Source: Nitrospirota bacterium (lineage in GTDB: Bacteria > Nitrospirota > UBA9217). From it: 64,000 nucleotides of DNA. Location: NCBI GenBank assembly GCA_037444505.1, contig JBBIMH010000016.1:22015-86014 (forward strand). Direction: 5' to 3'. Of the stretch, positions 1 to 64,000 are shown piece after piece. Under the pieces are notes generated by a model. It did no database searches, was not told the DNA's origin, and saw only the letters and a program-made list of their open reading frames with translations. The stretch's first letter is position 1. Every line of letters begins with the position of its first letter. A program made the translations under genes and the position numbers.

Positions 1-908
1 ATGAGATCCCATTTGTTCAAGAGTATGATGATGCCTTTGCCCGACTCGTGCGCGAGCCCTACTATGCGCTCGTCCTGCTCGGTGACGCCCTCAGAGGCAT
101 CGATCAGGACGAGAGCGATATCCGCGCTCTCCATGCTCTTCATGGCCCTCATCACGCTGTATTTCTCGACGCCCCGGCTGATTCGTCCTCTGCTCCTTAT
201 ACCCGCTGTGTCCACAAGGAGGTATTTTCTGCCGTAGTAGGTGTAGATGCTGTCCACCGCATCTCGGGTAGTGCCCGGCACGTCGCTCACTATCATCCTT
301 TCCTCTCCCATGAGAGAGTTCACGAAGGACGACTTTCCCACGTTCGGTCTGCCTATCACTGCTACACGCGGCATCCTGGAAAGGGTATCTTCGCCTCCCT
401 GCGCAGACGTCTCCGGCAGCATGCGCCACAGTGCATCCATTAGGTCAGAAAAACCAGGGCCGTGCTTCGCGGACAGGGGATAGAGTATATCGCTACCGAG
501 TCTATAGAAGTCCGGCAGCAGCGCCTCATGCCTTGCGCCGTCAACCTTGTTGACCGCGTAGAGCACGGGCTTGCCAGATGCTCGCAGCCGGCTCGCCACT
601 TCTATGTCTGCAGGCAGCAGACCATCCATACCATCCATGAGGAAGACGATGATATCGGCCTCTTCGACCGCGAGCGTGGTCTGCTCGCGCATCTTCATGT
701 ACATGGGATCATCTGCCTCCGGCTCGAATCCGCCCGTATCGACGATAAGAAAACGCCTGCCTTCCCACTCGGCCTCTGCGTAGTTCCTGTCTCTGGTGAC
801 GCCGGGCATGTCTTCTATCACGGCAAGGTTCCGGCCTATTATCCTGTTGAACAGGGTAGATTTGCCCACATTCGGCCTGCCTACTATGGCTACGATCGGT
901 CTCGGCAT
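1..908 (-). CDS. der: GTPase Der (EngA), N-terminal ~302 codons; the 3' end runs off the window
   Basis: Absent from the supplied ORF track because it is open at the window edge. My translation of the reverse complement from the ATG at 906-908 gives [27 protein letters not shown]...DTGG, then a second G domain [19 protein letters not shown]...DTAG. Tandem P-loop GTPase domains are diagnostic of Der. Confidence 0.9.
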
Positions 909-1056
909 AGGATTCTTCTATCTGCGGATTAGAATGAGCGGCATTCTGTCCCGCTAGATGTACTATACAATTTTCCTCCTGTCGATTCAAGAAAAACCCT
1001 TGCAGATACCGCATATTTATGATATTTTTCATCATCCTTATCCACTGGAGGCGCAT

Positions 1057-1578
1057 ATGAAATGGTTTGCAGCGCTTTTGGCTGTAGTGTTGTCGGCTCT
1101 CGTGGCAGCGTCGGCGTGGTCGGGCTTCTACCGCTGGGTGGACATAGACGGCAGGGAGTTCTATACTAACGACATCGCCAAGATACCCGCGGAATACAGG
1201 GTAAAGGCCTCTCCAGTCGAGCCGAATGAGGGCCGCGTGAGCATCGGAGACGTACATGCGCTGCAGGCGGAGCGGATCTCTGTCTCCGAGCACAAGGATA
1301 TAAAAGGCCGGGGGGAGGCCTATTGGCGGGAGAGGGCGCAGAGTCTCAGGCGCAAGATCGCGCAGCTCCAGGACGAGTATGAGATGATTCAAAGACAGGA
1401 GAGGGAGCAGGAGGAGAAGGATAAGACCTCGATACGGCCCAAGAAGAAGACGTCGGGCAAGTCCGTCAAGAGAAAACTCGTCGTGGAGAAGAAGCTTGCC
1501 AGGCTCAAGAGGGAGCTCGAGGTAGAGCTTCCTGAAGAGGTAAGAAAGGCGGGCGCCTATCCTGGGTGGATAAGATAA
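1057..1578 (+). CDS. DUF4124-like secreted protein with a Lys/Glu-rich coiled-coil tail
   Basis: Internal ATG at 1057, preceded by GGAGG at 1045-1049. Signal peptide MKWFAALLAVVLSALVAASA, then FYRWVDIDGREFYTND, which is typical of DUF4124. Confidence 0.6.
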   Translation: MKWFAALLAVVLSALVAASAWSGFYRWVDIDGREFYTNDIAKIPAEYRVKASPVEPNEGRVSIGDVHALQAERISVSEHKDIKGRGEAYWRERAQSLRRKIAQLQDEYEMIQRQEREQEEKDKTSIRPKKKTSGKSVKRKLVVEKKLARLKRELEVELPEEVRKAGAYPGWIR

Positions 1579-1599
1579 TAGATGTAGCTATTTGTATGA

Positions 1600-4104
1600 T
1601 TGAGCATTGGAGCATTATATCGGAGGTTTCAGTTGGAAGAACGCTATGATCCGAAAAAGATAGAGGCACGCTGGCAGGCCTTCTGGACGGAGAACAAGAC
1701 ATTCAAGGTCACTGAAGATCAGTCGAGGCCGAAGTATTACTGTCTCGAGATGTTCCCGTATCCATCCGGCAGGATACACATGGGACATGTGCGCAATTAT
1801 GCGATCGGAGACGTGATCGCCCGCTACAAGAGGATGCGCGGCTACAATGTTCTCCACCCGATGGGATGGGACGCCTTCGGACTTCCGGCGGAGAATGCGG
1901 CGATAAAGCACGGCATACACCCATCGAAGTGGACGATGGAGAACATTGCGTACATGCGCGACAGCCAACTCAAGCGCATGGGCCTTTCGTATGATTGGGA
2001 CAGGGAGGTGACCACCTGTCTTCCGGAGTATTACAAGTGGAACCAATGGTTCTTTCTCAGGATGTACGAGAGGGGACTGGCATACAAGAAGCTTTCGTAT
2101 GTCAACTGGTGTCCATCGTGTGCGACCGTGCTTGCTAACGAGCAGGTGGAGCAGGGGCTGTGCTGGAGATGCGGCTCTGTCGTCACGCACAAGGAGCTCG
2201 AGCAGTGGTTTTTCAAGATTACGGACTATGCAGAGGAGCTCTTGTCATCTCTCGACGGCCTCAAAGGCTGGCCCGAGCGCGTGCTCACTATGCAGCGGAA
2301 TTGGCTTGGCAGGTCCACAGGCGTAGAGGTGGACTTCACCATCGAGGATACTGGCGAGAAGCTCACGATATTCACCACGAGACCGGACACGCTCTTTGGG
2401 GTCACATTTATGACCATTGCGCCCGAGCATCCAGCGCTCGAGCCGCTCATTAGGGGAAAGAAGCAAGCCCCGGAAGTGCGCGCATTCGTCGAGCGTGTTA
2501 TGCGGGAGGACAAGGCGGCACGCACGGACGAGTCGAGGGAGAAAGAAGGCGTCTTCACAGGCGCGTATGCCATAAATCCGCTGAACAAAGACAGGGTGCC
2601 GATCTGGGTAGGGAACTTCGTCCTGATGGAGTACGGCACAGGCGCGATCATGTCTGTGCCTGCGCATGACCAGAGGGACTTCGAATTCGCAAAGAAATAC
2701 GGACTCGACATAAAGGTCGTCATCCAGAATCCCGAAGGAAGCCTCGTTGCCGAGAAGATGAAGGAGGCATATACAGCGGACGGCGTGATGGCGGACTCAG
2801 GCAGGTTCAGCGGCCTCTCCAATACCGAAGGCAAGGAGAGGATTGCGGAGTTCATAGAGAAAGAAGGCATCGGCAGGCGCACCGTGAACTGGAGGCTGCG
2901 CGATTGGGGCATCTCCAGGCAGAGATACTGGGGGACCCCCATTCCCATCATATATTGCGACAGATGCGGCACAGTGCCCGTCCCCGACAAAGACCTGCCT
3001 GTGCTCCTTCCGACGGACGTGCAGTTCACCGGCAAGGGGCTTTCTCCGCTCGCGGATGCGAAGTCGTTCAGGGAGACGGAATGCCCGAGATGCGGCGCCG
3101 CGGCGAGGCGAGAGACGGACACGATGGATACATTCGTGGACTCCTCATGGTACTTTCTGCGCTACTGCTCACCCAGGTTAGAGTTTGCGCCGTTCGATAA
3201 GAAGGCGGCTGCCTACTGGATGAACGTCGATCAGTACATAGGCGGCATAGAGCATGCCGTGCTCCATCTCCTGTATGCACGCTTCTTTACGAAGGTGATC
3301 CGTGACCTTGGGCTCTATGACGGTGACGAGCCGTTTGGGAACCTTCTGACGCAGGGGATGGTGATCAAAGACGGGGCGAAGATGAGCAAGTCCAAGGGCA
3401 ATGTGGTTGACCCTGACTTCATCATCTCCAAATACGGCGCGGATACTGCAAGGCTCTTTTCGCTGTTTGCGGCCCCGCCTGAAAAAGACCTCGACTGGAG
3501 CGACCAGGGTGTGGAGGGTGCCTACAGATTCCTCCATCGGGTATGGGCTTTGGTGTATAAATTCGGGCCGCAAGTCAAGGCCGTCCGTCCGGCGGGAAGC
3601 GAGGCCATGGGAGACAGGCTGTTTCGGAAGACCCATCAGACGATCAAGAAGGTGACAGAGGATATAGAGCGCGAGTTCCAGTTCAATACCGCGATCGCAG
3701 CCATGATGGAGCTCGTAAACGAGATATATGATTGCACAGGAAAGGGAGTAGCAGAGGCCCAGCTTCCCATATTGAAGTCCGCACTCGAGACCCTCACCCT
3801 GCTTCTAGCGCCGTTCGCGCCCCATTTCGCCGAGGAGCTGTGGGAGGGACTCGGACACGGACCGAGCATAGCCAGTGTCCCGTGGCCGGTACATGATCCC
3901 GAGGCGATAAAGGAGTCGGAGATAACCATAGTTGTGCAGGTGAACGGCAAGGTGAGGAGCAAACTTTTGCTTTCCGCCGGCGTTTCGGACAGTGAGATAG
4001 AGGCTGCGGCGCTTGCAGATCCGAAGGTGAAGGAATACACGGACGGAAGACCGCCGAAGAAGGTGATCATCGTCCAGAGAAAGCTCGTGAATGTGGTAGT
4101 ATGA
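1600..4104 (+). CDS. leuS: leucine--tRNA ligase
   Basis: 834-aa ORF with class I HIGH-type (HMGH) and KMSKS motifs and end-to-end LeuS-like sequence. The true start may be the TTG about 30 nt downstream. Confidence 0.97.
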
Positions 4105-4223
4105 GCATAGAATCCTGCATTCTGATGCTTAAGTGCTGAACGATCTCGTATATGCGAATTTGGGGAGTATGATATTTCCCGGCATCACAAGTTTCGGATC
4201 CAGGGGCAGATAAGAGCTTTGTC

Positions 4224-4781
4224 ATGCGACGAACAGCGCAGTTCATGATAATAAGTGTATCGCTGCTATTCCTGTCGGCAGCGCTCGCCTCATGCGGCTA
4301 CCGGCTGTCTGGCACAGGCGACCTGTTGCTAAAGGATGCCAAGTCCATAGCAATTCCCGTATTCATAAACAGTACGAACGAGCCGTATCTGGATGTAGAG
4401 TTGACGAAGGCGGTGGTGGACGAATTCATAGCTGACGGAAGACTTCGTGTCGCGGATCAGGATACTGCGGACCTCGCGCTGAGGGGCAGGATCACGATGT
4501 TCGATGTTACTCCGATTTCATATACACGCGAATCCCTCGTGCAGCAGTATAGGGTGAGGGTGGTCGTGGACGCTTCTTTGGAAGATCTCAGGACGAAGAA
4601 GGTCTTGTGGCAGGAGAAGGGGATAGAGGCGCTGTTCATATCGGATTATCCGGTTGCATACGATTCCACGAACAAACTCGCCGATATCAGAGCGACGAAG
4701 ATCAACAAAGAGTCGGCCGTGAAGAAGGCCAGCCAGGACATCGCCTGGACCCTCAGGAGCAGGGTCCTTGAGGGATTTTGA
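4224..4781 (+). CDS. lptE: LPS-assembly lipoprotein LptE (RlpB)
   Basis: Lipobox LASCGY with the CGYRLSG start typical of LptE. Conserved leuS-lptE-holA gene order. Confidence 0.75.
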   Translation: MRRTAQFMIISVSLLFLSAALASCGYRLSGTGDLLLKDAKSIAIPVFINSTNEPYLDVELTKAVVDEFIADGRLRVADQDTADLALRGRITMFDVTPISYTRESLVQQYRVRVVVDASLEDLRTKKVLWQEKGIEALFISDYPVAYDSTNKLADIRATKINKESAVKKASQDIAWTLRSRVLEGF

Positions 4782-4887
4782 TCGGGCGAGGAGTCAGAAA
4801 TAGGTTCGAGATATTATTCACGATTTTGATTTTTCGGTATCGTTCTGGCTCTATTGATCGATCCGGATTTTTGCGCGTCGCATAACG

Positions 4888-5907
4888 ATGATCAAACGCT
4901 CGCAGCTCATATCCGACATCAGGCGCGGAAACATTCTGCCTGTTTATCTCTTCTATGGAGAAGAGGAGTTCCTCATCCGCGAGGCGGTTGAGCTTATCGC
5001 ACAGAAGGTCGTCGACCCCGCCACGCGCGACTTCAATCTCAGCACAATCTATTGTCGCGAGGCATCCGCATCAGACATCATAGGCATTGCGCAGACCCTG
5101 CCCTTTATGGCAACCAAGAGGCTCATCATCGCCAGGGACATAGATGCATTCAAGTCCGCTGATTTAGAGGCGCTAATTCCATACCTCAGGGATCCATCTC
5201 CCAATACCTGTCTCGTCATGCTATCGAGCCAGAGAAGGTACGACAAGAAGACCGTCATATCTGCTGTGGAAGAAGGCGGGGGCGCGGTCGTCGCCTTCTA
5301 TGCCCTGAAGGAATCCGATGTCTTCGAGTGGATAATCGGTTGGGCGGACACGCGCGGCATAAAGATCGCATCCGAGGCGGTCCACTTCATCGTCCAGATA
5401 GTCGGCAATGACCTCCAGAAGATAAAAAGCGAGCTCGAGAAGGTGGAAATATACATGAAGGGCAGAAAGGCGGTCACGCTCGAAGATGCGAGAAGGGTGG
5501 TCGGCGATTTTAGAGAGTATAACCCCTTCGACCTTGCGGAGGCCATAGGCCATAGAGACGTTCAGAAGGCCTTACTCGTGCTTGCGAGGCTTCTTCAGGA
5601 AGGAGAAGAGCCTGTCGGGCTCATCGGCGCGATTGCATGGAACATGAGAAGGCTCTTGAAGGCGAAGGCCATGCAGGCATCCGGAAAGGGCTACGAAGAA
5701 ATAAAGAAGAGACTGAATGTGCTCTGGCTCCATTCTGCTTCTTTCATGGAGCAGATGAACAGCTTCAGCGAGCCGGAGCTTAAAGAAGCATTCGGCGCCT
5801 TACTCCAGGCCGACCGGCTGCTCAAGACCGGCGGCCAAGAAGCCAGGCTGGTGTTGGACGGATTGATACTGAAACTCTGCGGTAGCCGGCTCCCGGAGCG
5901 GGCATAG
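4888..5907 (+). CDS. holA: DNA polymerase III subunit delta
   Basis: 339 aa with the N-terminal PVYLFYGEEEFL signature of HolA and its position after lptE. Confidence 0.85.
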   Translation: MIKRSQLISDIRRGNILPVYLFYGEEEFLIREAVELIAQKVVDPATRDFNLSTIYCREASASDIIGIAQTLPFMATKRLIIARDIDAFKSADLEALIPYLRDPSPNTCLVMLSSQRRYDKKTVISAVEEGGGAVVAFYALKESDVFEWIIGWADTRGIKIASEAVHFIVQIVGNDLQKIKSELEKVEIYMKGRKAVTLEDARRVVGDFREYNPFDLAEAIGHRDVQKALLVLARLLQEGEEPVGLIGAIAWNMRRLLKAKAMQASGKGYEEIKKRLNVLWLHSASFMEQMNSFSEPELKEAFGALLQADRLLKTGGQEARLVLDGLILKLCGSRLPERA

Positions 5908-5972
5908 ACGAAATTCAGCGCGGATCGCGCGGATGTAATGCGCCCACCGTCGTAATCGCTTACCTGCCGCTA

Positions 5973-6257
5973 TTATGCCGCCAGGCCGCTCACCTTGGAA
6001 GCGAGCCTCGATATCTTCCTAGAAGCGGTGTTCTTGTGAAGGACTCCCTGCGAGGCCGCCTTGTGATACGCCTTCATTGCCTTCACAAAGGTCTCCTTTG
6101 CGAGCTCTGCATTCTTTGCCGAGACAGCCTGCTCAACCTTCTTAGCGAGGGTCTTGAGCATAGACTTTACAGATTTGTTCCTGATGTGCCTTTTTTCCGC
6201 CTGCCGGCCCCTCTTGAGCCCGGATTTTTTTCTGCTGGATTTTTTCTGCGCTGCCAC
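5973..6257 (-). CDS. rpsT: 30S ribosomal protein S20
   Basis: Basic Ala/Lys-rich S20 sequence (KRHIRNKSVKSMLKT...HKNTASRKISRL). I prefer the in-frame GTG at 6255-6257 because AGGAGG lies 6 nt upstream; the track start at 6299 adds a non-S20 extension. Confidence 0.9.
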   Translation of the reverse strand: MAAQKKSSRKKSGLKRGRQAEKRHIRNKSVKSMLKTLAKKVEQAVSAKNAELAKETFVKAMKAYHKAASQGVLHKNTASRKISRLASKVSGLAA

Positions 6258-6551
6258 TTGCGGCCTCCTTTTTCCTTTGAACGTATCGTCAAGAACCAAC
6301 TACAGAGCCCACGGGGAAGGACATGTAAGGAAGGAGCAAAACTACTTAGCGTCCTCCTCTGCGCCTTCGGCGTCCTCCGCGATTAAAAAGCTTTTTACGA
6401 GCTTGTCAAATTTTAACCTATGAGCTCAGAGCATTTTATTGAGTCAATTCCTCGGTGGGCTCAGTGGTCTCATCTCTTTTTTATGAAACTTTTTGGCATT
6501 ACCCCTTTGAAATAGAGCAGTTATTTAACATATAGACTGGGCGGTTGTCAA

Positions 6552-6581
6552 GGATAAAAAAGGCCCGGCAAAAGACCGGGC
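6552..6581 (-). terminator. Intrinsic-terminator-like hairpin (GCCCGG-N7-CCGGGC followed by CTTTTTTAT) read on the minus strand
   Basis: Perfect 6-bp GC stem at 6563-6568/6576-6581. On the minus strand it is followed by a T-tract (complement of 6554-6562). Confidence 0.45.
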
Positions 6582-6816
6582 AATGACATTTCCATCCGAC
6601 GGCTGTATGGCAGCCCGTAGGTTGGGCATGATTTTTATGCCAAACACATACGCCTGCGCCGATTTTGTCGGACAAGGTGAACCGTTTCGCCCAACCTATA
6701 TTCTTCATAAATCGTGCATGGTCAAACCAGCCTATCCACGAAGCTGCCATCAAATGAGATTTGCCGACGAGCTACTGTTTTCCTTCTGAAAAACAGAGAC
6801 CTGTGGCAATGATAAA

Positions 6817-6845
6817 TTGCTTTTCCATTCCGACGGCTGTATAAT
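6817..6845 (+). promoter_or_regulatory. Sigma70-like promoter for rluB (TTGCTT-17 nt-TATAAT)
   Basis: TTGCTT at 6817-6822, exactly 17 nt of spacer, TATAAT at 6840-6845. The rluB ATG is at 6872. Confidence 0.45.
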
Positions 6846-6871
6846 TACAACCATTCGATTATTCTCTTGCT

Positions 6872-7621
6872 ATGTTGGAACGACTTCAAAAAATAATTTC
6901 TTCGTCCGGTATCGCCTCTCGCAGGGCGGCCGAGCAGCTCATCCTCGATGGCAGGGTGAAGGTGAACGGCAGGGTCGTCACCGAGCTCGGGACGAAGGCG
7001 GATCCCGAACGGGATGCCATAAAGGTGGACGGCAGGCTCATAAATCCCAAGCAGCCGAAGACCTATATCATGCTCAATAAGCCTGCGGGCTATATGACCA
7101 CCCTCTCGGATCCCGAAGATAGACCCACAGTGAAGGATCTCTTGAAAGGGCTCAAGGCCCGAGTCTATCCTGTCGGCAGGCTCGATTATAACACAGAAGG
7201 CCTTTTGCTCCTTACGAACGATGGAGATTGGGCGCATGTTATAATGCATCCGTCCTTCGAGCTGCCGAAGACATATCTCGTGAAGATAAAGGGCATCCTC
7301 GACCGGAAGGATGTAGAGATGCTCGAGTCAGGGGTATATCTCGAGGAAGGGAAGACTGCACCTGCGAAGGTGAGGCTCGTCAGGAAGGAGAAGGCAAATT
7401 CCTGGGTCGAGATAACCATCCATGAAGGCAGAAGGCGCCAGGTCAGGCGCATGTTCGACAGGGTGGATCACTCCGTGATAAAGCTCAAGCGCATAAAGAT
7501 CGGACCGCTCTCGCTCGGCACGCTCGTCGTCGGCAAGTACAGGCACCTGACGCCTTCCGAGGTAGAGGCCCTACATGAGGCGGCTGAGAAAGGGCAAAAG
7601 AAAAAGAGGACGATGAATTAG
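6872..7621 (+). CDS. rluB: 23S rRNA pseudouridine synthase, RsuA/RluB family
   Basis: N-terminal S4 domain (LQKIISSSGIASRRAAEQLILDGRVKVNG), the catalytic GRLDYNTEGLLLLTNDG motif and a Lys-rich tail. Confidence 0.9.
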   Translation: MLERLQKIISSSGIASRRAAEQLILDGRVKVNGRVVTELGTKADPERDAIKVDGRLINPKQPKTYIMLNKPAGYMTTLSDPEDRPTVKDLLKGLKARVYPVGRLDYNTEGLLLLTNDGDWAHVIMHPSFELPKTYLVKIKGILDRKDVEMLESGVYLEEGKTAPAKVRLVRKEKANSWVEITIHEGRRRQVRRMFDRVDHSVIKLKRIKIGPLSLGTLVVGKYRHLTPSEVEALHEAAEKGQKKKRTMN

Positions 7622-7634
7622 GGGGTGGGGCCGG

Positions 7635-7919
7635 ATGGAAAAGATTCGAGCTCATGTAATCATCCACGGACTCGTGCAGGGAGTATATTTTCGGGCGAGC
7701 ACGCGTGAAGAGGCAGCGAGGCTCGGTCTGACCGGGTGGGTCAGGAACCTCCCTGACGGCTCTGTGGAGGCAGTATTCGAAGGCGAAAAGAAGAAGGTGG
7801 AAGAAATCGTCGGCTGGTGCCACAAAGGGCCTTCCGGCGCAAGGGTATCCAAGGTCGATATATCATGGGAGCCCTACACAGGCAGGTTCTCGAGGTTCGA
7901 GATAAGATATGGCTGGTAG
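7635..7919 (+). CDS. acyP: acylphosphatase
   Basis: 94 aa with the VQGVYFRASTREEA...GWVRNLPDGSVE signature. Confidence 0.9.
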   Translation: MEKIRAHVIIHGLVQGVYFRASTREEAARLGLTGWVRNLPDGSVEAVFEGEKKKVEEIVGWCHKGPSGARVSKVDISWEPYTGRFSRFEIRYGW

Positions 7920-8631
7920 ATGGCTTGGTCCTGCGCTTTCCATCTTGATCATAACGTCCTGTTCATCAGAGAAGCCTGAGACTCCGGCGCAGTCTGCCTC
8001 AGAGCCGATCGTAATGATTAGACCTAGGCAGCAGGCTCTGACTGATGTGCAGAGGGTGGAGCTCGGCTTCCCCCTGGAGACGATAACACTTGTGGAGCGG
8101 CTTGCAGGCGCCAGGGCAGAGCCTTTCTATGAAACAGTGTTCGCGCCGTCCGAGAACCTCAAAGGAGATGACATGATCGCCAGGGAGAGGCTCGCTGGTT
8201 TCAGCGTAAGGACGAACAGGGCCGAAGGCCTCATATCCCGTTTGTCCGGGAGGCTGCGCGCTCAAGGGTATCTGATATTCAGGAGCGAGATAAATTACGG
8301 AAAGGTGCCTGATGTCGTCACTGTGATCAGGGGCATGAGCTCCTACGATATACTGAAAATACAACATACAGAGGCCCCTAACTACAAGCTCGATACAAAG
8401 GCGATCATATCATGGCTCCGGGCCAGGCAGAAAGATGCGCCTTTCGTGATTACAGGCGCAGGTCCGGACTGGCTCGAGGCGAAGTTCATCAGACCGCCGA
8501 AGAACACCCGGGCCTTCGCACGCGCGATTTCATCATTCGCTCCGGACGCGCTGTTGCATGGTCCGGGCAGCGTGGAGAGGCTCTCGTCGGAGATAAAGAG
8601 GACCCAGAGGTTCTTTCTCTGGTGGGATTGA
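7909..8631 (+). CDS. Hypothetical lipoprotein (C-terminus tentatively DUF4253-like, ending FFLWWD)
   Basis: Lipobox IITSCS near the N-terminus. Coding-like composition and an 11-nt overlap with acyP. The family assignment is from memory only. Confidence 0.5.
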   Translation: MAGRWLGPALSILIITSCSSEKPETPAQSASEPIVMIRPRQQALTDVQRVELGFPLETITLVERLAGARAEPFYETVFAPSENLKGDDMIARERLAGFSVRTNRAEGLISRLSGRLRAQGYLIFRSEINYGKVPDVVTVIRGMSSYDILKIQHTEAPNYKLDTKAIISWLRARQKDAPFVITGAGPDWLEAKFIRPPKNTRAFARAISSFAPDALLHGPGSVERLSSEIKRTQRFFLWWD

Positions 8632-8659
8632 TGAAGTCGCGCAGAAATGAGGAGATGCC

Positions 8660-9556
8660 GTGCGGCTCGGAAAAGGGACGGAAACCGTGCTGAAGCTGCT
8701 GATTTTCATCCTTCTTTCTGTATCCGCGGTTTCATTCGTCCTGGTCTATATAAATACGCATTCTCCGCGCTATCCACTCTACTTACCTCCATCCGAGTAC
8801 ATGGCCGATTATGAAACCGTATTTTTCGAGAGCGAAGACAGGGTGAGGCTTTCCGGCTGGCTCGTGAAGCCGACCCGCCAGGCTGCGAAGAATCCGGGCA
8901 TAATCATCTGCCACGGACTCGGCGCGGACAAGTCCGACTTCACAGGTCTTGCGGCGTTTCTCGCACGCAGGGGATATTTGGTTCTGCTCTTCGACTTTCG
9001 TGCGCACGGCGAGAGCGGCGGCAAGAGGAGCTCCCTCGGCCTGCATGAGCAGAAAGACGCCGCTGCTGCATTTAAGTTCCTATCATCGAGGCCGGAGGTG
9101 GACAGCCGGCGCATAGGCATCTACGGCTTCTCCCTTGGCGGAGCAGTAGCGATACTGACTGCTGCGGACAAAGGTGTGTTCGGTGCGGTGGTGGCGGACA
9201 GCGCGTTTACGAGCCTCGAGGACCAGGCCAGGGATGCAATTACCGGTTTCTATCACCTGCCTGCTTTCCCCTTTCTGAATCTCGCGGAGTTCGCCTATGA
9301 AATATATTTCCAGGCCTCGATAGAGAGGGTTTCTCCGATAGATGCGATAGGCATGTTATCGCCTGCGCCTGTCTTGATAATAGCGGGTGGAGCGGACAGG
9401 CTCATCTCTTCTGAAAACGGCAGGATGCTCTTCGAAGCGGCATGGGAACCTAAGGAGCTATGGTTCGTCCATGGCGCAGGGCACGGCGGCACTATGGCTG
9501 CCGCCGGGCGTGAGTATGGAGAAAGGGTGGCTGAGTTTTTCGACCGGCACCTGTAA
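8660..9556 (+). CDS. Alpha/beta hydrolase with an N-terminal membrane anchor
   Basis: HG oxyanion motif (IICHGLG), GFSLGG nucleophile elbow and a C-terminal GAGH. One N-terminal TM helix. Confidence 0.8.
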   Translation: MRLGKGTETVLKLLIFILLSVSAVSFVLVYINTHSPRYPLYLPPSEYMADYETVFFESEDRVRLSGWLVKPTRQAAKNPGIIICHGLGADKSDFTGLAAFLARRGYLVLLFDFRAHGESGGKRSSLGLHEQKDAAAAFKFLSSRPEVDSRRIGIYGFSLGGAVAILTAADKGVFGAVVADSAFTSLEDQARDAITGFYHLPAFPFLNLAEFAYEIYFQASIERVSPIDAIGMLSPAPVLIIAGGADRLISSENGRMLFEAAWEPKELWFVHGAGHGGTMAAAGREYGERVAEFFDRHL

Positions 9557-9932
9557 AGGCGGATGAGCTGGAAAGCGATGGATGGATGCGGAAAAGAGCG
9601 GGCAATGATAAATAAGGCCTGCCTAAAATAGGACTTGTTTTATCATGGATAGGCTCGAGGGTCATTCGGCATGATGCTTTTTTTGATTTGCTATAATTAA
9701 ACAAGAATCTCTCGGCTGTTCCGCAGTGCCGCATCGGCGTAGATAAATAATTTCTTCTGAGCTCCATACATGGATGAAGTCGTGAGGATGCATTCGGTAT
9801 ATATTCAAGGCGGCGGCGTATTCTACATTTAAGTGGGCGACGGGCGGCCATGGCACATGAAGGTCGTGTCTTATCATGTCATCCCTAAGGAGATTGATAT
9901 ATCCTTGAGGTCAGGTCAGGAGGCGCGCGGGT

Positions 9933-10313
9933 ATGGCTGATGCATGGTGGATAGCAATATACTTCTTCTTTGTCCTGCTCCTTGTGACAGGCATGCTGGC
10001 GGCATCCTACTTTCTCGGAGAGAGGCATAAGGGACGCACCACAGCAGAGCCGTATGAGTCCGGGATAGCTCCTTACGGAAGCGCCAGGATCAGGTTCGAC
10101 GTCAAGTTCTATCTCGTGGCGGTGTTCTTCGTGATATTCGATCTCGAGGCCGTATTCATAATTGCATGGGCTGTATCCGTGCGGGAGGCGGGCTGGCCCG
10201 GTTTCATAGAGATGTCCATTTTCATTCTCATACTGCTTGCCGCCCTCATATATATTTGGCTTCAAGGAGGCCTCGATTGGTCTCAGCGCGGCAGGAGGGA
10301 TAGAGATATATGA
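9933..10313 (+). CDS. nuoA: NADH-quinone oxidoreductase subunit A
   Basis: 126 aa, 3 TM helices, YESGI and FDLE motifs. AGGAGG upstream. Confidence 0.93.
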
Positions 10314-10948
10314 AGTGGTCGCTTACAAGGGCGGATCAATCAATTTCCATTCCAGAGGCCTCGGGTTCGATTTACGAGAATGTGCGCCGCTCGGTGCTCC
10401 TTGCGAGGCTCGAAGACATGCTTGCTTGGAGCCGCAAGAACTCGCTCTGGCCGTTCAATTTTGGCCTTTCATGCTGCTACGTGGAGATGGCCACGAGCCT
10501 CACAAGCAAGTACGACATTGCGCGCTTCGGCTCGGAGGTGCTGAGGGGCACTCCCAGAGAGGCGGATCTCATCGTCATCGCCGGGACGGTGTTCATAAAG
10601 ATAGCGCCGATAATAAAGCGGCTGTATGAGCAGATGATGGCCCCGCGTTGGGTCATCTCGATGGGATCCTGCGCCAACTCCGGCGGCATGTACGACATAT
10701 ACAGCGTGGTGCAGGGCGTGGACAAGTTCCTCCCTGTGGATGTCTATGTGCCGGGATGTCCTCCGAGGCCCGAGGCGTTCATAGAGGGTCTGCTCATGCT
10801 GAGAGAGGCTGTGGGCAGCGAGAAGAGGCCTTTAAGCTGGATCGTCGGAGCGCATGGGGCAGAGAGGCCTGAGATGCCCTGCCGCAGAGATATGAAGCGC
10901 GATGAGCGGAGGAAGATGACAATGCTCAGGCCGCCTGATGAGGTATAG
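10310..10948 (+). CDS. nuoB: NADH-quinone oxidoreductase subunit B
   Basis: [14 protein letters not shown] and VPGCPP, the cluster N2 ligand motifs. Confidence 0.95.
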
Positions 10949-12740
10949 GATACGGCAGGTGTTGGGCGGATTGTCCAATATGCAGAGCTCCATGAATCAA
11001 ACCAGCGATGTTATCACCGAACTTTGGACACGCTTCGGCGGGGCCAAAATCCTGCACGAGGCTGCGAGCGACGGCATGCCCACGATATGGGTAGAGAAGT
11101 CCGTGCTTAAAGATGCCCTTCGTTATCTCAAAGAAGGGATCAAACGTCCATACAGGATGCTCTATGACCTCACCGTCATAGACGAGCGGGTTCGCGTGCA
11201 CAGGCAGGGCCTGGCCGATAGCCATTTCACCGTTGTCTATCACCTCCTCTCATTTGGCAGGAACGAATACATCCGGATAAAGGTCGGCCTTGATAAAGAC
11301 GGCTTATCCGTCCCGAGCATCACCGACATATGGCCTGCTGCGAATTGGTACGAACGCGAGGCCTGGGATATGTTCGGCGTCGTCTTCGAGGGACATCCAA
11401 ATCTGCGGAGGATATTGATGCCTCCGACATGGCAGGGACACCCTCTAAGAAAGGACTATCCTGCAAGGGCCACGGAGTTCCCCCCTTTTCACCTTTCCGA
11501 AGAGAGGCATGAAAAAGAGGAGGAGGCCTTGAGATTCAGGCCAGAGGACTGGGACATGAAGCCCAAGGCGGAAGGCAGAGACTATATGTTCCTGAATCTC
11601 GGCCCCCATCATCCAGGCACGCACGGGCTTTTGCGCATCATCCTCGAGCTCGACGGAGAGGAGATACAGGATGCCGTGCTCGACATAGGCTATCACCATC
11701 GCGCTGCGGAGAAGATGGCGGAGCGCCAGTCCTGGCACACATTCATACCATACACGGATCGAATAGATTACTTCAGCGGTGTGATGAACAACTTCCCGTA
11801 TGTGCTGGCCGTAGAGATGCTTGCGGGAATCGATGTCCCTGACAGGGCTAAGGTGATACGCGTGATGATGGCGGAGCTGTTTCGGATCGCGAACCACCTC
11901 GCATGGTACGGCACATTCGCAGCGGATGTCGGTGCGCTCTCGCCTGTCTTTTACATGTTCACGGACAGGGAAAAGGTATTCGATATAGTCGAGGCTGTAT
12001 GCGGAGGTCGCATGCACCCCGCCTGGTTCCGCATCGGCGGGGTAGCCCAGGATCTGCCGAGGGGATGGGATGAGCTCGTGAAAGGCTTCCTGTCGTATCT
12101 GCCCTCTCGTCTCGATGAATACGATACAATGGTCCTAAAAAACAGGATATTCAAGGCGCGCACCAAGGGCATAGGCGCTTATACAACGGAAGACGCGATC
12201 GAGTGGGGAGTGACAGGACCCGGCCTCAGGGCGACCGGATTCGGGTGGGACTTCAGGAAGGAGAGGCCGTACTCGGGATATGAGCAGTTCGACTTCGACA
12301 TCCCCACAGCAGTGCACGGAGACAGCTATGACCGTGCAGTGGTCCGCGTGGAGGAGATGCGCCAGAGCCTCCGCATCATAGAGCAGTGCGTGAAGATTAT
12401 GCCTTCCGGGCCTTACAAGGCTGCGCACCACCTCGCCGTGCCTCCGCTCAAGGAGCGTACGATGAAGGACATAGAGACGCTCATTACGCACTTTCTCGGC
12501 GTGAGCTGGGGGCCTGTGATTCCGGCAGGCGAGGCCTTTGTCGGCATAGAGGCGACAAAGGGGAGCAACGGCTATTATGTAATCAGCGACGGCGGCACTA
12601 TGCCGTATCGGGTGCGCATACGTACGCCCTCCTTCCCTCACATGCAGATGGTGCCTGAAATCAGCCGCGGCCTGATGGTAGCGGATCTTTTGGCTATTCT
12701 GGGGAGCATCGACTTCATACTTGCCGATGTGGATAGGTAG
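10938..12740 (+). CDS. nuoC: NADH-quinone oxidoreductase fused subunit C/D
   Basis: A single 600-aa ORF. The N-terminal 30-kDa part has ERE-WDMFG and the C-terminal 49-kDa part has [12 protein letters not shown]...RIRTPSF. An alternative start is the ATG at about 10980. Confidence 0.95.
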
Positions 12741-12772
12741 GTTGGGATATTTTCGGATTCTGGGGTCTCTCT

Positions 12773-13237
12773 ATGCTCAATGAGAAGGAGATGCAGGAGA
12801 TAGCAGCCGAGGTGGCGCACTGTCCTGTGAAGCAGGCTGCTTCGATAGAGGCCTTGAAGATCGTGCAGAGGCACAGGGGATGGGTGTCGGATGCCGCGCT
12901 CAGGGATGTTTCAGAGATGCTCGGCATGACGGTCGAGGAGCTCGACAACGTAGCCACCTTCTATAACATGATATTCCGGAGGCCTGTCGGCAGGCATGTG
13001 ATCCTCTTGTGCGACAGCGTTACCTGCTGGATGATGGGAGGCGAGTCTTTGAGGGATTATATTTCGAGGAGGCTCGGAATTGGTATGGCCGAGACGACTG
13101 CCGACGGTAGATTCACCATGCTCCCTGCGGTATGTCTCGGGTGCTGCGACCGAGCGCCTGCGATGATGATCGACGAAGATCTGCACACCCAGCTGACGCC
13201 TGAGAAGATCGAAAAGGTCCTTGAACTATATACATGA
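12773..13237 (+). CDS. nuoE: NADH-quinone oxidoreductase subunit E
   Basis: 24-kDa subunit 2Fe-2S motifs CDSVTC...CLGCCDRAP. Confidence 0.93.
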   Translation: MLNEKEMQEIAAEVAHCPVKQAASIEALKIVQRHRGWVSDAALRDVSEMLGMTVEELDNVATFYNMIFRRPVGRHVILLCDSVTCWMMGGESLRDYISRRLGIGMAETTADGRFTMLPAVCLGCCDRAPAMMIDEDLHTQLTPEKIEKVLELYT

Positions 13238-13256
13238 GCGGATGCAAGGCGTATCT

Positions 13257-14534
13257 ATGGAACGACCGCTGACAAAGCATATAAACGCCGCTGAAGGTCC
13301 GCCTGACATCGAAGAGTATGAACGGGCAGGCGGTTATGCCGGTCTGCGCAAGGCGCTCCTGTCCATGTCTCCCATGGATGTCCAGGGGGTCGTCAAGCAG
13401 TCCGGGTTGCGCGGCAGGGGAGGGGCGGGGTTTCCCACGGGCATGAAGTGGAGCTTCGTCCCGATGGGTCCTGATGCGAGGCGGCCCAAATACTTTATTG
13501 TGAATGCGGACGAGATGGAGCCCGGTGCTTTCAAGGACAGGTATCTGCTCGAAGGCAACCCTCATCAGGTGATAGAGGGGGCCGTCATCGGCGCATATGC
13601 GATAGAGGCGGAGCAGGCGTACATATTCCTGCGCTGGGCGTACAAGACCGCGCAGAAGAGGATGGAAAGGGCCATTGAGGAGGCGAGGGCCGCTGGGTAT
13701 ATAGGCAGAGACATACTCGGAAGCGGCTTCAGCCTGGATGTGCGCATACATTCAGGCGCGGGCAGATATATCTGCGGAGAGGAGACAGCCCTACTGAACT
13801 CGCTCGAAGGAAAGCGGGCGGTCCCGAGGACAAAGCCGCCGTTTCCACAGATATCAGGCCTGTGGGGAAGGCCTACTATCGTCAACAATGTAGAGACGGT
13901 GTGCAACATACCGCATATAATCGCGAACGGTGCGAGGTGGTTCCAGGGCCTGAGCCGTTCGTCAGACAGCGGCACGAAGCTCTACGGCGCGAGCGGACGG
14001 GTGAGAAGGCCCGGGCTCTGGGAGCTGCCGATGGGTGTCACAATGAGGGAGATCATCGAAGAATACGCCGGAGGCATGCAGGACGGATATATCCTGAGAG
14101 GGGTGATACCCGGCGGGGCATCGACGGACTTTCTGGGGCCAGAGCACATGGACGTCAAGATGGACTTCGACTCGGTATCCAAGGCAGGCAGCAGGCTCGG
14201 CACGGGCACGATGATCATACTCGACGACAAAACATGTCCCGTAGGCATGGTACATAACATGATAAGGTTCTTCGCGCACGAATCATGCGGATGGTGCACC
14301 CCGTGCAGGGAAGGGATTTCATGGGCCGAGAAGATACTTCGGTCCATGGAAAGCGGAGGCGGGATGGAAGGGGACATTGAGCGGCTTCATTCCATCACGA
14401 GGATGCTCGGCATAGGTAACACATTCTGCGCACTCGCCCCGGGCGCGATGGAGCCGCTCCAAAGCGGACTGATCCGATTTCGCGAAGACTTCGAGCGTCA
14501 CATAAGGGAGAGGGTGTGCCCTTGGAAAAAGTAG
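13257..14534 (+). CDS. nuoF: NADH-quinone oxidoreductase subunit F
   Basis: GRGGAGFPTGMKW FMN/NADH site and ESCGWCTPCREG for cluster N3. I prefer the ATG at 13257 over the TTG at 13221, which overlaps nuoE. Confidence 0.95.
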   Translation: MERPLTKHINAAEGPPDIEEYERAGGYAGLRKALLSMSPMDVQGVVKQSGLRGRGGAGFPTGMKWSFVPMGPDARRPKYFIVNADEMEPGAFKDRYLLEGNPHQVIEGAVIGAYAIEAEQAYIFLRWAYKTAQKRMERAIEEARAAGYIGRDILGSGFSLDVRIHSGAGRYICGEETALLNSLEGKRAVPRTKPPFPQISGLWGRPTIVNNVETVCNIPHIIANGARWFQGLSRSSDSGTKLYGASGRVRRPGLWELPMGVTMREIIEEYAGGMQDGYILRGVIPGGASTDFLGPEHMDVKMDFDSVSKAGSRLGTGTMIILDDKTCPVGMVHNMIRFFAHESCGWCTPCREGISWAEKILRSMESGGGMEGDIERLHSITRMLGIGNTFCALAPGAMEPLQSGLIRFREDFERHIRERVCPWKK

Positions 14535-14654
14535 ATTTCATATTACTAGCAACAGCCTGATGCCGGTATCCGGTTATTGAAAATTCGAGCGAACGCAGCG
14601 ATGAATCCATCACGGATTCAGCGCCTGAGACTCAGTATACGACGAATCACTGAC

Positions 14655-17417
14655 ATGCCGACCATCTTTATAGAGAACAAGCCGTATCAGGTGGAGCCCG
14701 GGCAGAACCTTCTGAAGGCCTGTCTGTCCCTCGGGTTAGATCTGCCGTATTTCTGCTGGCACCCCGCCATGCACTCGGTCGGCGCTTGCCGTCAGTGCGC
14801 CGTGAAACAGTTCAAGGACGAGAAAGACACCCGCGGCAGGATAATCATGGCGTGCATGACTCCTGTAAGCGAGGGCATGCGCATATCCATAAACGACCCC
14901 GAGGCGAGGGCGTTCAGAAAGGGCATCATAGAGCTCCTCATGCTGAACCACCCGCACGACTGCCCTGTATGCGACGAGGGCGGAGAGTGCCATCTGCAGG
15001 ACATGACTGTGATGACGGGCCATGCATACCGCTCTTATCGTTTCGGAAAGAGGACGCATAGAAATCAATACCTCGGCCCTTTCATAAACCACGAGATGAA
15101 CCGCTGCATACAGTGCTATCGCTGCGTGAGATTCTACAGAGACTATGCAGGCGGCAGGGATCTGGATGTCTTCGGAGCGCACGACCATGTTTATTTCGGA
15201 AGGCACTCCGACGGCGTGCTCGAGTGCGAATTCAGCGGCAATCTCGTCGAAATTTGTCCTACAGGCGTATTCACGGACAAGACATTCAAGAAACACTATA
15301 CACGCAAATGGGATCTCCAGACAGCGCCTTCCGTCTGCGTCCACTGCGGACTGGGCTGCAATATCATCCCGGGCGAGAGATACGGAAGGCTGAGGCGGAT
15401 ATTGAACCGTTTCAATCGGGATGTGAACGGCTTTTTCATATGCGACAGGGGCAGGTTCGGCTATGAATTCGTGAACAGCACGCGCCGCATTACACGACCT
15501 CTCGTCAAACACAGCGCCGCGGAAGGCCATAAACCGGTATCCGAGGATGAGGCGCTCGAGAGGGCGGAGGGCATAATACGCAGCTCCAGGCGCGTGCTCG
15601 GCATCGGCTCTCCACGCGCCTCTCTCGAGGCGAACTTTGCACTGCGCCGCCTCGTGGGACCTGAGAATTTCTTTTCGGGGCTCTCGTCCGTCGAGGACAA
15701 GATCATCAGGGAAGTGATTGATATTATGAGAAGTGGCGGCCTGCCTTCCGCCTCGCTCAGAGATGTGGAAGAGGCGGATGCTGTTCTGGTGCTCGGAGAG
15801 GACGTGATGAACACCTCTCCCCGTCTCGGCCTGTCCATCCGTCAGGCGGTGAAGAATAGGGTGATGGATATACCGAAAAGCCTCGGCATTCCGGAGTGGA
15901 ATGACGCTGCTGTGAGAGCTGCTGTCCAGGAGGCGAAGGGGCCGCTCTATATCGCGTCTCTGCACGAAACGCGGTTGGACGACATCGCCACAGGGCTGTA
16001 TCATGCGGCACCGGATGATATAGCGAGGTTCGGATTCATGATTGCAAAGGAGATAGATTCAGACGCCCCGGGCGCACCGGCCTATGGCGATCGTAATAAT
16101 ACGGGTGGAGATGCGGCCGGACATGCAGTCTACCTTTCAAAAGAGATTGCGAAGGAGCTCATCGGCGCGAAAAGTCCTGTCATCGTATCCGGCGCAGGCT
16201 GCATGAGCGTGGAAGTTGTGCATGCAGCCTTCAATATTGCCTCTGCGTTGCTCAGGAAGGGACGTCCTGCGAAGGCGCTTTTCTGCCTGCCTGAGTGCGA
16301 TTCTATGGGAGCCGGAATAATGGCGGGCAGGTCTATCGCCGAGGCCCTGGACATGATCAAAAACAGAGAAGCCGATGCCCTCATCATACTCGAAAACGAC
16401 CTGTACCGCCGGATCGACAGCGTGTCAGCGGACAGCCTGCTGTGCGCCGCGAGGGGTGTCATCGTGCTGGATTACATACAGACGCCTACTGCTGATAAGG
16501 CTTCTCTCGTCCTTCCGTCCGCGTCATTCGCTGAGTCCGACGGCACATTCTTGAACTCGGAAGGCAGGGCGCAGCGGTTCTTCAGGGTATATTTGCCGGA
16601 AGAGTTTTCTCCAGGTTGCGGGATAAAAGAGGGATGGAGATGGCTCGGCGACTTAATGACTCGCACAGGAAGGGGCGAAGGACCTGGCTGGAATACTCTC
16701 GACGACGTCATTCTATCTATGACGAAGGAACTCTCTCTCCTGACTCCGGTCGCGCAGTGCGCTCTGCCCTCAGGATTCAGGATCGAGGGGATGAAGATCC
16801 CCAGGCAGCCGCATCGCTACAGCGGTAGGACCGCTATGCACGCGGATAAAGATGTGCATGAGCGGCAGCCTCAGATTGATAATGATTCTTTTTTTTCATT
16901 CTCTATGGAAGGGTATCCAGGCGTCCTGCCCACGTTACTCGCGCCGAGATATTGGCGGCCGGGCTGGAACTCTGTCCAGGCCTTGAACAAATTCGGTCAC
17001 GAAAAAAGAGCCCTCTCTCTTTCAGGATATTGCGGCGTCAGGCTGTTCGGTCTGGGCCGGGATACGACCGAATTAACCGCAGAGCCTGGGTATTTTATGG
17101 ACATCCCCCCGCGGTTCAGGCCCAAGGACGGAGAATATCTCTTCCTGCCTCTATATCACATCTTCGGCTCGGAAGAGCTGAGCATGAATTCAGCCGGGAT
17201 TGCAGAGTTGGCGCCGGAGCCGTATATCGCGCTCTCTGATATACCGGCTGTTCGGGATATGGAGGGGAAGGCTGTGGAAGCCCGCATAGGAAGCACCATC
17301 GTCAGGCTTAGAATAAAGATAATGCCCGGTCTTCCGGTCGGCACGGCAGGCTATCCGGTGGGGCTGCCGGGCGTTCCATGGGTCGAGCTTCCGCAATATG
17401 GTAAGATAATAAAATAA
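14655..17417 (+). CDS. nuoG: NADH-quinone oxidoreductase subunit G (long, ~920 aa, E. coli type)
   Basis: N-terminal 2Fe-2S ferredoxin fold (CWHP...CRQC), HPHDCPVCDEGGEC and CIQCYRCVRF, followed by a molybdopterin-oxidoreductase-like domain. I chose the ATG at 14655 (MPTIFIENK). Confidence 0.95.
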   Translation: MPTIFIENKPYQVEPGQNLLKACLSLGLDLPYFCWHPAMHSVGACRQCAVKQFKDEKDTRGRIIMACMTPVSEGMRISINDPEARAFRKGIIELLMLNHPHDCPVCDEGGECHLQDMTVMTGHAYRSYRFGKRTHRNQYLGPFINHEMNRCIQCYRCVRFYRDYAGGRDLDVFGAHDHVYFGRHSDGVLECEFSGNLVEICPTGVFTDKTFKKHYTRKWDLQTAPSVCVHCGLGCNIIPGERYGRLRRILNRFNRDVNGFFICDRGRFGYEFVNSTRRITRPLVKHSAAEGHKPVSEDEALERAEGIIRSSRRVLGIGSPRASLEANFALRRLVGPENFFSGLSSVEDKIIREVIDIMRSGGLPSASLRDVEEADAVLVLGEDVMNTSPRLGLSIRQAVKNRVMDIPKSLGIPEWNDAAVRAAVQEAKGPLYIASLHETRLDDIATGLYHAAPDDIARFGFMIAKEIDSDAPGAPAYGDRNNTGGDAAGHAVYLSKEIAKELIGAKSPVIVSGAGCMSVEVVHAAFNIASALLRKGRPAKALFCLPECDSMGAGIMAGRSIAEALDMIKNREADALIILENDLYRRIDSVSADSLLCAARGVIVLDYIQTPTADKASLVLPSASFAESDGTFLNSEGRAQRFFRVYLPEEFSPGCGIKEGWRWLGDLMTRTGRGEGPGWNTLDDVILSMTKELSLLTPVAQCALPSGFRIEGMKIPRQPHRYSGRTAMHADKDVHERQPQIDNDSFFSFSMEGYPGVLPTLLAPRYWRPGWNSVQALNKFGHEKRALSLSGYCGVRLFGLGRDTTELTAEPGYFMDIPPRFRPKDGEYLFLPLYHIFGSEELSMNSAGIAELAPEPYIALSDIPAVRDMEGKAVEARIGSTIVRLRIKIMPGLPVGTAGYPVGLPGVPWVELPQYGKIIK

Positions 17418-17482
17418 GCTCATCTGGTACAATGATCATTCCGGCACACCCTGCCGGCCTGCACCAAAAAACGTGATGAGCC
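17418..17482 (+). repeat. Intergenic hairpin repeat, copy A (nuoG-nuoH spacer)
   Basis: TCATTCCGGCACACCCTGCCGGCCTGCACCAAAAAACGTGATGAGCC is about 93% identical to 41107-41152. Inner stem CCGGCA/TGCCGG; outer stem GCTCATC (17418-24)/GATGAGC (17475-81). Confidence 0.75.
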
Positions 17483-17493
17483 TAAAATAAGCC

Positions 17494-18447
17494 GTGAATG
17501 AAAACGTAAAACATATCCTGCTGATATTTATGATTCTCGGCGCCGCCTTGACCGCCGCGGCATGGCTCATATGGATCGAGAGGAGGCTCCTTGCGCTGTG
17601 GCAGGACAGGTACGGCCCCAACCGTGTAGGCCCGTTCGGCCTCATGCAGGTGGTTGCGGATATGGTCAAGGTGCTTTCGAAGGAGGACTGGGTGCCTCCT
17701 TTTTCAGACAGGGCGGTTTTTGTCATGGCGCCTGCGATCATCGTCGTCACAACCCTGCTCTCCTTCGCTGTGGTGCCGTTCGGTCCCGGGTTCTCGATCT
17801 CCGAGATGAACAGCGGACTTCTCTTCTTCCTCGCCATGTCTTCCCTCGGCGTGTACAGTATCGCGCTCGCAGGCTGGTCTTCGAACAACAAATATTCGCT
17901 GCTTGGAGGTCTTAGGGCGTCCGCGCAGATGCTAGGCTACGAGGTATTCATGGGTATTTCCCTCATGGGTGTTGTCATGCATACGGGCACATTCAATCTG
18001 CGCGAGATAGTGGAGGCGCAGCGGGAAGGGTGGTTTTTCATACCGCAGTTCTTGGGTATGCTGACGTTTCTTACGGCAGGCATTGCCGAGACTCATCGTC
18101 TGCCGTTCGACCTTCCGGAGGCGGACAGCGAGCTCGTTGCTGGGTTCCACTCCGAATATTCGGGCATGAAGTTCGGAATGTTTTTTGTGGGAGAGTATCT
18201 CGGCATCATACTCATCTCGGCATTCATAGTCACGCTCTTCTTCGGTGGCTGGCTCGGGCCGTGGCTGCCGCCGGTTGCATGGTTCTCTATAAAGACATTC
18301 GGATTCATATGCCTGTTCATGCTCCTTCGGGCGTCTCTTCCGAGGCAGAGGTATGATCAGCTCATGTCATTCGGATGGAAGGTCATGCTTCCATTGTCTC
18401 TCTTGAACGTGCTCGTAACAGGTGCGGTGATCCTGATGGGCAGATAA
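17494..18447 (+). CDS. nuoH: NADH-quinone oxidoreductase subunit H
   Basis: 317 aa, polytopic, with [23 protein letters not shown], the NuoH/ND1 signature. GTG start. Confidence 0.95.
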
Positions 18448-18463
18448 TCCAGGTAGGGCAGGG

Positions 18464-18985
18464 GTGTCTATGCTCAGCATCCTTAAGACTATATGGGTCG
18501 TCTTCCTCCATATGTTCCGGAGGAGGGCGACGATTCAGTATCCGGAGGAAAGGCCGAAGATACCGCCCAGATGGCGCGGGAGGATAATCCTGTCCCGTGA
18601 TCCGGACGGGGCAGAGCGGTGCGTTGCCTGCTATCTCTGCGCTGCGGCCTGCCCTGTCGACTGCATCTCGCTCCAGGCTGCAGAGGACGAACACGGGAGG
18701 CGCTATCCCGCCTTCTTCAGGATAAATTTCTCGCGTTGTATATTCTGCGGTTTCTGCGAAGAGGCATGTCCGACATATGCGATCCAGCTTACGCCGGACT
18801 TCGAGATGTCGGAGTACAGGAGGCAAAACCTCGTGTATGAAAAAGAGGATCTCCTGATAAACGGTCCTGGAAAATATCCCGGATATAATTTCTACAGGGT
18901 CGCCGGCGTCTCTATTTCAGGAAAAGGCAAGGGAGAATCCGAGAACGAAGCACCTCCGGTGGACGTGAGGAGTCTGCTGCCATAG
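18464..18985 (+). CDS. nuoI: NADH-quinone oxidoreductase subunit I
   Basis: Two 4Fe-4S motifs, [12 protein letters not shown] and [12 protein letters not shown]. Confidence 0.95.
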
Positions 18986-19065
18986 CCTAAGTTTTCATTC
19001 AGGTCTTTCTCCGGGAGCTCTGGTTGATTCTTGTCAATACGGCTCGAACTCAAGGGGGATTCTAT

Positions 19066-19557
19066 ATGGTCGTCCTCTTCTATATATCCGCGATGGTCGC
19101 CGTGGCCTCCACTATGATGACGGCCACGAGGAAGGACCCTGTCCATGCGCTTTTATATCTCATTGTATCATTTCTTTCCGTTGCGCTGATATTCTATATC
19201 CTCGGAGCGCCATTCATCGCGGCGCTCGAGGTGATCGTCTATGCAGGGGCGGTGATGGTGCTGTTTCTGTTCGTCGTCATGATGCTGAACCTCGGCAAGC
19301 AGTCCGTGGAGCAGGAGGAGAAGTGGCTCAGCCGAGATGCCTGGCTCGGTCCACTGATCCTCGTTTCGGTCCTCTCAGCAGAGCTTTTATATATTTTTTT
19401 ATCCGGCGGTGTAGAGCCGCTCGAGATCCGAGAGGTCTCGCCGAAGCAGACAGGCATCGCCCTGTTCGGTCCGTATGTGATAGGGGTGGAGCTTGCTTCT
19501 CTGCTGCTTCTGTCCGGGCTAGTAGGAGCATGGCATCTTGGCAGGCGGAGGAGATGA
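19066..19557 (+). CDS. nuoJ: NADH-quinone oxidoreductase subunit J
   Basis: Hydrophobic NuoJ/ND6-like protein. ATG at 19066 with a G-rich RBS 8 nt upstream; the track TTG at 19024 is less likely. Confidence 0.9.
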
Positions 19558-19567
19558 GAGGCGTATT

Positions 19568-19879
19568 ATGCATGGCACTATTCCATATGAGCATGTCCTG
19601 CTCCTCGCAGGGGTGCTGTTCGTCTTGGGCCTTCTGGGCGTGATGATCCGAAGGAACCTCATATTCATGCTAATATCAGTCGAGATAATGCTCAATGCTG
19701 CAGGCCTTGCATTCATTGCGGCGGGCGGCAGGTGGGCCGGACCGGATGGCCAGGTGATGTTCATCTTCATTCTGACAATGGCCGCAGCCGAGGCCGCTGT
19801 CGGCCTTGCCATCATACTCCGGCTATATAGTCTCCATGAGACTGTGGATGCAGACAGGGCAGGGGAGATGAAAGGATGA
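19568..19879 (+). CDS. nuoK: NADH-quinone oxidoreductase subunit K
   Basis: About 100-aa, 3-TM ND4L-like protein ([11 protein letters not shown]...[11 protein letters not shown]). ATG at 19568 lies after GGAGGAG. Confidence 0.93.
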
Positions 19880-21774
19880 CCGCATACATGCCCGATCTCA
19901 TCCAGCTCATACCGGCCTTTCCATTCGCAGGCGCCTTCTTTTTGATACTTCGCGGCAGGCGCCTGCCGATGCAGGCAACTGCTGTAATCGGCTCCGGCTC
20001 TGTGGGTCTGTCCGCCCTCGCAGGGATAGCGGTCGCGATAGAATTCATATCATCACCTCCGGTTGGTCATGCCCTTTATAAGACTTTATGGCGATGGATG
20101 GATGTAGGCGGCCTTTCCCCCTCGGTCACGCTATATCTCGATCCGCTGTCTCTGATAATGCTGCTCGTGGTCACGATCGTGGGCTTTCTTATCCATATTT
20201 ATTCTACGGAATTCATGGAAGGCGACGAGGGATATAGCCGGTTTTTCGCGTATATGAATATGTTCATCGGCGCCATGCTCGTGCTGGTGCTCGCGGACGA
20301 CCTCTTGCTTTTGTATCTCGGCTGGGAAGGGGTGGGGCTGTGCAGCTATCTGCTCATCGGGTTCTGGTACAAGAATCCAGCGAACGGCTATGCAGCGAGA
20401 AAGGCATTCGTGATCACACGCATAGGAGACACTGCAATGGCCGTAGGCCTTTTTCTGCTCTTTACGGAATCTGGGACGCTGAGGATACAAGACATGCTCA
20501 TGAGCGCAGAGGCGGGGAGGCCTGGCGGCTTGACTATTTCCCTGGCGGCAGGCCTCCTTCTCGCAGGTGCAGTAGGAAAATCCGCGCAGTTGCCGCTCCA
20601 GACATGGCTGCCTGATGCAATGGCAGGCCCCACACCAGTCTCTGCCTTGATACATGCGGCGACGATGGTGACAGCAGGCGTGTATCTCATTGCACGCATG
20701 CATACTCTCTTTGAACTCGCGCCGGCTGTGCAGACCGCCGTCGCTGTGATCGGGGTTGCCACACTGCTCGTCTCCGCAGCGAGCGCCCTTGCGCAGCGGG
20801 ACATCAAGAGGGTGCTTGCATATTCTACGATGAGCCAGATAGGCTATATGTTCCTTGCGCTCGGAGCCGGCGCATGGTCTGCCGCTATCTTCCATTTCAT
20901 GACTCATGCATTCTTCAAGGCGCTCCTCTTTCTTGCAGCAGGGGCGGTGATTATTTCCCAGCACCACGAGCACGACATGTTCAGGATGGGAGGCCTGCGA
21001 AAGAGACTCCCGTTGACGTTCATTACATTCCTTGTCGGCTCGGCGTCGCTCTCGAGCCTGCCGCTCATTACAGCGGGTTTCTACAGCAAAGAGCTGATAC
21101 TCTGGGGCGCATGGTCGTCGGCCAAGGGCGGGCACTGGCTTTGGGCTGCGGGCATTATCGGCGCGTTTCTCACATCCGTCTATACATTCCGCATGGTATT
21201 CCTCATATTCTACGGTGAGCAGAAGACCGAGCTCAGCAGACTGCCTGGCCTGCGCATGCACATCCCGCTCATGATCCTGGCGCTCTTCTCCATTGCCGGA
21301 GGTTTCATCGAGACGCCCAAGATATTGGGAGGGGTGGATGTATTCTCCTCTTTCATGAACAGCGCCCTGCCGCAGGAGGTCAAGGGCCATCTTTCGGGTC
21401 ATTCAGAGCTCATGCCCCTGGGTGCCGCATCGCTCGCATCCATCTCAGGTGTATTCATCGCATACATGCTGTTTTTTAAAACACCTCATGCATCGGAGCA
21501 GATGGTGCGCACCCGATTAGGCGGCATGCTCCGAAGATTCATGCTTTCAGGCTGGGGATTCGACAGGCTCTATGACACGCTTTTTGTGAGGCCTTTCATC
21601 CGAATCGCCTCGGTGAGCAGAGACGACTTCATCGACCTCATCTCGAAAGTCCTCGCCGCCTCTGCCGCTGTGATGAGCAGGGCCTTGAGCTTGACTCAGA
21701 CAGGAAAGGTGCGCTGGTATGCATTTGCCGTCGGACTCGGGGCAGCGATACTGATCTGGACGGCGGTCTTGTAG
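19876..21774 (+). CDS. nuoL: NADH-quinone oxidoreductase subunit L
   Basis: 632-aa antiporter-like subunit ([47 protein letters not shown]). ATGA overlap with nuoK. Confidence 0.95.
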
Positions 21775-21804
21775 AGATACGATTATGCAACCGGAGGAGC
21801 GGAG

Positions 21805-23310
21805 ATGCTGATTCTACTCCTTGTTTCCATACCCATCATCGGGGGGATTGTCGCCTGGGCCGCTGAGAAGGCCGGGACGTCATGGCCGAGGTGGGTGTCT
21901 ATCTTTGCGCTCGGTCTGGACATCATTATGATGATCCCCGTCTTATCGGCTATTCCGCATTCTCGAGGCGTATGGTCGGCAGAGTTCAGGGCGGAATGGA
22001 TATCCGCTATCGGCGCATCCATCCATTTGGCTATAGACGGCATGAGCCTGCTCCTCGTAATCCTCACACTCTTCCTCGGCATGATATCTGTCTTATGCTC
22101 ATGGACAGAGATAAGGGAGAGGGTGGGCTTCTTCCATTTCAATCTCCTCTGGACTCTTTCGGGAATCATCGGCGTATTCACCGCCCTGGACCTGCTTTTG
22201 TTCTACTTCTTCTGGGAGCTCATGCTCATTCCGATGTATCTTCTGATAAATATCTGGGGCCACGAAAACCGGGTCTATGCCTCATACAAGTTCTTCATAT
22301 TCACGCAGGCGGGAGGCCTGCTCATGCTCGTGGCGATACTCGCTCTCTATTTCATCCACAAGGAGCAGACCGGCGCGGCTACGTTCGGTTATGCAGACCT
22401 GCTCGGCACGCGCCTCTCCCCTGAGACGGGGATGCTGCTCATGCTCGGCTTTTTCGCCGCATTCGGCGTGAAGATACCCGCTCTGTTTCTGCATACATGG
22501 CTTCCGGATGCCCACACAGAGGCGCCCACAGCAGGCAGCGTCATACTCGCAGGCCTTCTGCTCAAGACAGGCGCATACGGGCTCTTGAGATTCTTGATCC
22601 CCCTGTTTCCGGATGCTGCAAGGGAGTTCGCGGCTGTGGGCATGTTAATCGGGACGGCAGGCATTCTGTACGGCGCCGTACTCGCATTCGCGCAGAAGGA
22701 TCTTAAGAGACTCGTTGCTTACACGAGCATAAGCCATATGGGATTTGTGCTGCTCGGCGCATTTGCAGGAAACGAGCTCTCGCTCCAGGGATGCGTCATG
22801 CAGATGCTCAGCCACGGACTGAGCACAGGAGCGCTATTCATCATAGTCGGCGCGATACAGGAGCGCCTGCATACCAGGGACATTGGCCGCATGTCCGGAC
22901 TCTGGCAGGCGATGCCGCGCATGGGCGGTTTTGCACTGTTCTTCGGCCTCGCCTCGTTGGGGCTTCCGGGCATGGCGAACTTTATCGCCGAGTTCCTCGT
23001 GCTGATCGGCTCGTTCAGGGTGTCTGTTCCGCTTACGGTCATAGCATCCCTGGGGCTTATCGCATCCGCTGTGTATTCTCTCTGGATGATCCAGCGGGTG
23101 TTTCACGGGAGCCCGTCTCATGAAACGCCTCCGGATATCTCGTTTCGTGAGACGATGGTGTTGCTCTCGATGATGTTGCCCATACTGTGGCTCGGTCTGT
23201 TTCCGCAGACGGCATTGAGAGTATCGAGTTCATCTATCGAGGCCATTGCGCAGCATAGGTTGTCGCATAGCATGGATTATCCTGGGCCTGGGTCGGGAGG
23301 GCTGAGATGA
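21805..23310 (+). CDS. nuoM: NADH-quinone oxidoreductase subunit M
   Basis: 501-aa antiporter-like subunit (FGVKIPALFLHTWLPDAHTEAPTAGSVILAG). Confidence 0.95.
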   Translation: MLILLLVSIPIIGGIVAWAAEKAGTSWPRWVSIFALGLDIIMMIPVLSAIPHSRGVWSAEFRAEWISAIGASIHLAIDGMSLLLVILTLFLGMISVLCSWTEIRERVGFFHFNLLWTLSGIIGVFTALDLLLFYFFWELMLIPMYLLINIWGHENRVYASYKFFIFTQAGGLLMLVAILALYFIHKEQTGAATFGYADLLGTRLSPETGMLLMLGFFAAFGVKIPALFLHTWLPDAHTEAPTAGSVILAGLLLKTGAYGLLRFLIPLFPDAAREFAAVGMLIGTAGILYGAVLAFAQKDLKRLVAYTSISHMGFVLLGAFAGNELSLQGCVMQMLSHGLSTGALFIIVGAIQERLHTRDIGRMSGLWQAMPRMGGFALFFGLASLGLPGMANFIAEFLVLIGSFRVSVPLTVIASLGLIASAVYSLWMIQRVFHGSPSHETPPDISFRETMVLLSMMLPILWLGLFPQTALRVSSSSIEAIAQHRLSHSMDYPGPGSGGLR

Positions 23311-24728
23311 CTACGACCCAAGTCACGGCACTCTTGCCGATGATTGCAACCGGCGGATTTGCTGTTGTCGTGCTCCTGTTGATATCCATCAAAAGGATGC
23401 ACAGCCTGACCTCCGCGCTTACGATTGCAGGATTCGGCGCTGCACTCTTCCTGCTTTTTTACATAAGGCCTCTTTTGCCGATTGATGTCACCGGTCTCAT
23501 CGTGATGGACGGCCCGGCATATATTTACATAACGATAATACTCGGATCCGGGCTGGTGGCTTCTGCGATCGGATACGGTTATCTCGAGAGGCAGGACGAG
23601 CATAAAGAGGAGTTCTATCTTCTGCTGCTTTTGGCTTCGACAGGTGCGTCCGTGCTTTCCGCGGCGAGCCACTTCGCCTCTTTCTTTTTGGGAATCGAGC
23701 TGCTGAGCGTATCCATCTATGCGATGTCGGCGTATATAACGGCCAGGCCGAGATCCATCGAGGCAGGCGTGAAGTATCTCATACTCTCGGCTGTTTCATC
23801 GGCGTTTCTGCTCTTCGGCATGGCGTTGTTATACGGCGAGACCGGAGTCATGGGCTTTGCAGGTATAGCGGAGGCGTTGCGAAGCGGCTCCGCATCTCCG
23901 GCAATCCTCGCTGGGCTTGTAATGATCATCGTCTCTGTGGGGTTCAAGCTCGCCCTGGCTCCATTCCATCTCTGGGCGGCGGATGTCTATGAAGGCGCTC
24001 CTGCGCCGGCTGTTGCTTTCATCGCCTCCGTATCGAAGGCGGGCGTATTCGCGGTCCTGTCCAGATTCTACTTTGCGTCCGGTTTCCATTCCATCCAAGA
24101 TGTCGGCGTCATATTCATATCGCTCGCGGTCGCATCTATGTTCGTCGGCTCCTTGCTCGCCCTGCTTCAGGAGAATGTGAAGAGGCTGCTCGCATATTCA
24201 TCCATTGCGCATATGGGCTATCTTCTGATTGCGCTTCTCGCCCGGGGAGACGGCGCTGAAAGGTCCGGCGCAATCTATATCGCCGCATATGCAGTCACAT
24301 CTCTCGGCGCCTTCGGTGTGATTGCATCTCTCTCAACCGGAAGGGGAGATGCGGACAGGCTCGGCGATTTCCGGGGGCTCGCCTGGTCCAGGCCATGGAC
24401 TGCAGCGGTCTTCGGAGCGATGATGCTCTCTCTCGCCGGTCTGCCGCTTACAGCCGGATTCATAGGCAAGCTCCTGGTAGCAGCATCAGGTGTGGGAGAC
24501 GGTTTATGGACTATGGTGATATCGCTCGTAATCTCGAGCGTGATCTCCCTTTTCGCCTATCTCAGGGTCGTCATGGAAATGTTCAGGACAGAGGAGGCTT
24601 CTTTTGTGAACGGCATCACGCCGCTCGACTCATATGTCTTGGGGATATTGATGTTAAGCCTGTTCATGATAGGCGTCTATCCTGCACCGCTCATTTCAGC
24701 CGTGGACAGTCTGATTGCTTTGAAATGA
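23307..24728 (+). CDS. nuoN: NADH-quinone oxidoreductase subunit N
   Basis: 473-aa antiporter-like subunit (GFKLALAPFHLWAADVYEGAPAPAVAFI). ATGA overlap with nuoM. Confidence 0.95.
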   Translation: MTTTQVTALLPMIATGGFAVVVLLLISIKRMHSLTSALTIAGFGAALFLLFYIRPLLPIDVTGLIVMDGPAYIYITIILGSGLVASAIGYGYLERQDEHKEEFYLLLLLASTGASVLSAASHFASFFLGIELLSVSIYAMSAYITARPRSIEAGVKYLILSAVSSAFLLFGMALLYGETGVMGFAGIAEALRSGSASPAILAGLVMIIVSVGFKLALAPFHLWAADVYEGAPAPAVAFIASVSKAGVFAVLSRFYFASGFHSIQDVGVIFISLAVASMFVGSLLALLQENVKRLLAYSSIAHMGYLLIALLARGDGAERSGAIYIAAYAVTSLGAFGVIASLSTGRGDADRLGDFRGLAWSRPWTAAVFGAMMLSLAGLPLTAGFIGKLLVAASGVGDGLWTMVISLVISSVISLFAYLRVVMEMFRTEEASFVNGITPLDSYVLGILMLSLFMIGVYPAPLISAVDSLIALK

Positions 24729-24755
24729 GCGGAGCTGTTTCATGAGAGGTGGGTT

Positions 24756-25652
24756 ATGGACAGAAGGGACTTTCTGAAAAAGGCGGTCGCGACAGGCATC
24801 GGGTTGGGCATGCCGGATCTCGTCAAACGGCTCGCCCATGCCTCTGTCAGGCAGCCGGATCTTGCTGTTGCGACAGGAGCATCTGCCGACGCTATTACGA
24901 AGGCGGCCATAGATGCGCTGGGAGGGATCAGGAAATTCGTATCGAGGGGAGACATAGTAGTCGTCAAGCCCAATATGGCATGGGACAGGCTGCCTGAGCA
25001 GGCTGCGAATACGAACCCGGAGGTGGTGGCCGAGGTCGTCAGGCTCTGTTTCGAGGCGGGTGCAAAGAAGGTGAAGGTCTTCGACCGTTCTGTGAACGAC
25101 CCGAGGCGCTGCTATGTGCAGAGCGGCATCGCGCAGGCGGCGAAGGCGCTCGGAGCGGATGTGGACTATGTTGATGAGCGCAGGTTCAAGGACACGGCAA
25201 TAGGCGGAGAGGCCCTATCCACCTGGCCACTTTACATAGATATATTCGAGGCGGACAAGGTTATAAACGTCCCGATTGCAAAGCACCACAGCCTCGCGAA
25301 ACTCACCATGGGTATGAAGAACTGGATGGGGGTTATGGGCGGCTCGCGCAGGGTGATACACCAGAAGCTCGACCAGAGCCTTGCCGACCTCACGATGAAG
25401 ATAAGGCCTACGCTGACTGTTCTGGATGCGGTAAGGATACTGATTGACAACGGACCGCAGGGCGGAAGCCTCTCGGATGTCAAGAGGCTCGATACAGTGA
25501 TAGCGGGCATCGACCCTGTCGCAGTGGATTCTTTCGGCGCGACACTGTTCGGCATGAAGGGCGGCGACCTAGGTTATGTACGGATCGGCGCTGAGATGGG
25601 GTTGGGCAGGATGGATATAGAGAAGATGACGATAAAAAAGATAAGAATATGA
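24756..25652 (+). CDS. Tat-signal DUF362 domain protein
   Basis: Twin-arginine signal MDRRDFLKKAVATG...AHA. DUF362-like blocks GDIVVVKPNMAW, INVPIAKHH and TVLDAVRIL. Starts 27 nt after the nuoN stop. Confidence 0.75.
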   Translation: MDRRDFLKKAVATGIGLGMPDLVKRLAHASVRQPDLAVATGASADAITKAAIDALGGIRKFVSRGDIVVVKPNMAWDRLPEQAANTNPEVVAEVVRLCFEAGAKKVKVFDRSVNDPRRCYVQSGIAQAAKALGADVDYVDERRFKDTAIGGEALSTWPLYIDIFEADKVINVPIAKHHSLAKLTMGMKNWMGVMGGSRRVIHQKLDQSLADLTMKIRPTLTVLDAVRILIDNGPQGGSLSDVKRLDTVIAGIDPVAVDSFGATLFGMKGGDLGYVRIGAEMGLGRMDIEKMTIKKIRI

Positions 25653-25713
25653 CGGCTTCTCGAGTCATAGAATCGTCATCTATTCCAATTCAAAAGAAAG
25701 GGCATTGGATGGA

Positions 25714-27276
25714 ATGAAGCGGCTGTTTACGATCAAGAGGGCGAGACAGGTCTCGCAGGTACTGTTTCTACTGCTCTTTCTGTTCCTATTCATCCAGACG
25801 GAATCGAAAGGAGACGACACGCTCGGATATCCTGTGAGGCTCTTCCTGGACTGGGACCCGCTCATACTCATCACCACATTACTGTCTGCCCATGCCGCAT
25901 CAGCGGCCTTCTATCTTTCCATCATCACCATCGGCCTGACGATGCTTTTGGGCAGGGTCTTTTGCGGCTGGGTCTGTCCGCTCGGGACACTGAACAATGC
26001 AGTGGGCGCCCTCAAAAAAGAAGGCCGCGGCAGGGCACCTCTTGGACTGCATCGTATAAAATACTACATCTTGATCTTCATTCTCGCATCCTCGCTCTTT
26101 ACGCTGCAGATCACCGGGATAATGGATCCCATCTCGCTCCTCATCAGGTCTTTCTCCCTCGCCGTCTATCCGTTGTTCAACTACAGCGTAAGGGCGGTAT
26201 TCAATATCCTGTATGACATCGACCCGCTCGGCATAACTGTGCTCTCGGAGCCTGTATATGATGCCCTGAAACATTCCGTCCTGAGCTTCGAGCAGACATC
26301 ATACCGTCAGGCCGTGTTCATAGCCCTGATATTCTTCGGCATACTCTCGCTGAATCTCATCGAGAAAAGGCTCTGGTGCAGATACCTATGCCCCCTCGGC
26401 GCGATGCTCGGACTCCTGTCCCGCTTCTCGCTTCTCAAACGCTCTGTGAGCGAGGGCTGCACAGAATGCGGTGCATGTGCGCAGGTATGCCAGGGCGCTG
26501 CATCGCCGGATATAAAAGGCATGTGGAGAGACGCTGAGTGCTATTATTGCTATAACTGCGATGACGTCTGCCCCAATAATGCGGTCTCTTTCGGGTTTTC
26601 AGGAAGCAAGGTCGCATCAGGACTGGACATAGGCCGCAGACGCGTGATCCTTTCCGTGGTGTCCGGTGCGGCATGCGTACCACTGCTCAGGGCCACAAAC
26701 CTTGGAAAGACGAATTCCATGAATCCATCCCTTATCAGGCCGCCCGGCTCCCTCGATGAAAAGGAGTTCTTGAGACGCTGCGTCAAATGCGGGGAGTGCA
26801 TGAAGGTCTGCATCACGAACGGCCTTCAGCCCACACTGCTCGAGGCGGGGTTGGAGGGCATTTGGTCTCCGATGCTCGTGCCGCGCATCGGGTATTGCGA
26901 ATATAGGTGCACACTCTGCGGCCAGGTATGTCCTACGGGCGCTATCAAGAGGCTGTCGCTCACTGAGAAGGCGAAGGTGAAGATCGGGCTTGCCATGATA
27001 GACAAGGGCAGGTGCCTTCCCTGGGCGCATGCCAGACCGTGCATCGTGTGCGAAGAGGTATGCCCGACCCCGAAGAAGGCGATATGGCTCGAGAAGGCCA
27101 TCGTACGGGACAGAGAGGGAAGGCATGTTGAGGTCATGCAGCCTCACGTGGACCTTGAGCTGTGCATAGGCTGCGGAATATGCGAGTCTAAATGCCCTGT
27201 GCTCGGCAGGCCCGCCGTATATGTCATGAGCCTGGGAGAGTCGAGGTCTAAGGAAAACCGGCTCTTGTTGACATGA
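25714..27276 (+). CDS. NapH/MauN-like integral-membrane polyferredoxin (4Fe-4S binding protein)
   Basis: N-terminal TM helices with CGWVCPLGT and CRYLCPLGA motifs. Six further Cys clusters follow: CTECGACAQVC, CYNCDDVCP, CVKCGECMKVC, CTLCGQVCP, CIVCEEVCP and CIGCGICESKCP. Confidence 0.8.
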   Translation: MKRLFTIKRARQVSQVLFLLLFLFLFIQTESKGDDTLGYPVRLFLDWDPLILITTLLSAHAASAAFYLSIITIGLTMLLGRVFCGWVCPLGTLNNAVGALKKEGRGRAPLGLHRIKYYILIFILASSLFTLQITGIMDPISLLIRSFSLAVYPLFNYSVRAVFNILYDIDPLGITVLSEPVYDALKHSVLSFEQTSYRQAVFIALIFFGILSLNLIEKRLWCRYLCPLGAMLGLLSRFSLLKRSVSEGCTECGACAQVCQGAASPDIKGMWRDAECYYCYNCDDVCPNNAVSFGFSGSKVASGLDIGRRRVILSVVSGAACVPLLRATNLGKTNSMNPSLIRPPGSLDEKEFLRRCVKCGECMKVCITNGLQPTLLEAGLEGIWSPMLVPRIGYCEYRCTLCGQVCPTGAIKRLSLTEKAKVKIGLAMIDKGRCLPWAHARPCIVCEEVCPTPKKAIWLEKAIVRDREGRHVEVMQPHVDLELCIGCGICESKCPVLGRPAVYVMSLGESRSKENRLLLT

Positions 27277-27305
27277 AGTCGGGGGATCATGATGACTGAT
27301 TTTTC

Positions 27306-27351
27306 GGCTCATCGCGGCGCACCCTGCCTGCACAAAAAAACGCGATGATCC
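27306..27351 (+). repeat. Degenerate relative of the intergenic hairpin repeat (copy C)
   Basis: GGCTCATCGCG-GCGCACCCTGCCTGCACAAAAAAA-CGCGATGATCC shares the CACCCTGCC, TGCAC-A-tract and GATGA-CC blocks with copies A and B. Confidence 0.5.
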
Positions 27352-27465
27352 GGATTTTTCCCGCTATCACGCGAATCTTGACGGATGAAATGCGGTTATT
27401 GCATGCGTTATGATTTTTCTTGCAATAAAAGGCCTGTTGGTATAACATCACCCGAAAATCAGGCC

Positions 27466-28899
27466 ATGCATTCTCATCTTAGTATACATATAGCACTTGT
27501 TGCATCTGTGCTCTGCTTTTCAGGCTGCACTCATCCTTTTTTTCATTCCGATGACACCTCTGTGATTGCTCTACCTGCACAGGCCGACCTTGCTCCTGAT
27601 CCGGATACCGTAGAGTCTCAGGCCCAGACAGAGACAGCCCCGTCTCTTGCATCGATAGAGGATGGAAACGGTTCCGCCCAGAACGGCGAACAGGAGAGAG
27701 GCGATGAAGAAGAGGGCATACTCGACTCCGCGCTCGAACTCGTGGAGGCGGCGCAAGAGTTCCGGGTTGAAGGCGACATAGACAGGACGCTGGACGCACT
27801 GGACCAGGCATATGCATTGATCCTAAAGGTGAATGCAGCGGACAATCCGAAGCTCTCCCAGCAGAAGGAAGACCTGAGGTTCATGATATCGAGGCGGATA
27901 CTCGAGATATACGCCTCGCGCCACGCGGCGGTCAACGGCAACCACAGGCCGATTCCAATGACCATGAATGAGCATGTAGAAAGGGAGATAAGGCTCTTCC
28001 AGACCATAGATAGGGATTTCTTCCTGGAGTCCTATGCGCGGTCCGGTCTGTATCGCGAGAGCATAGAAAAGGCGCTGAAAGAGGCGGGGATACCCGAGGA
28101 GCTATCATGGCTTCCACTGATCGAGAGCGGCTTCAAGGTGCGGGCGTTGTCGCGCGCGAGGGCGCTTGGTCTGTGGCAGTTCATCCCCTCCACAGGGTAC
28201 AAATTCGGCCTCAAGAGGAACCTGTGGATAGACGAACGGCTCGATCCGGAAAAATCCACCATCGCGGCCATTGCATACCTCAAGGAGCTACATCAGATAT
28301 TCGGCGACTGGGCCACTGTGCTCGCTGCATACAACTGCGGGGAGGGCAATGTGGCCAGGGTCATCAGAGAGCAGAAGATAAATTATCTGGACAATTTCTG
28401 GGATCTCTACGAGAGGCTCCCGCGTGAGACCGCGCGTTACTATCCGCGGTTTCTGGCGGTGCTCCACATCTTGAAAGATCCTGCTAAGTACGGATTCTCT
28501 CTCGAAGAACCCATGAAACCGCTGCCTTATGAAACGGTCACTATCTCCAAACCTGTGAGCCTTAAGACCGCGGCCCAAAGGATCGGCGTCGAGGTCGAAG
28601 AGCTCACTAACAGGAATCCGGAGCTGAGGCGAGAGGCGACTCCTGAAGGCGTTTATACGCTCAAGGTGCCGCCTGGAAAGGGGGAGGTCCTGCTCTCTGT
28701 TCTCGACGGTATCCCCAGATGGACGCCTCCGAGGCCGGAATATATCGTGCATCGTGTAAGAAGCGGAGAGACGCTCTCGCTCATCGCTCTCAGATACCGG
28801 ACGAGTGTGCAGAGGATCATGGAGGCGAACAGGATAGGAAGGAGCCATTTCATTCGCGCAGGCCAGAGGCTAAGAATTCCCGTGGGCAGGGCATCCTGA
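27466..28899 (+). CDS. mltD: Membrane-bound lytic murein transglycosylase D-like lipoprotein (SLT domain plus C-terminal LysM)
   Basis: Lipobox LCFSGC after the ATG at 27466. SLT catalytic block LPLIESGF...GLWQF...AYNCGEGNV. C-terminal LysM (YIVHRVRSGETLSLIALRY...ANRI). Confidence 0.85.
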   Translation: MHSHLSIHIALVASVLCFSGCTHPFFHSDDTSVIALPAQADLAPDPDTVESQAQTETAPSLASIEDGNGSAQNGEQERGDEEEGILDSALELVEAAQEFRVEGDIDRTLDALDQAYALILKVNAADNPKLSQQKEDLRFMISRRILEIYASRHAAVNGNHRPIPMTMNEHVEREIRLFQTIDRDFFLESYARSGLYRESIEKALKEAGIPEELSWLPLIESGFKVRALSRARALGLWQFIPSTGYKFGLKRNLWIDERLDPEKSTIAAIAYLKELHQIFGDWATVLAAYNCGEGNVARVIREQKINYLDNFWDLYERLPRETARYYPRFLAVLHILKDPAKYGFSLEEPMKPLPYETVTISKPVSLKTAAQRIGVEVEELTNRNPELRREATPEGVYTLKVPPGKGEVLLSVLDGIPRWTPPRPEYIVHRVRSGETLSLIALRYRTSVQRIMEANRIGRSHFIRAGQRLRIPVGRAS

Positions 28900-29318
28900 A
28901 TCAATGCGCTATATCTCCACTCATAATCCGATTGATGTACTCGTCTCGCTGTCCAGGAAGAACTCCGACATGGACGGCCTGCCGGTATAATGCTCTATGC
29001 CGAAGCGCCATGTCCTGCTCCCTGATCTGAACATCACACCCGCCTGGAATGAATGCAATGTCGATTCTCCAATTGTGCCCCTCCCATGAAAGTGCTGTAC
29101 CCTGTCTTATCTCAAAGGCGATAACCGCGAAGCCGAGAAGAGCGCGAAGAAAAGGCTAAATACTTTTTTTAGGTGGTCAATCCTTGCGCCCTTTGCTTTT
29201 TGGCGGGTCAAAATTTTGGCTTTGCTCTATTGGTCTTTGGCCTCGCCTCGCTAAATTATTGGAACCATCCTTTGTGATTGTGGTATTATATGCAGTCCGT
29301 GAGACATATGAGGGAGGT

Positions 29319-30197
29319 ATGGTGGCCATGAAGACGGATATTGCCAAGAAACTCTTCACATGGGTGAGCATCTGCGCTGCAATTTACACCATCATCGAGA
29401 TGGTCATGCAGTCCTTCGGCTCGAGTATCTGTGCCACAGAGGGCTGCAAAGTCGTCTCCAGCCATACGAGGTTCGGCGATATGCCTATCCTCGTCATCGG
29501 ACTCGGCCTCTTCGTTTCCCTGGCTGTATTGAACGTCCTCGACAGCAGGCTGCTGAGCGGCCGCTATGGAAACATCATCGACATACTGCTCATAGCCGGA
29601 CTGGGTGCAGAGGGGTTCTTTACTGGTTACCAGGCGTTCCACATAAAGACGCCGTGCGTATTCTGCCTCTCCATATTCGGATTGGTGCTCTTGCTCGCCA
29701 TCCTCAGGTTCATGTCTGGAGAGAAGGCGGTCCTTGCAGGTCTTGTCTCGTTCGCCGCCGTATTCCTCCTTCTATATCTTGTTCTCCCCGCGGGTGGGAT
29801 CGGGCAATTGCCGCGCGACGCCAGGCTCATGCTCTTCTACAGCGAAGATTGCCGACACTGCGCTGAGATAAAAAAGAAGATGGAGGAGGCGGGCATAAAG
29901 GCGGAACACCTGAAGGCCGGCGAGTATGCCGATTTTCTCAAGGCGGCCGGCATAGAGCATGTGCCCACCCTCCTGGTGAACGAGCCGTACCGGAAGCTTT
30001 ATCTCACAGGAAAGGAGACCATAGAGTGCTTTCTTTTCGACGAGGAGGACAAGAAAGGCGCATCCGCACCGAAATATAAGGGCAGCAGCCGAGAGGCCGG
30101 GCCGGTGAATATACTCGACGGTCAGCCGGAGATATTCACTCCGTCGGACGACCCCGGGGTCTGCAGCGAGAACACCCAGAAGGAAGAATGCAAATAG
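29319..30197 (+). CDS. VKOR-family membrane oxidoreductase fused to a thioredoxin-like domain
   Basis: Loop Cys pair CATEGC followed by VVSSHTRFGDMP. Membrane-embedded CVFC in TM4 and a fifth TM helix. Then a Trx-like FYSEDCRHC...HVPTL with a cis-Pro. Start at ATG 29319 or 29328, after GGAGG. Confidence 0.7.
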   Translation: MVAMKTDIAKKLFTWVSICAAIYTIIEMVMQSFGSSICATEGCKVVSSHTRFGDMPILVIGLGLFVSLAVLNVLDSRLLSGRYGNIIDILLIAGLGAEGFFTGYQAFHIKTPCVFCLSIFGLVLLLAILRFMSGEKAVLAGLVSFAAVFLLLYLVLPAGGIGQLPRDARLMLFYSEDCRHCAEIKKKMEEAGIKAEHLKAGEYADFLKAAGIEHVPTLLVNEPYRKLYLTGKETIECFLFDEEDKKGASAPKYKGSSREAGPVNILDGQPEIFTPSDDPGVCSENTQKEECK

Positions 30198-30211
30198 CCG
30201 GGAGTTTTGGC

Positions 30212-30241
30212 TTGACTTTGTATTGTAGTAGAAAGTATTAT
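30212..30241 (+). promoter_or_regulatory. Sigma70-like promoter (TTGACT-18 nt-TATTAT) ahead of the ccsA-like/hem operon
   Basis: TTGACT at 30212-30217 and TATTAT at 30236-30241. Confidence 0.4.
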
Positions 30242-30299
30242 AAAAAACCGTGAATAGCGACTGATTCCATCATACCCATACTTGCGGGGCGCTCATCCT

Positions 30300-31118
30300 A
30301 TGAATCTGTATTTCTTTAAGGCCGCTATGGCGGCCTATCTATGCGCGGCAGCTGGATATGTGTTTTATCTTTTGAAGCCTGAATTCAAGAAAGGCGCGGC
30401 GGCGTCGCTCTCTTTCTGGCTCTCGTCAATCGGGCTCGTCTTTCACATAGCCTACTTCGGTTTGCGCTGGGTCGAGTCCAGCCGGATACCTGTCACCAGC
30501 TTCTTCGAGGCCGCAAACTTTCTTGCTATGGGCATTTTGCTTGTCTTCATCATAATGGAACTCCGTTTCAAGATACCGGCCATCGGCTCGTTCATGCTTC
30601 CGCTTGTGATACTGCTCATGCTGCCTGCTGCATTTGTCTCCGGCGATATAAAGGACATGAATCCCGTCCTTAAGAGCGGCTGGCTCGGTGTACATACGAG
30701 TCTCGCCGTGCTCGGAGACGCCGCCTTCGCCTTCGCGTTCATAATCTCGATTATGTATCTAATCCAGGAGCGACAACTCAAGAGAAAGCGCATGGGCGCC
30801 ATATTCCATAGACTGCCGTCGCTCAAGGTCATGGACACCTTGGGCTACAAGGCGATCTCTTTCGGATGGCCGTTGTTCACCCTGGGCATGATCACCGGCT
30901 CTATATGGGCGGAGAGCGCATGGGGCGCGTACTGGAGCTGGGACCCGAAGGAGACGTGGTCGCTCATTACATGGGCGATATATCTTGTCTTCCTTCACCT
31001 CCGCACGATAGGCTGGCGCGGAAGAAAGATGGCGTATCTATCCATTGCCGGATTCGTCTTCGTGCTGGTGAGCTTCTTTGTAATAAGCAGGGTCGGGACG
31101 GGCAAGCATGTGTTCTGA
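30300..31118 (+). CDS. CcsA/ResC-family cytochrome c assembly protein (HemX-like position upstream of hemA)
   Basis: Polytopic protein with the Trp-rich WGAYWSWDPKETWSLITW heme-handling motif. Confidence 0.85.
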   Translation: MNLYFFKAAMAAYLCAAAGYVFYLLKPEFKKGAAASLSFWLSSIGLVFHIAYFGLRWVESSRIPVTSFFEAANFLAMGILLVFIIMELRFKIPAIGSFMLPLVILLMLPAAFVSGDIKDMNPVLKSGWLGVHTSLAVLGDAAFAFAFIISIMYLIQERQLKRKRMGAIFHRLPSLKVMDTLGYKAISFGWPLFTLGMITGSIWAESAWGAYWSWDPKETWSLITWAIYLVFLHLRTIGWRGRKMAYLSIAGFVFVLVSFFVISRVGTGKHVF

Positions 31119-31152
31119 GGAGGGTATCACACTCTGCGGGGTCGTATAGCAT

Positions 31153-32478
31153 ATGGGCATTGTAGTAGTCGGTCTCAGTCATAAGACAGCTCCTGTAGAT
31201 GTAAGGGAGAAGCTCTCCTTTCCCGAGGCGGTGGTACAAGATGCGCTCAGATCCCTTTCGGGCTATGACGGAATCAGGGAATGCATAATAGTCTCTACAT
31301 GTAACAGGGTAGAGATATATGCGTCCGTGCTGGACACTGTTTACGGCGTCGAGCAGATAAAGAAATTCATATCAGATTATCACAAACTCTCTCCTGAATC
31401 TCTCGAGCATGCCCTCTATATCCACCGCGACGATCAGGCCGTGCGCCATGTGTTCCGTGTCGCCTCGAGCCTCGATTCGATGGTGGTCGGAGAGCCCCAG
31501 ATTCTCGGCCAGCTCAAGGACGCCTTCGAGATAGCGCTCAAAACGAAGACCACGAGCACCATCATGAACAAGCTTATGAAGAAGGCGATATCCACCGCCA
31601 AACGTGTGCGCACGGAGACGAAGATCGCGGAGAGTGCGGTCTCCATCAGCTTTGCCGCCGTGGAGCTTGCCAAGAAGATATTCGGTGACCTGGAAGGCAA
31701 AATTGCGATGCTTTTGGGCGCAGGAGAGATGGCCGAGCTCGCGGCCAGGCATCTCTTGAACAACGGCGTCAAGAGCATCATAGTGGCCAACAGGACTTTC
31801 GAGAGGGGGGTGGAGCTCGCCAACGAATTTAGAGGCAGCGCGGTAAGGTTCGAAGACTTTCCCGACGAGATGATTATGGCCGACATACTCATCTGCTCCA
31901 CCGGCGCCCCGCATTATGTAGTGAAATACGACGACGTCACGCAGGCGCTCAAGGGCAGGCATCACAAACCTATCTTCATGATAGATATCTCTGTCCCGAG
32001 GAATATAGATCCTTCCGTAAATAAGATAGACGACGTCTATCTATACGACATAGACGACCTCCAAGGCGTGGTGAATGCGAACATAGAAGGAAGGGCGAGG
32101 GAGGCCGAGAAGGCTGAAGAGATAATCCTCCAGGAGGTTGAGACATATCTCAATTGGGAGCGCTCGCTCGATGCAGTGCCCACCATCATCGACCTGAGGG
32201 AGAAGGTGGAGGAGACCCGCACACGGGAGCTCGAAAAGGCCTTGAGCCAGATGAAAGGCGCGAGCGAGGAGCACAAGCGGATCGTCGAGGCGCTTACCAA
32301 GTCCATCGTGAACAAGATCGTGCACGCGCCCATCGTAGTGCTGAAACAGTCCGCATCTAACCAGAGAAGCAATGAAATATTCTCTTTCGCCAGAAGGCTC
32401 TTCAATCTCGACAAGGAGCTGAAAAGCCACAGGCACGAGAGGGGCTTCGGGAGGAAAGACGGTTCAGAAGAGCCATGA
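31153..32478 (+). CDS. hemA: glutamyl-tRNA reductase
   Basis: STCNRVEIY active-site Cys block, the GEPQILGQ motif and LGAGEMAEL NADPH binding. Confidence 0.95.
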   Translation: MGIVVVGLSHKTAPVDVREKLSFPEAVVQDALRSLSGYDGIRECIIVSTCNRVEIYASVLDTVYGVEQIKKFISDYHKLSPESLEHALYIHRDDQAVRHVFRVASSLDSMVVGEPQILGQLKDAFEIALKTKTTSTIMNKLMKKAISTAKRVRTETKIAESAVSISFAAVELAKKIFGDLEGKIAMLLGAGEMAELAARHLLNNGVKSIIVANRTFERGVELANEFRGSAVRFEDFPDEMIMADILICSTGAPHYVVKYDDVTQALKGRHHKPIFMIDISVPRNIDPSVNKIDDVYLYDIDDLQGVVNANIEGRAREAEKAEEIILQEVETYLNWERSLDAVPTIIDLREKVEETRTRELEKALSQMKGASEEHKRIVEALTKSIVNKIVHAPIVVLKQSASNQRSNEIFSFARRLFNLDKELKSHRHERGFGRKDGSEEP

Positions 32479-32615
32479 GCGCGGCCATGAAGGACGCACT
32501 CGGCGCATTCATCGCGTTCTAAAAGTCATGAAGGCATGACTTGCCGGGCATTATCTGAAATTATAATTTGTACCATTATAGGCGATGAGCCATATTTTTT
32601 CGGGGGGATATTCCA

Positions 32616-33584
32616 TTGAGAAGAAGGATAAGTATCGGGACGCGAGGGAGCGCCCTTGCGCTGTGGCAGGCCGAGTGGGTCAAGTCTGAACTCGAGAAGA
32701 GATATCCCGGCATGACCGTGGAGCTCATCAAGATAAAGACTACAGGAGACAAGATACTCGATGTGCCGCTCGCCAAAGTGGGCGGCAAGGGGCTCTTCGT
32801 TAAGGAGATAGAAGAGGCGATGCTCAGAGGTGAGATAGACGTAGCCGTCCACAGCATGAAGGACGTGCCTACGATATTTCCCGAGGGCCTTCACTTGGGC
32901 GCGATCACGAAGAGGGAAGATCCGCGCGATGCCTTCATTTCCAGAGACAGCGTACGGTTCAAGGATCTGCCGCAGGGGGCTAAGGTCGGCACGAGCAGCC
33001 TAAGACGGCAGGCCCAGCTCATGAACATCAGGCCTGACCTCGAGATACTACAGCTTAGGGGTAATGTGGACACCCGGCTTAGAAAGCTCAAGGAAGGTCA
33101 ATTCGACGCCATAATACTTGCTGCTGCAGGGGTAAAGAGGCTCGGTCTTTCCCAAAATGTGACTGAATACATAGAGCCGGAGGTGAGCCTCCCAGCGATA
33201 GGCCAGGGCGCGTTGGGCATAGAGTGCAAAAAGGATGATAGGGAGGTAAACGACCTCATCTCTTTCTTCAATCATCCCGAAACCAGGACATGCGTCTCTG
33301 CGGAGAGGGCATTGCTCAAAAGGCTCGAGGGAGGATGCCAAGTCCCGATCGCATGCTATGGAAGGATCATTGACGGAGGCCTTCATCTCACAGGCATTGT
33401 CGCGAGTGTGGACGGAAAGCGCATCATAAAGGACTCGATCACAGGCAGGCCGGAGGATGCGGAGCGATTGGGTGTTTCGCTTGCCGAGAACCTGCTCTCT
33501 CAGGGCGCGGACGTCATACTGCGCGAGGTCTATGGCTCGAATCCGGATCTGAGCGGCAACAGCCTGCAGAATGACTCCAGATAG
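32616..33584 (+). CDS. hemC: hydroxymethylbilane synthase (porphobilinogen deaminase)
   Basis: IGTRGSALALWQA, GTSSLRRQAQL, RGNVDTRL and GGCQVPI motifs. TTG start. Confidence 0.95.
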   Translation: MRRRISIGTRGSALALWQAEWVKSELEKRYPGMTVELIKIKTTGDKILDVPLAKVGGKGLFVKEIEEAMLRGEIDVAVHSMKDVPTIFPEGLHLGAITKREDPRDAFISRDSVRFKDLPQGAKVGTSSLRRQAQLMNIRPDLEILQLRGNVDTRLRKLKEGQFDAIILAAAGVKRLGLSQNVTEYIEPEVSLPAIGQGALGIECKKDDREVNDLISFFNHPETRTCVSAERALLKRLEGGCQVPIACYGRIIDGGLHLTGIVASVDGKRIIKDSITGRPEDAERLGVSLAENLLSQGADVILREVYGSNPDLSGNSLQNDSR

Positions 33585-33609
33585 TTCCATCATATAAGGT
33601 ATATCCCCC

Positions 33610-35148
33610 ATGAGCGGACAGATAGGCAAGGTGTATTTAGTAGGCGCAGGACCGGGAGACCCGGGGTTGATCACCCTCAAGGGCCTGGAGTGCGTAAAAA
33701 AGGCCGATGTCATAATATACGATTATCTGGCCAATGAGAGGCTCCTGGAGCATCGCAGGCCTGACGCCGAACTCATATATGTCGGCAAGCAGGGAGGCAG
33801 ACACACCCTGCCCCAGACCGAGATAAACGCCGTCATCGTCAAGAAGGCGAAAGAGGGCAGGATCGTCGTCAGACTCAAGGGCGGGGATCCTTTCATATTC
33901 GGCAGGGGCGGAGAAGAGGCAGAGGAGCTCGTGGACAATGGCATCCCATTCGAGGTAGTACCTGGCGTCACTGCTGCGACTGCCGTCCCTACATATGCAG
34001 GCATACCACTTACTCATCGCGAACATACCGCGAGCGTCGCCTTCGTAACAGGCCATGAAGACCCAACGAAGCCCGAGTCCAAGGTACATTGGGACAAGAT
34101 AGCAACGGGCATAGGCACGCTCGTTTTCTTCATGGGCATGAAGAACCTCGGTTATATCGTGGACAGCCTCGTCTCGAACGGCAGACCGAAGGATACGCCA
34201 GTCGCCCTCATCCAATGGGGCACAAGGACCGACCAGCGGGTGGTCACTGGAACTCTCGAGGACATAGTCGAAAAGGTAGAACGCGCCAGACTCGGAGCCC
34301 CTGCCATCATAGTCGTGGGCGAGGTAGTGAGGCTGAGGGATAAGCTCAACTGGTATGAGTCCAAGCCCTTTTTCGGGAAGCGCATCGTTGTCACGCGCTC
34401 GCGAGATCAGGCGAGCATGTTTGCAGAGAGGCTCATAGACCTCGGCGCCACTGTTATAGAATTCCCGACGATAGATGTCGTCCCGCCATCGAGCTGGGGC
34501 GAGCTCGACAACGCCATAGAAAATATAGAATCATACGACTGGCTCATCTTCACGAGCGCGAATGCGGTCAAGTTCTTCTTCGACAGGCTCAAGGCACTCG
34601 GCAAGGATGTGAGAGCGCTCAAGGACGTATCCATATGCTCGGTCGGTCCCAAGACCGCGGATGCGCTCGGGGATTACGGTCTCAAGGCGGATCTCATACC
34701 TTCCGAGTTCAAGGCTGAAGGGGTTGTTTCTGCGCTCGGTCAGGACGTAAGGGGAAAGAGATTCCTCATCCCCAGGGCGAAGGTCGCCAGGGAGGTGATA
34801 CCTGACAGGCTCAGGGAGCTCGGCGCGGAGGTCACGGTAGCCGTTGCATACGAGAATGTGAGGCCTGTATCTGATGTCGAGAGGCTCAGGAGGCTTTTCG
34901 AAGAGAAGAAGATATCCGCCGTCACCTTCACCAGCTCATCCACCGTCAACAATTTTGTTGAAATGCTTGGTGAAAAAGAGTATAAAAAGCTCATTGAAGG
35001 AGTTGTCATTGCGTGCATCGGGCCTGTCACTGCGAAGACGGCGAGGGAATACGGCATGGATGTGCACATCATGCCGAATGAATACACCATACCTGCTCTG
35101 ATAGATGCAATGGCAGAGTATTTCAGGCAGCGAAGAGCCGGACCATAG
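33610..35148 (+). CDS. cobA: Bifunctional uroporphyrinogen-III C-methyltransferase / uroporphyrinogen-III synthase (CobA/HemD fusion)
   Basis: The N-terminal half is SUMT (VYLVGAGPGDPGLITLKG...GGDPFIFGRGGEE). The C-terminal half, about 250 aa, is HemD-like (VVTRSRDQAS...FTSANAV). Confidence 0.9.
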   Translation: MSGQIGKVYLVGAGPGDPGLITLKGLECVKKADVIIYDYLANERLLEHRRPDAELIYVGKQGGRHTLPQTEINAVIVKKAKEGRIVVRLKGGDPFIFGRGGEEAEELVDNGIPFEVVPGVTAATAVPTYAGIPLTHREHTASVAFVTGHEDPTKPESKVHWDKIATGIGTLVFFMGMKNLGYIVDSLVSNGRPKDTPVALIQWGTRTDQRVVTGTLEDIVEKVERARLGAPAIIVVGEVVRLRDKLNWYESKPFFGKRIVVTRSRDQASMFAERLIDLGATVIEFPTIDVVPPSSWGELDNAIENIESYDWLIFTSANAVKFFFDRLKALGKDVRALKDVSICSVGPKTADALGDYGLKADLIPSEFKAEGVVSALGQDVRGKRFLIPRAKVAREVIPDRLRELGAEVTVAVAYENVRPVSDVERLRRLFEEKKISAVTFTSSSTVNNFVEMLGEKEYKKLIEGVVIACIGPVTAKTAREYGMDVHIMPNEYTIPALIDAMAEYFRQRRAGP

Positions 35149-35156
35149 GAGATGAG

Positions 35157-35513
35157 ATGATGATAACCATGTCGGACCTTGCAGCAGAGAAGATAAGAGA
35201 GATACTCAAGGTGGAGGGGCTTCCGGACCACGGGCTCAGGATAGTTGCGAGCGGAGGCGGATGCTGCGGCGGCTCCCAGTACGAGATCACGATAGACAAT
35301 AAGGCGGGCGAGGGAGACACGGTAGTGGAGAAGAACGGCTCGAGGCTCTTTCTCGATGCGGCCACGGCCAGGGCATTGGACGGTGCTGAGCTTGGTTACA
35401 CGGAAGAAGGCGGGGCAGAGGGATTCGTGCTTTCTTTTCCGCACGGCTCTCCCATGGCAGGAGGCTGCGGCTGCGGGACCGACGACGCATCAAGCGGCTG
35501 CGGCTGCAACTGA
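35157..35513 (+). CDS. HesB/IscA-family iron-sulfur cluster insertion protein with a Cys/Gly-rich tail
   Basis: A-type carrier fold (AAEKIREIL...GLRI...GGGCCG...FLD). Atypical C-terminus GGCGCGTDDASSGCGCN. Confidence 0.7.
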   Translation: MMITMSDLAAEKIREILKVEGLPDHGLRIVASGGGCCGGSQYEITIDNKAGEGDTVVEKNGSRLFLDAATARALDGAELGYTEEGGAEGFVLSFPHGSPMAGGCGCGTDDASSGCGCN

Positions 35514-35552
35514 GTAGGCTCCATCGATACTGATCCTTTTCGGGGGATTGTA

Positions 35553-36527
35553 ATGGGATTTCCAGATATACGTCCTCGAAGGCTGCGTTCGAACGATCTC
35601 ATACGCACAATGGTCCGCGAGACGAGTCTCGCGCCGGATGACTTCATCTATCCGCTCTTCGTGACGCACGGCAGGGGGATAAAGAAAGAGATCAGCTCCA
35701 TGCCGGGCAATTTCCAGCAGTCCATAGAGAATATCGTTAAGGACTGCGAAGAGGCGAGGTCCCTCGGCATCCCTGCGGTGATCCTTTTCGGCATACCCGC
35801 GCGCAAGGACGAGGCTGCGAGCGAGGCGTATTCTCCCGATGGTATAGTACAGAGGGCTATCAAGGCCATAAAGGACAAGACGCCTAAGATGGTGGTGATC
35901 ACGGATGTCTGTTTGTGCGAATATACGAGCCACGGCCATTGCGGCATCGTGAAGAACGGCGTCGTCCAGAACGACCCGACCCTCGAGCTCCTTGCGAAGG
36001 AGGCCGTGAGCCACGCAGAGGCGGGCGCTGACATGGTCGCGCCGTCGGACATGATGGACGGCCGCGTGGCCGCTATACGCAAGGCGCTCGACTCGAGAGG
36101 GTTCCAGCACATACCCATCATGTCCTATGCAGTCAAGTACGCCTCGGGCTTTTACGGCCCGTTCAGGGAGGCGGCCGAGTCGGCTCCGCAGTTTGGAGAC
36201 AGACGCTCATACCAGATGGATCCGCCTAATTCGCGAGAGGCCATGCGCGAGGCGGCCCTCGACATAGAAGAAGGCGCGGACATCATCATGGTCAAACCGG
36301 CCCTTTCATACCTCGACATCATATATCGCGTCAGGCAGAGGTTCGACATTCCTATCGCCGCATACAACGTCAGCGGTGAGTTCTCGATGGTCAAGGCGGC
36401 TGGAAGGCTCGGCTGGATGGATGAAGAGCGGGTGATGATGGAGATACTCACATCCATAAAGCGTGCCGGCGCGGACCTGATCCTCACCTACCACGCCAAA
36501 GAGGCTGCAAGGCTTCTGAACGGATAG
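35553..36527 (+). CDS. hemB: porphobilinogen synthase (delta-aminolevulinate dehydratase), Zn type
   Basis: [14 protein letters not shown] zinc site, the [11 protein letters not shown] motif and the active-site Lys block IMVKPA. Confidence 0.95.
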
Positions 36528-36643
36528 ATGACGCCTTATCTATTAAAGCAATATGCGCGGATATGAGGCGCCTGTCTGGACTGCCGGTGAAGCCTTGAGT
36601 CCGCCGGACAGACAACTTCGATAGAGCACAAAGGAGGTATGAG

Positions 36644-37441
36644 ATGGAAACGCAGAGACTTGCGAAAATGATCGCATTGGGGTTTCTCGCCTTTCTCGGG
36701 TTTTTGTTCCTTATGGCCTCCTACTTTGTAATCGATGCAGGCGAACGAGGGATCGTGCTGAGATTCGGCGCCGTAGACCGAGTGGTGGATGAAGGCCTGC
36801 ACTTCAAGATGCCGTTGATGGAAGATGTGGTGCGCATGTCCGTGAGGGTGCAGAAGAGCACCACGAAGACCGAGGCTGCGAGCCGCGACCTACAGGTGGT
36901 CCAGACCACGATGGTCCTGAACTACAGCCTCCAGCCGGACAAGGCAGGAGAGATGTACAAGGACATAGGCCTCAGATACGACGAGAAGATAATAGACCCT
37001 GTAGTAAAAGAGAGCTTCAAGGCGGCTTCCGCCAGATACACCGCAGAAGAGCTGATAACGAAACGCGAGGCCTTGAAGACGGAGGTCAGAAACTATCTCA
37101 GGGATCAGTTGGCGAAGTTCGGCATCACGGTCGTCGAGCTTTCTATCACTGACTTCGAGTTTTCGCAGGAATTCAACAAGGCGATCGAGGCGAAGCAGAC
37201 CGCGGAGCAGCTCGCGCTCAAGGCGAAGAGAGACCTTGAACGCATAAAAGTGGAGGCGCAGCAGAAGGTGGCCGCCGCCCAGGCGGAGGCCGAGGCACTG
37301 AGGCTCCAGCGCCAGGTGATCTCTCCCGAGCTCGTGAGGCTCCGCCAGATAGAGGCCCAGATGAAGGCCATAGAAAAATGGGATGGAAAGCTTCCCAATG
37401 TCACCGGCGGCGCAGTGCCATTTATACAGGTGGAGAAATAG
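36644..37441 (+). CDS. SPFH/band 7 (prohibitin-like) membrane protein
   Basis: N-terminal TM helix, an SPFH core and a C-terminal Ala/Gln/Glu coiled coil (AEQLALKAKRDLERIKVEAQQKVAAAQAEAEAL). Confidence 0.85.
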   Translation: METQRLAKMIALGFLAFLGFLFLMASYFVIDAGERGIVLRFGAVDRVVDEGLHFKMPLMEDVVRMSVRVQKSTTKTEAASRDLQVVQTTMVLNYSLQPDKAGEMYKDIGLRYDEKIIDPVVKESFKAASARYTAEELITKREALKTEVRNYLRDQLAKFGITVVELSITDFEFSQEFNKAIEAKQTAEQLALKAKRDLERIKVEAQQKVAAAQAEAEALRLQRQVISPELVRLRQIEAQMKAIEKWDGKLPNVTGGAVPFIQVEK

Positions 37442-37508
37442 ACGAGGGCATAAGGGCGTGAAATTTATTTTTTACAGCGGAGACCATGCCGTCCCGCGAT
37501 GTTTTAGG

Positions 37509-37537
37509 TTGACTTTCAGCCCCTTTTAACTTATTAT
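37509..37537 (+). promoter_or_regulatory. Sigma70-like promoter (TTGACT-17 nt-TATTAT) for queD, implying a leaderless or near-leaderless mRNA
   Basis: The -10 element ends at 37537 and the queD ATG is at 37547. No SD sequence lies between them. Confidence 0.4.
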
Positions 37538-37546
37538 TCGGCCACC

Positions 37547-37915
37547 ATGTACGAGCTTGTTGTCGAATCGAAATTTTCCGCCGCGCACCAACTCAGAGGC
37601 TATCAGGGCAAATGCGAAAAACTGCACGGCCACAACTGGCGTGTCACCGTCGCGGTAACTGCAGAACGGCTGAATGATCAGGGCCTCGCCATGGACTTTC
37701 ATGACCTCAAAAAGGCCCTTCGCGAGATCCTCGACCAGCTCGAGCACACCTTTCTGAACGACATATTTCCTTTTACGCAGATAAATCCATCTTCCGAGAA
37801 CCTGGCCAAGTGGATATATGACAATATGGCCAAGAAGATCGACGATGATAATCTCCAGGTGGCGAGCGTCACTGTCTGGGAATCCGACACAGCATCGGCG
37901 AGTTATTTCGAGTGA
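37547..37915 (+). CDS. queD: 6-carboxy-5,6,7,8-tetrahydropterin synthase (PTPS family)
   Basis: 122 aa. FSAAHQL, CEKLHGHNWRV and the final WESDT... block are typical of QueD. Confidence 0.85.
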   Translation: MYELVVESKFSAAHQLRGYQGKCEKLHGHNWRVTVAVTAERLNDQGLAMDFHDLKKALREILDQLEHTFLNDIFPFTQINPSSENLAKWIYDNMAKKIDDDNLQVASVTVWESDTASASYFE

Positions 37916-37978
37916 ACCAAAGAGGCGGTCGCTTCGTTTTCTCGACTTCCAAGTGGGCACGTATCTACGAAACCGATC

Positions 37979-39319
37979 ATGTCATTTTCGAGGCTGACAG
38001 CGGAAAAGATTCTGGAAATGGCAAAGTCCTTCGGGGCTGATGCAGCAGAGGTATTCCTCCGCTCTTCGACCGCCACTGTCATCGAGGTGAAGGAAGGCGC
38101 GGTGGACGCCTTCGAGCGTGCAAGGGACTTGGGGGCGGGATTGAGGGTGATCGCGGACGGCAGGATGGGATTCGCCTTCGCGACAGAGATGTCCGACGAG
38201 GCAGTCTCTAAGCTTGCGAGGTCGGCTGTCACGAATGCAAGAAACACGGAGTCGGATCCGTTCCAGACCATTCCCGACCAGAAAGGGCCGTATGCCTCTC
38301 CGGTCATATACGACGGACGACTCGCTTTCGTCGCAGACGAGGAGAAGATAGAGCGGGTGCTCGCAATGGAGCGCGAGGCTTTTGCTGCGGATAAAAGAAT
38401 CACCAGGATCAGAAAGGCCCAGGCGAGTTTTTCCGAGTCTGAGACCATGATCGCCAATTCACACGGCGCATTCGTGTCCTACAGAGGCACAGCCTGCTCT
38501 TCGAGCATAGAGGTCGTGGCGGAGGAGAAGGGCGAGTCCCAGGCAGGGTGGGACTTCGATGTGAACAGATTCTACACCAGGCTCGAGATCGAAGAGGTGG
38601 GCCGCAGGGCTGCAAGAAGGGCTGCAGGGCTCCTCGGCGCAAGGCGCATAGACTCGGTCAGGGCGCCGGTACTTCTCGAGAACCATGTAGCAGCAGAGCT
38701 GCTTTCTATCATAGCATCAGGCTTCTCGGCGGAGAACGTGCAGAAGCACAAGTCGCTTTTCGCAGGCAGGATGAATACGCAGGTGTTCTCGACTGTCTTG
38801 ACCGTATACGACGACGGCGGGCTCGATGCAGGCCTCGGCACGGCGCCATGCGACGACGAGGCGGTGCCGATGAGCAAAAAGACGGTCATATCCAATGGGA
38901 CGCTGCTCATGTATCTGTATAATTCTTACGCTGCAAAAAAGGACGGGGTTTCCTCGACCGGCAATGCGGTGCGAGGCGGATTCAAGGGCCTGCCTGGAGT
39001 CGGAGCGACGAATCTATATATCGAGCCCGGGCGATATACGCATGATGATATGCTTTCTTCTATCGACAGGGGTCTTTTCGTCACCGAGATAATGGGAAGC
39101 CATACTGCGAATCCCATATCCGGCGACTTCTCCGTAGGCGCGACCGGATTCTGGATAGAAAAGGGTCGGCTCTCCTATCCGGTCAGAGAGGCGACTATCG
39201 CCGGAAACCTCCTCGATCTCATGAAGAACGTGATTTCAGTCGGAAGCGACCTCAGGTTCACAGGACGAATCGGCAGCCCCTCGCTTCTGGTGAAGGATGT
39301 ATCCATAGGCGGCAGGTAA
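37979..39319 (+). CDS. pmbA: TldD/PmbA-family metalloprotease
   Basis: 446 aa with the conserved C-terminal block GSHTANPISGDFSVGATGFWIEKG. Confidence 0.85.
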   Translation: MSFSRLTAEKILEMAKSFGADAAEVFLRSSTATVIEVKEGAVDAFERARDLGAGLRVIADGRMGFAFATEMSDEAVSKLARSAVTNARNTESDPFQTIPDQKGPYASPVIYDGRLAFVADEEKIERVLAMEREAFAADKRITRIRKAQASFSESETMIANSHGAFVSYRGTACSSSIEVVAEEKGESQAGWDFDVNRFYTRLEIEEVGRRAARRAAGLLGARRIDSVRAPVLLENHVAAELLSIIASGFSAENVQKHKSLFAGRMNTQVFSTVLTVYDDGGLDAGLGTAPCDDEAVPMSKKTVISNGTLLMYLYNSYAAKKDGVSSTGNAVRGGFKGLPGVGATNLYIEPGRYTHDDMLSSIDRGLFVTEIMGSHTANPISGDFSVGATGFWIEKGRLSYPVREATIAGNLLDLMKNVISVGSDLRFTGRIGSPSLLVKDVSIGGR

Positions 39320-39342
39320 AGGCGAGCAGGCCCCTCTTGTCG

Positions 39343-40965
39343 TCATTCGACATCCGCCGCATACGACCTGCCTTCAACTGTGTTTCCCTCTTCAGGCCAG
39401 AGCCTCTTCTCGATTTCCTTCAGCAAATTTCCGAACGTCTCCGGATGGATGGCTGAGCACAAGACCGCATCGAAGCGCTTTGCAACAGCCCTTGCCCAGA
39501 TCTCCGGAACGAGGTCCGTCTTGTTCAGGACGACGAGCCTCGGGATACGGTCGAGGCCGAGCTCCATGAGCAGATTGTCCACAGACAGCATCTGGTCCTC
39601 GAACCGCTTGTTGCTTATATCGACTACATGGAGCAGGAGGTCGGCGTCGTTGAGCTCGTCCAGCGTGGCCCTGAATGCAGCCAAGAGGTCCTTTGGAAGG
39701 TCTTTGATGAAGCCAACGGTGTCCGTTATCACCACCTCGCGCTCGCGCGGGAAGCGCAGCCTCCGCGTTGCAGTATCGAGCGTCGCAAAGAGCAGGTCCT
39801 CCGAGCGCACGGATGACTTCGTCAGATTGTTGAATAGGGTGGACTTACCTGCATTCGTATAGCCCACTATCGACACTATCGGTATGCCGCTTCTTATCCT
39901 CCGCTCCCTCCTCTGCTGCCTGCCGCGGCTGAGCGCAGCGAGCTCTTTTTCGAGCCTCCTGATCCTGTCCCTCGTTCGGCGCATATCTATCTCGAGCCTC
40001 GTCTCTCCAGGACCTCTGCCTCCTATGCCTCCTGTCAGCCGAGACAGGGCCGTAGAGCGCTCGGAGAGCCTCGGCAGGCGGTATCTGAGCTGGGCGAGCT
40101 CCACCTGCACCTTCCCGTCCCGGCTGTGGGCGCGACGGGCGAATATGTCGAGTATGAGCTGGGTCCTGTCTATGACACGCATCTCGGTCACATCTCCGAT
40201 CGCCTTGACCTGCGCGGGTGTGAGGTTCTGGTCGAACACGATGAGGTCGGCTCCGAGCTGCTGCGAGCGAATGACAAGCTCTTTGAGCTTTCCTTCTCCC
40301 ATCATGTATCTCGGATTTATCACATGCGGTCTCTGTATCACTTCATCCAGCACCTGGATGTTGTCGGAGCGAGCGAGCTCCCTGAGCTCTGCAAGCGATT
40401 CCTCCTGCTCGGTCCTGCTTTTTTTCGAGACGCTCACGAGGATTGCCCGGTCTTTTTTCCCGATCTCGATTGCCGGGCTCAGGCGCTCCATCTCCCGCTC
40501 GAGCTCAGTAACGAAGCTCAAGACATCCATGTCCAGCATGTGCGCGGGTCTCGGCGGCAGGACCTCGGTCACCTTCTCTTCCGGATTGGGCGGCAAGAGA
40601 TGGGCGACTGTGACATCGCCGGGGAGCCCGTCAGCCCGTACAGACACTACGACGATGAAGTCGAGCCTCAAGAGGGCGAGGTCTGTGAGGTCCTCATGGT
40701 CTATGGGATGGTCCTTGAAGTGGGTGTGTACTATCCGCACTCCGCGCAGCCGCTTGGGGCCGAGCCTGTAGTCGGAAAGGTCCGGGATGAAAATGCCGCT
40801 TTCGTCTCCGACAAAGACATCCCGCACCGCACCGCTCCGGTCTATGATGAGACCCACCTGCCTGCCTATTCGGGCGGAGGCCTCGGCGAGCGCACGCGCC
40901 GCCTCCGGCGTGATGACCTTATCCGGAGGCATGCGCCTTCGGTAGAGCCTCTCGAGCAGACGCAT
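39343..40965 (-). CDS. hflX: GTPase HflX (with a long N-terminal extension)
   Basis: HflX N-domain (LDIFARRAHSRDGKVQVELAQLRY), then the G domain GYTNAGKSTLFN, DTVGF and NKTD. Confidence 0.9.
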   Translation of the reverse strand: MRLLERLYRRRMPPDKVITPEAARALAEASARIGRQVGLIIDRSGAVRDVFVGDESGIFIPDLSDYRLGPKRLRGVRIVHTHFKDHPIDHEDLTDLALLRLDFIVVVSVRADGLPGDVTVAHLLPPNPEEKVTEVLPPRPAHMLDMDVLSFVTELEREMERLSPAIEIGKKDRAILVSVSKKSRTEQEESLAELRELARSDNIQVLDEVIQRPHVINPRYMMGEGKLKELVIRSQQLGADLIVFDQNLTPAQVKAIGDVTEMRVIDRTQLILDIFARRAHSRDGKVQVELAQLRYRLPRLSERSTALSRLTGGIGGRGPGETRLEIDMRRTRDRIRRLEKELAALSRGRQQRRERRIRSGIPIVSIVGYTNAGKSTLFNNLTKSSVRSEDLLFATLDTATRRLRFPREREVVITDTVGFIKDLPKDLLAAFRATLDELNDADLLLHVVDISNKRFEDQMLSVDNLLMELGLDRIPRLVVLNKTDLVPEIWARAVAKRFDAVLCSAIHPETFGNLLKEIEKRLWPEEGNTVEGRSYAADVE

Positions 40966-41091
40966 CTCGGCGGGCTTGAGGCCTGTTATATTGCCATGGA
41001 CGGAAGGGATAGCGGCTCCTTATCGTGCAATGTCCTATATATCTATAATACTATTACAGAATAGGCGTGGTTTCAATATACAATTATTACC

Positions 41092-41152
41092 CATCGCATA
41101 TAATGGTCATTCCGGCATACCCTGCCGGCTTGCACCAAAAATGTGATGAGCC
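41092..41152 (+). repeat. Intergenic hairpin repeat, copy B (hflX/tetR intergenic region)
   Basis: TCATTCCGGCATACCCTGCCGGCTTGCACCAAAAATGTGATGAGCC differs from copy A (17436-17482) by 3 substitutions and a 1-nt indel. It is preceded by TATAAT, as copy A is preceded by TACAAT. Confidence 0.75.
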
Positions 41153-41173
41153 ACAATTATAGACTATCGCCTA

Positions 41174-41233
41174 TTGTCAAAACTCCTTGACAAGCATAGG
41201 CTCGGGTGGTATAGTCTGGCCAAATTAATTAAT
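41174..41233 (+). promoter_or_regulatory. Promoter TTGACA-17 nt-TATAGT with two palindromes (candidate TetR operators)
   Basis: TTGACA at 41187-41192 and TATAGT at 41210-41215. Inverted repeat TTGTCAA (41174-80)/TTGACAA (41187-93) overlaps the -35. The perfect palindrome ATTAATTAAT at 41224-41233 lies downstream of the -10. Confidence 0.5.
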
Positions 41234-41249
41234 CGTTCGGTTAAAAATT

Positions 41250-41918
41250 ATGACGCAACCCGGAAAGGTCATCGCGCACAGGGGGCCGGGCAGGAGACCC
41301 AAGCATCGGCAGACGGAAGGCGACACGCGCGCCGCCATACTTTCCGCGGCCCGGCGTATGTTCGCCCTCAGGGGCCTCGAGGGCACCTCGATAAGAGACG
41401 TGGCCGAGGCCGCCAAGGTGAACACCGCCATGCTCTATTACTACTTCAAGGACAAGGGGGATCTCTACAGGGCTGTGTTGGCCGATTCATTCTCCGCCGT
41501 CGCCGCGATCTGGAACGATGAGATATTCAAGTCCCTCTCTTCCGCCAGGGACAGGATAAAGAGGTTCGTCGAGGGCTATATAGGATTCCACAGATCGAAC
41601 GACGACCTGCGCAGGATAATGGCCATGGAGTTCGCCAAGAGCGGCGGCAACATGACATGGATATGTGAGATGTATTTCGCTGACAACTTCGGACGTATCG
41701 TGCAGATACTGAAAGACGGGATGAGAAAGGGCGAATTGAAAAAGGCGGATCCGTTTAGGGCTGCGGCCTCTCTTATCGGCATCATCGTCCATAATTTCAT
41801 CATGCAGCCTGTCGTAGAACACGTACGCGGCAGGCGTTCGGACATGTCACCCAAGAAACTTGGGGAGTTCGTGACATCTCTCTTTTTCGATGGGCTGGCG
41901 GCCGGGGGGAGGTCATGA
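41250..41918 (+). CDS. TetR/AcrR-family transcriptional regulator
   Basis: N-terminal HTH (ILSAARRMFALRGLEGTSIRDVAEAAKVNTAMLYYYFKDK). Confidence 0.88.
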   Translation: MTQPGKVIAHRGPGRRPKHRQTEGDTRAAILSAARRMFALRGLEGTSIRDVAEAAKVNTAMLYYYFKDKGDLYRAVLADSFSAVAAIWNDEIFKSLSSARDRIKRFVEGYIGFHRSNDDLRRIMAMEFAKSGGNMTWICEMYFADNFGRIVQILKDGMRKGELKKADPFRAAASLIGIIVHNFIMQPVVEHVRGRRSDMSPKKLGEFVTSLFFDGLAAGGRS

Positions 41919-43306
41919 CGGTCATGCGGTCATATATCCGCGGCAGGGCGGATATTGCAATGAAGACGGTTTTTGGGCTCGTGCTCCGTTTTGCAATCAT
42001 CGCCGTATGCCTGCTTATTTCATCTGTCCCTTCTTCGGGCGGAGATAGGGTATATACCCTCGAGGATGCATACAGGGCGGCCCTATCTTTCAACGAGTCG
42101 GTAAAGATTTCTGAGGAGGGACTCGTGCAGGCTGAGAGCAGAGTGGAACAGGCGTTTTCCTATGTCTATCCCCGCATCACAGGCCAGGCCGGCTATACGC
42201 ATTACAACGAAGTGCTCCCACCAGACAATTCATTCGTGTTCCAGCCGCTCGAGGAGGTCAGGGCCAGGCTTGTGCTCACGCAGCCCATCTACACCGGCGG
42301 CAGGACCTTAGCAGCCTATCGGCTGGCTAAGACCCTGAGAGATGCGGGCAGGTACGGTCTCGAGTCCGTAAAACAGGAGACCATCATGAACGTCGCGGAG
42401 GCCTATTACGCGGTGCTCAGGGCGGGGCGGCTCGTCGAGGTCAGCATGGATTCACTGAGACGCATGGAGAGGCACAGGGCTGTGACGGAGCGCGAGGCAA
42501 CGACCCGCAGGACAAAGGCGAATCAGTCCGCATTGCTCAGGGCCAACACCCTCGTGAGCCAGGCCTCGATCGTATTGACACGTGCCGAAGACGAACTGAG
42601 GCTAGCCAAACGGAGGCTGTCTTTCCTCACAGGCCTGCCCGAAGACGCCGTGCTGACCGAGCCCGAGTCAGGCGCCGTACCTTCCGATGATATAGGGCTT
42701 CTGACGTCTTGGGCGCTGGAAAACAGGGGTGAATATGCCGCCGCCAGGATGAATAGGGCTGCGGCGCTCGAGAACATCACTATCGTAAAGGGCGCTCACA
42801 ATCCCCAGGCATTCCTTGAGGGCTCGATCCAGTACCTCGCCTCTGATCCCGATACAATGATGGACGGGACGAACTACTACGGCGGATTGAAGCTCCAGAT
42901 CCCGATCTTCGAAGGAGGGCTGATGAAGGCCGAGGCGGCAGAGGCCAAATCCAAGCTCCGCCAGGCCGAGCTTCAAGAGGCGCTCATCCGGCGTTCGATA
43001 GAGACAGAGGTGTATGAGGCCTGGGTGAGGCTGAAGACCACGGATTCGGTGCTCCAGGCATCACAGTCCCAATACGAAGATGCACAGAGGAATTTCCGGA
43101 ATATAGAGGCCCTCTTCTCCGAGGGGATCGCATCCAGCCTTTCGCTCATAGATGCTCAGCAGGCGCTCTTTATCGCGGAGAGGGAATATGTGAATGCGCT
43201 CTATGACAGGCGGCTTGCGGTATTGAGGCTGATGCGGAGCGTGGGGCTCCTTGGAAAAGACATGAAGGTGGATAGAGGCCCTGCGGAATATAATCCGACT
43301 CGCTGA
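41915..43306 (+). CDS. TolC-family outer-membrane efflux protein
   Basis: Signal/anchor region followed by two repeats of the TolC coiled-coil pattern (LEDAYRAAL...; the second half is WALENRGEYAAA...). ATGA overlap with tetR. An alternative start is ATG 41960. Confidence 0.85.
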   Translation: MTVMRSYIRGRADIAMKTVFGLVLRFAIIAVCLLISSVPSSGGDRVYTLEDAYRAALSFNESVKISEEGLVQAESRVEQAFSYVYPRITGQAGYTHYNEVLPPDNSFVFQPLEEVRARLVLTQPIYTGGRTLAAYRLAKTLRDAGRYGLESVKQETIMNVAEAYYAVLRAGRLVEVSMDSLRRMERHRAVTEREATTRRTKANQSALLRANTLVSQASIVLTRAEDELRLAKRRLSFLTGLPEDAVLTEPESGAVPSDDIGLLTSWALENRGEYAAARMNRAAALENITIVKGAHNPQAFLEGSIQYLASDPDTMMDGTNYYGGLKLQIPIFEGGLMKAEAAEAKSKLRQAELQEALIRRSIETEVYEAWVRLKTTDSVLQASQSQYEDAQRNFRNIEALFSEGIASSLSLIDAQQALFIAEREYVNALYDRRLAVLRLMRSVGLLGKDMKVDRGPAEYNPTR

Positions 43307-43318
43307 ATGGGGTGAATC

Positions 43319-46300
43319 ATGCGGCTTCCCGAGATCGCCATAAAGCGTCCTGTATTCATGACCATGGTCGGCCTGGCCATGATAGTATTCGGCATAGTTG
43401 CGTTGCCGAGGCTGAGCCTCGACCTCTTTCCGAGAGTGGACTTTCCGATGATCACCATCACCACCAAGCTCGTGGGCGCGAGCCCTGAGATCATGGAGGT
43501 GGATGTGACGGATGTGATCGAGGAGGCGGTCAATACGATAAACGGTGTGAAGTCCATCACCTCCTCGAGCATGGAGGAATACTCCGTCGTGAGGGTGGAG
43601 TTCCACCTCGAGCGCAATGTCGAACAGGCGGCGCAGGACGTAAGGGACAAAGTCGCAGCCGTGAGGAACAGGCTGCCGAGAGATACGGAGCCGCCGGTGA
43701 TAGAAAAGATAAGCCCGGAGGACCAGCCCATCGTCTGGATCGCAGTATGGGGCGAGCGCGACATCAGGGAGCTTACTCTCTATGCGGACAAGGTGCTCAA
43801 GAGGGATATAGAAAAGATTCCGGGCGTCGGCTCCGTGACCATCAGCGGCGGACGGGACAGAGAAATACGCATATGGCTCGATAGGAAGAAGATGGAGGCG
43901 GCGGCCTTGACAGCGGAGGACGTCAAGCACGCCTTGGGCGTCGAGCATAAGGAGGTTCCGGGCGGCAGGATAGAAAACGATCGCATAGAATATATCGTAA
44001 AGACCAAAGGAGAGTTCGAGACCCCCACCGCTTTCAATGACATGGTCGTGTCGTATAGGCACGGCAGGCTCATAAAACTGAAGGACATCGGCTATGCCGA
44101 AGACGGGCTCGAGGAGCAGAGGTCCATTACGAGGTTCAACGGCAAGACCGCGGTCGGCCTTGCAGTGAAACGCCAGACAGGCGAGAACACCGTGGCGGTG
44201 GCGGAGCGCGTGAAGGCCGCGGTCGCCGGGATGAAGACGCCTGAGGGCATAAGGCTCGATATCACATTCGATCAATCGAGATATATCAGACGGGCCATAG
44301 AAGATGTGGAGGTGGCGCTCGTATTCGGCGGTATCCTTGCGATCCTCATCATCTTCATGTTTTTGAGGAGCGTCAGGAGCACGCTCATCAGCGCGGTTGC
44401 GCTCCCTACCTCGGTCATTGCCACATTCGCCGTAATACATGCATTCGGGTTCACCCTGAACATGATGACCATGCTCGGGCTGTCGCTCTCAATAGGCATA
44501 TTGATTGACGACGCCATCGTCGTGCTCGAGAATATCTACCGCAGGATGGAAGAGGGCGAGGAGCCGATGCAGGCGGCGAGAGAAGGGGCGTCGGAAATAG
44601 GTTTGGCCGTGATGGCCACGACCTTTTCCATAGTGGCGGTATTCGTGCCTGTGGCCTTCATGAAGGGAATCGTGGGAAAGTTCTTCTATGAGTTCGGCAT
44701 CACCGTGACCGTGGCCGTGCTCATATCCCTGTTCGTGTCTCTCACTCTCACTCCGATGATGACATCCCGTTTCCTCTACTATCGCAAAAAGCACGGCAGG
44801 CTCTACATGATCCTCGAGGGTTGGTTCGAGAAGATATATGACCTTTATCGCCCTGTGCTCGCCTGGGCGTTGAAGAACAGGGGAAAGGTGGTCGCCATGG
44901 CAGGGCTGAGCATAGCCGCCGGCGTCGCTATTTTCGGCCTTCTCGGCAAGGAGTTCCTCCCCTCGGAGGACCAAGGCAGATACCTCGTGAGGCTCGAGAC
45001 GCCGATTGACTATTCCCTGACGCGTGCGGATGCCGCCATGATGTCCATAGACGAGACGATACGCAGGAGGTCGGAGGTATCCGGCACATTCTATGTCACG
45101 GGCTCCGACTTCGCAGAGGACGTGAACAAGAGCAGGATATATGTGAATCTCAAGGAGCGCAAGGAGCGAAGCATCATCCAGGTAGACTCCATGAAGCAGG
45201 TGAGGGACTCCATTGCGGAATTCAAGGGCATCAAGTCATCCGTAGAGCTCATCTCCATGGCGGGAGGGGGGCTTAGATCGGTTCCCATCCAGCTCATGAT
45301 ACAGGGGAGGGATATCGATGATCTATACAAGCGCACCCTCGCCATCAAGGAGGAGTTTGCATCTGTTCCGGGTGTAGTAGATGTCGATACGTCTATAGAG
45401 ATCGGCAAGCCAGAGGTGCGGGTGAAGATAGACAGGGAGGCCGCGGCCAATCTCGGGGTGACGGCGGCCGCCATAGGCGGGACCATAAACACCATGATAG
45501 GCGGTGAGAAGATAGGCAAGTACAAGGACGATAAAGAGGGCGAGCGCTATGACATCACCGCCCGATTGATCCCGGCTTACAGAGAGAGGCCCTCCGACAT
45601 ACCGCCGCTCTGGGTGCGCTCGGTCACGGGAGAGCTGGTCTACCTCGGTGATGTGACGCGTATAGAGACAGGGACAGGGCCGAGCGTGATACAGCACTAC
45701 AATCGTCAGAGGGCGACTACGCTCTTTGCAGGCACGGAAAAGACCAAGCCTATGGCGGAGGCCATGAATGATCTGAATCAAATCGTAAACAAGCATCTTA
45801 CCAAGGAGATGTCCACACGATATGTAGGCATGGCGGATGCGATGATAGACGCATTCAAGAACATCGCCTTCGCACTGGTCATAGCGGTTATAATGGTCTA
45901 TATGATCCTGGCCTCGCAGTTCGAGAGCTTCGTTCATCCGTTTACCATCATGTTTTCGCTTCCAGTGAGCCTCATCGGAGCGATGGGGCTGCTGCTTGTC
46001 ACAGGCGAGAGGATAAACATATTCAGCCTTATCGGTGTCATCATGCTGATGGGTCTCGTGACCAAGAACGCCATCCTGCTTGTCGATTATACGATTACGC
46101 TCAGACACAGGGGCATGGGCCGTAACGAGGCGCTTCTGAAGGCAGGACCCGTGAGGCTGAGGCCGATACTGATGACGACCGCTGCAATGGTCTTCGGTAT
46201 GTTGCCCACAGCTCTCAAGATAGGAGAGGGCGCCGAGCTCAGGGCGCCTATGGCCATAGCTGTGATAGGCGGGCTCGTCACCTCGACATTGCTCACGCTC

Positions 46301-46402
46301 GTCGTCGTGCCTGTGGTCTATACCCTGGTGGACGACCTGGAAAACTTTTTCAAATCCAAAAAGGGCGGCGGCGACGCGGAAAGGTCGGGTGTACGAGGAT
46401 GA
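43319..46402 (+). CDS. RND multidrug efflux permease (AcrB/HAE1 family)
   Basis: 1027 aa. N-terminus [10 protein letters not shown]...[15 protein letters not shown], with a 12-TM layout and two large periplasmic loops. Confidence 0.95.
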
Positions 46403-46428
46403 TATCCGATGAAGCCATATAAATAATT

Positions 46429-47262
46429 ATGCTCAGGCTGGGACATATCATATATTCCAATTGCCTTCCACCGCATTCAAGCATAATCGCCAGGAGGGGT
46501 GATCTGCCGTTCGAGATCGTAGAGGGCATCCCGACAGAGCTTAACCGTCTTCTCTATGAAGGCAGGGTGGATGTCTCGCCCTCATCATCCATAGAATACG
46601 CCGTGAACTCCGGCAGGTATCTGCTCTTTCCAGACCTTTCCATCTCCTCCCGCATGAAGGCCATGAGCATAATACTTGAGAGCAGGTTCCCTCTCTCTGA
46701 TCTTCATGGAAAGACGATCGCCCTTACCACCGCATCCGCGACATCCATCGTATTGTTGAGGATATTGCTCGAGATATGGCAGGGCATCGTGCCTCGATTC
46801 GTTTCATTCGAGCAGGGTGTGGAAGACCCTTCGGGATATTCCGATGCGATGCTCACCATCGGAGATATTGCGCTTGAGAGGGGGCGGAAGCCCGGCTATC
46901 CCCATGTATATGATCTCGGTCGGATGTGGCACGAATTCACCGGCCTTCCTTTCGTGTTCGCGCTCTGGCAGGTGAACTATAAAAAAAATATTGATAAAGA
47001 GCTGAGTGTGCTTTATGATATACTTCTCGGCTCGAAGGAGTACGGCCTGTCGCATCTTCGGGAGCTCGCCGTCTCAGGCGCGGAACAGTACGGTATCGAC
47101 TCGGAGACGCTGCACGATTACTGGAAATCTCTCAGCTACGACTTGGGAGACAGTGAGCTTAACGGCCTTATGAGCTTTTATGAACATTCCGCCGAGCTCG
47201 GTGTAATTGAAAAGGTTCCCCGTCTCAGGTTCTGGAAGAGAGGGAGGATAGAGGAGATATAG
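46429..47262 (+). CDS. mqnA: MqnA-like chorismate dehydratase (futalosine menaquinone pathway)
   Basis: LRLGHIIYSNCLP start, VDVSPSSSIEY, TSIVLLRILL, LTIGDIAL and GLPFVFALW blocks, as in MqnA/VitK2-biosynthesis proteins. Confidence 0.72.
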   Translation: MLRLGHIIYSNCLPPHSSIIARRGDLPFEIVEGIPTELNRLLYEGRVDVSPSSSIEYAVNSGRYLLFPDLSISSRMKAMSIILESRFPLSDLHGKTIALTTASATSIVLLRILLEIWQGIVPRFVSFEQGVEDPSGYSDAMLTIGDIALERGRKPGYPHVYDLGRMWHEFTGLPFVFALWQVNYKKNIDKELSVLYDILLGSKEYGLSHLRELAVSGAEQYGIDSETLHDYWKSLSYDLGDSELNGLMSFYEHSAELGVIEKVPRLRFWKRGRIEEI

Positions 47263-47266
47263 GTTT

Positions 47267-48259
47267 ATGTCCTTGTTTCATGAACACGGCGGGCATTCTC
47301 ACGATGAAGGGAGTCTGGACGAACGCCCTCTCGATCGGTCAGACGAAAGGGGCAGGACAGGCCTGCTCATGGCGCTTGTGATCACTGCTGTCATGATGAT
47401 TGCAGAGGTGATAGGCGGCCTTTTGGCGAACAGCCTCGCACTGCTTTCTGATGCAGGCCATATGCTCACGGACACGCTGGCCCTCGCCCTCTCTTTCTTT
47501 GCCATGAAATTCGCCGAGCTGCCGGCTACGGAGCGGAAGACCTTCGGTTTCTACAGGTTGGAGATCCTCGCTGCCCTCGTAAACGGCGTGGTGCTTGTGA
47601 TCGTATCTCTGTATATCGGCTACCATGCGTATCACAGGATAATAAACCCCCAGCCCGTCGAAGGCGAGCTGATGCTCGGCGTGGCCGCGCTCGGCCTCTT
47701 TGTGAATATCGCGGGCGCCATGTTCCTCATCAAACATAAGAAGACGAGCCTGAACATCAGGGGCGCATATCTCCATATAGTCGGCGATGCCCTCTCGTCG
47801 CTCGGCGTCATCGTCGGCGGCATAATCATCCTATACACCGGTTGGAATATAGTGGATCCCATCCTTAGCATCATAATCGCACTCGGCATCATCATCGGAG
47901 CGGCGGCACTCGTCATGGAATCCGTACACATACTGCTCGAGTCCGCGCCTTCTCACATCAGTGTGGCCGCCGTGGCCGCCGAGATGGAGAAGATAAAAGG
48001 CGTGCGCGAGGCATACCATGTGCACCTCTGGACCATTACATCAGGCATGTACGCAATGAGCGCGCATGTGCTCATAGATGACCAGCTCGTGAGCAAGAGC
48101 AGGGAGATCCTGGACGACATCAGAAGGCTGTTGTCCGATAGGTTCAAGATATTTCACAGCACGATCCAGCTCGAGTGCGAAAAATGCGACGCCACCTCTG
48201 CGTGTGCGCTTCCTGTAGGTGTCACGAAAAATCAGAAGGGCGGCGGTCTTAATCCTTGA
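47267..48259 (+). CDS. Cation diffusion facilitator transporter (CzcD/ZitB-like)
   Basis: His-rich N-terminus (HEHGGHSHDE), SLALLSDAGHMLTD and HIVGDALSS metal-site motifs, and a C-terminal cytoplasmic domain. Confidence 0.9.
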   Translation: MSLFHEHGGHSHDEGSLDERPLDRSDERGRTGLLMALVITAVMMIAEVIGGLLANSLALLSDAGHMLTDTLALALSFFAMKFAELPATERKTFGFYRLEILAALVNGVVLVIVSLYIGYHAYHRIINPQPVEGELMLGVAALGLFVNIAGAMFLIKHKKTSLNIRGAYLHIVGDALSSLGVIVGGIIILYTGWNIVDPILSIIIALGIIIGAAALVMESVHILLESAPSHISVAAVAAEMEKIKGVREAYHVHLWTITSGMYAMSAHVLIDDQLVSKSREILDDIRRLLSDRFKIFHSTIQLECEKCDATSACALPVGVTKNQKGGGLNP

Positions 48260-48338
48260 CAATGTCGCTTGCTTTGGTTACACTACGCTCGTACTAATTA
48301 AATTTTGTCATATCATACCGGCATCACGTCGTCGAGAT

Positions 48339-49325
48339 ATGCGATCAGTACTCGTAACCGGTGGTACCGGATTTGTTGGCAGCCATCTCGTGGAGCTGCT
48401 CATATCGAAGGGATATGATGTGACGTGCCTCGTCCGAGACCCTGATAGGCTGCGCTGGCTTCGGGGTCTCGATGTCCGCATCGTGGCCGGGGACTGCACG
48501 ATTCCGGAGTCGCTTCCAAAGGCTGTTTCCGGCGTGACGATGGTCTTTCACGCAGCAGGTCTTACGAAGGCGCTCAGGCCTCGAGAGTACTACAGGGTCA
48601 ATCATATAGGCACGCAGAATATTCTCGCTGCCTGTGCAAAGTATAATCCAGGAATCAAGAAGTTCGTTCTTGTATCGAGCCTTGCAGCCGCGGGTCCCGG
48701 TCGAGACGGGACGCCGGTCAAGGAGAGCGATCTGCCGAGACCGGTTTCGGATTATGGAATGAGCAAGCTGCTTGCAGAGAAGGAGGCGTTGAACTACAAG
48801 GATGTCCTGCCCGTGGTGATACTCAGACCGTCGGCGGTCTATGGACCGCGGGACACCGACATGTTCGAACTCTTCAGATGGGCGTCGAAGGGATTGGCGC
48901 CGATGTTTAAGGGAGGCGAGCGGTTCATAAATCCATGTTTCGTAGCCGATCTCGCTCGGGCATTGCTGCTTGCTGCAGAGAGGGAGATGAAGAGCGGTTC
49001 GGTCTATTTTGTGGCTGAAGACAGGGCATACTCATGGACCGAATTTCAGGATGAGTTGCTTAGCGCAGGCAGTGTATCCGCAAGGCGGATAGCCATACCG
49101 GCATGGGCAGGCTATCTCCTCGCGTTCGTCCAGGAGATGAAGGGTATGCTTGCAGGCAGGCCGCCGATTACTAACAGGCAGAAGGTGAGGGAGGCGCTCC
49201 AGAGGTATTGGGTCTGCGACCTGTCTAAGACGGAGAATGACCTCGGGTTTCGGGCGGCGTATCCGCTCTCCCGGGGCCTCGCCGTTACATGGCAGTGGTA
49301 TCGCGAAAAGGGGTGGATAAGATGA
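48339..49325 (+). CDS. NAD(P)-dependent epimerase/dehydratase-fold (extended SDR) reductase
   Basis: [14 protein letters not shown] Rossmann motif immediately after the ATG at 48339, plus the YGMSK catalytic YxxxK. The track start at 48219 overlaps the CDF gene and adds non-SDR sequence. Confidence 0.85.
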
Positions 49326-50557
49326 AGGCCGTCGCTGATATCGAACGAGATAAAATTATTGCTCAGGAGGGGAATCAGTTGGATTTATTTGAGAAGTGCA
49401 GGAAATACACGGCAGCCAAGGAGGTCATGGCGGCCGGCTTCTATCCGTACTTCAGGGTTGTAGAGTCGGAGCAGAACCCTGAGGTCATGGTAGCCGGCAG
49501 GAAGATGATAATGCTCGGCTCGAACAACTACTTAGGCCTAACGAGCCATCCGAAGGTGAAGGAGGCCGCGATAGAGGCGGTGAAGAAATACGGATCCGGC
49601 TGCGCAGGCTCGCGTTTTCTGAACGGCACCCTCGACATACATGTAAGGCTCGAGGAAAAGCTCGCCGCCTTCTTTAGAAAAGAGGCCGCCCTGACCTTTT
49701 CGACGGGATACCAGACCAACCTGGGCATCATATCCTCCCTGGCAGGCAAGGACGATGTGGTGATAATAGACAAGCTTGACCACGCGAGTATCATCGACGC
49801 CTGCCGCCTCTCCTTCGCCGATGTGAAGAAGTTCAAGCACAACGACATGTCGAGCCTCGAACATGTGCTGAAGGAGAGCGGCAAGAAGGGCAAGCTCGTC
49901 GTGGTGGACGGTGTGTACAGCATGGAAGGAGATATCGCTCCTCTTCCTAAGATCGTGCCTCTATGCAAGAAATACGGGGCCAGGCTGATGGTGGACGACG
50001 CCCACGGCATAGGCGTGCTCGGAAAGACCGGCAGGGGGACTGCGGAGCACTTTGGTCTCGAAAAGGAAGTGGATATCATCATGGGAACATACAGCAAGTC
50101 CATGGCATCCATCGGCGGTTTCGTCGCCGCTGACGAGGACGTGATCCATTACATGAAGCATACATCCAGGCCGCTCATCTTCTCAGCGAGCCCGCCGCCC
50201 GCTTCGGTGGCCTCCGTCATAGCCGCGCTCGACATCATTGATCAAGAACCTGAGCTCAGGGAGAGGCTGTGGCACAATACGAACAAGATGTTGAAGGCAT
50301 TTAAGCAGATGGGCTTCGACACCGGTGTGGCCGAGACGCCGATCATCCCGCTTTTGATGGGAGAGATGGACAGGGCCTTCATGATGTGGAAGATACTGAA
50401 CGAGGAGGGGGTCTTCGTGAATCCCGTTGTCCCGCCTGCAACGACCCCCGGCCGCTGCCTCATTCGCACGAGCTATATGGCGACTCATACCGAAGAGATG
50501 CTCGATCGTGTCCTCGTCATTATCGAGAGGGCTGGAAAGAAGCTCGGCGTCATATGA
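49322..50557 (+). CDS. PLP-dependent alpha-oxoamine synthase, serine palmitoyltransferase-like (commonly auto-annotated as 8-amino-7-oxononanoate synthase or KBL)
   Basis: [50 protein letters not shown] and GTYSKS (PLP Lys). From memory, these blocks match Sphingomonas SPT better than E. coli KBL or BioF. Confidence 0.8.
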
Positions 50558-50566
50558 GGGGCGGCT

Positions 50567-51685
50567 GTGCAGATAGAGCTCGTATCTGACAAGAGGCGAT
50601 TGGATGAGTTCATCCGCCTTCCATGGAAGGTCTATCGGGATTATCCCAACTGGGTGCCGCCCCTTATCTCGGAGGTAAGATTCGTCCTCGGAAACAAGAA
50701 CCCTTTTTTCGAGCATGCGGAGGCCGCATACTTCATGGCGCGCGATGCTGGCCGCATAATCGGAAGGAACGCGGCCATCATCGATCACAATTACAACAAT
50801 TTTCAGAAGGAAAAGACGGGATTCTTCGGTTTTTTCGAATGCATGCCGAACAGGCCCGATGCAGCTGCCGCCCTGATGGATGCGGCCGCTTCCTGGCTTG
50901 CCGCCCGCGGCATGAACAGGATGCTCGGGCCTATGAACCCCTCCACCAATGATGAGTGCGGCTTCCTCCTCGATGGATTTGACATGCCTCCCATGATCAT
51001 GATGCCGTACACCCCGCCTTGCTATCTAGAATTCATGGAGCGGTGCGGCATGCGTAAGGCCAAGGACCTGTTTGCATATCTCTCTCTCATCAAAGACCAA
51101 ATTTCGAAGAGCGAAAGGCTCGAGCGCATCAATCGGGCCGTAAGGTCCAAAATACCGGGACTTGTGGTTCGGTCCGCTGATATGAATAATTTCAAATCCG
51201 AGCTCGAAAAGGTGAAGGATATCTACAACTCCGCCTGGGGCGGTAACTGGGGCTTCGTGCCCATGACGGACAAAGAGATAGAGGCCATGGCGAAGAGGCT
51301 CAAACCGTTGATCGTGCCGGAGCTCCTTATCATCGCGGAGATAAACGGCGACCCTGCCGCCTTCTTCATGGCCGTTCCGGACTACAACCAGGTGCTGTCT
51401 CGGATGGGCGGAAGGCTCTTCCCGTTCGGTTTCATGAAGTTCCTTTGGTATTCGAGGAAGATCACTGACATCAGGGTCATGACCCTCGGCGTGAAGGGAG
51501 AATACAGAAAGAAAGGCCTCGAGGGGCTTTTGTATCTCGAATCCTTTAAGGCTGCCATGAAGAAGGGGTATGTGCATGCAGAGATGTCATGGGTGCTCGA
51601 GGACAATGTGCTTATGCAGCGCGGCTGCGAGCTGATGGGCGGCAGGCTGTACAAGAAATACAGACTGTATGAAAAGGACATCTGA
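50567..51685 (+). CDS. Large GNAT-fold N-acyltransferase-like protein (372 aa)
   Basis: GTG start 10 nt after the upstream stop. The C-terminal acyl-CoA-binding-like block is VMTLGVKGEYRKKGLEGLLY. The family call is from general resemblance only. Confidence 0.55.
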   Translation: MQIELVSDKRRLDEFIRLPWKVYRDYPNWVPPLISEVRFVLGNKNPFFEHAEAAYFMARDAGRIIGRNAAIIDHNYNNFQKEKTGFFGFFECMPNRPDAAAALMDAAASWLAARGMNRMLGPMNPSTNDECGFLLDGFDMPPMIMMPYTPPCYLEFMERCGMRKAKDLFAYLSLIKDQISKSERLERINRAVRSKIPGLVVRSADMNNFKSELEKVKDIYNSAWGGNWGFVPMTDKEIEAMAKRLKPLIVPELLIIAEINGDPAAFFMAVPDYNQVLSRMGGRLFPFGFMKFLWYSRKITDIRVMTLGVKGEYRKKGLEGLLYLESFKAAMKKGYVHAEMSWVLEDNVLMQRGCELMGGRLYKKYRLYEKDI

Positions 51686-52271
51686 CCCTATGGACGGGAT
51701 CGGGAGGAAATTCTATCATGCGTTGGGAGGCGTCTGGCTCATCGCGATGTACTATGCGCTCGGAAGGGACAAGGCACTCTTGTTCTATGCCGGCCTGGCG
51801 CTCTTCGTCGCTTCTATAGAGGCTGCGAGGCTTGGCTCGCGGAGGATAAACGAATTCATCTTTAAGCATTTCAGCGGCTTCATACGGAAAAAAGAGGCGG
51901 ACAGACCCACCGGCACCCTCTGGTATGTGCTCGGCGTCGGGCTGTCTTTCTACATGTTTTCTCCAGAGTCGGCTACGGCGTCGGTATGCTTTCTGGCCTT
52001 CGGGGACGTCACTGCAACCACAATAGGACAGCGTTACGGAAAGACTAAGATAGGCAACAAGAGCCTCGAGGGCACGGCGGGATTTTTGATCGCATGCGCT
52101 CTTGCATCGCTCCTTCTCTCTCTATTGGACCTTGCGCCTCCATGGCAGGCGCTCGTTGTGGGTTCGATCGTCGCGGCTGCAGTGGAGCTTATGCCCGTTA
52201 AGGTGAACGACAATCTTTCCATTCCCGTTATTGCAGGAGGGGTCATGGAGGCAGTTCTAAGATCGCTTTGA
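51669..52271 (+). CDS. CTP-dependent lipid kinase / cytidylyltransferase-superfamily membrane protein (dolichol/phytol/DAG-kinase-like)
   Basis: About 6 TM helices and the signature FGDVTATTIGQRYGKTKIGNKSLEGTAGF. Overlaps the GNAT gene by 17 nt. Confidence 0.6.
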   Translation: MKRTSDPMDGIGRKFYHALGGVWLIAMYYALGRDKALLFYAGLALFVASIEAARLGSRRINEFIFKHFSGFIRKKEADRPTGTLWYVLGVGLSFYMFSPESATASVCFLAFGDVTATTIGQRYGKTKIGNKSLEGTAGFLIACALASLLLSLLDLAPPWQALVVGSIVAAAVELMPVKVNDNLSIPVIAGGVMEAVLRSL

Positions 52272-53135
52272 TGATCGGAGCGTCTTGCGATACAGCATGC
52301 TTGTGAGAGGTATGGTCCCTGCCGTGAGAAGGACTCCGGCGATTACATCGATCACATAATGATATCTTAGATATACCGTAGAAATTATCAGCAGCGACAC
52401 CGTGGGAACGAGCAGTATGGTGAGCGTCTTTTCATTGAACTTCCAGGCATAGTAGAGGGTCATGAGCGCAATCGCCGTATGGCCGCTCGGGAATGCGTCC
52501 GTCTTCGTATTCTCGAGGGCGTTGAGGGTATCCTGTATGGCGAGGACGAAAGCCCCTGCGTCCAGCCCCCTTGTCTGGGCGTGGGCGAGTGCGAATCTCG
52601 GGCCGAGTGCAGGGACGAGGATATATCCTATATAAGAAAGGTAGAAGCAGAGGATTATTCCGAAGACGGCCTCATCGAACTCCTTCATCCTGCCCTTGGA
52701 GACGAGCACGATGCCGAGCACTATCGCCATGGGATAGTATGTAATGTAGGCGATTTGGAGAATAACGGTCACGACTGGATGTACGAACCGCTCGAGCCAG
52801 ACCGTAGGATGAACCCCGAATATGGCATGGTCTATCTTGATGAGGATATCATCCATGAGATGCGGCCGTATCCAGGGGATGAGGTCTCCAAGACTGTCGA
52901 ATACCACGGGCACTATGAGGACAGGCAGGAAGATATGCAGGTAACCAGCGGGCCTCCAGGTATGTGAAGTGCCTACATACCATGCGGTCGCCGAGAGAGT
53001 GATAATAAGCAAGACGTATCTCAACAGGAGCCAGTGCCAATGAGGTATATTCAAATGGAATACAGCTGTCAGGCTTGCGAGCAGCCCTATGAAAACGATC
53101 GAGACTATGTCAACCGGCTTGATATTCGGCTGCAT
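52257..53135 (-). CDS. PAP2-superfamily membrane protein of the Aur1/IPC-synthase/sphingomyelin-synthase type
   Basis: Polytopic protein. It has the C2 and C3 motifs DAFPSGHTA and YLRYHYVIDVIAG, but I see no canonical KxxxxxxRP C1 motif. Confidence 0.65.
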   Translation of the reverse strand: MQPNIKPVDIVSIVFIGLLASLTAVFHLNIPHWHWLLLRYVLLIITLSATAWYVGTSHTWRPAGYLHIFLPVLIVPVVFDSLGDLIPWIRPHLMDDILIKIDHAIFGVHPTVWLERFVHPVVTVILQIAYITYYPMAIVLGIVLVSKGRMKEFDEAVFGIILCFYLSYIGYILVPALGPRFALAHAQTRGLDAGAFVLAIQDTLNALENTKTDAFPSGHTAIALMTLYYAWKFNEKTLTILLVPTVSLLIISTVYLRYHYVIDVIAGVLLTAGTIPLTSMLYRKTLRSSKRS

Positions 53136-53254
53136 GGTCCATGTTTATACAATATAGTCTCGCAAATTGCAAGCCCTATGAGCACCGGCGGTGCGGGCTC
53201 GAATCCAACCGTCGTGATGAATAAATACTCTTGGGCCTATTGATCGGAGTAGAG

Positions 53255-53719
53255 ATGCCGGCTACGGAATTTACATTTACGGTGAAGCTTCCCATCAAGG
53301 CGGTCTGGTCGTTTATGTCCGACAGGAACGAGGTAGGCTGCCTCTTTCCGGGCTGCAAGGGCGTGAAGATACTCAATGATCTGGATTCCATCTGGACCGT
53401 GAAGGTATCACTCGGACCTTTCAGCAGGACAGTGGTGATGAAGACCCACACGACGGAGTTCAAGGAATTCGAGAGGCTTTCCTGGACGGCGACCGGAGAC
53501 CACATTACGTCCGCAGGGGATGTGAGACTCGAGAGGATTTCCGACTCCGAGACAAAAGTGACATACAAAATAGAGGGCCATGTGCACGGGCCGTTTGCAG
53601 CGATTCAGGATATAGTTGTCGCTGAAAAACTCAGGGAGCTGGCGAAGAAGTTCATCCATAACATCAAAGAGCAGCTCGAATGGCAGATAGAGCCTTATAA
53701 CCAAGAGAAGAAGATATGA
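53255..53719 (+). CDS. SRPBCC-fold (CoxG-like) ligand-binding protein
   Basis: About 155 aa. Its pattern (F.F.V.LPI..VWSFMSD...V..C.PG...) is typical of CoxG/polyketide-cyclase-fold proteins. ATG at 53255. Overlaps the next gene by 4 nt. Confidence 0.65.
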   Translation: MPATEFTFTVKLPIKAVWSFMSDRNEVGCLFPGCKGVKILNDLDSIWTVKVSLGPFSRTVVMKTHTTEFKEFERLSWTATGDHITSAGDVRLERISDSETKVTYKIEGHVHGPFAAIQDIVVAEKLRELAKKFIHNIKEQLEWQIEPYNQEKKI

Positions 53720-54804
53720 AACCGTCAGTGAAAAAAGGCGCGGTCTGGGTCGCGATAGCAGCGGTCTTGGTCTTCATGTTCATCCTGCTCGTCTCGACCG
53801 GAAAACCTGTAACGGTCAAGGCCATGCAGGTAAAGGCGGGCGAGCTCAGGGTGGTCATAAACGCAACGACCACCTCAACAGTCAAGTCCGAGTACGAGGC
53901 CACGCTCTCCGCCCAGAGGACAGGCAGGGTGGTGAGGCTGCCTGTGAGGGAAGGGGACTTTGTCAAGGCCGGGGAGGTGCTCGCTGAGCTGGATCTCACC
54001 GAGGAAGAAGTGCGTGCGCAGAACAATCTCTCACAGGCCAGGGCCACCTTCATAGAAACTGAGAAAAACCTCAAGCGCCTGGAGGGCCTGTTTGAGAGGG
54101 GCATTGTCGCCCAGCAGGACCTCGATGCGGGTCGTCGGGCATACGAAGTCGCAAAGGCCCAGTACGAGGCTGCGTCGAAAGAGGTCAAGGTCCTCGGAGA
54201 CTATACCATAATACGGGCGCCTTTCTCCGGCGTCGTTGCCAAGAAGCGCACAGAGGTGGGCGAGCTCGTCATACCTGGCAGAGAGATAGTTACAATCGTG
54301 GATCCGGACCGCATCTATGTCCTCGCTACGATCGATGAGGTGGATGTGGGCAGATTGAGGCTCGGCCAACCCGTGACCATCACGGTCGATGCATTTCCTG
54401 GAGAGACTTTCTCCGGCAAGGTGAGGAGGATATCTCCCATCGTAAGCGGCGGAAAACTCGAGACGCGCACAGCGGATGTCTGGATATACTTCGATAAGAA
54501 GGACAGGAGGATAAAGCCCGGCATGTCCGCCGACATAGAGATACTCGTGGATACGCTCCCCTCAGTCCTGTTCGTGCCTACGCAGGCCGTCATAGTCCGC
54601 GAAGGCAAGAAACAGGTATACGTAGCAGAAGGCCGCTCCCTCGGCCCGGGTTCTAGGACCAAGGCGAGGTTGAGAGCAATCGAAGAGGGAGAGAGCAACT
54701 GGAGTTTCACAGAGGTGAAGTCCGGACTGGCGGAAGGGGAATATGTGATCACTACACCGGATGCCGAGGGGCTGAAAGACGGGGCAAAGATAAAGATAGA
54801 GTGA
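53716..54804 (+). CDS. HlyD/MacA-type periplasmic adaptor (membrane fusion protein)
   Basis: N-terminal TM helix, lipoyl-like halves (V.AGE...V.EGDFVKAGEVLAELD / IRAPFSGVV), a coiled-coil hairpin and a beta-barrel region. Confidence 0.87.
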   Translation: MKPSVKKGAVWVAIAAVLVFMFILLVSTGKPVTVKAMQVKAGELRVVINATTTSTVKSEYEATLSAQRTGRVVRLPVREGDFVKAGEVLAELDLTEEEVRAQNNLSQARATFIETEKNLKRLEGLFERGIVAQQDLDAGRRAYEVAKAQYEAASKEVKVLGDYTIIRAPFSGVVAKKRTEVGELVIPGREIVTIVDPDRIYVLATIDEVDVGRLRLGQPVTITVDAFPGETFSGKVRRISPIVSGGKLETRTADVWIYFDKKDRRIKPGMSADIEILVDTLPSVLFVPTQAVIVREGKKQVYVAEGRSLGPGSRTKARLRAIEEGESNWSFTEVKSGLAEGEYVITTPDAEGLKDGAKIKIE

Positions 54805-54814
54805 TGCGCATATC

Positions 54815-55489
54815 ATGATCGAGCTGAACGGCATAACGAAGATTTATAGAATGGGGGATGTGGAGATATGCGCCCTCTGCAACATATCCCTCGGAATAGA
54901 GAGGGGGGAGTTCATTGCAGTGATGGGGCCGTCCGGCTCGGGCAAGTCAACCCTCATGAATCTTCTGGGCTGCCTCGACAGGCCTACATCCGGTATATAT
55001 AGATTCGAAGGCAGGGAGATAAGCTCGATGAGCGATGACGAGCTTGCCTTTATCAGAAATACGAAGATAGGGTTTGTCTTTCAGTCGTTCAACCTCCTCC
55101 CAAGGTTTTCTGCCCTCAAAAATGTGGAGGTGCCGCTTATATACAACGGCGTTCCTTCGCACAAACGTGCGGAACGCGCAGCAGATCTCCTTGCGCGCGT
55201 CGGCCTCAAAGACAGAATGTATCACAAGCCGAGCGAGCTTTCCGGCGGACAGCAGCAGCGCGTTGCCATCGCTCGCGCCCTCGTGAACAATCCCCCCCTC
55301 CTGCTCGCCGACGAGCCCACTGGCAACCTCGACAGCCGCTCAGGCGCGGAGATACTCGATATCATCTCTGACCTCAATCGGCAGGGTATGACCATAATGA
55401 TAGTGACGCACGACCCCGAGGTCTCAGGTAGGTGCAAACGGGTGATCAATCTCAAAGACGGACACATAATCGGAGACAGGGCAATATGA
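54815..55489 (+). CDS. ABC transporter ATP-binding protein (MacB/LolD family)
   Basis: Walker A GPSGSGKST, Q-loop, signature LSGGQQQRVAIARAL, Walker B LLLADEPTGNLD and H-loop VTHD. Confidence 0.93.
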   Translation: MIELNGITKIYRMGDVEICALCNISLGIERGEFIAVMGPSGSGKSTLMNLLGCLDRPTSGIYRFEGREISSMSDDELAFIRNTKIGFVFQSFNLLPRFSALKNVEVPLIYNGVPSHKRAERAADLLARVGLKDRMYHKPSELSGGQQQRVAIARALVNNPPLLLADEPTGNLDSRSGAEILDIISDLNRQGMTIMIVTHDPEVSGRCKRVINLKDGHIIGDRAI

Positions 55490-56694
55490 ATCTGATCGAG
55501 ACATTCAGGGTAGCGCTCGAGGCGATACTTTCTAATAAAGTCCGCTCTGGTCTCACCATGCTCGGCGTGATAATAGGCGTCCTTGCGGTCATACTCCTTG
55601 TATCCATCGGCGAGGGCGCGAGGGTATATATCACCAAGGAGCTCACAGGCATAGGCACGAACCTGCTCGTGATCACGCCCGGCAAGACCACCACATCCGG
55701 CGGTTTTCACCCGCCTTCCGCAGGGACGGTGAGAAAGCTCACATACGACGACGCCCGCTCACTGAAGCGCAGGGCATGGCTCCTGTCTGATGCGGTGCCC
55801 ATTGTCCTCGGGTCTGGAAGGGTGAAATACGAAAACAGGGCACGTGATACGATGATAATCGGTACCACCCCGGAGTTCGAGAGGGTACGCAACCTCTTCG
55901 TGGAGGTAGGCTCGTTTGTGACGCAGTCCGATGTAGATGCGAAGCAGAAGACCGTCGTGCTCGGAAGACGCGTTAAGGACGAGCTGTTCGGCGCCGAGAG
56001 CGCGCTCGGAAAGATAGTGACCCTATCCGACGCCCGCTACAGAGTGGTCGGCGTTATGAAAAAAAAGGGCGTGAGCCTCGGCTGGGATGTGGATGACGTA
56101 GTCTTCATCCCAGTCACCAGCGGCCAAGAGCTTTTCGATACGGATGCCTTGTTCGAGATTATAGCATCCACTCCTCGGGCAGAGGATACGGAGAAGGCGA
56201 TCGCCCAGATAAAGGAAATCCTGATAAAGAGACATGCGCACAAGGAGGATTTCACCATCATGACGCAGGGCGCGATGATAGAGACCATGAACACGATCCT
56301 GCGCGTACTTACCGCCGTGCTCGGAGGCATCGCCGGCATATCTTTGCTCGTCGGCGGCATCGGCATCATGAACATCATGCTCGTGTCCGTGCGCGAGAGG
56401 ATCCGCGAGATCGGCATCAGGAAGGCCTTGGGCGCGAGGAACAAGGATATTCTCTGGCAGTTCATAATAGAGGCGATGACGCTCTCAGTCGTCGGTGGCA
56501 TGATAGGCATATTTCTCGGGGTCTGTATCGCCCTTATGATCCCGGTCTTCGTGCCTGTTCTGCCGACGAGCGTCTCGATATGGTCCATAGTACTTGCTGT
56601 TACTTTCTCTGTCGCAGTGGGTATATTCTTCGGAGTATATCCTGCACGGAAGGCCGCCCTTCAGGACCCCATACAGGCGCTCCGGTATGAATGA
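55486..56694 (+). CDS. ABC transporter permease (MacB_PCD plus FtsX domain)
   Basis: ATGA overlap with the ATPase gene. One TM helix, a roughly 220-aa periplasmic domain, then three TM helices with the RERIREIGIRKALGA motif. Confidence 0.9.
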   Translation: MNLIETFRVALEAILSNKVRSGLTMLGVIIGVLAVILLVSIGEGARVYITKELTGIGTNLLVITPGKTTTSGGFHPPSAGTVRKLTYDDARSLKRRAWLLSDAVPIVLGSGRVKYENRARDTMIIGTTPEFERVRNLFVEVGSFVTQSDVDAKQKTVVLGRRVKDELFGAESALGKIVTLSDARYRVVGVMKKKGVSLGWDVDDVVFIPVTSGQELFDTDALFEIIASTPRAEDTEKAIAQIKEILIKRHAHKEDFTIMTQGAMIETMNTILRVLTAVLGGIAGISLLVGGIGIMNIMLVSVRERIREIGIRKALGARNKDILWQFIIEAMTLSVVGGMIGIFLGVCIALMIPVFVPVLPTSVSIWSIVLAVTFSVAVGIFFGVYPARKAALQDPIQALRYE

Positions 56695-56789
56695 GCTTGG
56701 ATCTACTTTTCGGCCTTTGCAGCGTGCCTTAGAAACCGGCGGCAATAGCTGTGAAGGATAGTGCCTGGGGACGATAAATAAACCTCAGA

Positions 56790-56826
56790 CCTCCCCCTAT
56801 CCCGATGAATACGGTATAGGGGGAGG
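56790..56826. terminator. Strong hairpin between convergent genes (possible bidirectional terminator)
   Basis: CCTCCCCCTAT (56790-56800) pairs perfectly with ATAGGGGGAGG (56816-56826), with inner CCG/CGG pairs. It lies between the ends of the permease gene and the minus-strand Tat protein gene. Confidence 0.55.
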
Positions 56827-56861
56827 TGATGATAGCACTTATTACGCTTGCAGTCGAGGCG

Positions 56862-57677
56862 CTACAGCTTTTTTGCGGAAGGGGCCGTCGGAATGTTCTG
56901 GCCGTGGCATTCGTTGCAGTTCTGCTGGCCTGTGATGCCCACGCTCTTGCCCGGCGTCCATGAGGATACCGGCGAGTATTTGCCGTCCTTCCAGGCGTTC
57001 AGGTCCATCACAAGCTTGTGCGCCACGCTAGCGGCCACCCGGGCGCAGCGGTCCTTTCTTTCCGGGCTTAAGAGGGGGAAGCCAGAGGCCTTCATCCACT
57101 TTCCTACAGAGACATGGCAGAGCGGCGAGTTGCTGGTAGTCTTGATGATCTCGGTCTTCTGCTTCGGCTCCTTCGGCGTGAAAGTAGGCAGGGCGGTGTT
57201 GGAATACCATTCGAGCATGTCCGAGCCGATGTTATGTCCGTGCTCGCACTCTGGTCCAGCGATCCTCGGGCCGATGATGACGTTGGCCACTATGTTCGCG
57301 CCTGCGTTGGAGCCGCAGACAGTGCCCCAGCCCACCATGCCGCCTTCGAGGAAGACGAACGCGTCTATGGGGAAACTCTTATAAGGCTCGCCGACCTTCT
57401 CACGGAGCTGGCTGAATATGCTGCTTATCACCGCTGCCCCGCAGAAGACGCGATACCATTCGTTATATGCGATCTCCGCGGTCTTGTCCGGATCGAGTTT
57501 TACATACGGCCACGGCCACTTCTCGGTCTTGCTGCCCTTGGCCTCGGCCTTTGCAACGAGACCTGGCGCTCCTGAAATAAGGGCGGCGAGTCCCGCCGCG
57601 CCTATGCCGCACTTTCCCGCATTGATCAAAAGGCTCCTTCTGGATATATCTTTCTCCAATATTTTATTAAGCTCCAT
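56862..57677 (-). CDS. Tat-signal redox protein, C_GCAxxG_C_C-like / split-Soret-cytochrome-c-like, with a C-terminal CXXCH motif
   Basis: The SRRSLLINAG twin-arginine signal ends AKAEA. Cys motifs are FCGAAV, VCGSNAG, LCH, RCA and the C-terminal CNECH. AGGAGG lies 8 nt upstream of the ATG. Confidence 0.8.
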   Translation of the reverse strand: MELNKILEKDISRRSLLINAGKCGIGAAGLAALISGAPGLVAKAEAKGSKTEKWPWPYVKLDPDKTAEIAYNEWYRVFCGAAVISSIFSQLREKVGEPYKSFPIDAFVFLEGGMVGWGTVCGSNAGANIVANVIIGPRIAGPECEHGHNIGSDMLEWYSNTALPTFTPKEPKQKTEIIKTTSNSPLCHVSVGKWMKASGFPLLSPERKDRCARVAASVAHKLVMDLNAWKDGKYSPVSSWTPGKSVGITGQQNCNECHGQNIPTAPSAKKL

Positions 57678-57744
57678 GCTTCATTCCTCCTGATATGTAT
57701 TGATCAGGCCTGGTCTTATCGGATCTAACAGGCCTGGGCTGTTT

Positions 57745-57892
57745 TATAGAAAAAGACTCCGCTTCAGAAACGGATGCACCGCGACTATAGCCGTTTAGCC
57801 GTTCTGATGCCGTTCCTTATGGGCTGCGAAACCCGCACGGGCGGCATGGACAGGCAGGATCGTTTGTGCGGCGCTTAGTCGCCGAAGCGGAG
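57745..57892 (-). ncRNA. Structured RNA element (candidate cis-regulatory leader/riboswitch or sRNA), class unknown
   Basis: A 9-bp closing helix joins 57757-57765 (CTCCGCTTC) and 57884-57892 (GAAGCGGAG). Nested helices are 57781-85/57878-82 and ATGCCG/CGGCAT, plus a CCGC-ACGG-GCGG hairpin. On the minus strand the 3' arm is followed by UCUUUUUCU. Confidence 0.35.
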
Positions 57893-57902
57893 CCGAGCTG
57901 AT

Positions 57903-57929
57903 GAAGAGGATGCGAAAACGCACCTCTTC
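57903..57929 (-). terminator. 11-bp hairpin (one bulge, UUUU loop) downstream of the small secreted-protein ORF
   Basis: Minus-strand RNA reads GAAGAGGUGCG-UUUU-CGCAUCCUCUUC. There is no clear U-tract, so the terminator role is uncertain. Confidence 0.3.
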
Positions 57930-57968
57930 AGGGGAGGCTTGCTCACGACTTCGGTTCATGACGACTAT

Positions 57969-58247
57969 TCAGATTCGAGGCGGGTCTTCGTCCTGGAATG
58001 CGATTATGAACTGTGTGAAAAGCGGTGTAGGGATCGAGTCCGCTATATATATTCCGAGCGGGACCATATTGCATGGGCACTGCGATATACAAGGGAGGTC
58101 GGGATTTGCACCTGCGACTTTCGAGTGGCATACATCGAGGTTATGAATGCACGCGGCATCTCCGGCAGCCTGGGGAGATGTCATCAAGCCGGGCGATAGC
58201 ATGACGAGACAGAATAGGGCGAGAACCAACAATGCCACCGGTTTCAT
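57969..58247 (-). CDS. Hypothetical small secreted Cys-rich protein (93 aa)
   Basis: An internal ATG (58245-58247) in the 176-aa track ORF gives the signal peptide MKPVALLVLALFCLVMLSPGLMTSPQA. The mature part has 5 Cys. TTGACA-17-TTATGT lies just upstream, suggesting a leaderless mRNA. There is no SD and no recognisable family. Confidence 0.35.
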   Translation of the reverse strand: MKPVALLVLALFCLVMLSPGLMTSPQAAGDAACIHNLDVCHSKVAGANPDLPCISQCPCNMVPLGIYIADSIPTPLFTQFIIAFQDEDPPRI

Positions 58248-58310
58248 ATAGACAACATAATCCAATAAAACGTGATTTGTCAACATAAAATTCTGATTTG
58301 AGGGGCATGA

Positions 58311-58490
58311 ATGGCGGCTCATCAGAGGATGCGGCTTGACAAAAAGATTATAGCACTTGAAAATATAGAGGATTCTATAAAGGGCAGACAAAATGCCTTT
58401 AAGCATGTAAGCGGGAAATGGCTCAAGGTTACTTTTAAACATGAAGGCGACAGAATTATCGTAATCACTGCCATTGATAAAAACAAATAG
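58311..58490 (+). CDS. DUF4258-like small protein (59 aa, putative toxin-type component)
   Basis: Below the 60-aa track cutoff. My translation is MAAHQRMRLDKKIIALENIEDSIKGRQNAFKHVSGKWLKVTFKHEGDRIIVITAIDKNK. GAGGGG lies 5 nt upstream. The H.QRM..R.I and ..IVITA. pattern resembles DUF4258. Confidence 0.5.
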   Translation: MAAHQRMRLDKKIIALENIEDSIKGRQNAFKHVSGKWLKVTFKHEGDRIIVITAIDKNK

Positions 58491-58498
58491 GAGGGGCA

Positions 58499-58585
58499 AT
58501 GAAGATTGAATACGATAAAGAGGTTGACGCGCTTTACATCCTTACCACTGAAAATCTTATATTTCATGAGCAGCCCTTCGCATGA
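58499..58585 (+). pseudogene. Truncated DUF2283-like gene remnant (28 codons)
   Basis: MKIEYDKEVDALYILTTENLIFHEQPFA* has the MKI.YD.E.DALYI start characteristic of DUF2283, but it stops after 28 aa where the family normally runs to about 60-75 aa. AGGAGGGG RBS. Confidence 0.45.
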
Positions 58586-58646
58586 TTATCGCTGCGCCAG
58601 TCAAGTTATATGTTGACTCTTGTGTATAAATGCAGTAATTTTAAAT

Positions 58647-59237
58647 ATGACTGCGGTGATTCTGGCCGGGGGTGAGAGCAGGCGCATGGGGAGGGACAAG
58701 GCCTTTCTTCCCCTGTTCGGCAGGCCTGTAATCGAGTGGATACTCGGGACTTTGAGGCCGCTCTTCAGACGAATCATCATCGTAGCAAACAGGCCTCAGC
58801 TGTACTCGGGCTACGGTGCTGAGGTCATGAGGGATGCGCTCGATATCCGCGGCCCTCTCACCGGCATATACACGGCCCTGTCTGTCTCCGAGGGTGGGTA
58901 TAATTTCGTCTTCGGTTGCGACATGCCTTTTTTGAATCCCGGGCTTATATCCTATATGCAACGACAGGCAGATGGATTCGACGCGGTTGTCCCGATGGTG
59001 AGGGGACTTGCCGAGCCTCTTCATACCATATATCACAAGAGGCTTGCGCATGTCATCAAAGACCGCCTCATGCGGGGCGAGCGGAGGATCCAGTCCATAT
59101 TCGATGCGGCGGATGTCAGATACATCACGGAAGAGGAAATAGACCGGATAGATCCGGAGAAGCGTTCGTTCGTGAATCTCAATACACCTGAGGAATACAA
59201 GGAGGCAACATGTTCGGACTCGGGATGCAGGAACTGA
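58647..59237 (+). CDS. mobA: molybdenum cofactor guanylyltransferase
   Basis: [20 protein letters not shown]-terminal nucleotide-binding motif and the CDMPF block. ATG at 58647. Confidence 0.85.
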
Positions 59238-59395
59238 TAGTCATACTGCTGATAGTGTTGATCATCTTCGGTGCCAGCCGGCTTCCGCAGCTCGGCGAGG
59301 GGCTCGGAAAGGCCATCAAGGGATTCAAGAAAGGCATCTCCGAGGCAGGCGGTGACTCCGAAAAGGACCAGAACAAGAAAGAGCTCAAGGGATAG
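59210..59395 (+). CDS. tatA: Twin-arginine translocase subunit TatA/E
   Basis: 61 aa: [41 protein letters not shown]. Confidence 0.92.
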
Positions 59396-59410
59396 ATAAT
59401 CAGCTTCGGC

Positions 59411-61180
59411 ATGAGATGGGTGCTCGCAGAAACCGATCAAACCGCCGCACGCAGGCTTGCAGACGAGGCCGGCCTGCATCCACTGATCGCGGCCTTGTTG
59501 GTAAACCGCGGCATATTAGAGCACGAGACAGCGGCATCCTTTCTCGCCTGCGACCTTGCCGGTCTTTCCGAACCGTGGATATTCTCTCATATGGAATCTG
59601 CGGTCAGCCGCATCCATAGGGCTGTGAAGGCTGGGGAGAAAATCGTCGTATATGGAGACTATGATGCAGACGGTGTGACCGCCGCAGCCGTGCTGTATCT
59701 CGTCCTCAAGGAATTGGGTGCCGATGCCGATTACTACATCCCTGACAGACTCTCTGAGGGCTATGGGCTCAATCTATCCGCGCTGGACTCTATAAAAAAA
59801 TCAGGGGCAGGCCTCGTCGTCACCGTGGATTGCGGTATATCAGCATTCGCAGAAGCTGAACATGCCGCTTCTATTGGACTCGACCTCGTCATTACAGACC
59901 ACCATCAGATAGTATCCTCTTGTCCAGCGTCTTCAAACGAGAAAACTCCGGACGAAAACCGCAGGGCATATGCGCTTCCATCGGCTCATGCAATACTGCA
60001 CCCTTTGCTCTTGAATGAGGGCGTAAACCAGATTGTCCGCGACAGGGTAGCTGTGCTGACCGGGGTGGGAGTCGCATTCAAGCTCGCCCAGGCATTGCTC
60101 GATGCGGATGCCGGGGATCCCAGGCTCATGAAATACCTGGACCTTGTGGCCGTAGGTACTGTGGCGGATGTGGGCAGCATCACCGGTGAGAACAGGATAC
60201 TCGTGAAGCACGGCCTCGATATTCTCTCTTCGGTGGATTTGAGACCCGGGCTTGCGGCTCTCAAGCAGGAAGCGGGCATAGACGGCAGACCTGTCGGCGT
60301 CGGGATGGTCGGTTTTTCGCTCGGGCCGAGGCTGAATGCGAGCGGAAGGCTCGAGAATGCGTATGCTGCACTCAGGCTTCTTACGACCCTGTCCCAGGAA
60401 GAGGCCGTTGCGCTGGCGAAACAGCTCGATTCGCTCAACCGCGAGAGGCAATCTGTGGAAGACGCCATCCGTGAAGAGGCGAGGGCGAAGTGCATCGACT
60501 ATGACATGGAAAGGACTGGCGCATTTGTGCTGGATTCGCCGGACTGGCATCCCGGGGTGGTGGGTATCGTTGCCTCCAGGATAGCGGATGAATTCTACAG
60601 GCCGGCTGCACTCATCGCCGTGCGAGACGGGGTCGGCAAGGGTTCTGCGAGGAGCATTCCCGGATTCGACCTCTATGCCGGGCTTTTGGAATGCAGGGAC
60701 ATCCTCCTAAACTTCGGAGGGCATACATATGCAGCAGGCTTTGCGGTGCAGGAAAAAAAGATACCCGAGCTGCGCACGAGGCTGAACGACATCGCGCTCG
60801 AACGCCTGGGGAAAACAGGATTCATGAAAACGCTTTTCATAGATTGTGCTGTAAATCTCTCGGATATCACAACAGACCTCGTGAGAGATATCGAGCGGCT
60901 CGCGCCGTTCGGCCAGGGCAATCCGGAGCCCAGGCTAGGCGCAAGGGGGCTCGATGTAATTGATGCGAGGGTTGTCGGGAACAATCATCTGCGGCTCAGA
61001 CTGGGCTCTTCGGACTCTGCGACCCTGACCGCCATAGGCTTCGGCAAGGCAGGGCTTCTCGGGAAGAGACTCAGGATCGGCTCCAAGATAGCGGCGGTAT
61101 TCACCCCGAGGGTCAAGACATGGAATGGTCTCACGTCTGTTGAGCTCGAAATAAGGGATATAAAGACCGAAAAGTGGTAA
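59411..61180 (+). CDS. recJ: Single-stranded-DNA-specific exonuclease RecJ
   Basis: DHH motifs (VYGDYDADGVTA, DRLSEGYG, VVTVDCG, ITDHH) and the DHHA1 block GGH.YAAG. Confidence 0.95.
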   Translation: MRWVLAETDQTAARRLADEAGLHPLIAALLVNRGILEHETAASFLACDLAGLSEPWIFSHMESAVSRIHRAVKAGEKIVVYGDYDADGVTAAAVLYLVLKELGADADYYIPDRLSEGYGLNLSALDSIKKSGAGLVVTVDCGISAFAEAEHAASIGLDLVITDHHQIVSSCPASSNEKTPDENRRAYALPSAHAILHPLLLNEGVNQIVRDRVAVLTGVGVAFKLAQALLDADAGDPRLMKYLDLVAVGTVADVGSITGENRILVKHGLDILSSVDLRPGLAALKQEAGIDGRPVGVGMVGFSLGPRLNASGRLENAYAALRLLTTLSQEEAVALAKQLDSLNRERQSVEDAIREEARAKCIDYDMERTGAFVLDSPDWHPGVVGIVASRIADEFYRPAALIAVRDGVGKGSARSIPGFDLYAGLLECRDILLNFGGHTYAAGFAVQEKKIPELRTRLNDIALERLGKTGFMKTLFIDCAVNLSDITTDLVRDIERLAPFGQGNPEPRLGARGLDVIDARVVGNNHLRLRLGSSDSATLTAIGFGKAGLLGKRLRIGSKIAAVFTPRVKTWNGLTSVELEIRDIKTEKW

Positions 61181-61199
61181 AATCTATATATTCGAATCT

Positions 61200-63353
61200 A
61201 TGCCGACTGTCCGCTTCGAAGATATAGTCGAAAGATTGCATAAACCCCACTCCGACATGGACGTGGACCTGGTGAGGCGTGCGTATATCTTTTCCGCAAA
61301 GGCCCACCAGGGCCAGACACGCCTTTCAGGCGAGGCATACCTCACCCATCCACTCGAGGTGGCCGCCATCCTCGCCGACCTTAAACTGGATGCAGCCACG
61401 GTAGCAGCAGGCATTCTGCATGATACGCTCGAAGATACGCCCACTACGCGGGAGGAGATTGCAACCCTCTTCGGAGAAGATGTGGCCATGCTCGTCGACG
61501 GCATGACCAAGCTCTCTCGGATGGAGCTCAAGAGCCGAGAGGAGCGCGAGGCGGAGAATTTCCGCAAGATGATGGTCGCCATGGCTAACGACATCAGGGT
61601 GATCCTCATCAAGCTTGCGGACAGGCTGCATAACATGATGACCCTCAAGTTCCTTCCTCCAGACAAACAGCGCCACATTGCGCAGGAGACGCTCGATATA
61701 TACGCGCCCCTCGCCAACCGCCTTGGCATCGCCAAGATAAAGACGGAGCTCGAGGACCTGGCCTTCATGTATCTGCATCCGGATGCATATCAGGACATCG
61801 CCAGGCGCGTCGCCCAAAGGCGAGTGGAGCGCCAGAGCTATATAAACGAACTGATAGAGATCGTAAAAGGTCGGCTTGCAGAGCATGGATTCAAGGGAGA
61901 GGTCACAGGCAGGCCCAAGCACTTCTATGGCATATGGCAGAAGATGCAGAAACAGGGCATATCGTTCGATGACGTCTACGACATCATAGCCATACGTATC
62001 ATCACCGATACGAAAGTGAACTGCTATGCGATCCTCGGACTCATCCACTCGCTCTGGACCCCTGTGCCCGGCAGGTTCAAGGATTTCATAGGCGTGCCCA
62101 AGTCCAACCTCTATCAGTCCCTGCACACGACTGTAATAGGCCCCAAGGGGCAACGTGTGGAGTTCCAGATCCGCACGGAAGAGATGCACAGGGTCGCGGA
62201 AGAAGGTATTGCCGCCCACTGGAGATACAAGGAGCGCTCGCAGCTTTCTCATAAAGACGAACAGCAGTTCGCCTGGCTCAGGCAGCTACTCGAGTGGCAG
62301 AGGGATCTGCCTGACGCCAAGGAGTTCATGGAGACAGTCAAGGGCGACCTCTTTCCCGACGTTGTGTATGTCTTCACGCCCCGCGGGGATGTGAAGGAGC
62401 TGCCCACAGGCTCCACGCCGGTCGACTTCGCCTACAGCATACACACTGACATCGGACATCAATGCGTCGGAGCGAAGGTGAACGGAAAGATAGTGCCGCT
62501 CAAATATCAGCTCCAGAACGGTGACAGGGTGGAGGTCATTATCCAGCCGGGCCATACGCCGAGCAGGGATTGGCTTAAGTTCGTGAAGACATCCAAGGCC
62601 AGGACGAGGATAAAGGCATGGCTCAAGGCAGAGGAGAGGAGGCGCAGCATACTCTTGGGCAGAGAGTTGCTCGAGAAGGACCTCAGGAAACACGACATAA
62701 ACCCTGCAAAGGTATTCAAGTCGGATGACCTCGTCAAGATTGCACAGGAGATGTCTCACAACACGGTCGACGACCTTCTTGCTGCTATCGGATATGGCAA
62801 GGTATCCGCTCATCACATAGCCAACAAGTTCGCACCGGAGCGGGCGCATTTCGAGCAGATACCCAAGAAGGCGCAGAGTAAACAGGAAACGGTCCATTCC
62901 GCTGCGGGCGGCGTCAAGATAAGCGGCATGGACAACATGCTCATACACCTTTCCAAATGCTGCAATCCCGTCCCGGGCGACAAGGTCGTGGGGTTCATTA
63001 CACGCGGGAGAGGTGTGTCCATACACACAGCAGACTGCCCGAATGTGGCGGAGCTCTCTTTCGATAAGGAGAGGCTGGTGGAGGTCTCGTGGTCGGATAC
63101 CGCCGTCGCCTCACATCCGGTGAAGATCATGGTCCGCACCGTCGACAAGCCCGGCATGCTCGGAAGCGTTTCTTCGGCGATCAGCGCGAATGATGCGAAC
63201 ATAACGCATGCAGAGGCGATCACCGGCGACGATCGTCAGGCGATCTTGAACTTCACCATAGACATAAAAGACGTTAATCACCTGAACCGCATTATCAAGA
63301 GCATCCAGTCCCAGAGTGGTGTGCTCGAGATAAGAAGGGTCAAGATGGGATAA
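61200..63353 (+). CDS. relA: Bifunctional (p)ppGpp synthetase/hydrolase (RelA/SpoT homologue)
   Basis: HD hydrolase domain (HPLEVA...LHDTLEDT), synthetase block (RPKHFYGIWQKM...YQSLHT), TGS domain and a C-terminal ACT domain. Confidence 0.95.
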   Translation: MPTVRFEDIVERLHKPHSDMDVDLVRRAYIFSAKAHQGQTRLSGEAYLTHPLEVAAILADLKLDAATVAAGILHDTLEDTPTTREEIATLFGEDVAMLVDGMTKLSRMELKSREEREAENFRKMMVAMANDIRVILIKLADRLHNMMTLKFLPPDKQRHIAQETLDIYAPLANRLGIAKIKTELEDLAFMYLHPDAYQDIARRVAQRRVERQSYINELIEIVKGRLAEHGFKGEVTGRPKHFYGIWQKMQKQGISFDDVYDIIAIRIITDTKVNCYAILGLIHSLWTPVPGRFKDFIGVPKSNLYQSLHTTVIGPKGQRVEFQIRTEEMHRVAEEGIAAHWRYKERSQLSHKDEQQFAWLRQLLEWQRDLPDAKEFMETVKGDLFPDVVYVFTPRGDVKELPTGSTPVDFAYSIHTDIGHQCVGAKVNGKIVPLKYQLQNGDRVEVIIQPGHTPSRDWLKFVKTSKARTRIKAWLKAEERRRSILLGRELLEKDLRKHDINPAKVFKSDDLVKIAQEMSHNTVDDLLAAIGYGKVSAHHIANKFAPERAHFEQIPKKAQSKQETVHSAAGGVKISGMDNMLIHLSKCCNPVPGDKVVGFITRGRGVSIHTADCPNVAELSFDKERLVEVSWSDTAVASHPVKIMVRTVDKPGMLGSVSSAISANDANITHAEAITGDDRQAILNFTIDIKDVNHLNRIIKSIQSQSGVLEIRRVKMG

Positions 63354-63756
63354 AAACGATCGGCAACGAGCAGGCAGTAGACGGCGGAGAGCGGACGACA
63401 TGGAGAAGGACAGAAGGGAACGAGTTCTCCGGGCAGGTGCGCACCAGATCCTCTGGGCGTTGATGCTCGTCTAGCTCATGCTGCACGGTATCGCTTTTTT
63501 GTTCGGACGCGAGGTTGGATACGAGATCTCCTTCATGGTGTGTTCGGGGCTTGCTGGGCTGGTGACCGAGACATTTGGGGCGGTTTATCTTTTTGACCGA
63601 ATCAGCGCATCGTTGGGTTGCCGGGTATCGCGGCTTATTGAACGCCGGAAGCAGACGAAGGAGAGGCGGTAATGTCAAAGGTTTCATGAAAAAATGAAAC
63701 CACATGGCTCTGTGATCGGTTATTGAAAATACGGGCGATGCGGAAAGGAGTGCTTC

Positions 63757-64000
63757 ATGAAGAAGGTCGTTAAAACTTCCGATGCGCCGAAGGCGGTCGG
63801 GCCGTATTCGCAGGCCGTAGAAGCAGGAGGGTTTGTATTCGTTTCCGGCCAGATACCGCTCGAGCCGAAGACAGGAAATATCGTTCATGCCGGCATTCGG
63901 GAGCAGACCTGGCGGGTGCTCGAGAATGCAAAGGCGGTACTTGCCGCAGCAGGCTGCGGCATGGATGATGTGGTGAAGGTCACGATATTTCTGAAAGACA
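63757..64000 (+). CDS. ridA: RidA-family (YjgF/TdcF) reactive-intermediate deaminase, N-terminal 81 codons; runs off the window
   Basis: Absent from the ORF track. AAAGGAG RBS, then MKKVVKTSDAPKAVGPYSQAVEAGGFVFVSGQIPLEPKTG..., the canonical RidA N-terminus. Confidence 0.85.
   Translation, partial: MKKVVKTSDAPKAVGPYSQAVEAGGFVFVSGQIPLEPKTGNIVHAGIREQTWRVLENAKAVLAAAGCGMDDVVKVTIFLKD

Follow-up and report, generated by a model that had tools for sequence, protein, structure and literature searches.

The DNA between positions 48339 and 53135 of the window (the whole 64,000-nt stretch of the Nitrospirota bacterium contig JBBIMH010000016.1 analysed here) probably encodes the bacterial ceramide pathway together with a probable head-group step, a PAP2_3 protein included. 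The preliminary description of this DNA had proposed such a cluster, made up of Spt, a bCerS-type GNAT, a CerR-type reductase and a PAP2 head-group transferase, and both homology and synteny support it. The reference pathway is that of Caulobacter crescentus and E. coli B, with Spt (CC_1162), CerR (CC_1164) and bCerS (CC_1154, the YghO family) (Olea-Ozuna 2021; Stankeviciute 2022; PMC9386255; PMC11087976). The E. coli cluster genes are orthologues of CC_1162, CC_1164 and CC_1154, and the E. coli SPT was assayed (PMC9386255); our comparison with the Caulobacter CerS and CerR runs via these published E. coli orthologues.

Organisation of the cluster

All five previously described open reading frames were found where they had been placed. 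On the forward strand, a CerR-like extended SDR (an NAD(P)-dependent reductase of 328 aa; 48339..49325) is followed by a PLP-dependent, Spt-like alpha-oxoamine synthase of 411 aa (49322..50557), a tandem-GNAT N-acyltransferase of the bCerS/YghO type, the bacterial ceramide synthase family (372 aa; 50567..51685), and a small polytopic membrane protein (51690..52271; 193 aa, or 200 aa if ATG 51669 is used). Convergent with these, on the reverse strand, lies the gene for a 292-aa membrane protein (52257..53135) of the Aur1/SMS type originally proposed, here PAP2_3 (AUR1, IPC-synthase or sphingomyelin-synthase type; Pfam, 85.6 bits).

The first two junctions read as they had been reported: the synthase start overlaps the SDR stop in an ATGA at 49322-49325, preceded by a Shine-Dalgarno-like run, GGGGTGG, and the synthase stop TGA (50555-50557) is followed by a 9-nt gap containing GAGGGG and then by the GTG start of the GNAT gene at 50567. 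The 17-nt overlap reported for the third junction (51669-51685) requires ATG 51669 and is probably to be replaced by a 4-nt gap. Homologues of the membrane protein are ~193–196 aa long and begin at the counterpart of Met8 (120/120 among the homologues listed), and the gene call in a 94%-identical relative likewise begins there, suggesting that translation probably starts at 51690, 4 nt past the GNAT stop; AAGGA lies 11 nt upstream of this ATG. From the spacing we infer translational coupling of the genes. The membrane-protein stop (52269-52271) and the PAP2 stop (52257-52259 on the reverse strand) fall within a tail-to-tail overlap of 15 nt. A candidate promoter-like site, TTGACA-17-TACACT (48256..48284, forward strand; 10/12 matches in a consensus scan), sits in the 79-nt gap 5’ of the SDR gene; the same scan found four such sites in the region against 3.8 expected from shuffling, which is no excess.

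The three ceramide enzymes

The synthase is an alpha-oxoamine synthase by Pfam (Aminotran_1_2), and it is Spt-like rather than BioF- or KBL-like, as had been proposed. Its best NCBIfam family is the CFB-type Spt, NF047600, with 575.5 bits (below the equivalog cut-off of 640), as compared with 409 for Kbl and 397 for BioF. Among PDB entries, the S. multivorum SPT scored 430 bits (residues 22-399) and the Sphingomonas enzyme about 312, as opposed to 273 for KBL and 260 for the cysteate acyltransferase 28eh. The motifs HASIID, DDAH and GT(Y/F)SKS are kept between the synthase and the S. multivorum SPT, and identity to the Spt of the E. coli cluster is 41% (E 5e-105). The synthase is also 52.9% identical to a B. 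finegoldii aminotransferase, which we take to be a BT_0870-type SPT and which is itself encoded beside a DAG-kinase-family gene; this 53% compares with 38–41% to rhodobacterial SPTs. In a neighbour-joining tree, E. coli KBL and BioF split from all other sequences with 97% bootstrap, so that clustering of the synthase with either, which would have counted against the original proposal, was not seen; instead, the synthase falls within a clade of GNAT-adjacent synthases, with the Bacteroides SPT-like protein. At the same time, a 53.6%-identical synthase is found on a Priestia plasmid without a GNAT or SDR gene, and therefore membership in this clade is by itself insufficient as proof of ceramide synthesis. 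By homology, the synthase is an Spt of the Bacteroidota/delta-proteobacterial type; judged by sequence, its amino-acid substrate could be serine, alanine or glycine (giving 1-deoxy bases) or cysteate.

The GNAT protein gives a weak Pfam match (Acetyltransf_1), and the relationship to bCerS that had been claimed for it is borne out by full-length homology to E. coli YghO (37% identity, E 4e-84), the orthologue of CC_1154 (PMC9386255). It is 38% identical to a Roseomonas protein whose gene takes the place of CerS in a sphingolipid locus of Caulobacter-like layout; this positional orthologue has LptF/G paralogues and an NTP transferase next to it, an arrangement shared with Caulobacter. Its identity to a protein of a three-gene Rubrobacter cluster is 42.6%. 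Its AlphaFold2 model has a tandem-GNAT fold, matching 2wpw and MshD in Foldseek (E about 1e-13 to 1e-12). Spt homologues adjoin a GNAT gene in 17/31 loci across phyla, and SDR homologues do so in 14/31 loci, from many phyla.

The reductase was correctly described as an Epimerase/3Beta_HSD extended SDR (Pfam Epimerase, 133.6 bits), and its CerR-type assignment agrees with matches to E. coli epi (only 27% identity, E 2e-34), which lies at the site of ECD_02852, the published orthologue of CC_1164 CerR, and to the SDR of the Rubrobacter spt-GNAT-SDR cluster (39%). Its top NCBIfam matches are HpnA and then OleD, a pattern that both of these proteins share. A Rossmann motif lies at residue 6, and no signal peptide is visible. 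By homology, we infer that this protein reduces the 3-keto group of 3-ketosphinganine or N-acyl-3-ketosphinganine.

The PAP2_3 protein and its neighbour

The best NCBIfam match of the PAP2 protein is phosphoinositol dihydroceramide synthase (NF052609), at 31.6 bits against a cut-off of 480. The catalytic motifs SGH and HYVID were found, and a search for KxxxxxxRP in this protein found none. Nonomuraea and two MAGs, one of them from Gemmatimonadales, also have PAP2_3 homologues adjoining spt/GNAT clusters. Among 47 related metagenome loci, the SDR-AOS-GNAT trio and PAP2 occur together in 24 and are both missing in 23, with no discordant locus; this synteny survey had been proposed earlier for the block. 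Because its gene tracks the trio exactly, the PAP2_3 protein is likely a ceramide phospho-head-group transferase, although it could be a phosphatase instead. Neither an inositol-phosphate synthase gene nor a PIP synthase gene was seen near the cluster, which makes inositol an improbable head group.

The small protein is indeed a membrane protein, but its earlier placement in a CTP-dependent lipid-kinase family is weakly supported. Its AlphaFold2 model (pLDDT 91.7) has eight helices, and the top and sole high-probability Foldseek match is CdsA (TmCdsA, 4q2g; probability 0.96, E 0.13, TM 0.45). Pfam CTP_transf_1 matches its C-terminal catalytic region at E 0.015 and 15.6 bits, under the cut-off of 24; the profile is matched by 6/24 members of the family, and two remote relatives, P0376 and P0339, score 23.3 and 20 bits across the greater part of it. 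The family is large and unannotated (6820 clusters at 50% identity, E<=1e-3), with the invariant motifs GRKxxH and GDxxAxxxGxxxGxxKxxxKSxEG, which we presume to resemble the kinase-branch signature of the CTP_transf_1 superfamily. That superfamily includes the dolichol kinase Sec59, the phytol kinase VTE5 and the yeast CTP-dependent DAG kinase Dgk1; its members are likewise polytopic and helical, but our protein is much shorter (193 aa), falls below both the Pfam and the NCBIfam thresholds and is not restricted to sphingolipid loci. Sequence and model together suggest, weakly, a remote member of this superfamily (CdsA or polyprenol/DAG kinase), with an uncertain role in the pathway.

An accessory module

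The membrane-protein gene is present in 80/80 related loci, 23 of which are without any sphingolipid gene, and because it is kept in these relatives, it counts among the lineage's resident genes and is not dedicated to the pathway. The conserved backbone reads RND, MqnA, CDF, the module around the membrane-protein gene, SRPBCC and a MacAB-like exporter; the five-gene block is also kept in relatives with differing flanks (L001, L036 and L038), and in L100, where the backbone is unrelated, the membrane-protein gene lies within a block that reads SDR-AOS-TM-PAP2. The four dedicated genes (SDR, Spt, GNAT and PAP2) are either all there or all missing, in the manner of an accessory module. Of the self-contained operon originally proposed, the ceramide gene set stands, but with four dedicated genes and not five.

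Alternative explanations

The same enzymes might make a non-canonical long-chain-base lipid, either 1-deoxy(dihydro)ceramides, with alanine or glycine as the substrate, or a sulfonolipid of the capnine type, with cysteate. The synthase score under the Spt equivalog cut-off (575 vs 640) would fit this, as would the clear homology of the cysteate acyltransferase structure 28eh (260 bits) and the abundance in anoxic Black Sea waters of 1-deoxy- and sulfono-1-deoxyceramides, which have been ascribed to anaerobes, Desulfobacterota and Bacteroidota among them (PMC11334938). We nevertheless regard such a product as quite unlikely, since both SPT structures score far above the cysteate enzyme, the window showed no cysteate synthase gene, and a PAP2_3 transferase depends on a C1 hydroxyl, which 1-deoxy bases do not have, while PAP2 co-varies perfectly with the synthase; the capnine reading is disfavoured. 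Singly, the proteins carry generic names (‘aminotransferase class I/II’, ‘NAD-dependent epimerase’, ‘GNAT’), and the best NCBIfam match of the SDR is the hopanoid-associated epimerase HpnA, so that one could take the three genes for chance neighbours without a common function, with the synthase being of the KBL/BioF type and acting in threonine or biotin metabolism, the SDR an epimerase for sugars or hopanoids, and the GNAT a generic acetyltransferase. This is very improbable, as the synthase is separate from KBL and BioF, the HpnA score of 150 bits falls short of the cut-off (367), and the reading is contradicted by synteny, the Spt-GNAT-SDR trio being syntenic in at least ten phylum-level lineages and always gained or lost together with PAP2 in the related loci.

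For the last two genes, a lipid phosphate cycle may be imagined, with the membrane protein as a CTP-dependent ceramide, prenol or DAG kinase opposed by PAP2 as a phosphatase, and with ceramide and ceramide-1-phosphate as end products. Most of the PAP2 superfamily are phosphatases, the weaker NCBIfam matches of our protein are PgpB, UppP and LpxE, and its gene is adjacent to the membrane-protein gene, with a tail-to-tail overlap, in every PAP2-bearing locus; moreover, Caulobacter is reported to build its anionic sphingolipid from kinase-made ceramide phosphate (PMC10331486, PMC11324152). But the protein falls in the clade of AUR1 and IPC synthase, PAP2_3, and is without the phosphatase-typical C1 motif, its best curated match is a ceramide phosphoinositol transferase, other phyla have PAP2_3 beside spt/GNAT without the membrane protein, and the membrane protein is kept without PAP2 in 23 loci, all of which makes the cycle unlikely.

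Proposed pathway and comparison with known systems

On the Caulobacter model, 3-ketosphinganine would form when Spt condenses L-serine with an acyl thioester. This thioester would probably be acyl-CoA, since a dedicated gene for an ACP or an acyl-ACP synthetase is missing, a trait shared with the Bacteroidota/delta-proteobacterial Spt subgroup. The GNAT protein would then N-acylate 3-ketosphinganine, and dihydroceramide would result once the SDR had reduced the 3-keto group with NAD(P)H, although the order of these two steps is disputed in the literature. By analogy with AUR1, sphingomyelin synthase and BT_1522, a PAP2/AUR1-like PI-dihydroceramide synthase shown experimentally (PMC9246714), the PAP2_3 protein may move a phospho-alcohol from a glycerophospholipid to ceramide, yielding a phosphosphingolipid and diacylglycerol; phosphoethanolamine or phosphoglycerol would be the simplest guesses for the head group. 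The most economical role for the membrane protein, presumably co-transcribed here, would be that of a CTP-dependent lipid kinase, for example one recycling the DAG by-product like yeast Dgk1, which could be useful without sphingolipids too.

With Caulobacter and E. coli B the cluster shares the three enzyme families, with full-length homology to the E. coli orthologues, the soluble tandem-GNAT and extended-SDR types, and the logic of the cluster. Unlike Caulobacter, it has no dedicated genes for the acyl carrier protein AcpR or the acyl-ACP synthetase AasR and none of LptF2/G2, the CpgB kinase or CpgD, its head-group chemistry being predicted as PAP2_3; its Spt falls in the Bacteroidota/delta-proteobacterial subgroup, and its SDR shows no evident signal for export; for the Caulobacter CerR, a periplasmic location has been reported (PMC11087976). 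The best-scoring characterised relative of the synthase is the S. multivorum SPT (PDB 3a2b/8guh), with the PLP lysine motif and the His and Asp conserved, and the Bacteroidota-type Spt is its top family, albeit below the equivalog cut-off; the three ceramide genes are dispersed in Bacteroidota (PMC11334938) but contiguous here. With BT_1522, AUR1 and the sphingomyelin synthases our protein shares the Pfam family PAP2_3; SGH and HxxxD are present, the C1 motif is absent, and the gene is genomically tied to ceramide synthesis. Against the BT_1522 model it scores 31.6 bits (cut-off 480), and its activity is a candidate one, predicted from sequence.

The view that such lipids are poorly documented in this lineage holds for the explicit literature, none of the papers searched linking Nitrospirota with Spt, but is weakened by surveys of Spt-like genes in 38–40 phyla (PMC11334938) and by hundreds of close environmental homologues. 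The cluster, which comes from a probably Nitrospirota-like anaerobe, is a further example of the known bacterial ceramide route and not a new kind of system; what is modestly new is its link to PAP2 and its presence/absence polymorphism.

Organisation of the gene cluster

A six-frame ORF listing returned the five genes that the preliminary description had put forward as a ceramide/sphingolipid cluster: on the forward strand a CerR-like reductase (SDR; 48339–49325), an Spt-like alpha-oxoamine synthase (AOS; 49322–50557), a GNAT protein of the bCerS/YghO type with a GTG start (50567–51685) and a small polytopic membrane protein (51669 or 51690 to 52271), and on the reverse strand a convergent PAP2 protein (52257–53135). 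The junctions first read between the leading genes are present in the sequence: the SDR and AOS genes share an ATGA at 49322–49325, preceded by a GGGGTGG run, and the AOS gene ends in a TGA at 50555–50557 that is followed by GAGGGG and then by the GTG at 50567. The 3' ends of the membrane-protein and PAP2 genes overlap tail to tail by 15 nt. The proposed 17-nt overlap between the GNAT and membrane-protein genes needs revision, as the more likely start of the latter is the ATG at 51690, 4 nt past the GNAT stop and with an AAGGA 11 nt upstream. This start is favoured because homologues, which are about 193–196 aa long, start at the equivalent of Met8 (120/120 among the matches listed), and so does the gene call in a 94%-identical relative (locus L001).

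The GC content is even over the window (0.51–0.58), the flanking genes are those of a core chromosome (LeuRS, the nuo operon, haem synthesis, HflX and an RND pump), and neither rRNA nor tRNA genes turned up when the window was scanned with Rfam and for tRNAs. Elsewhere in the window we saw a NuoC–NuoD fusion (Complex1_30kDa plus Complex1_49kDa, 600 aa; 10938–12740) within the nuo operon and a CobA/SUMT–HemD fusion (TP_methylase plus HEM4, 512 aa; 33610–35148) within the run of haem-synthesis genes. A 337-aa ORF with no Pfam match (29184–30197) lies directly upstream of a CcsA-type cytochrome c assembly gene (30282–31118) and may be a divergent ResB/Ccs1-like partner.

The synthase resembles serine palmitoyltransferase

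The AOS matches Aminotran_1_2 in Pfam at 207.8 bits, and its HASIID, DDAHG and GTYSKS blocks (the last being the PLP-lysine block) align with the serine palmitoyltransferase (SPT) of S. multivorum. Its best NCBIfam model is NF047600, the Cytophaga-Flavobacteria-Bacteroides type Spt, with 575.5 bits, which is under the equivalog cut-off of 640 and leads the next family model by about 140 bits; a BioF/Kbl-family subfamily scores 436, Kbl 409 and BioF 397 bits, and no BioF, Kbl or ALAS model of NCBIfam matched at its own cut-off. Among PDB sequences the best match is Sphingobacterium multivorum SPT over residues 22–399, followed by Sphingomonas-type SPTs (about 312–320 bits) and KBL (273 bits). 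The enzyme of capnine and sulfonolipid synthesis, CFAT (28eh), is less similar to the AOS, scoring 260 bits against 430 for the S. multivorum SPT. We also built a neighbour-joining tree of 29 synthases, comprising those of the loci compared here together with the E. coli SPT (assayed in PMC9386255), KBL and BioF; with the E. coli KBL and BioF as its only outgroups, these two split from all other synthases with 97% bootstrap. The window AOS falls among the GNAT-adjacent synthases in this tree and groups with a Bacteroides SPT-like clade (68%). The NCBIfam and PDB scores and the split in the tree thus uphold the original view of the AOS as SPT-like rather than BioF- or KBL-like, and its predicted activity is the condensation of L-serine with a long-chain acyl thioester.

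As a caution, a synthase 53.6% identical to that of the window is carried by a plasmid of the Bacillota species Priestia megaterium (CP109762.1; positions 6004–7218 of locus L040), where it adjoins a membrane acyltransferase-family gene and a methyltransferase and has neither a GNAT (bCerS) nor an SDR (CerR) among its neighbours. It may belong to a different long-chain amino-ketone pathway.

The acyltransferase and, probably, the reductase belong to the bacterial ceramide module

A tblastn search of plasmid records aligned the whole length of the GNAT with E. coli YghO (37% identity, E 4e-84). As yghO (ECD_02850) is the orthologue of the Caulobacter ceramide synthase gene CC_1154 (PMC9386255), the homology to Caulobacter CerS runs here through this published E. 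coli B orthologue. Full-length matches were also obtained with a positional orthologue in Roseomonas (38% identity, E 2e-78) and, at 42.6% identity, with the gene at the centre of a Rubrobacter spt-GNAT-SDR cluster. The Roseomonas homologue has LptF/G paralogues and an NTP transferase as neighbours and an acp-spt pair about 10 kb away, a layout that is that of the Caulobacter sphingolipid region. Homologues of the GNAT number in the thousands. No NCBIfam model matches it and no PDB sequence match is significant; Pfam gives 23.9 bits for Acetyltransf_1, and the AlphaFold2 model (pLDDT 76.6) matches the tandem-GNAT structures 2wpw and MshD with E of about 1e-13 to 1e-12. The activity predicted from these relationships is N-acylation of the long-chain base.

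The SDR, a putative CerR, matches Epimerase (Pfam, 133.6 bits) and has its N-terminal GxxGxxG NAD(P) site as TGGTGFVG at residues 7–14. It aligns from end to end with E. coli epi at 27% identity (E 2e-34); epi is the counterpart of ECD_02852, the orthologue of CC_1164 (CerR) (PMC9386255). Its identity to the SDR of the Rubrobacter cluster is 39%, and all three reductases show the same order of NCBIfam models, HpnA then OleD, all far under cut-off. Caulobacter CerR has been reported to be periplasmic, whereas the window SDR, when started at 48339, shows no visible cleavable signal peptide, because its Rossmann motif begins at about residue 6. The SDR frame is, at the same time, open for 40 more codons upstream (48219–48338) to a GTG at 48219, overlapping the end of the CDF gene, and the 40 additional residues include a hydrophobic stretch. 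Gene calls, however, are 328 aa in the closest (94%) relative and only 333–341 aa in two more distant ones. An N-terminal extension of this kind would bear on the reported periplasmic location of CerR.

When GTDB species genomes were scanned with the GNAT, 31 loci were found, several of them on short contigs, in Bipolaricaulia, Calditrichaeota, Ignavibacteria, Gemmatimonadales, Chloroflexota, Thermoleophilia, Polyangia, Saprospiraceae and Alphaproteobacteria, among others. An Spt homologue lies within 8 kb of the GNAT in 17 of the 31 and an SDR homologue in 14; in the window, SDR, AOS and GNAT are contiguous. This synteny across phyla argues that the trio is the known bacterial ceramide module, and, judged from family scores, homology and synteny, the initial interpretation as a ceramide cluster is probably right in its essentials.

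The yghO region of E. coli PN43 (NZ_MG591698.1; 916–10122 of locus L004) is a full rhodobacterial-type sphingolipid cluster, with spt, acp, an epimerase, a fatty acyl-AMP ligase, yghO, second copies of LptF/LptG and a flippase-like gene, and it matches the published E. coli B cluster.

The PAP2 protein travels with the ceramide genes

Head groups and their attachment are, to our knowledge, mostly not known outside Bacteroidota and Caulobacter. The convergent gene had been described as an Aur1/SMS-type PAP2 protein, which agrees with a PAP2_3 score of 85.6 bits against a Pfam gathering score of 27 and with the presence of the catalytic motifs: FPSGHT (C2, SGH) and HYVID (C3, HxxxD) are kept in homologues from four phyla. 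A KxxxxxxRP motif is absent from the protein, and no PDB sequence matches it. PAP2_3 homologues also lie beside spt/GNAT genes in three further loci (L010, L011 and L045, the last from Nonomuraea), a Gemmatimonadales MAG and another MAG being included. The AUR1-like PAP2 protein BT_1522 of Bacteroides is experimentally required for phosphoinositol-dihydroceramide synthesis (PMC9246714). Orthology with BT_1522 is not supported, as NF052609, the Bacteroides phosphoinositol-dihydroceramide synthase model and the best in NCBIfam for the window protein, has a cut-off of 480 bits, of which the protein reaches no more than 31.6.

A Bacteroides finegoldii contig (NZ_OY725910.1; 4703–6666 of locus L044) carries, outside the inositol-lipid cluster, an extended SDR with 29% identity (E 2.5e-42) to the one in the window, and this gene shares 10 nt with the beginning of a second gene, homologous to the window PAP2_3. 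This could be a Bacteroides reductase/head-group pair, to which we give little weight because the NCBIfam pattern of its SDR differs and its PAP2 protein matches no curated model.

A metagenome scan with the membrane-protein profile yielded 80 loci, onto which twelve window proteins were mapped. They revealed one conserved backbone, (OEP)-RND-MqnA-CDF-[SDR-AOS-GNAT]-membrane protein-[PAP2]-(TolC-like OMF)-SRPBCC-MFP-ABC-FtsX. Considering only loci with at least 700 nt on each side of the membrane-protein gene, and counting as sphingolipid loci those with GNAT and/or AOS upstream, we found sphingolipid genes upstream together with PAP2 downstream in 24 loci, neither in 23 and no discordant case (Fisher p = 6e-14, a statistic that ignores kinship). 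PAP2 thus behaves like a member of the ceramide module, and its perfect tracking of the ceramide genes makes the PAP2_3 protein a candidate head-group transferase.

The with and without states change about 10 times on a neighbour-joining tree of the membrane protein (permutation mean 21.8) and about 5 times on one of the CDF protein (permutation mean 10.1), suggesting that the module was lost or gained several times. Compared to see whether its gene moves with the sphingolipid cassette, the membrane-protein tree separates the two states about as poorly or as well as the trees of CDF, SRPBCC and MFP and offers no improvement on them. Both the membrane protein and the SRPBCC protein belong to the resident backbone and occur with or without sphingolipid genes, and all motifs of the membrane protein are intact in both contexts. 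The preliminary description had proposed a self-contained operon; this stands for the core trio, with PAP2 as part of the module, but not for the membrane protein as a dedicated member. Its position nevertheless seems not to be purely accidental, since it is kept between sphingolipid genes and PAP2 on other backbones: in one locus (L038) all five genes of the block stand between different flanking genes, and another, divergent one (L100, Ga0334722_10000163, 358–9255) reads serA-purA-SDR-AOS-membrane protein-PAP2-sigma54 response regulator, with no GNAT within 6 kb. The serA gene encodes 3-phosphoglycerate dehydrogenase, of serine synthesis. In a third locus (L119) the AOS again lies directly upstream of the membrane-protein gene.

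Downstream of the cluster, genes for MFP, an ABC ATPase and an FtsX-type permease, a MacAB-like exporter, come after an SRPBCC/CoxG gene (53231–53719; region 53231–56694; locus L052, 6681–7970), and a TolC-like OMF gene stands ahead of SRPBCC in most relatives. These genes and that of the membrane protein stay together in loci of either state. We considered SRPBCC/CoxG as a dedicated ceramide-binding, START-like partner and rejected it, as it is equally present without sphingolipid genes: it lies downstream of the membrane-protein gene in 36/43 assessable loci whichever the state, and where sphingolipid genes are absent it usually heads the TolC/MFP/ABC/FtsX export operon.

The small membrane protein represents a large family

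The membrane protein (51690–52271) had been assigned to the CTP-dependent lipid-kinase family, of which a remote CTP_transf_1 likeness stands but an above-threshold Pfam match does not: CTP_transf_1 (PF01148) scores 15.6 bits (E 0.015) over its C-terminal conserved region, under the gathering score of 24. The profile is matched by 6/24 family members at E<1, and two longer, remote members reach 23.3 and 20.0 bits over most of it. The AlphaFold2 model has eight helices (pLDDT 91.7). Foldseek ranks the CDP-DAG synthase TmCdsA (4q2g) first, as its sole match of high probability (0.96), but with E 0.13 and TM 0.45/0.35. No match was found for the profile among PDB sequences, for the protein against plasmids by tblastn, or among NCBIfam models. 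An exhaustive profile search gave 6820 clusters at 50% identity (E<=1e-3), most of the listed members being 190–220 aa long. Invariant in the family are GRKxxH, GDxxAxxxGxxxGxxKxxxKSLEG and NDN, which presumably resemble the motifs of the CTP-dependent polyprenol/DAG kinase branch (Sec59, VTE5, Dgk1).

One member, P0385 (570 aa), is a fusion of an N-terminal domain of this family to a C-terminal GT21/HpnI-like lipid glycosyltransferase (Glyco_transf_21, 111 bits; HpnI, 199 bits, under cut-off), which hints that the family acts on lipid head groups. We read the membrane protein as a long-standing neighbour with an activity that would be of use whether sphingolipids are made or not; that of a lipid kinase able to recycle DAG would fit.

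Lineage and implications

Bacterial sphingolipids were long considered rare; the Spt/bCerS/CerR pathway has been defined since 2021–2024 and is predicted in dozens of phyla. The nearest named homologues of the cluster proteins (about 70% identity for the GNAT, 52% for the membrane protein) are labelled as Nitrospirota/Nitrospiraceae MAGs, with one labelled Betaproteobacteria. That such lipids are poorly documented in this lineage, as first suggested, is consistent with our literature search, which found no paper linking Nitrospirota with Spt in the collection it covered, but Spt-like genes as such have already been reported across 38–40 phyla: Ding et al. (2024) described MAGs from 38 phyla that encode Spt-like proteins, often close to bCerS and CerR, brought the potential sphingolipid-producing phyla to 40 and noted that sphingolipids are abundant in anoxic water (PMC11334938).

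The locus does not overturn current understanding; what it contributes is a neat example of the pathway, with its genes side by side, from an anaerobe that is uncultured and probably Nitrospirota-like. Modestly new are the co-variation that makes PAP2_3 a candidate head-group transferase outside Bacteroidota, a concrete one that is testable in E. coli, the unannotated mini CTP_transf_1-like family, and the presence/absence polymorphism of the module, which, on an otherwise conserved backbone, could help to probe the ecological contribution of sphingolipids.

A more ambitious reading, which we offer tentatively and think somewhat unlikely, joins these three elements. The PAP2_3 protein would be an uncharacterised bacterial ceramide phosphotransferase (for example a ceramide-phosphoethanolamine or -phosphoglycerol synthase) found beside spt/cerS in Nitrospirota-like, Gemmatimonadota and Actinomycetota genomes; the membrane protein, encoded between cerS and PAP2, would represent a large unannotated family of mini CTP-dependent lipid kinases (about 6,800 clusters at 50% identity) and would act on ceramide or on the diacylglycerol by-product, phosphorylating the former or recycling the latter; and the four dedicated genes would make up an accessory sphingolipid island that one environmental lineage has repeatedly lost or gained around the resident kinase gene. 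If true, this would provide a natural presence/absence experiment on the role of sphingolipids in anaerobes.
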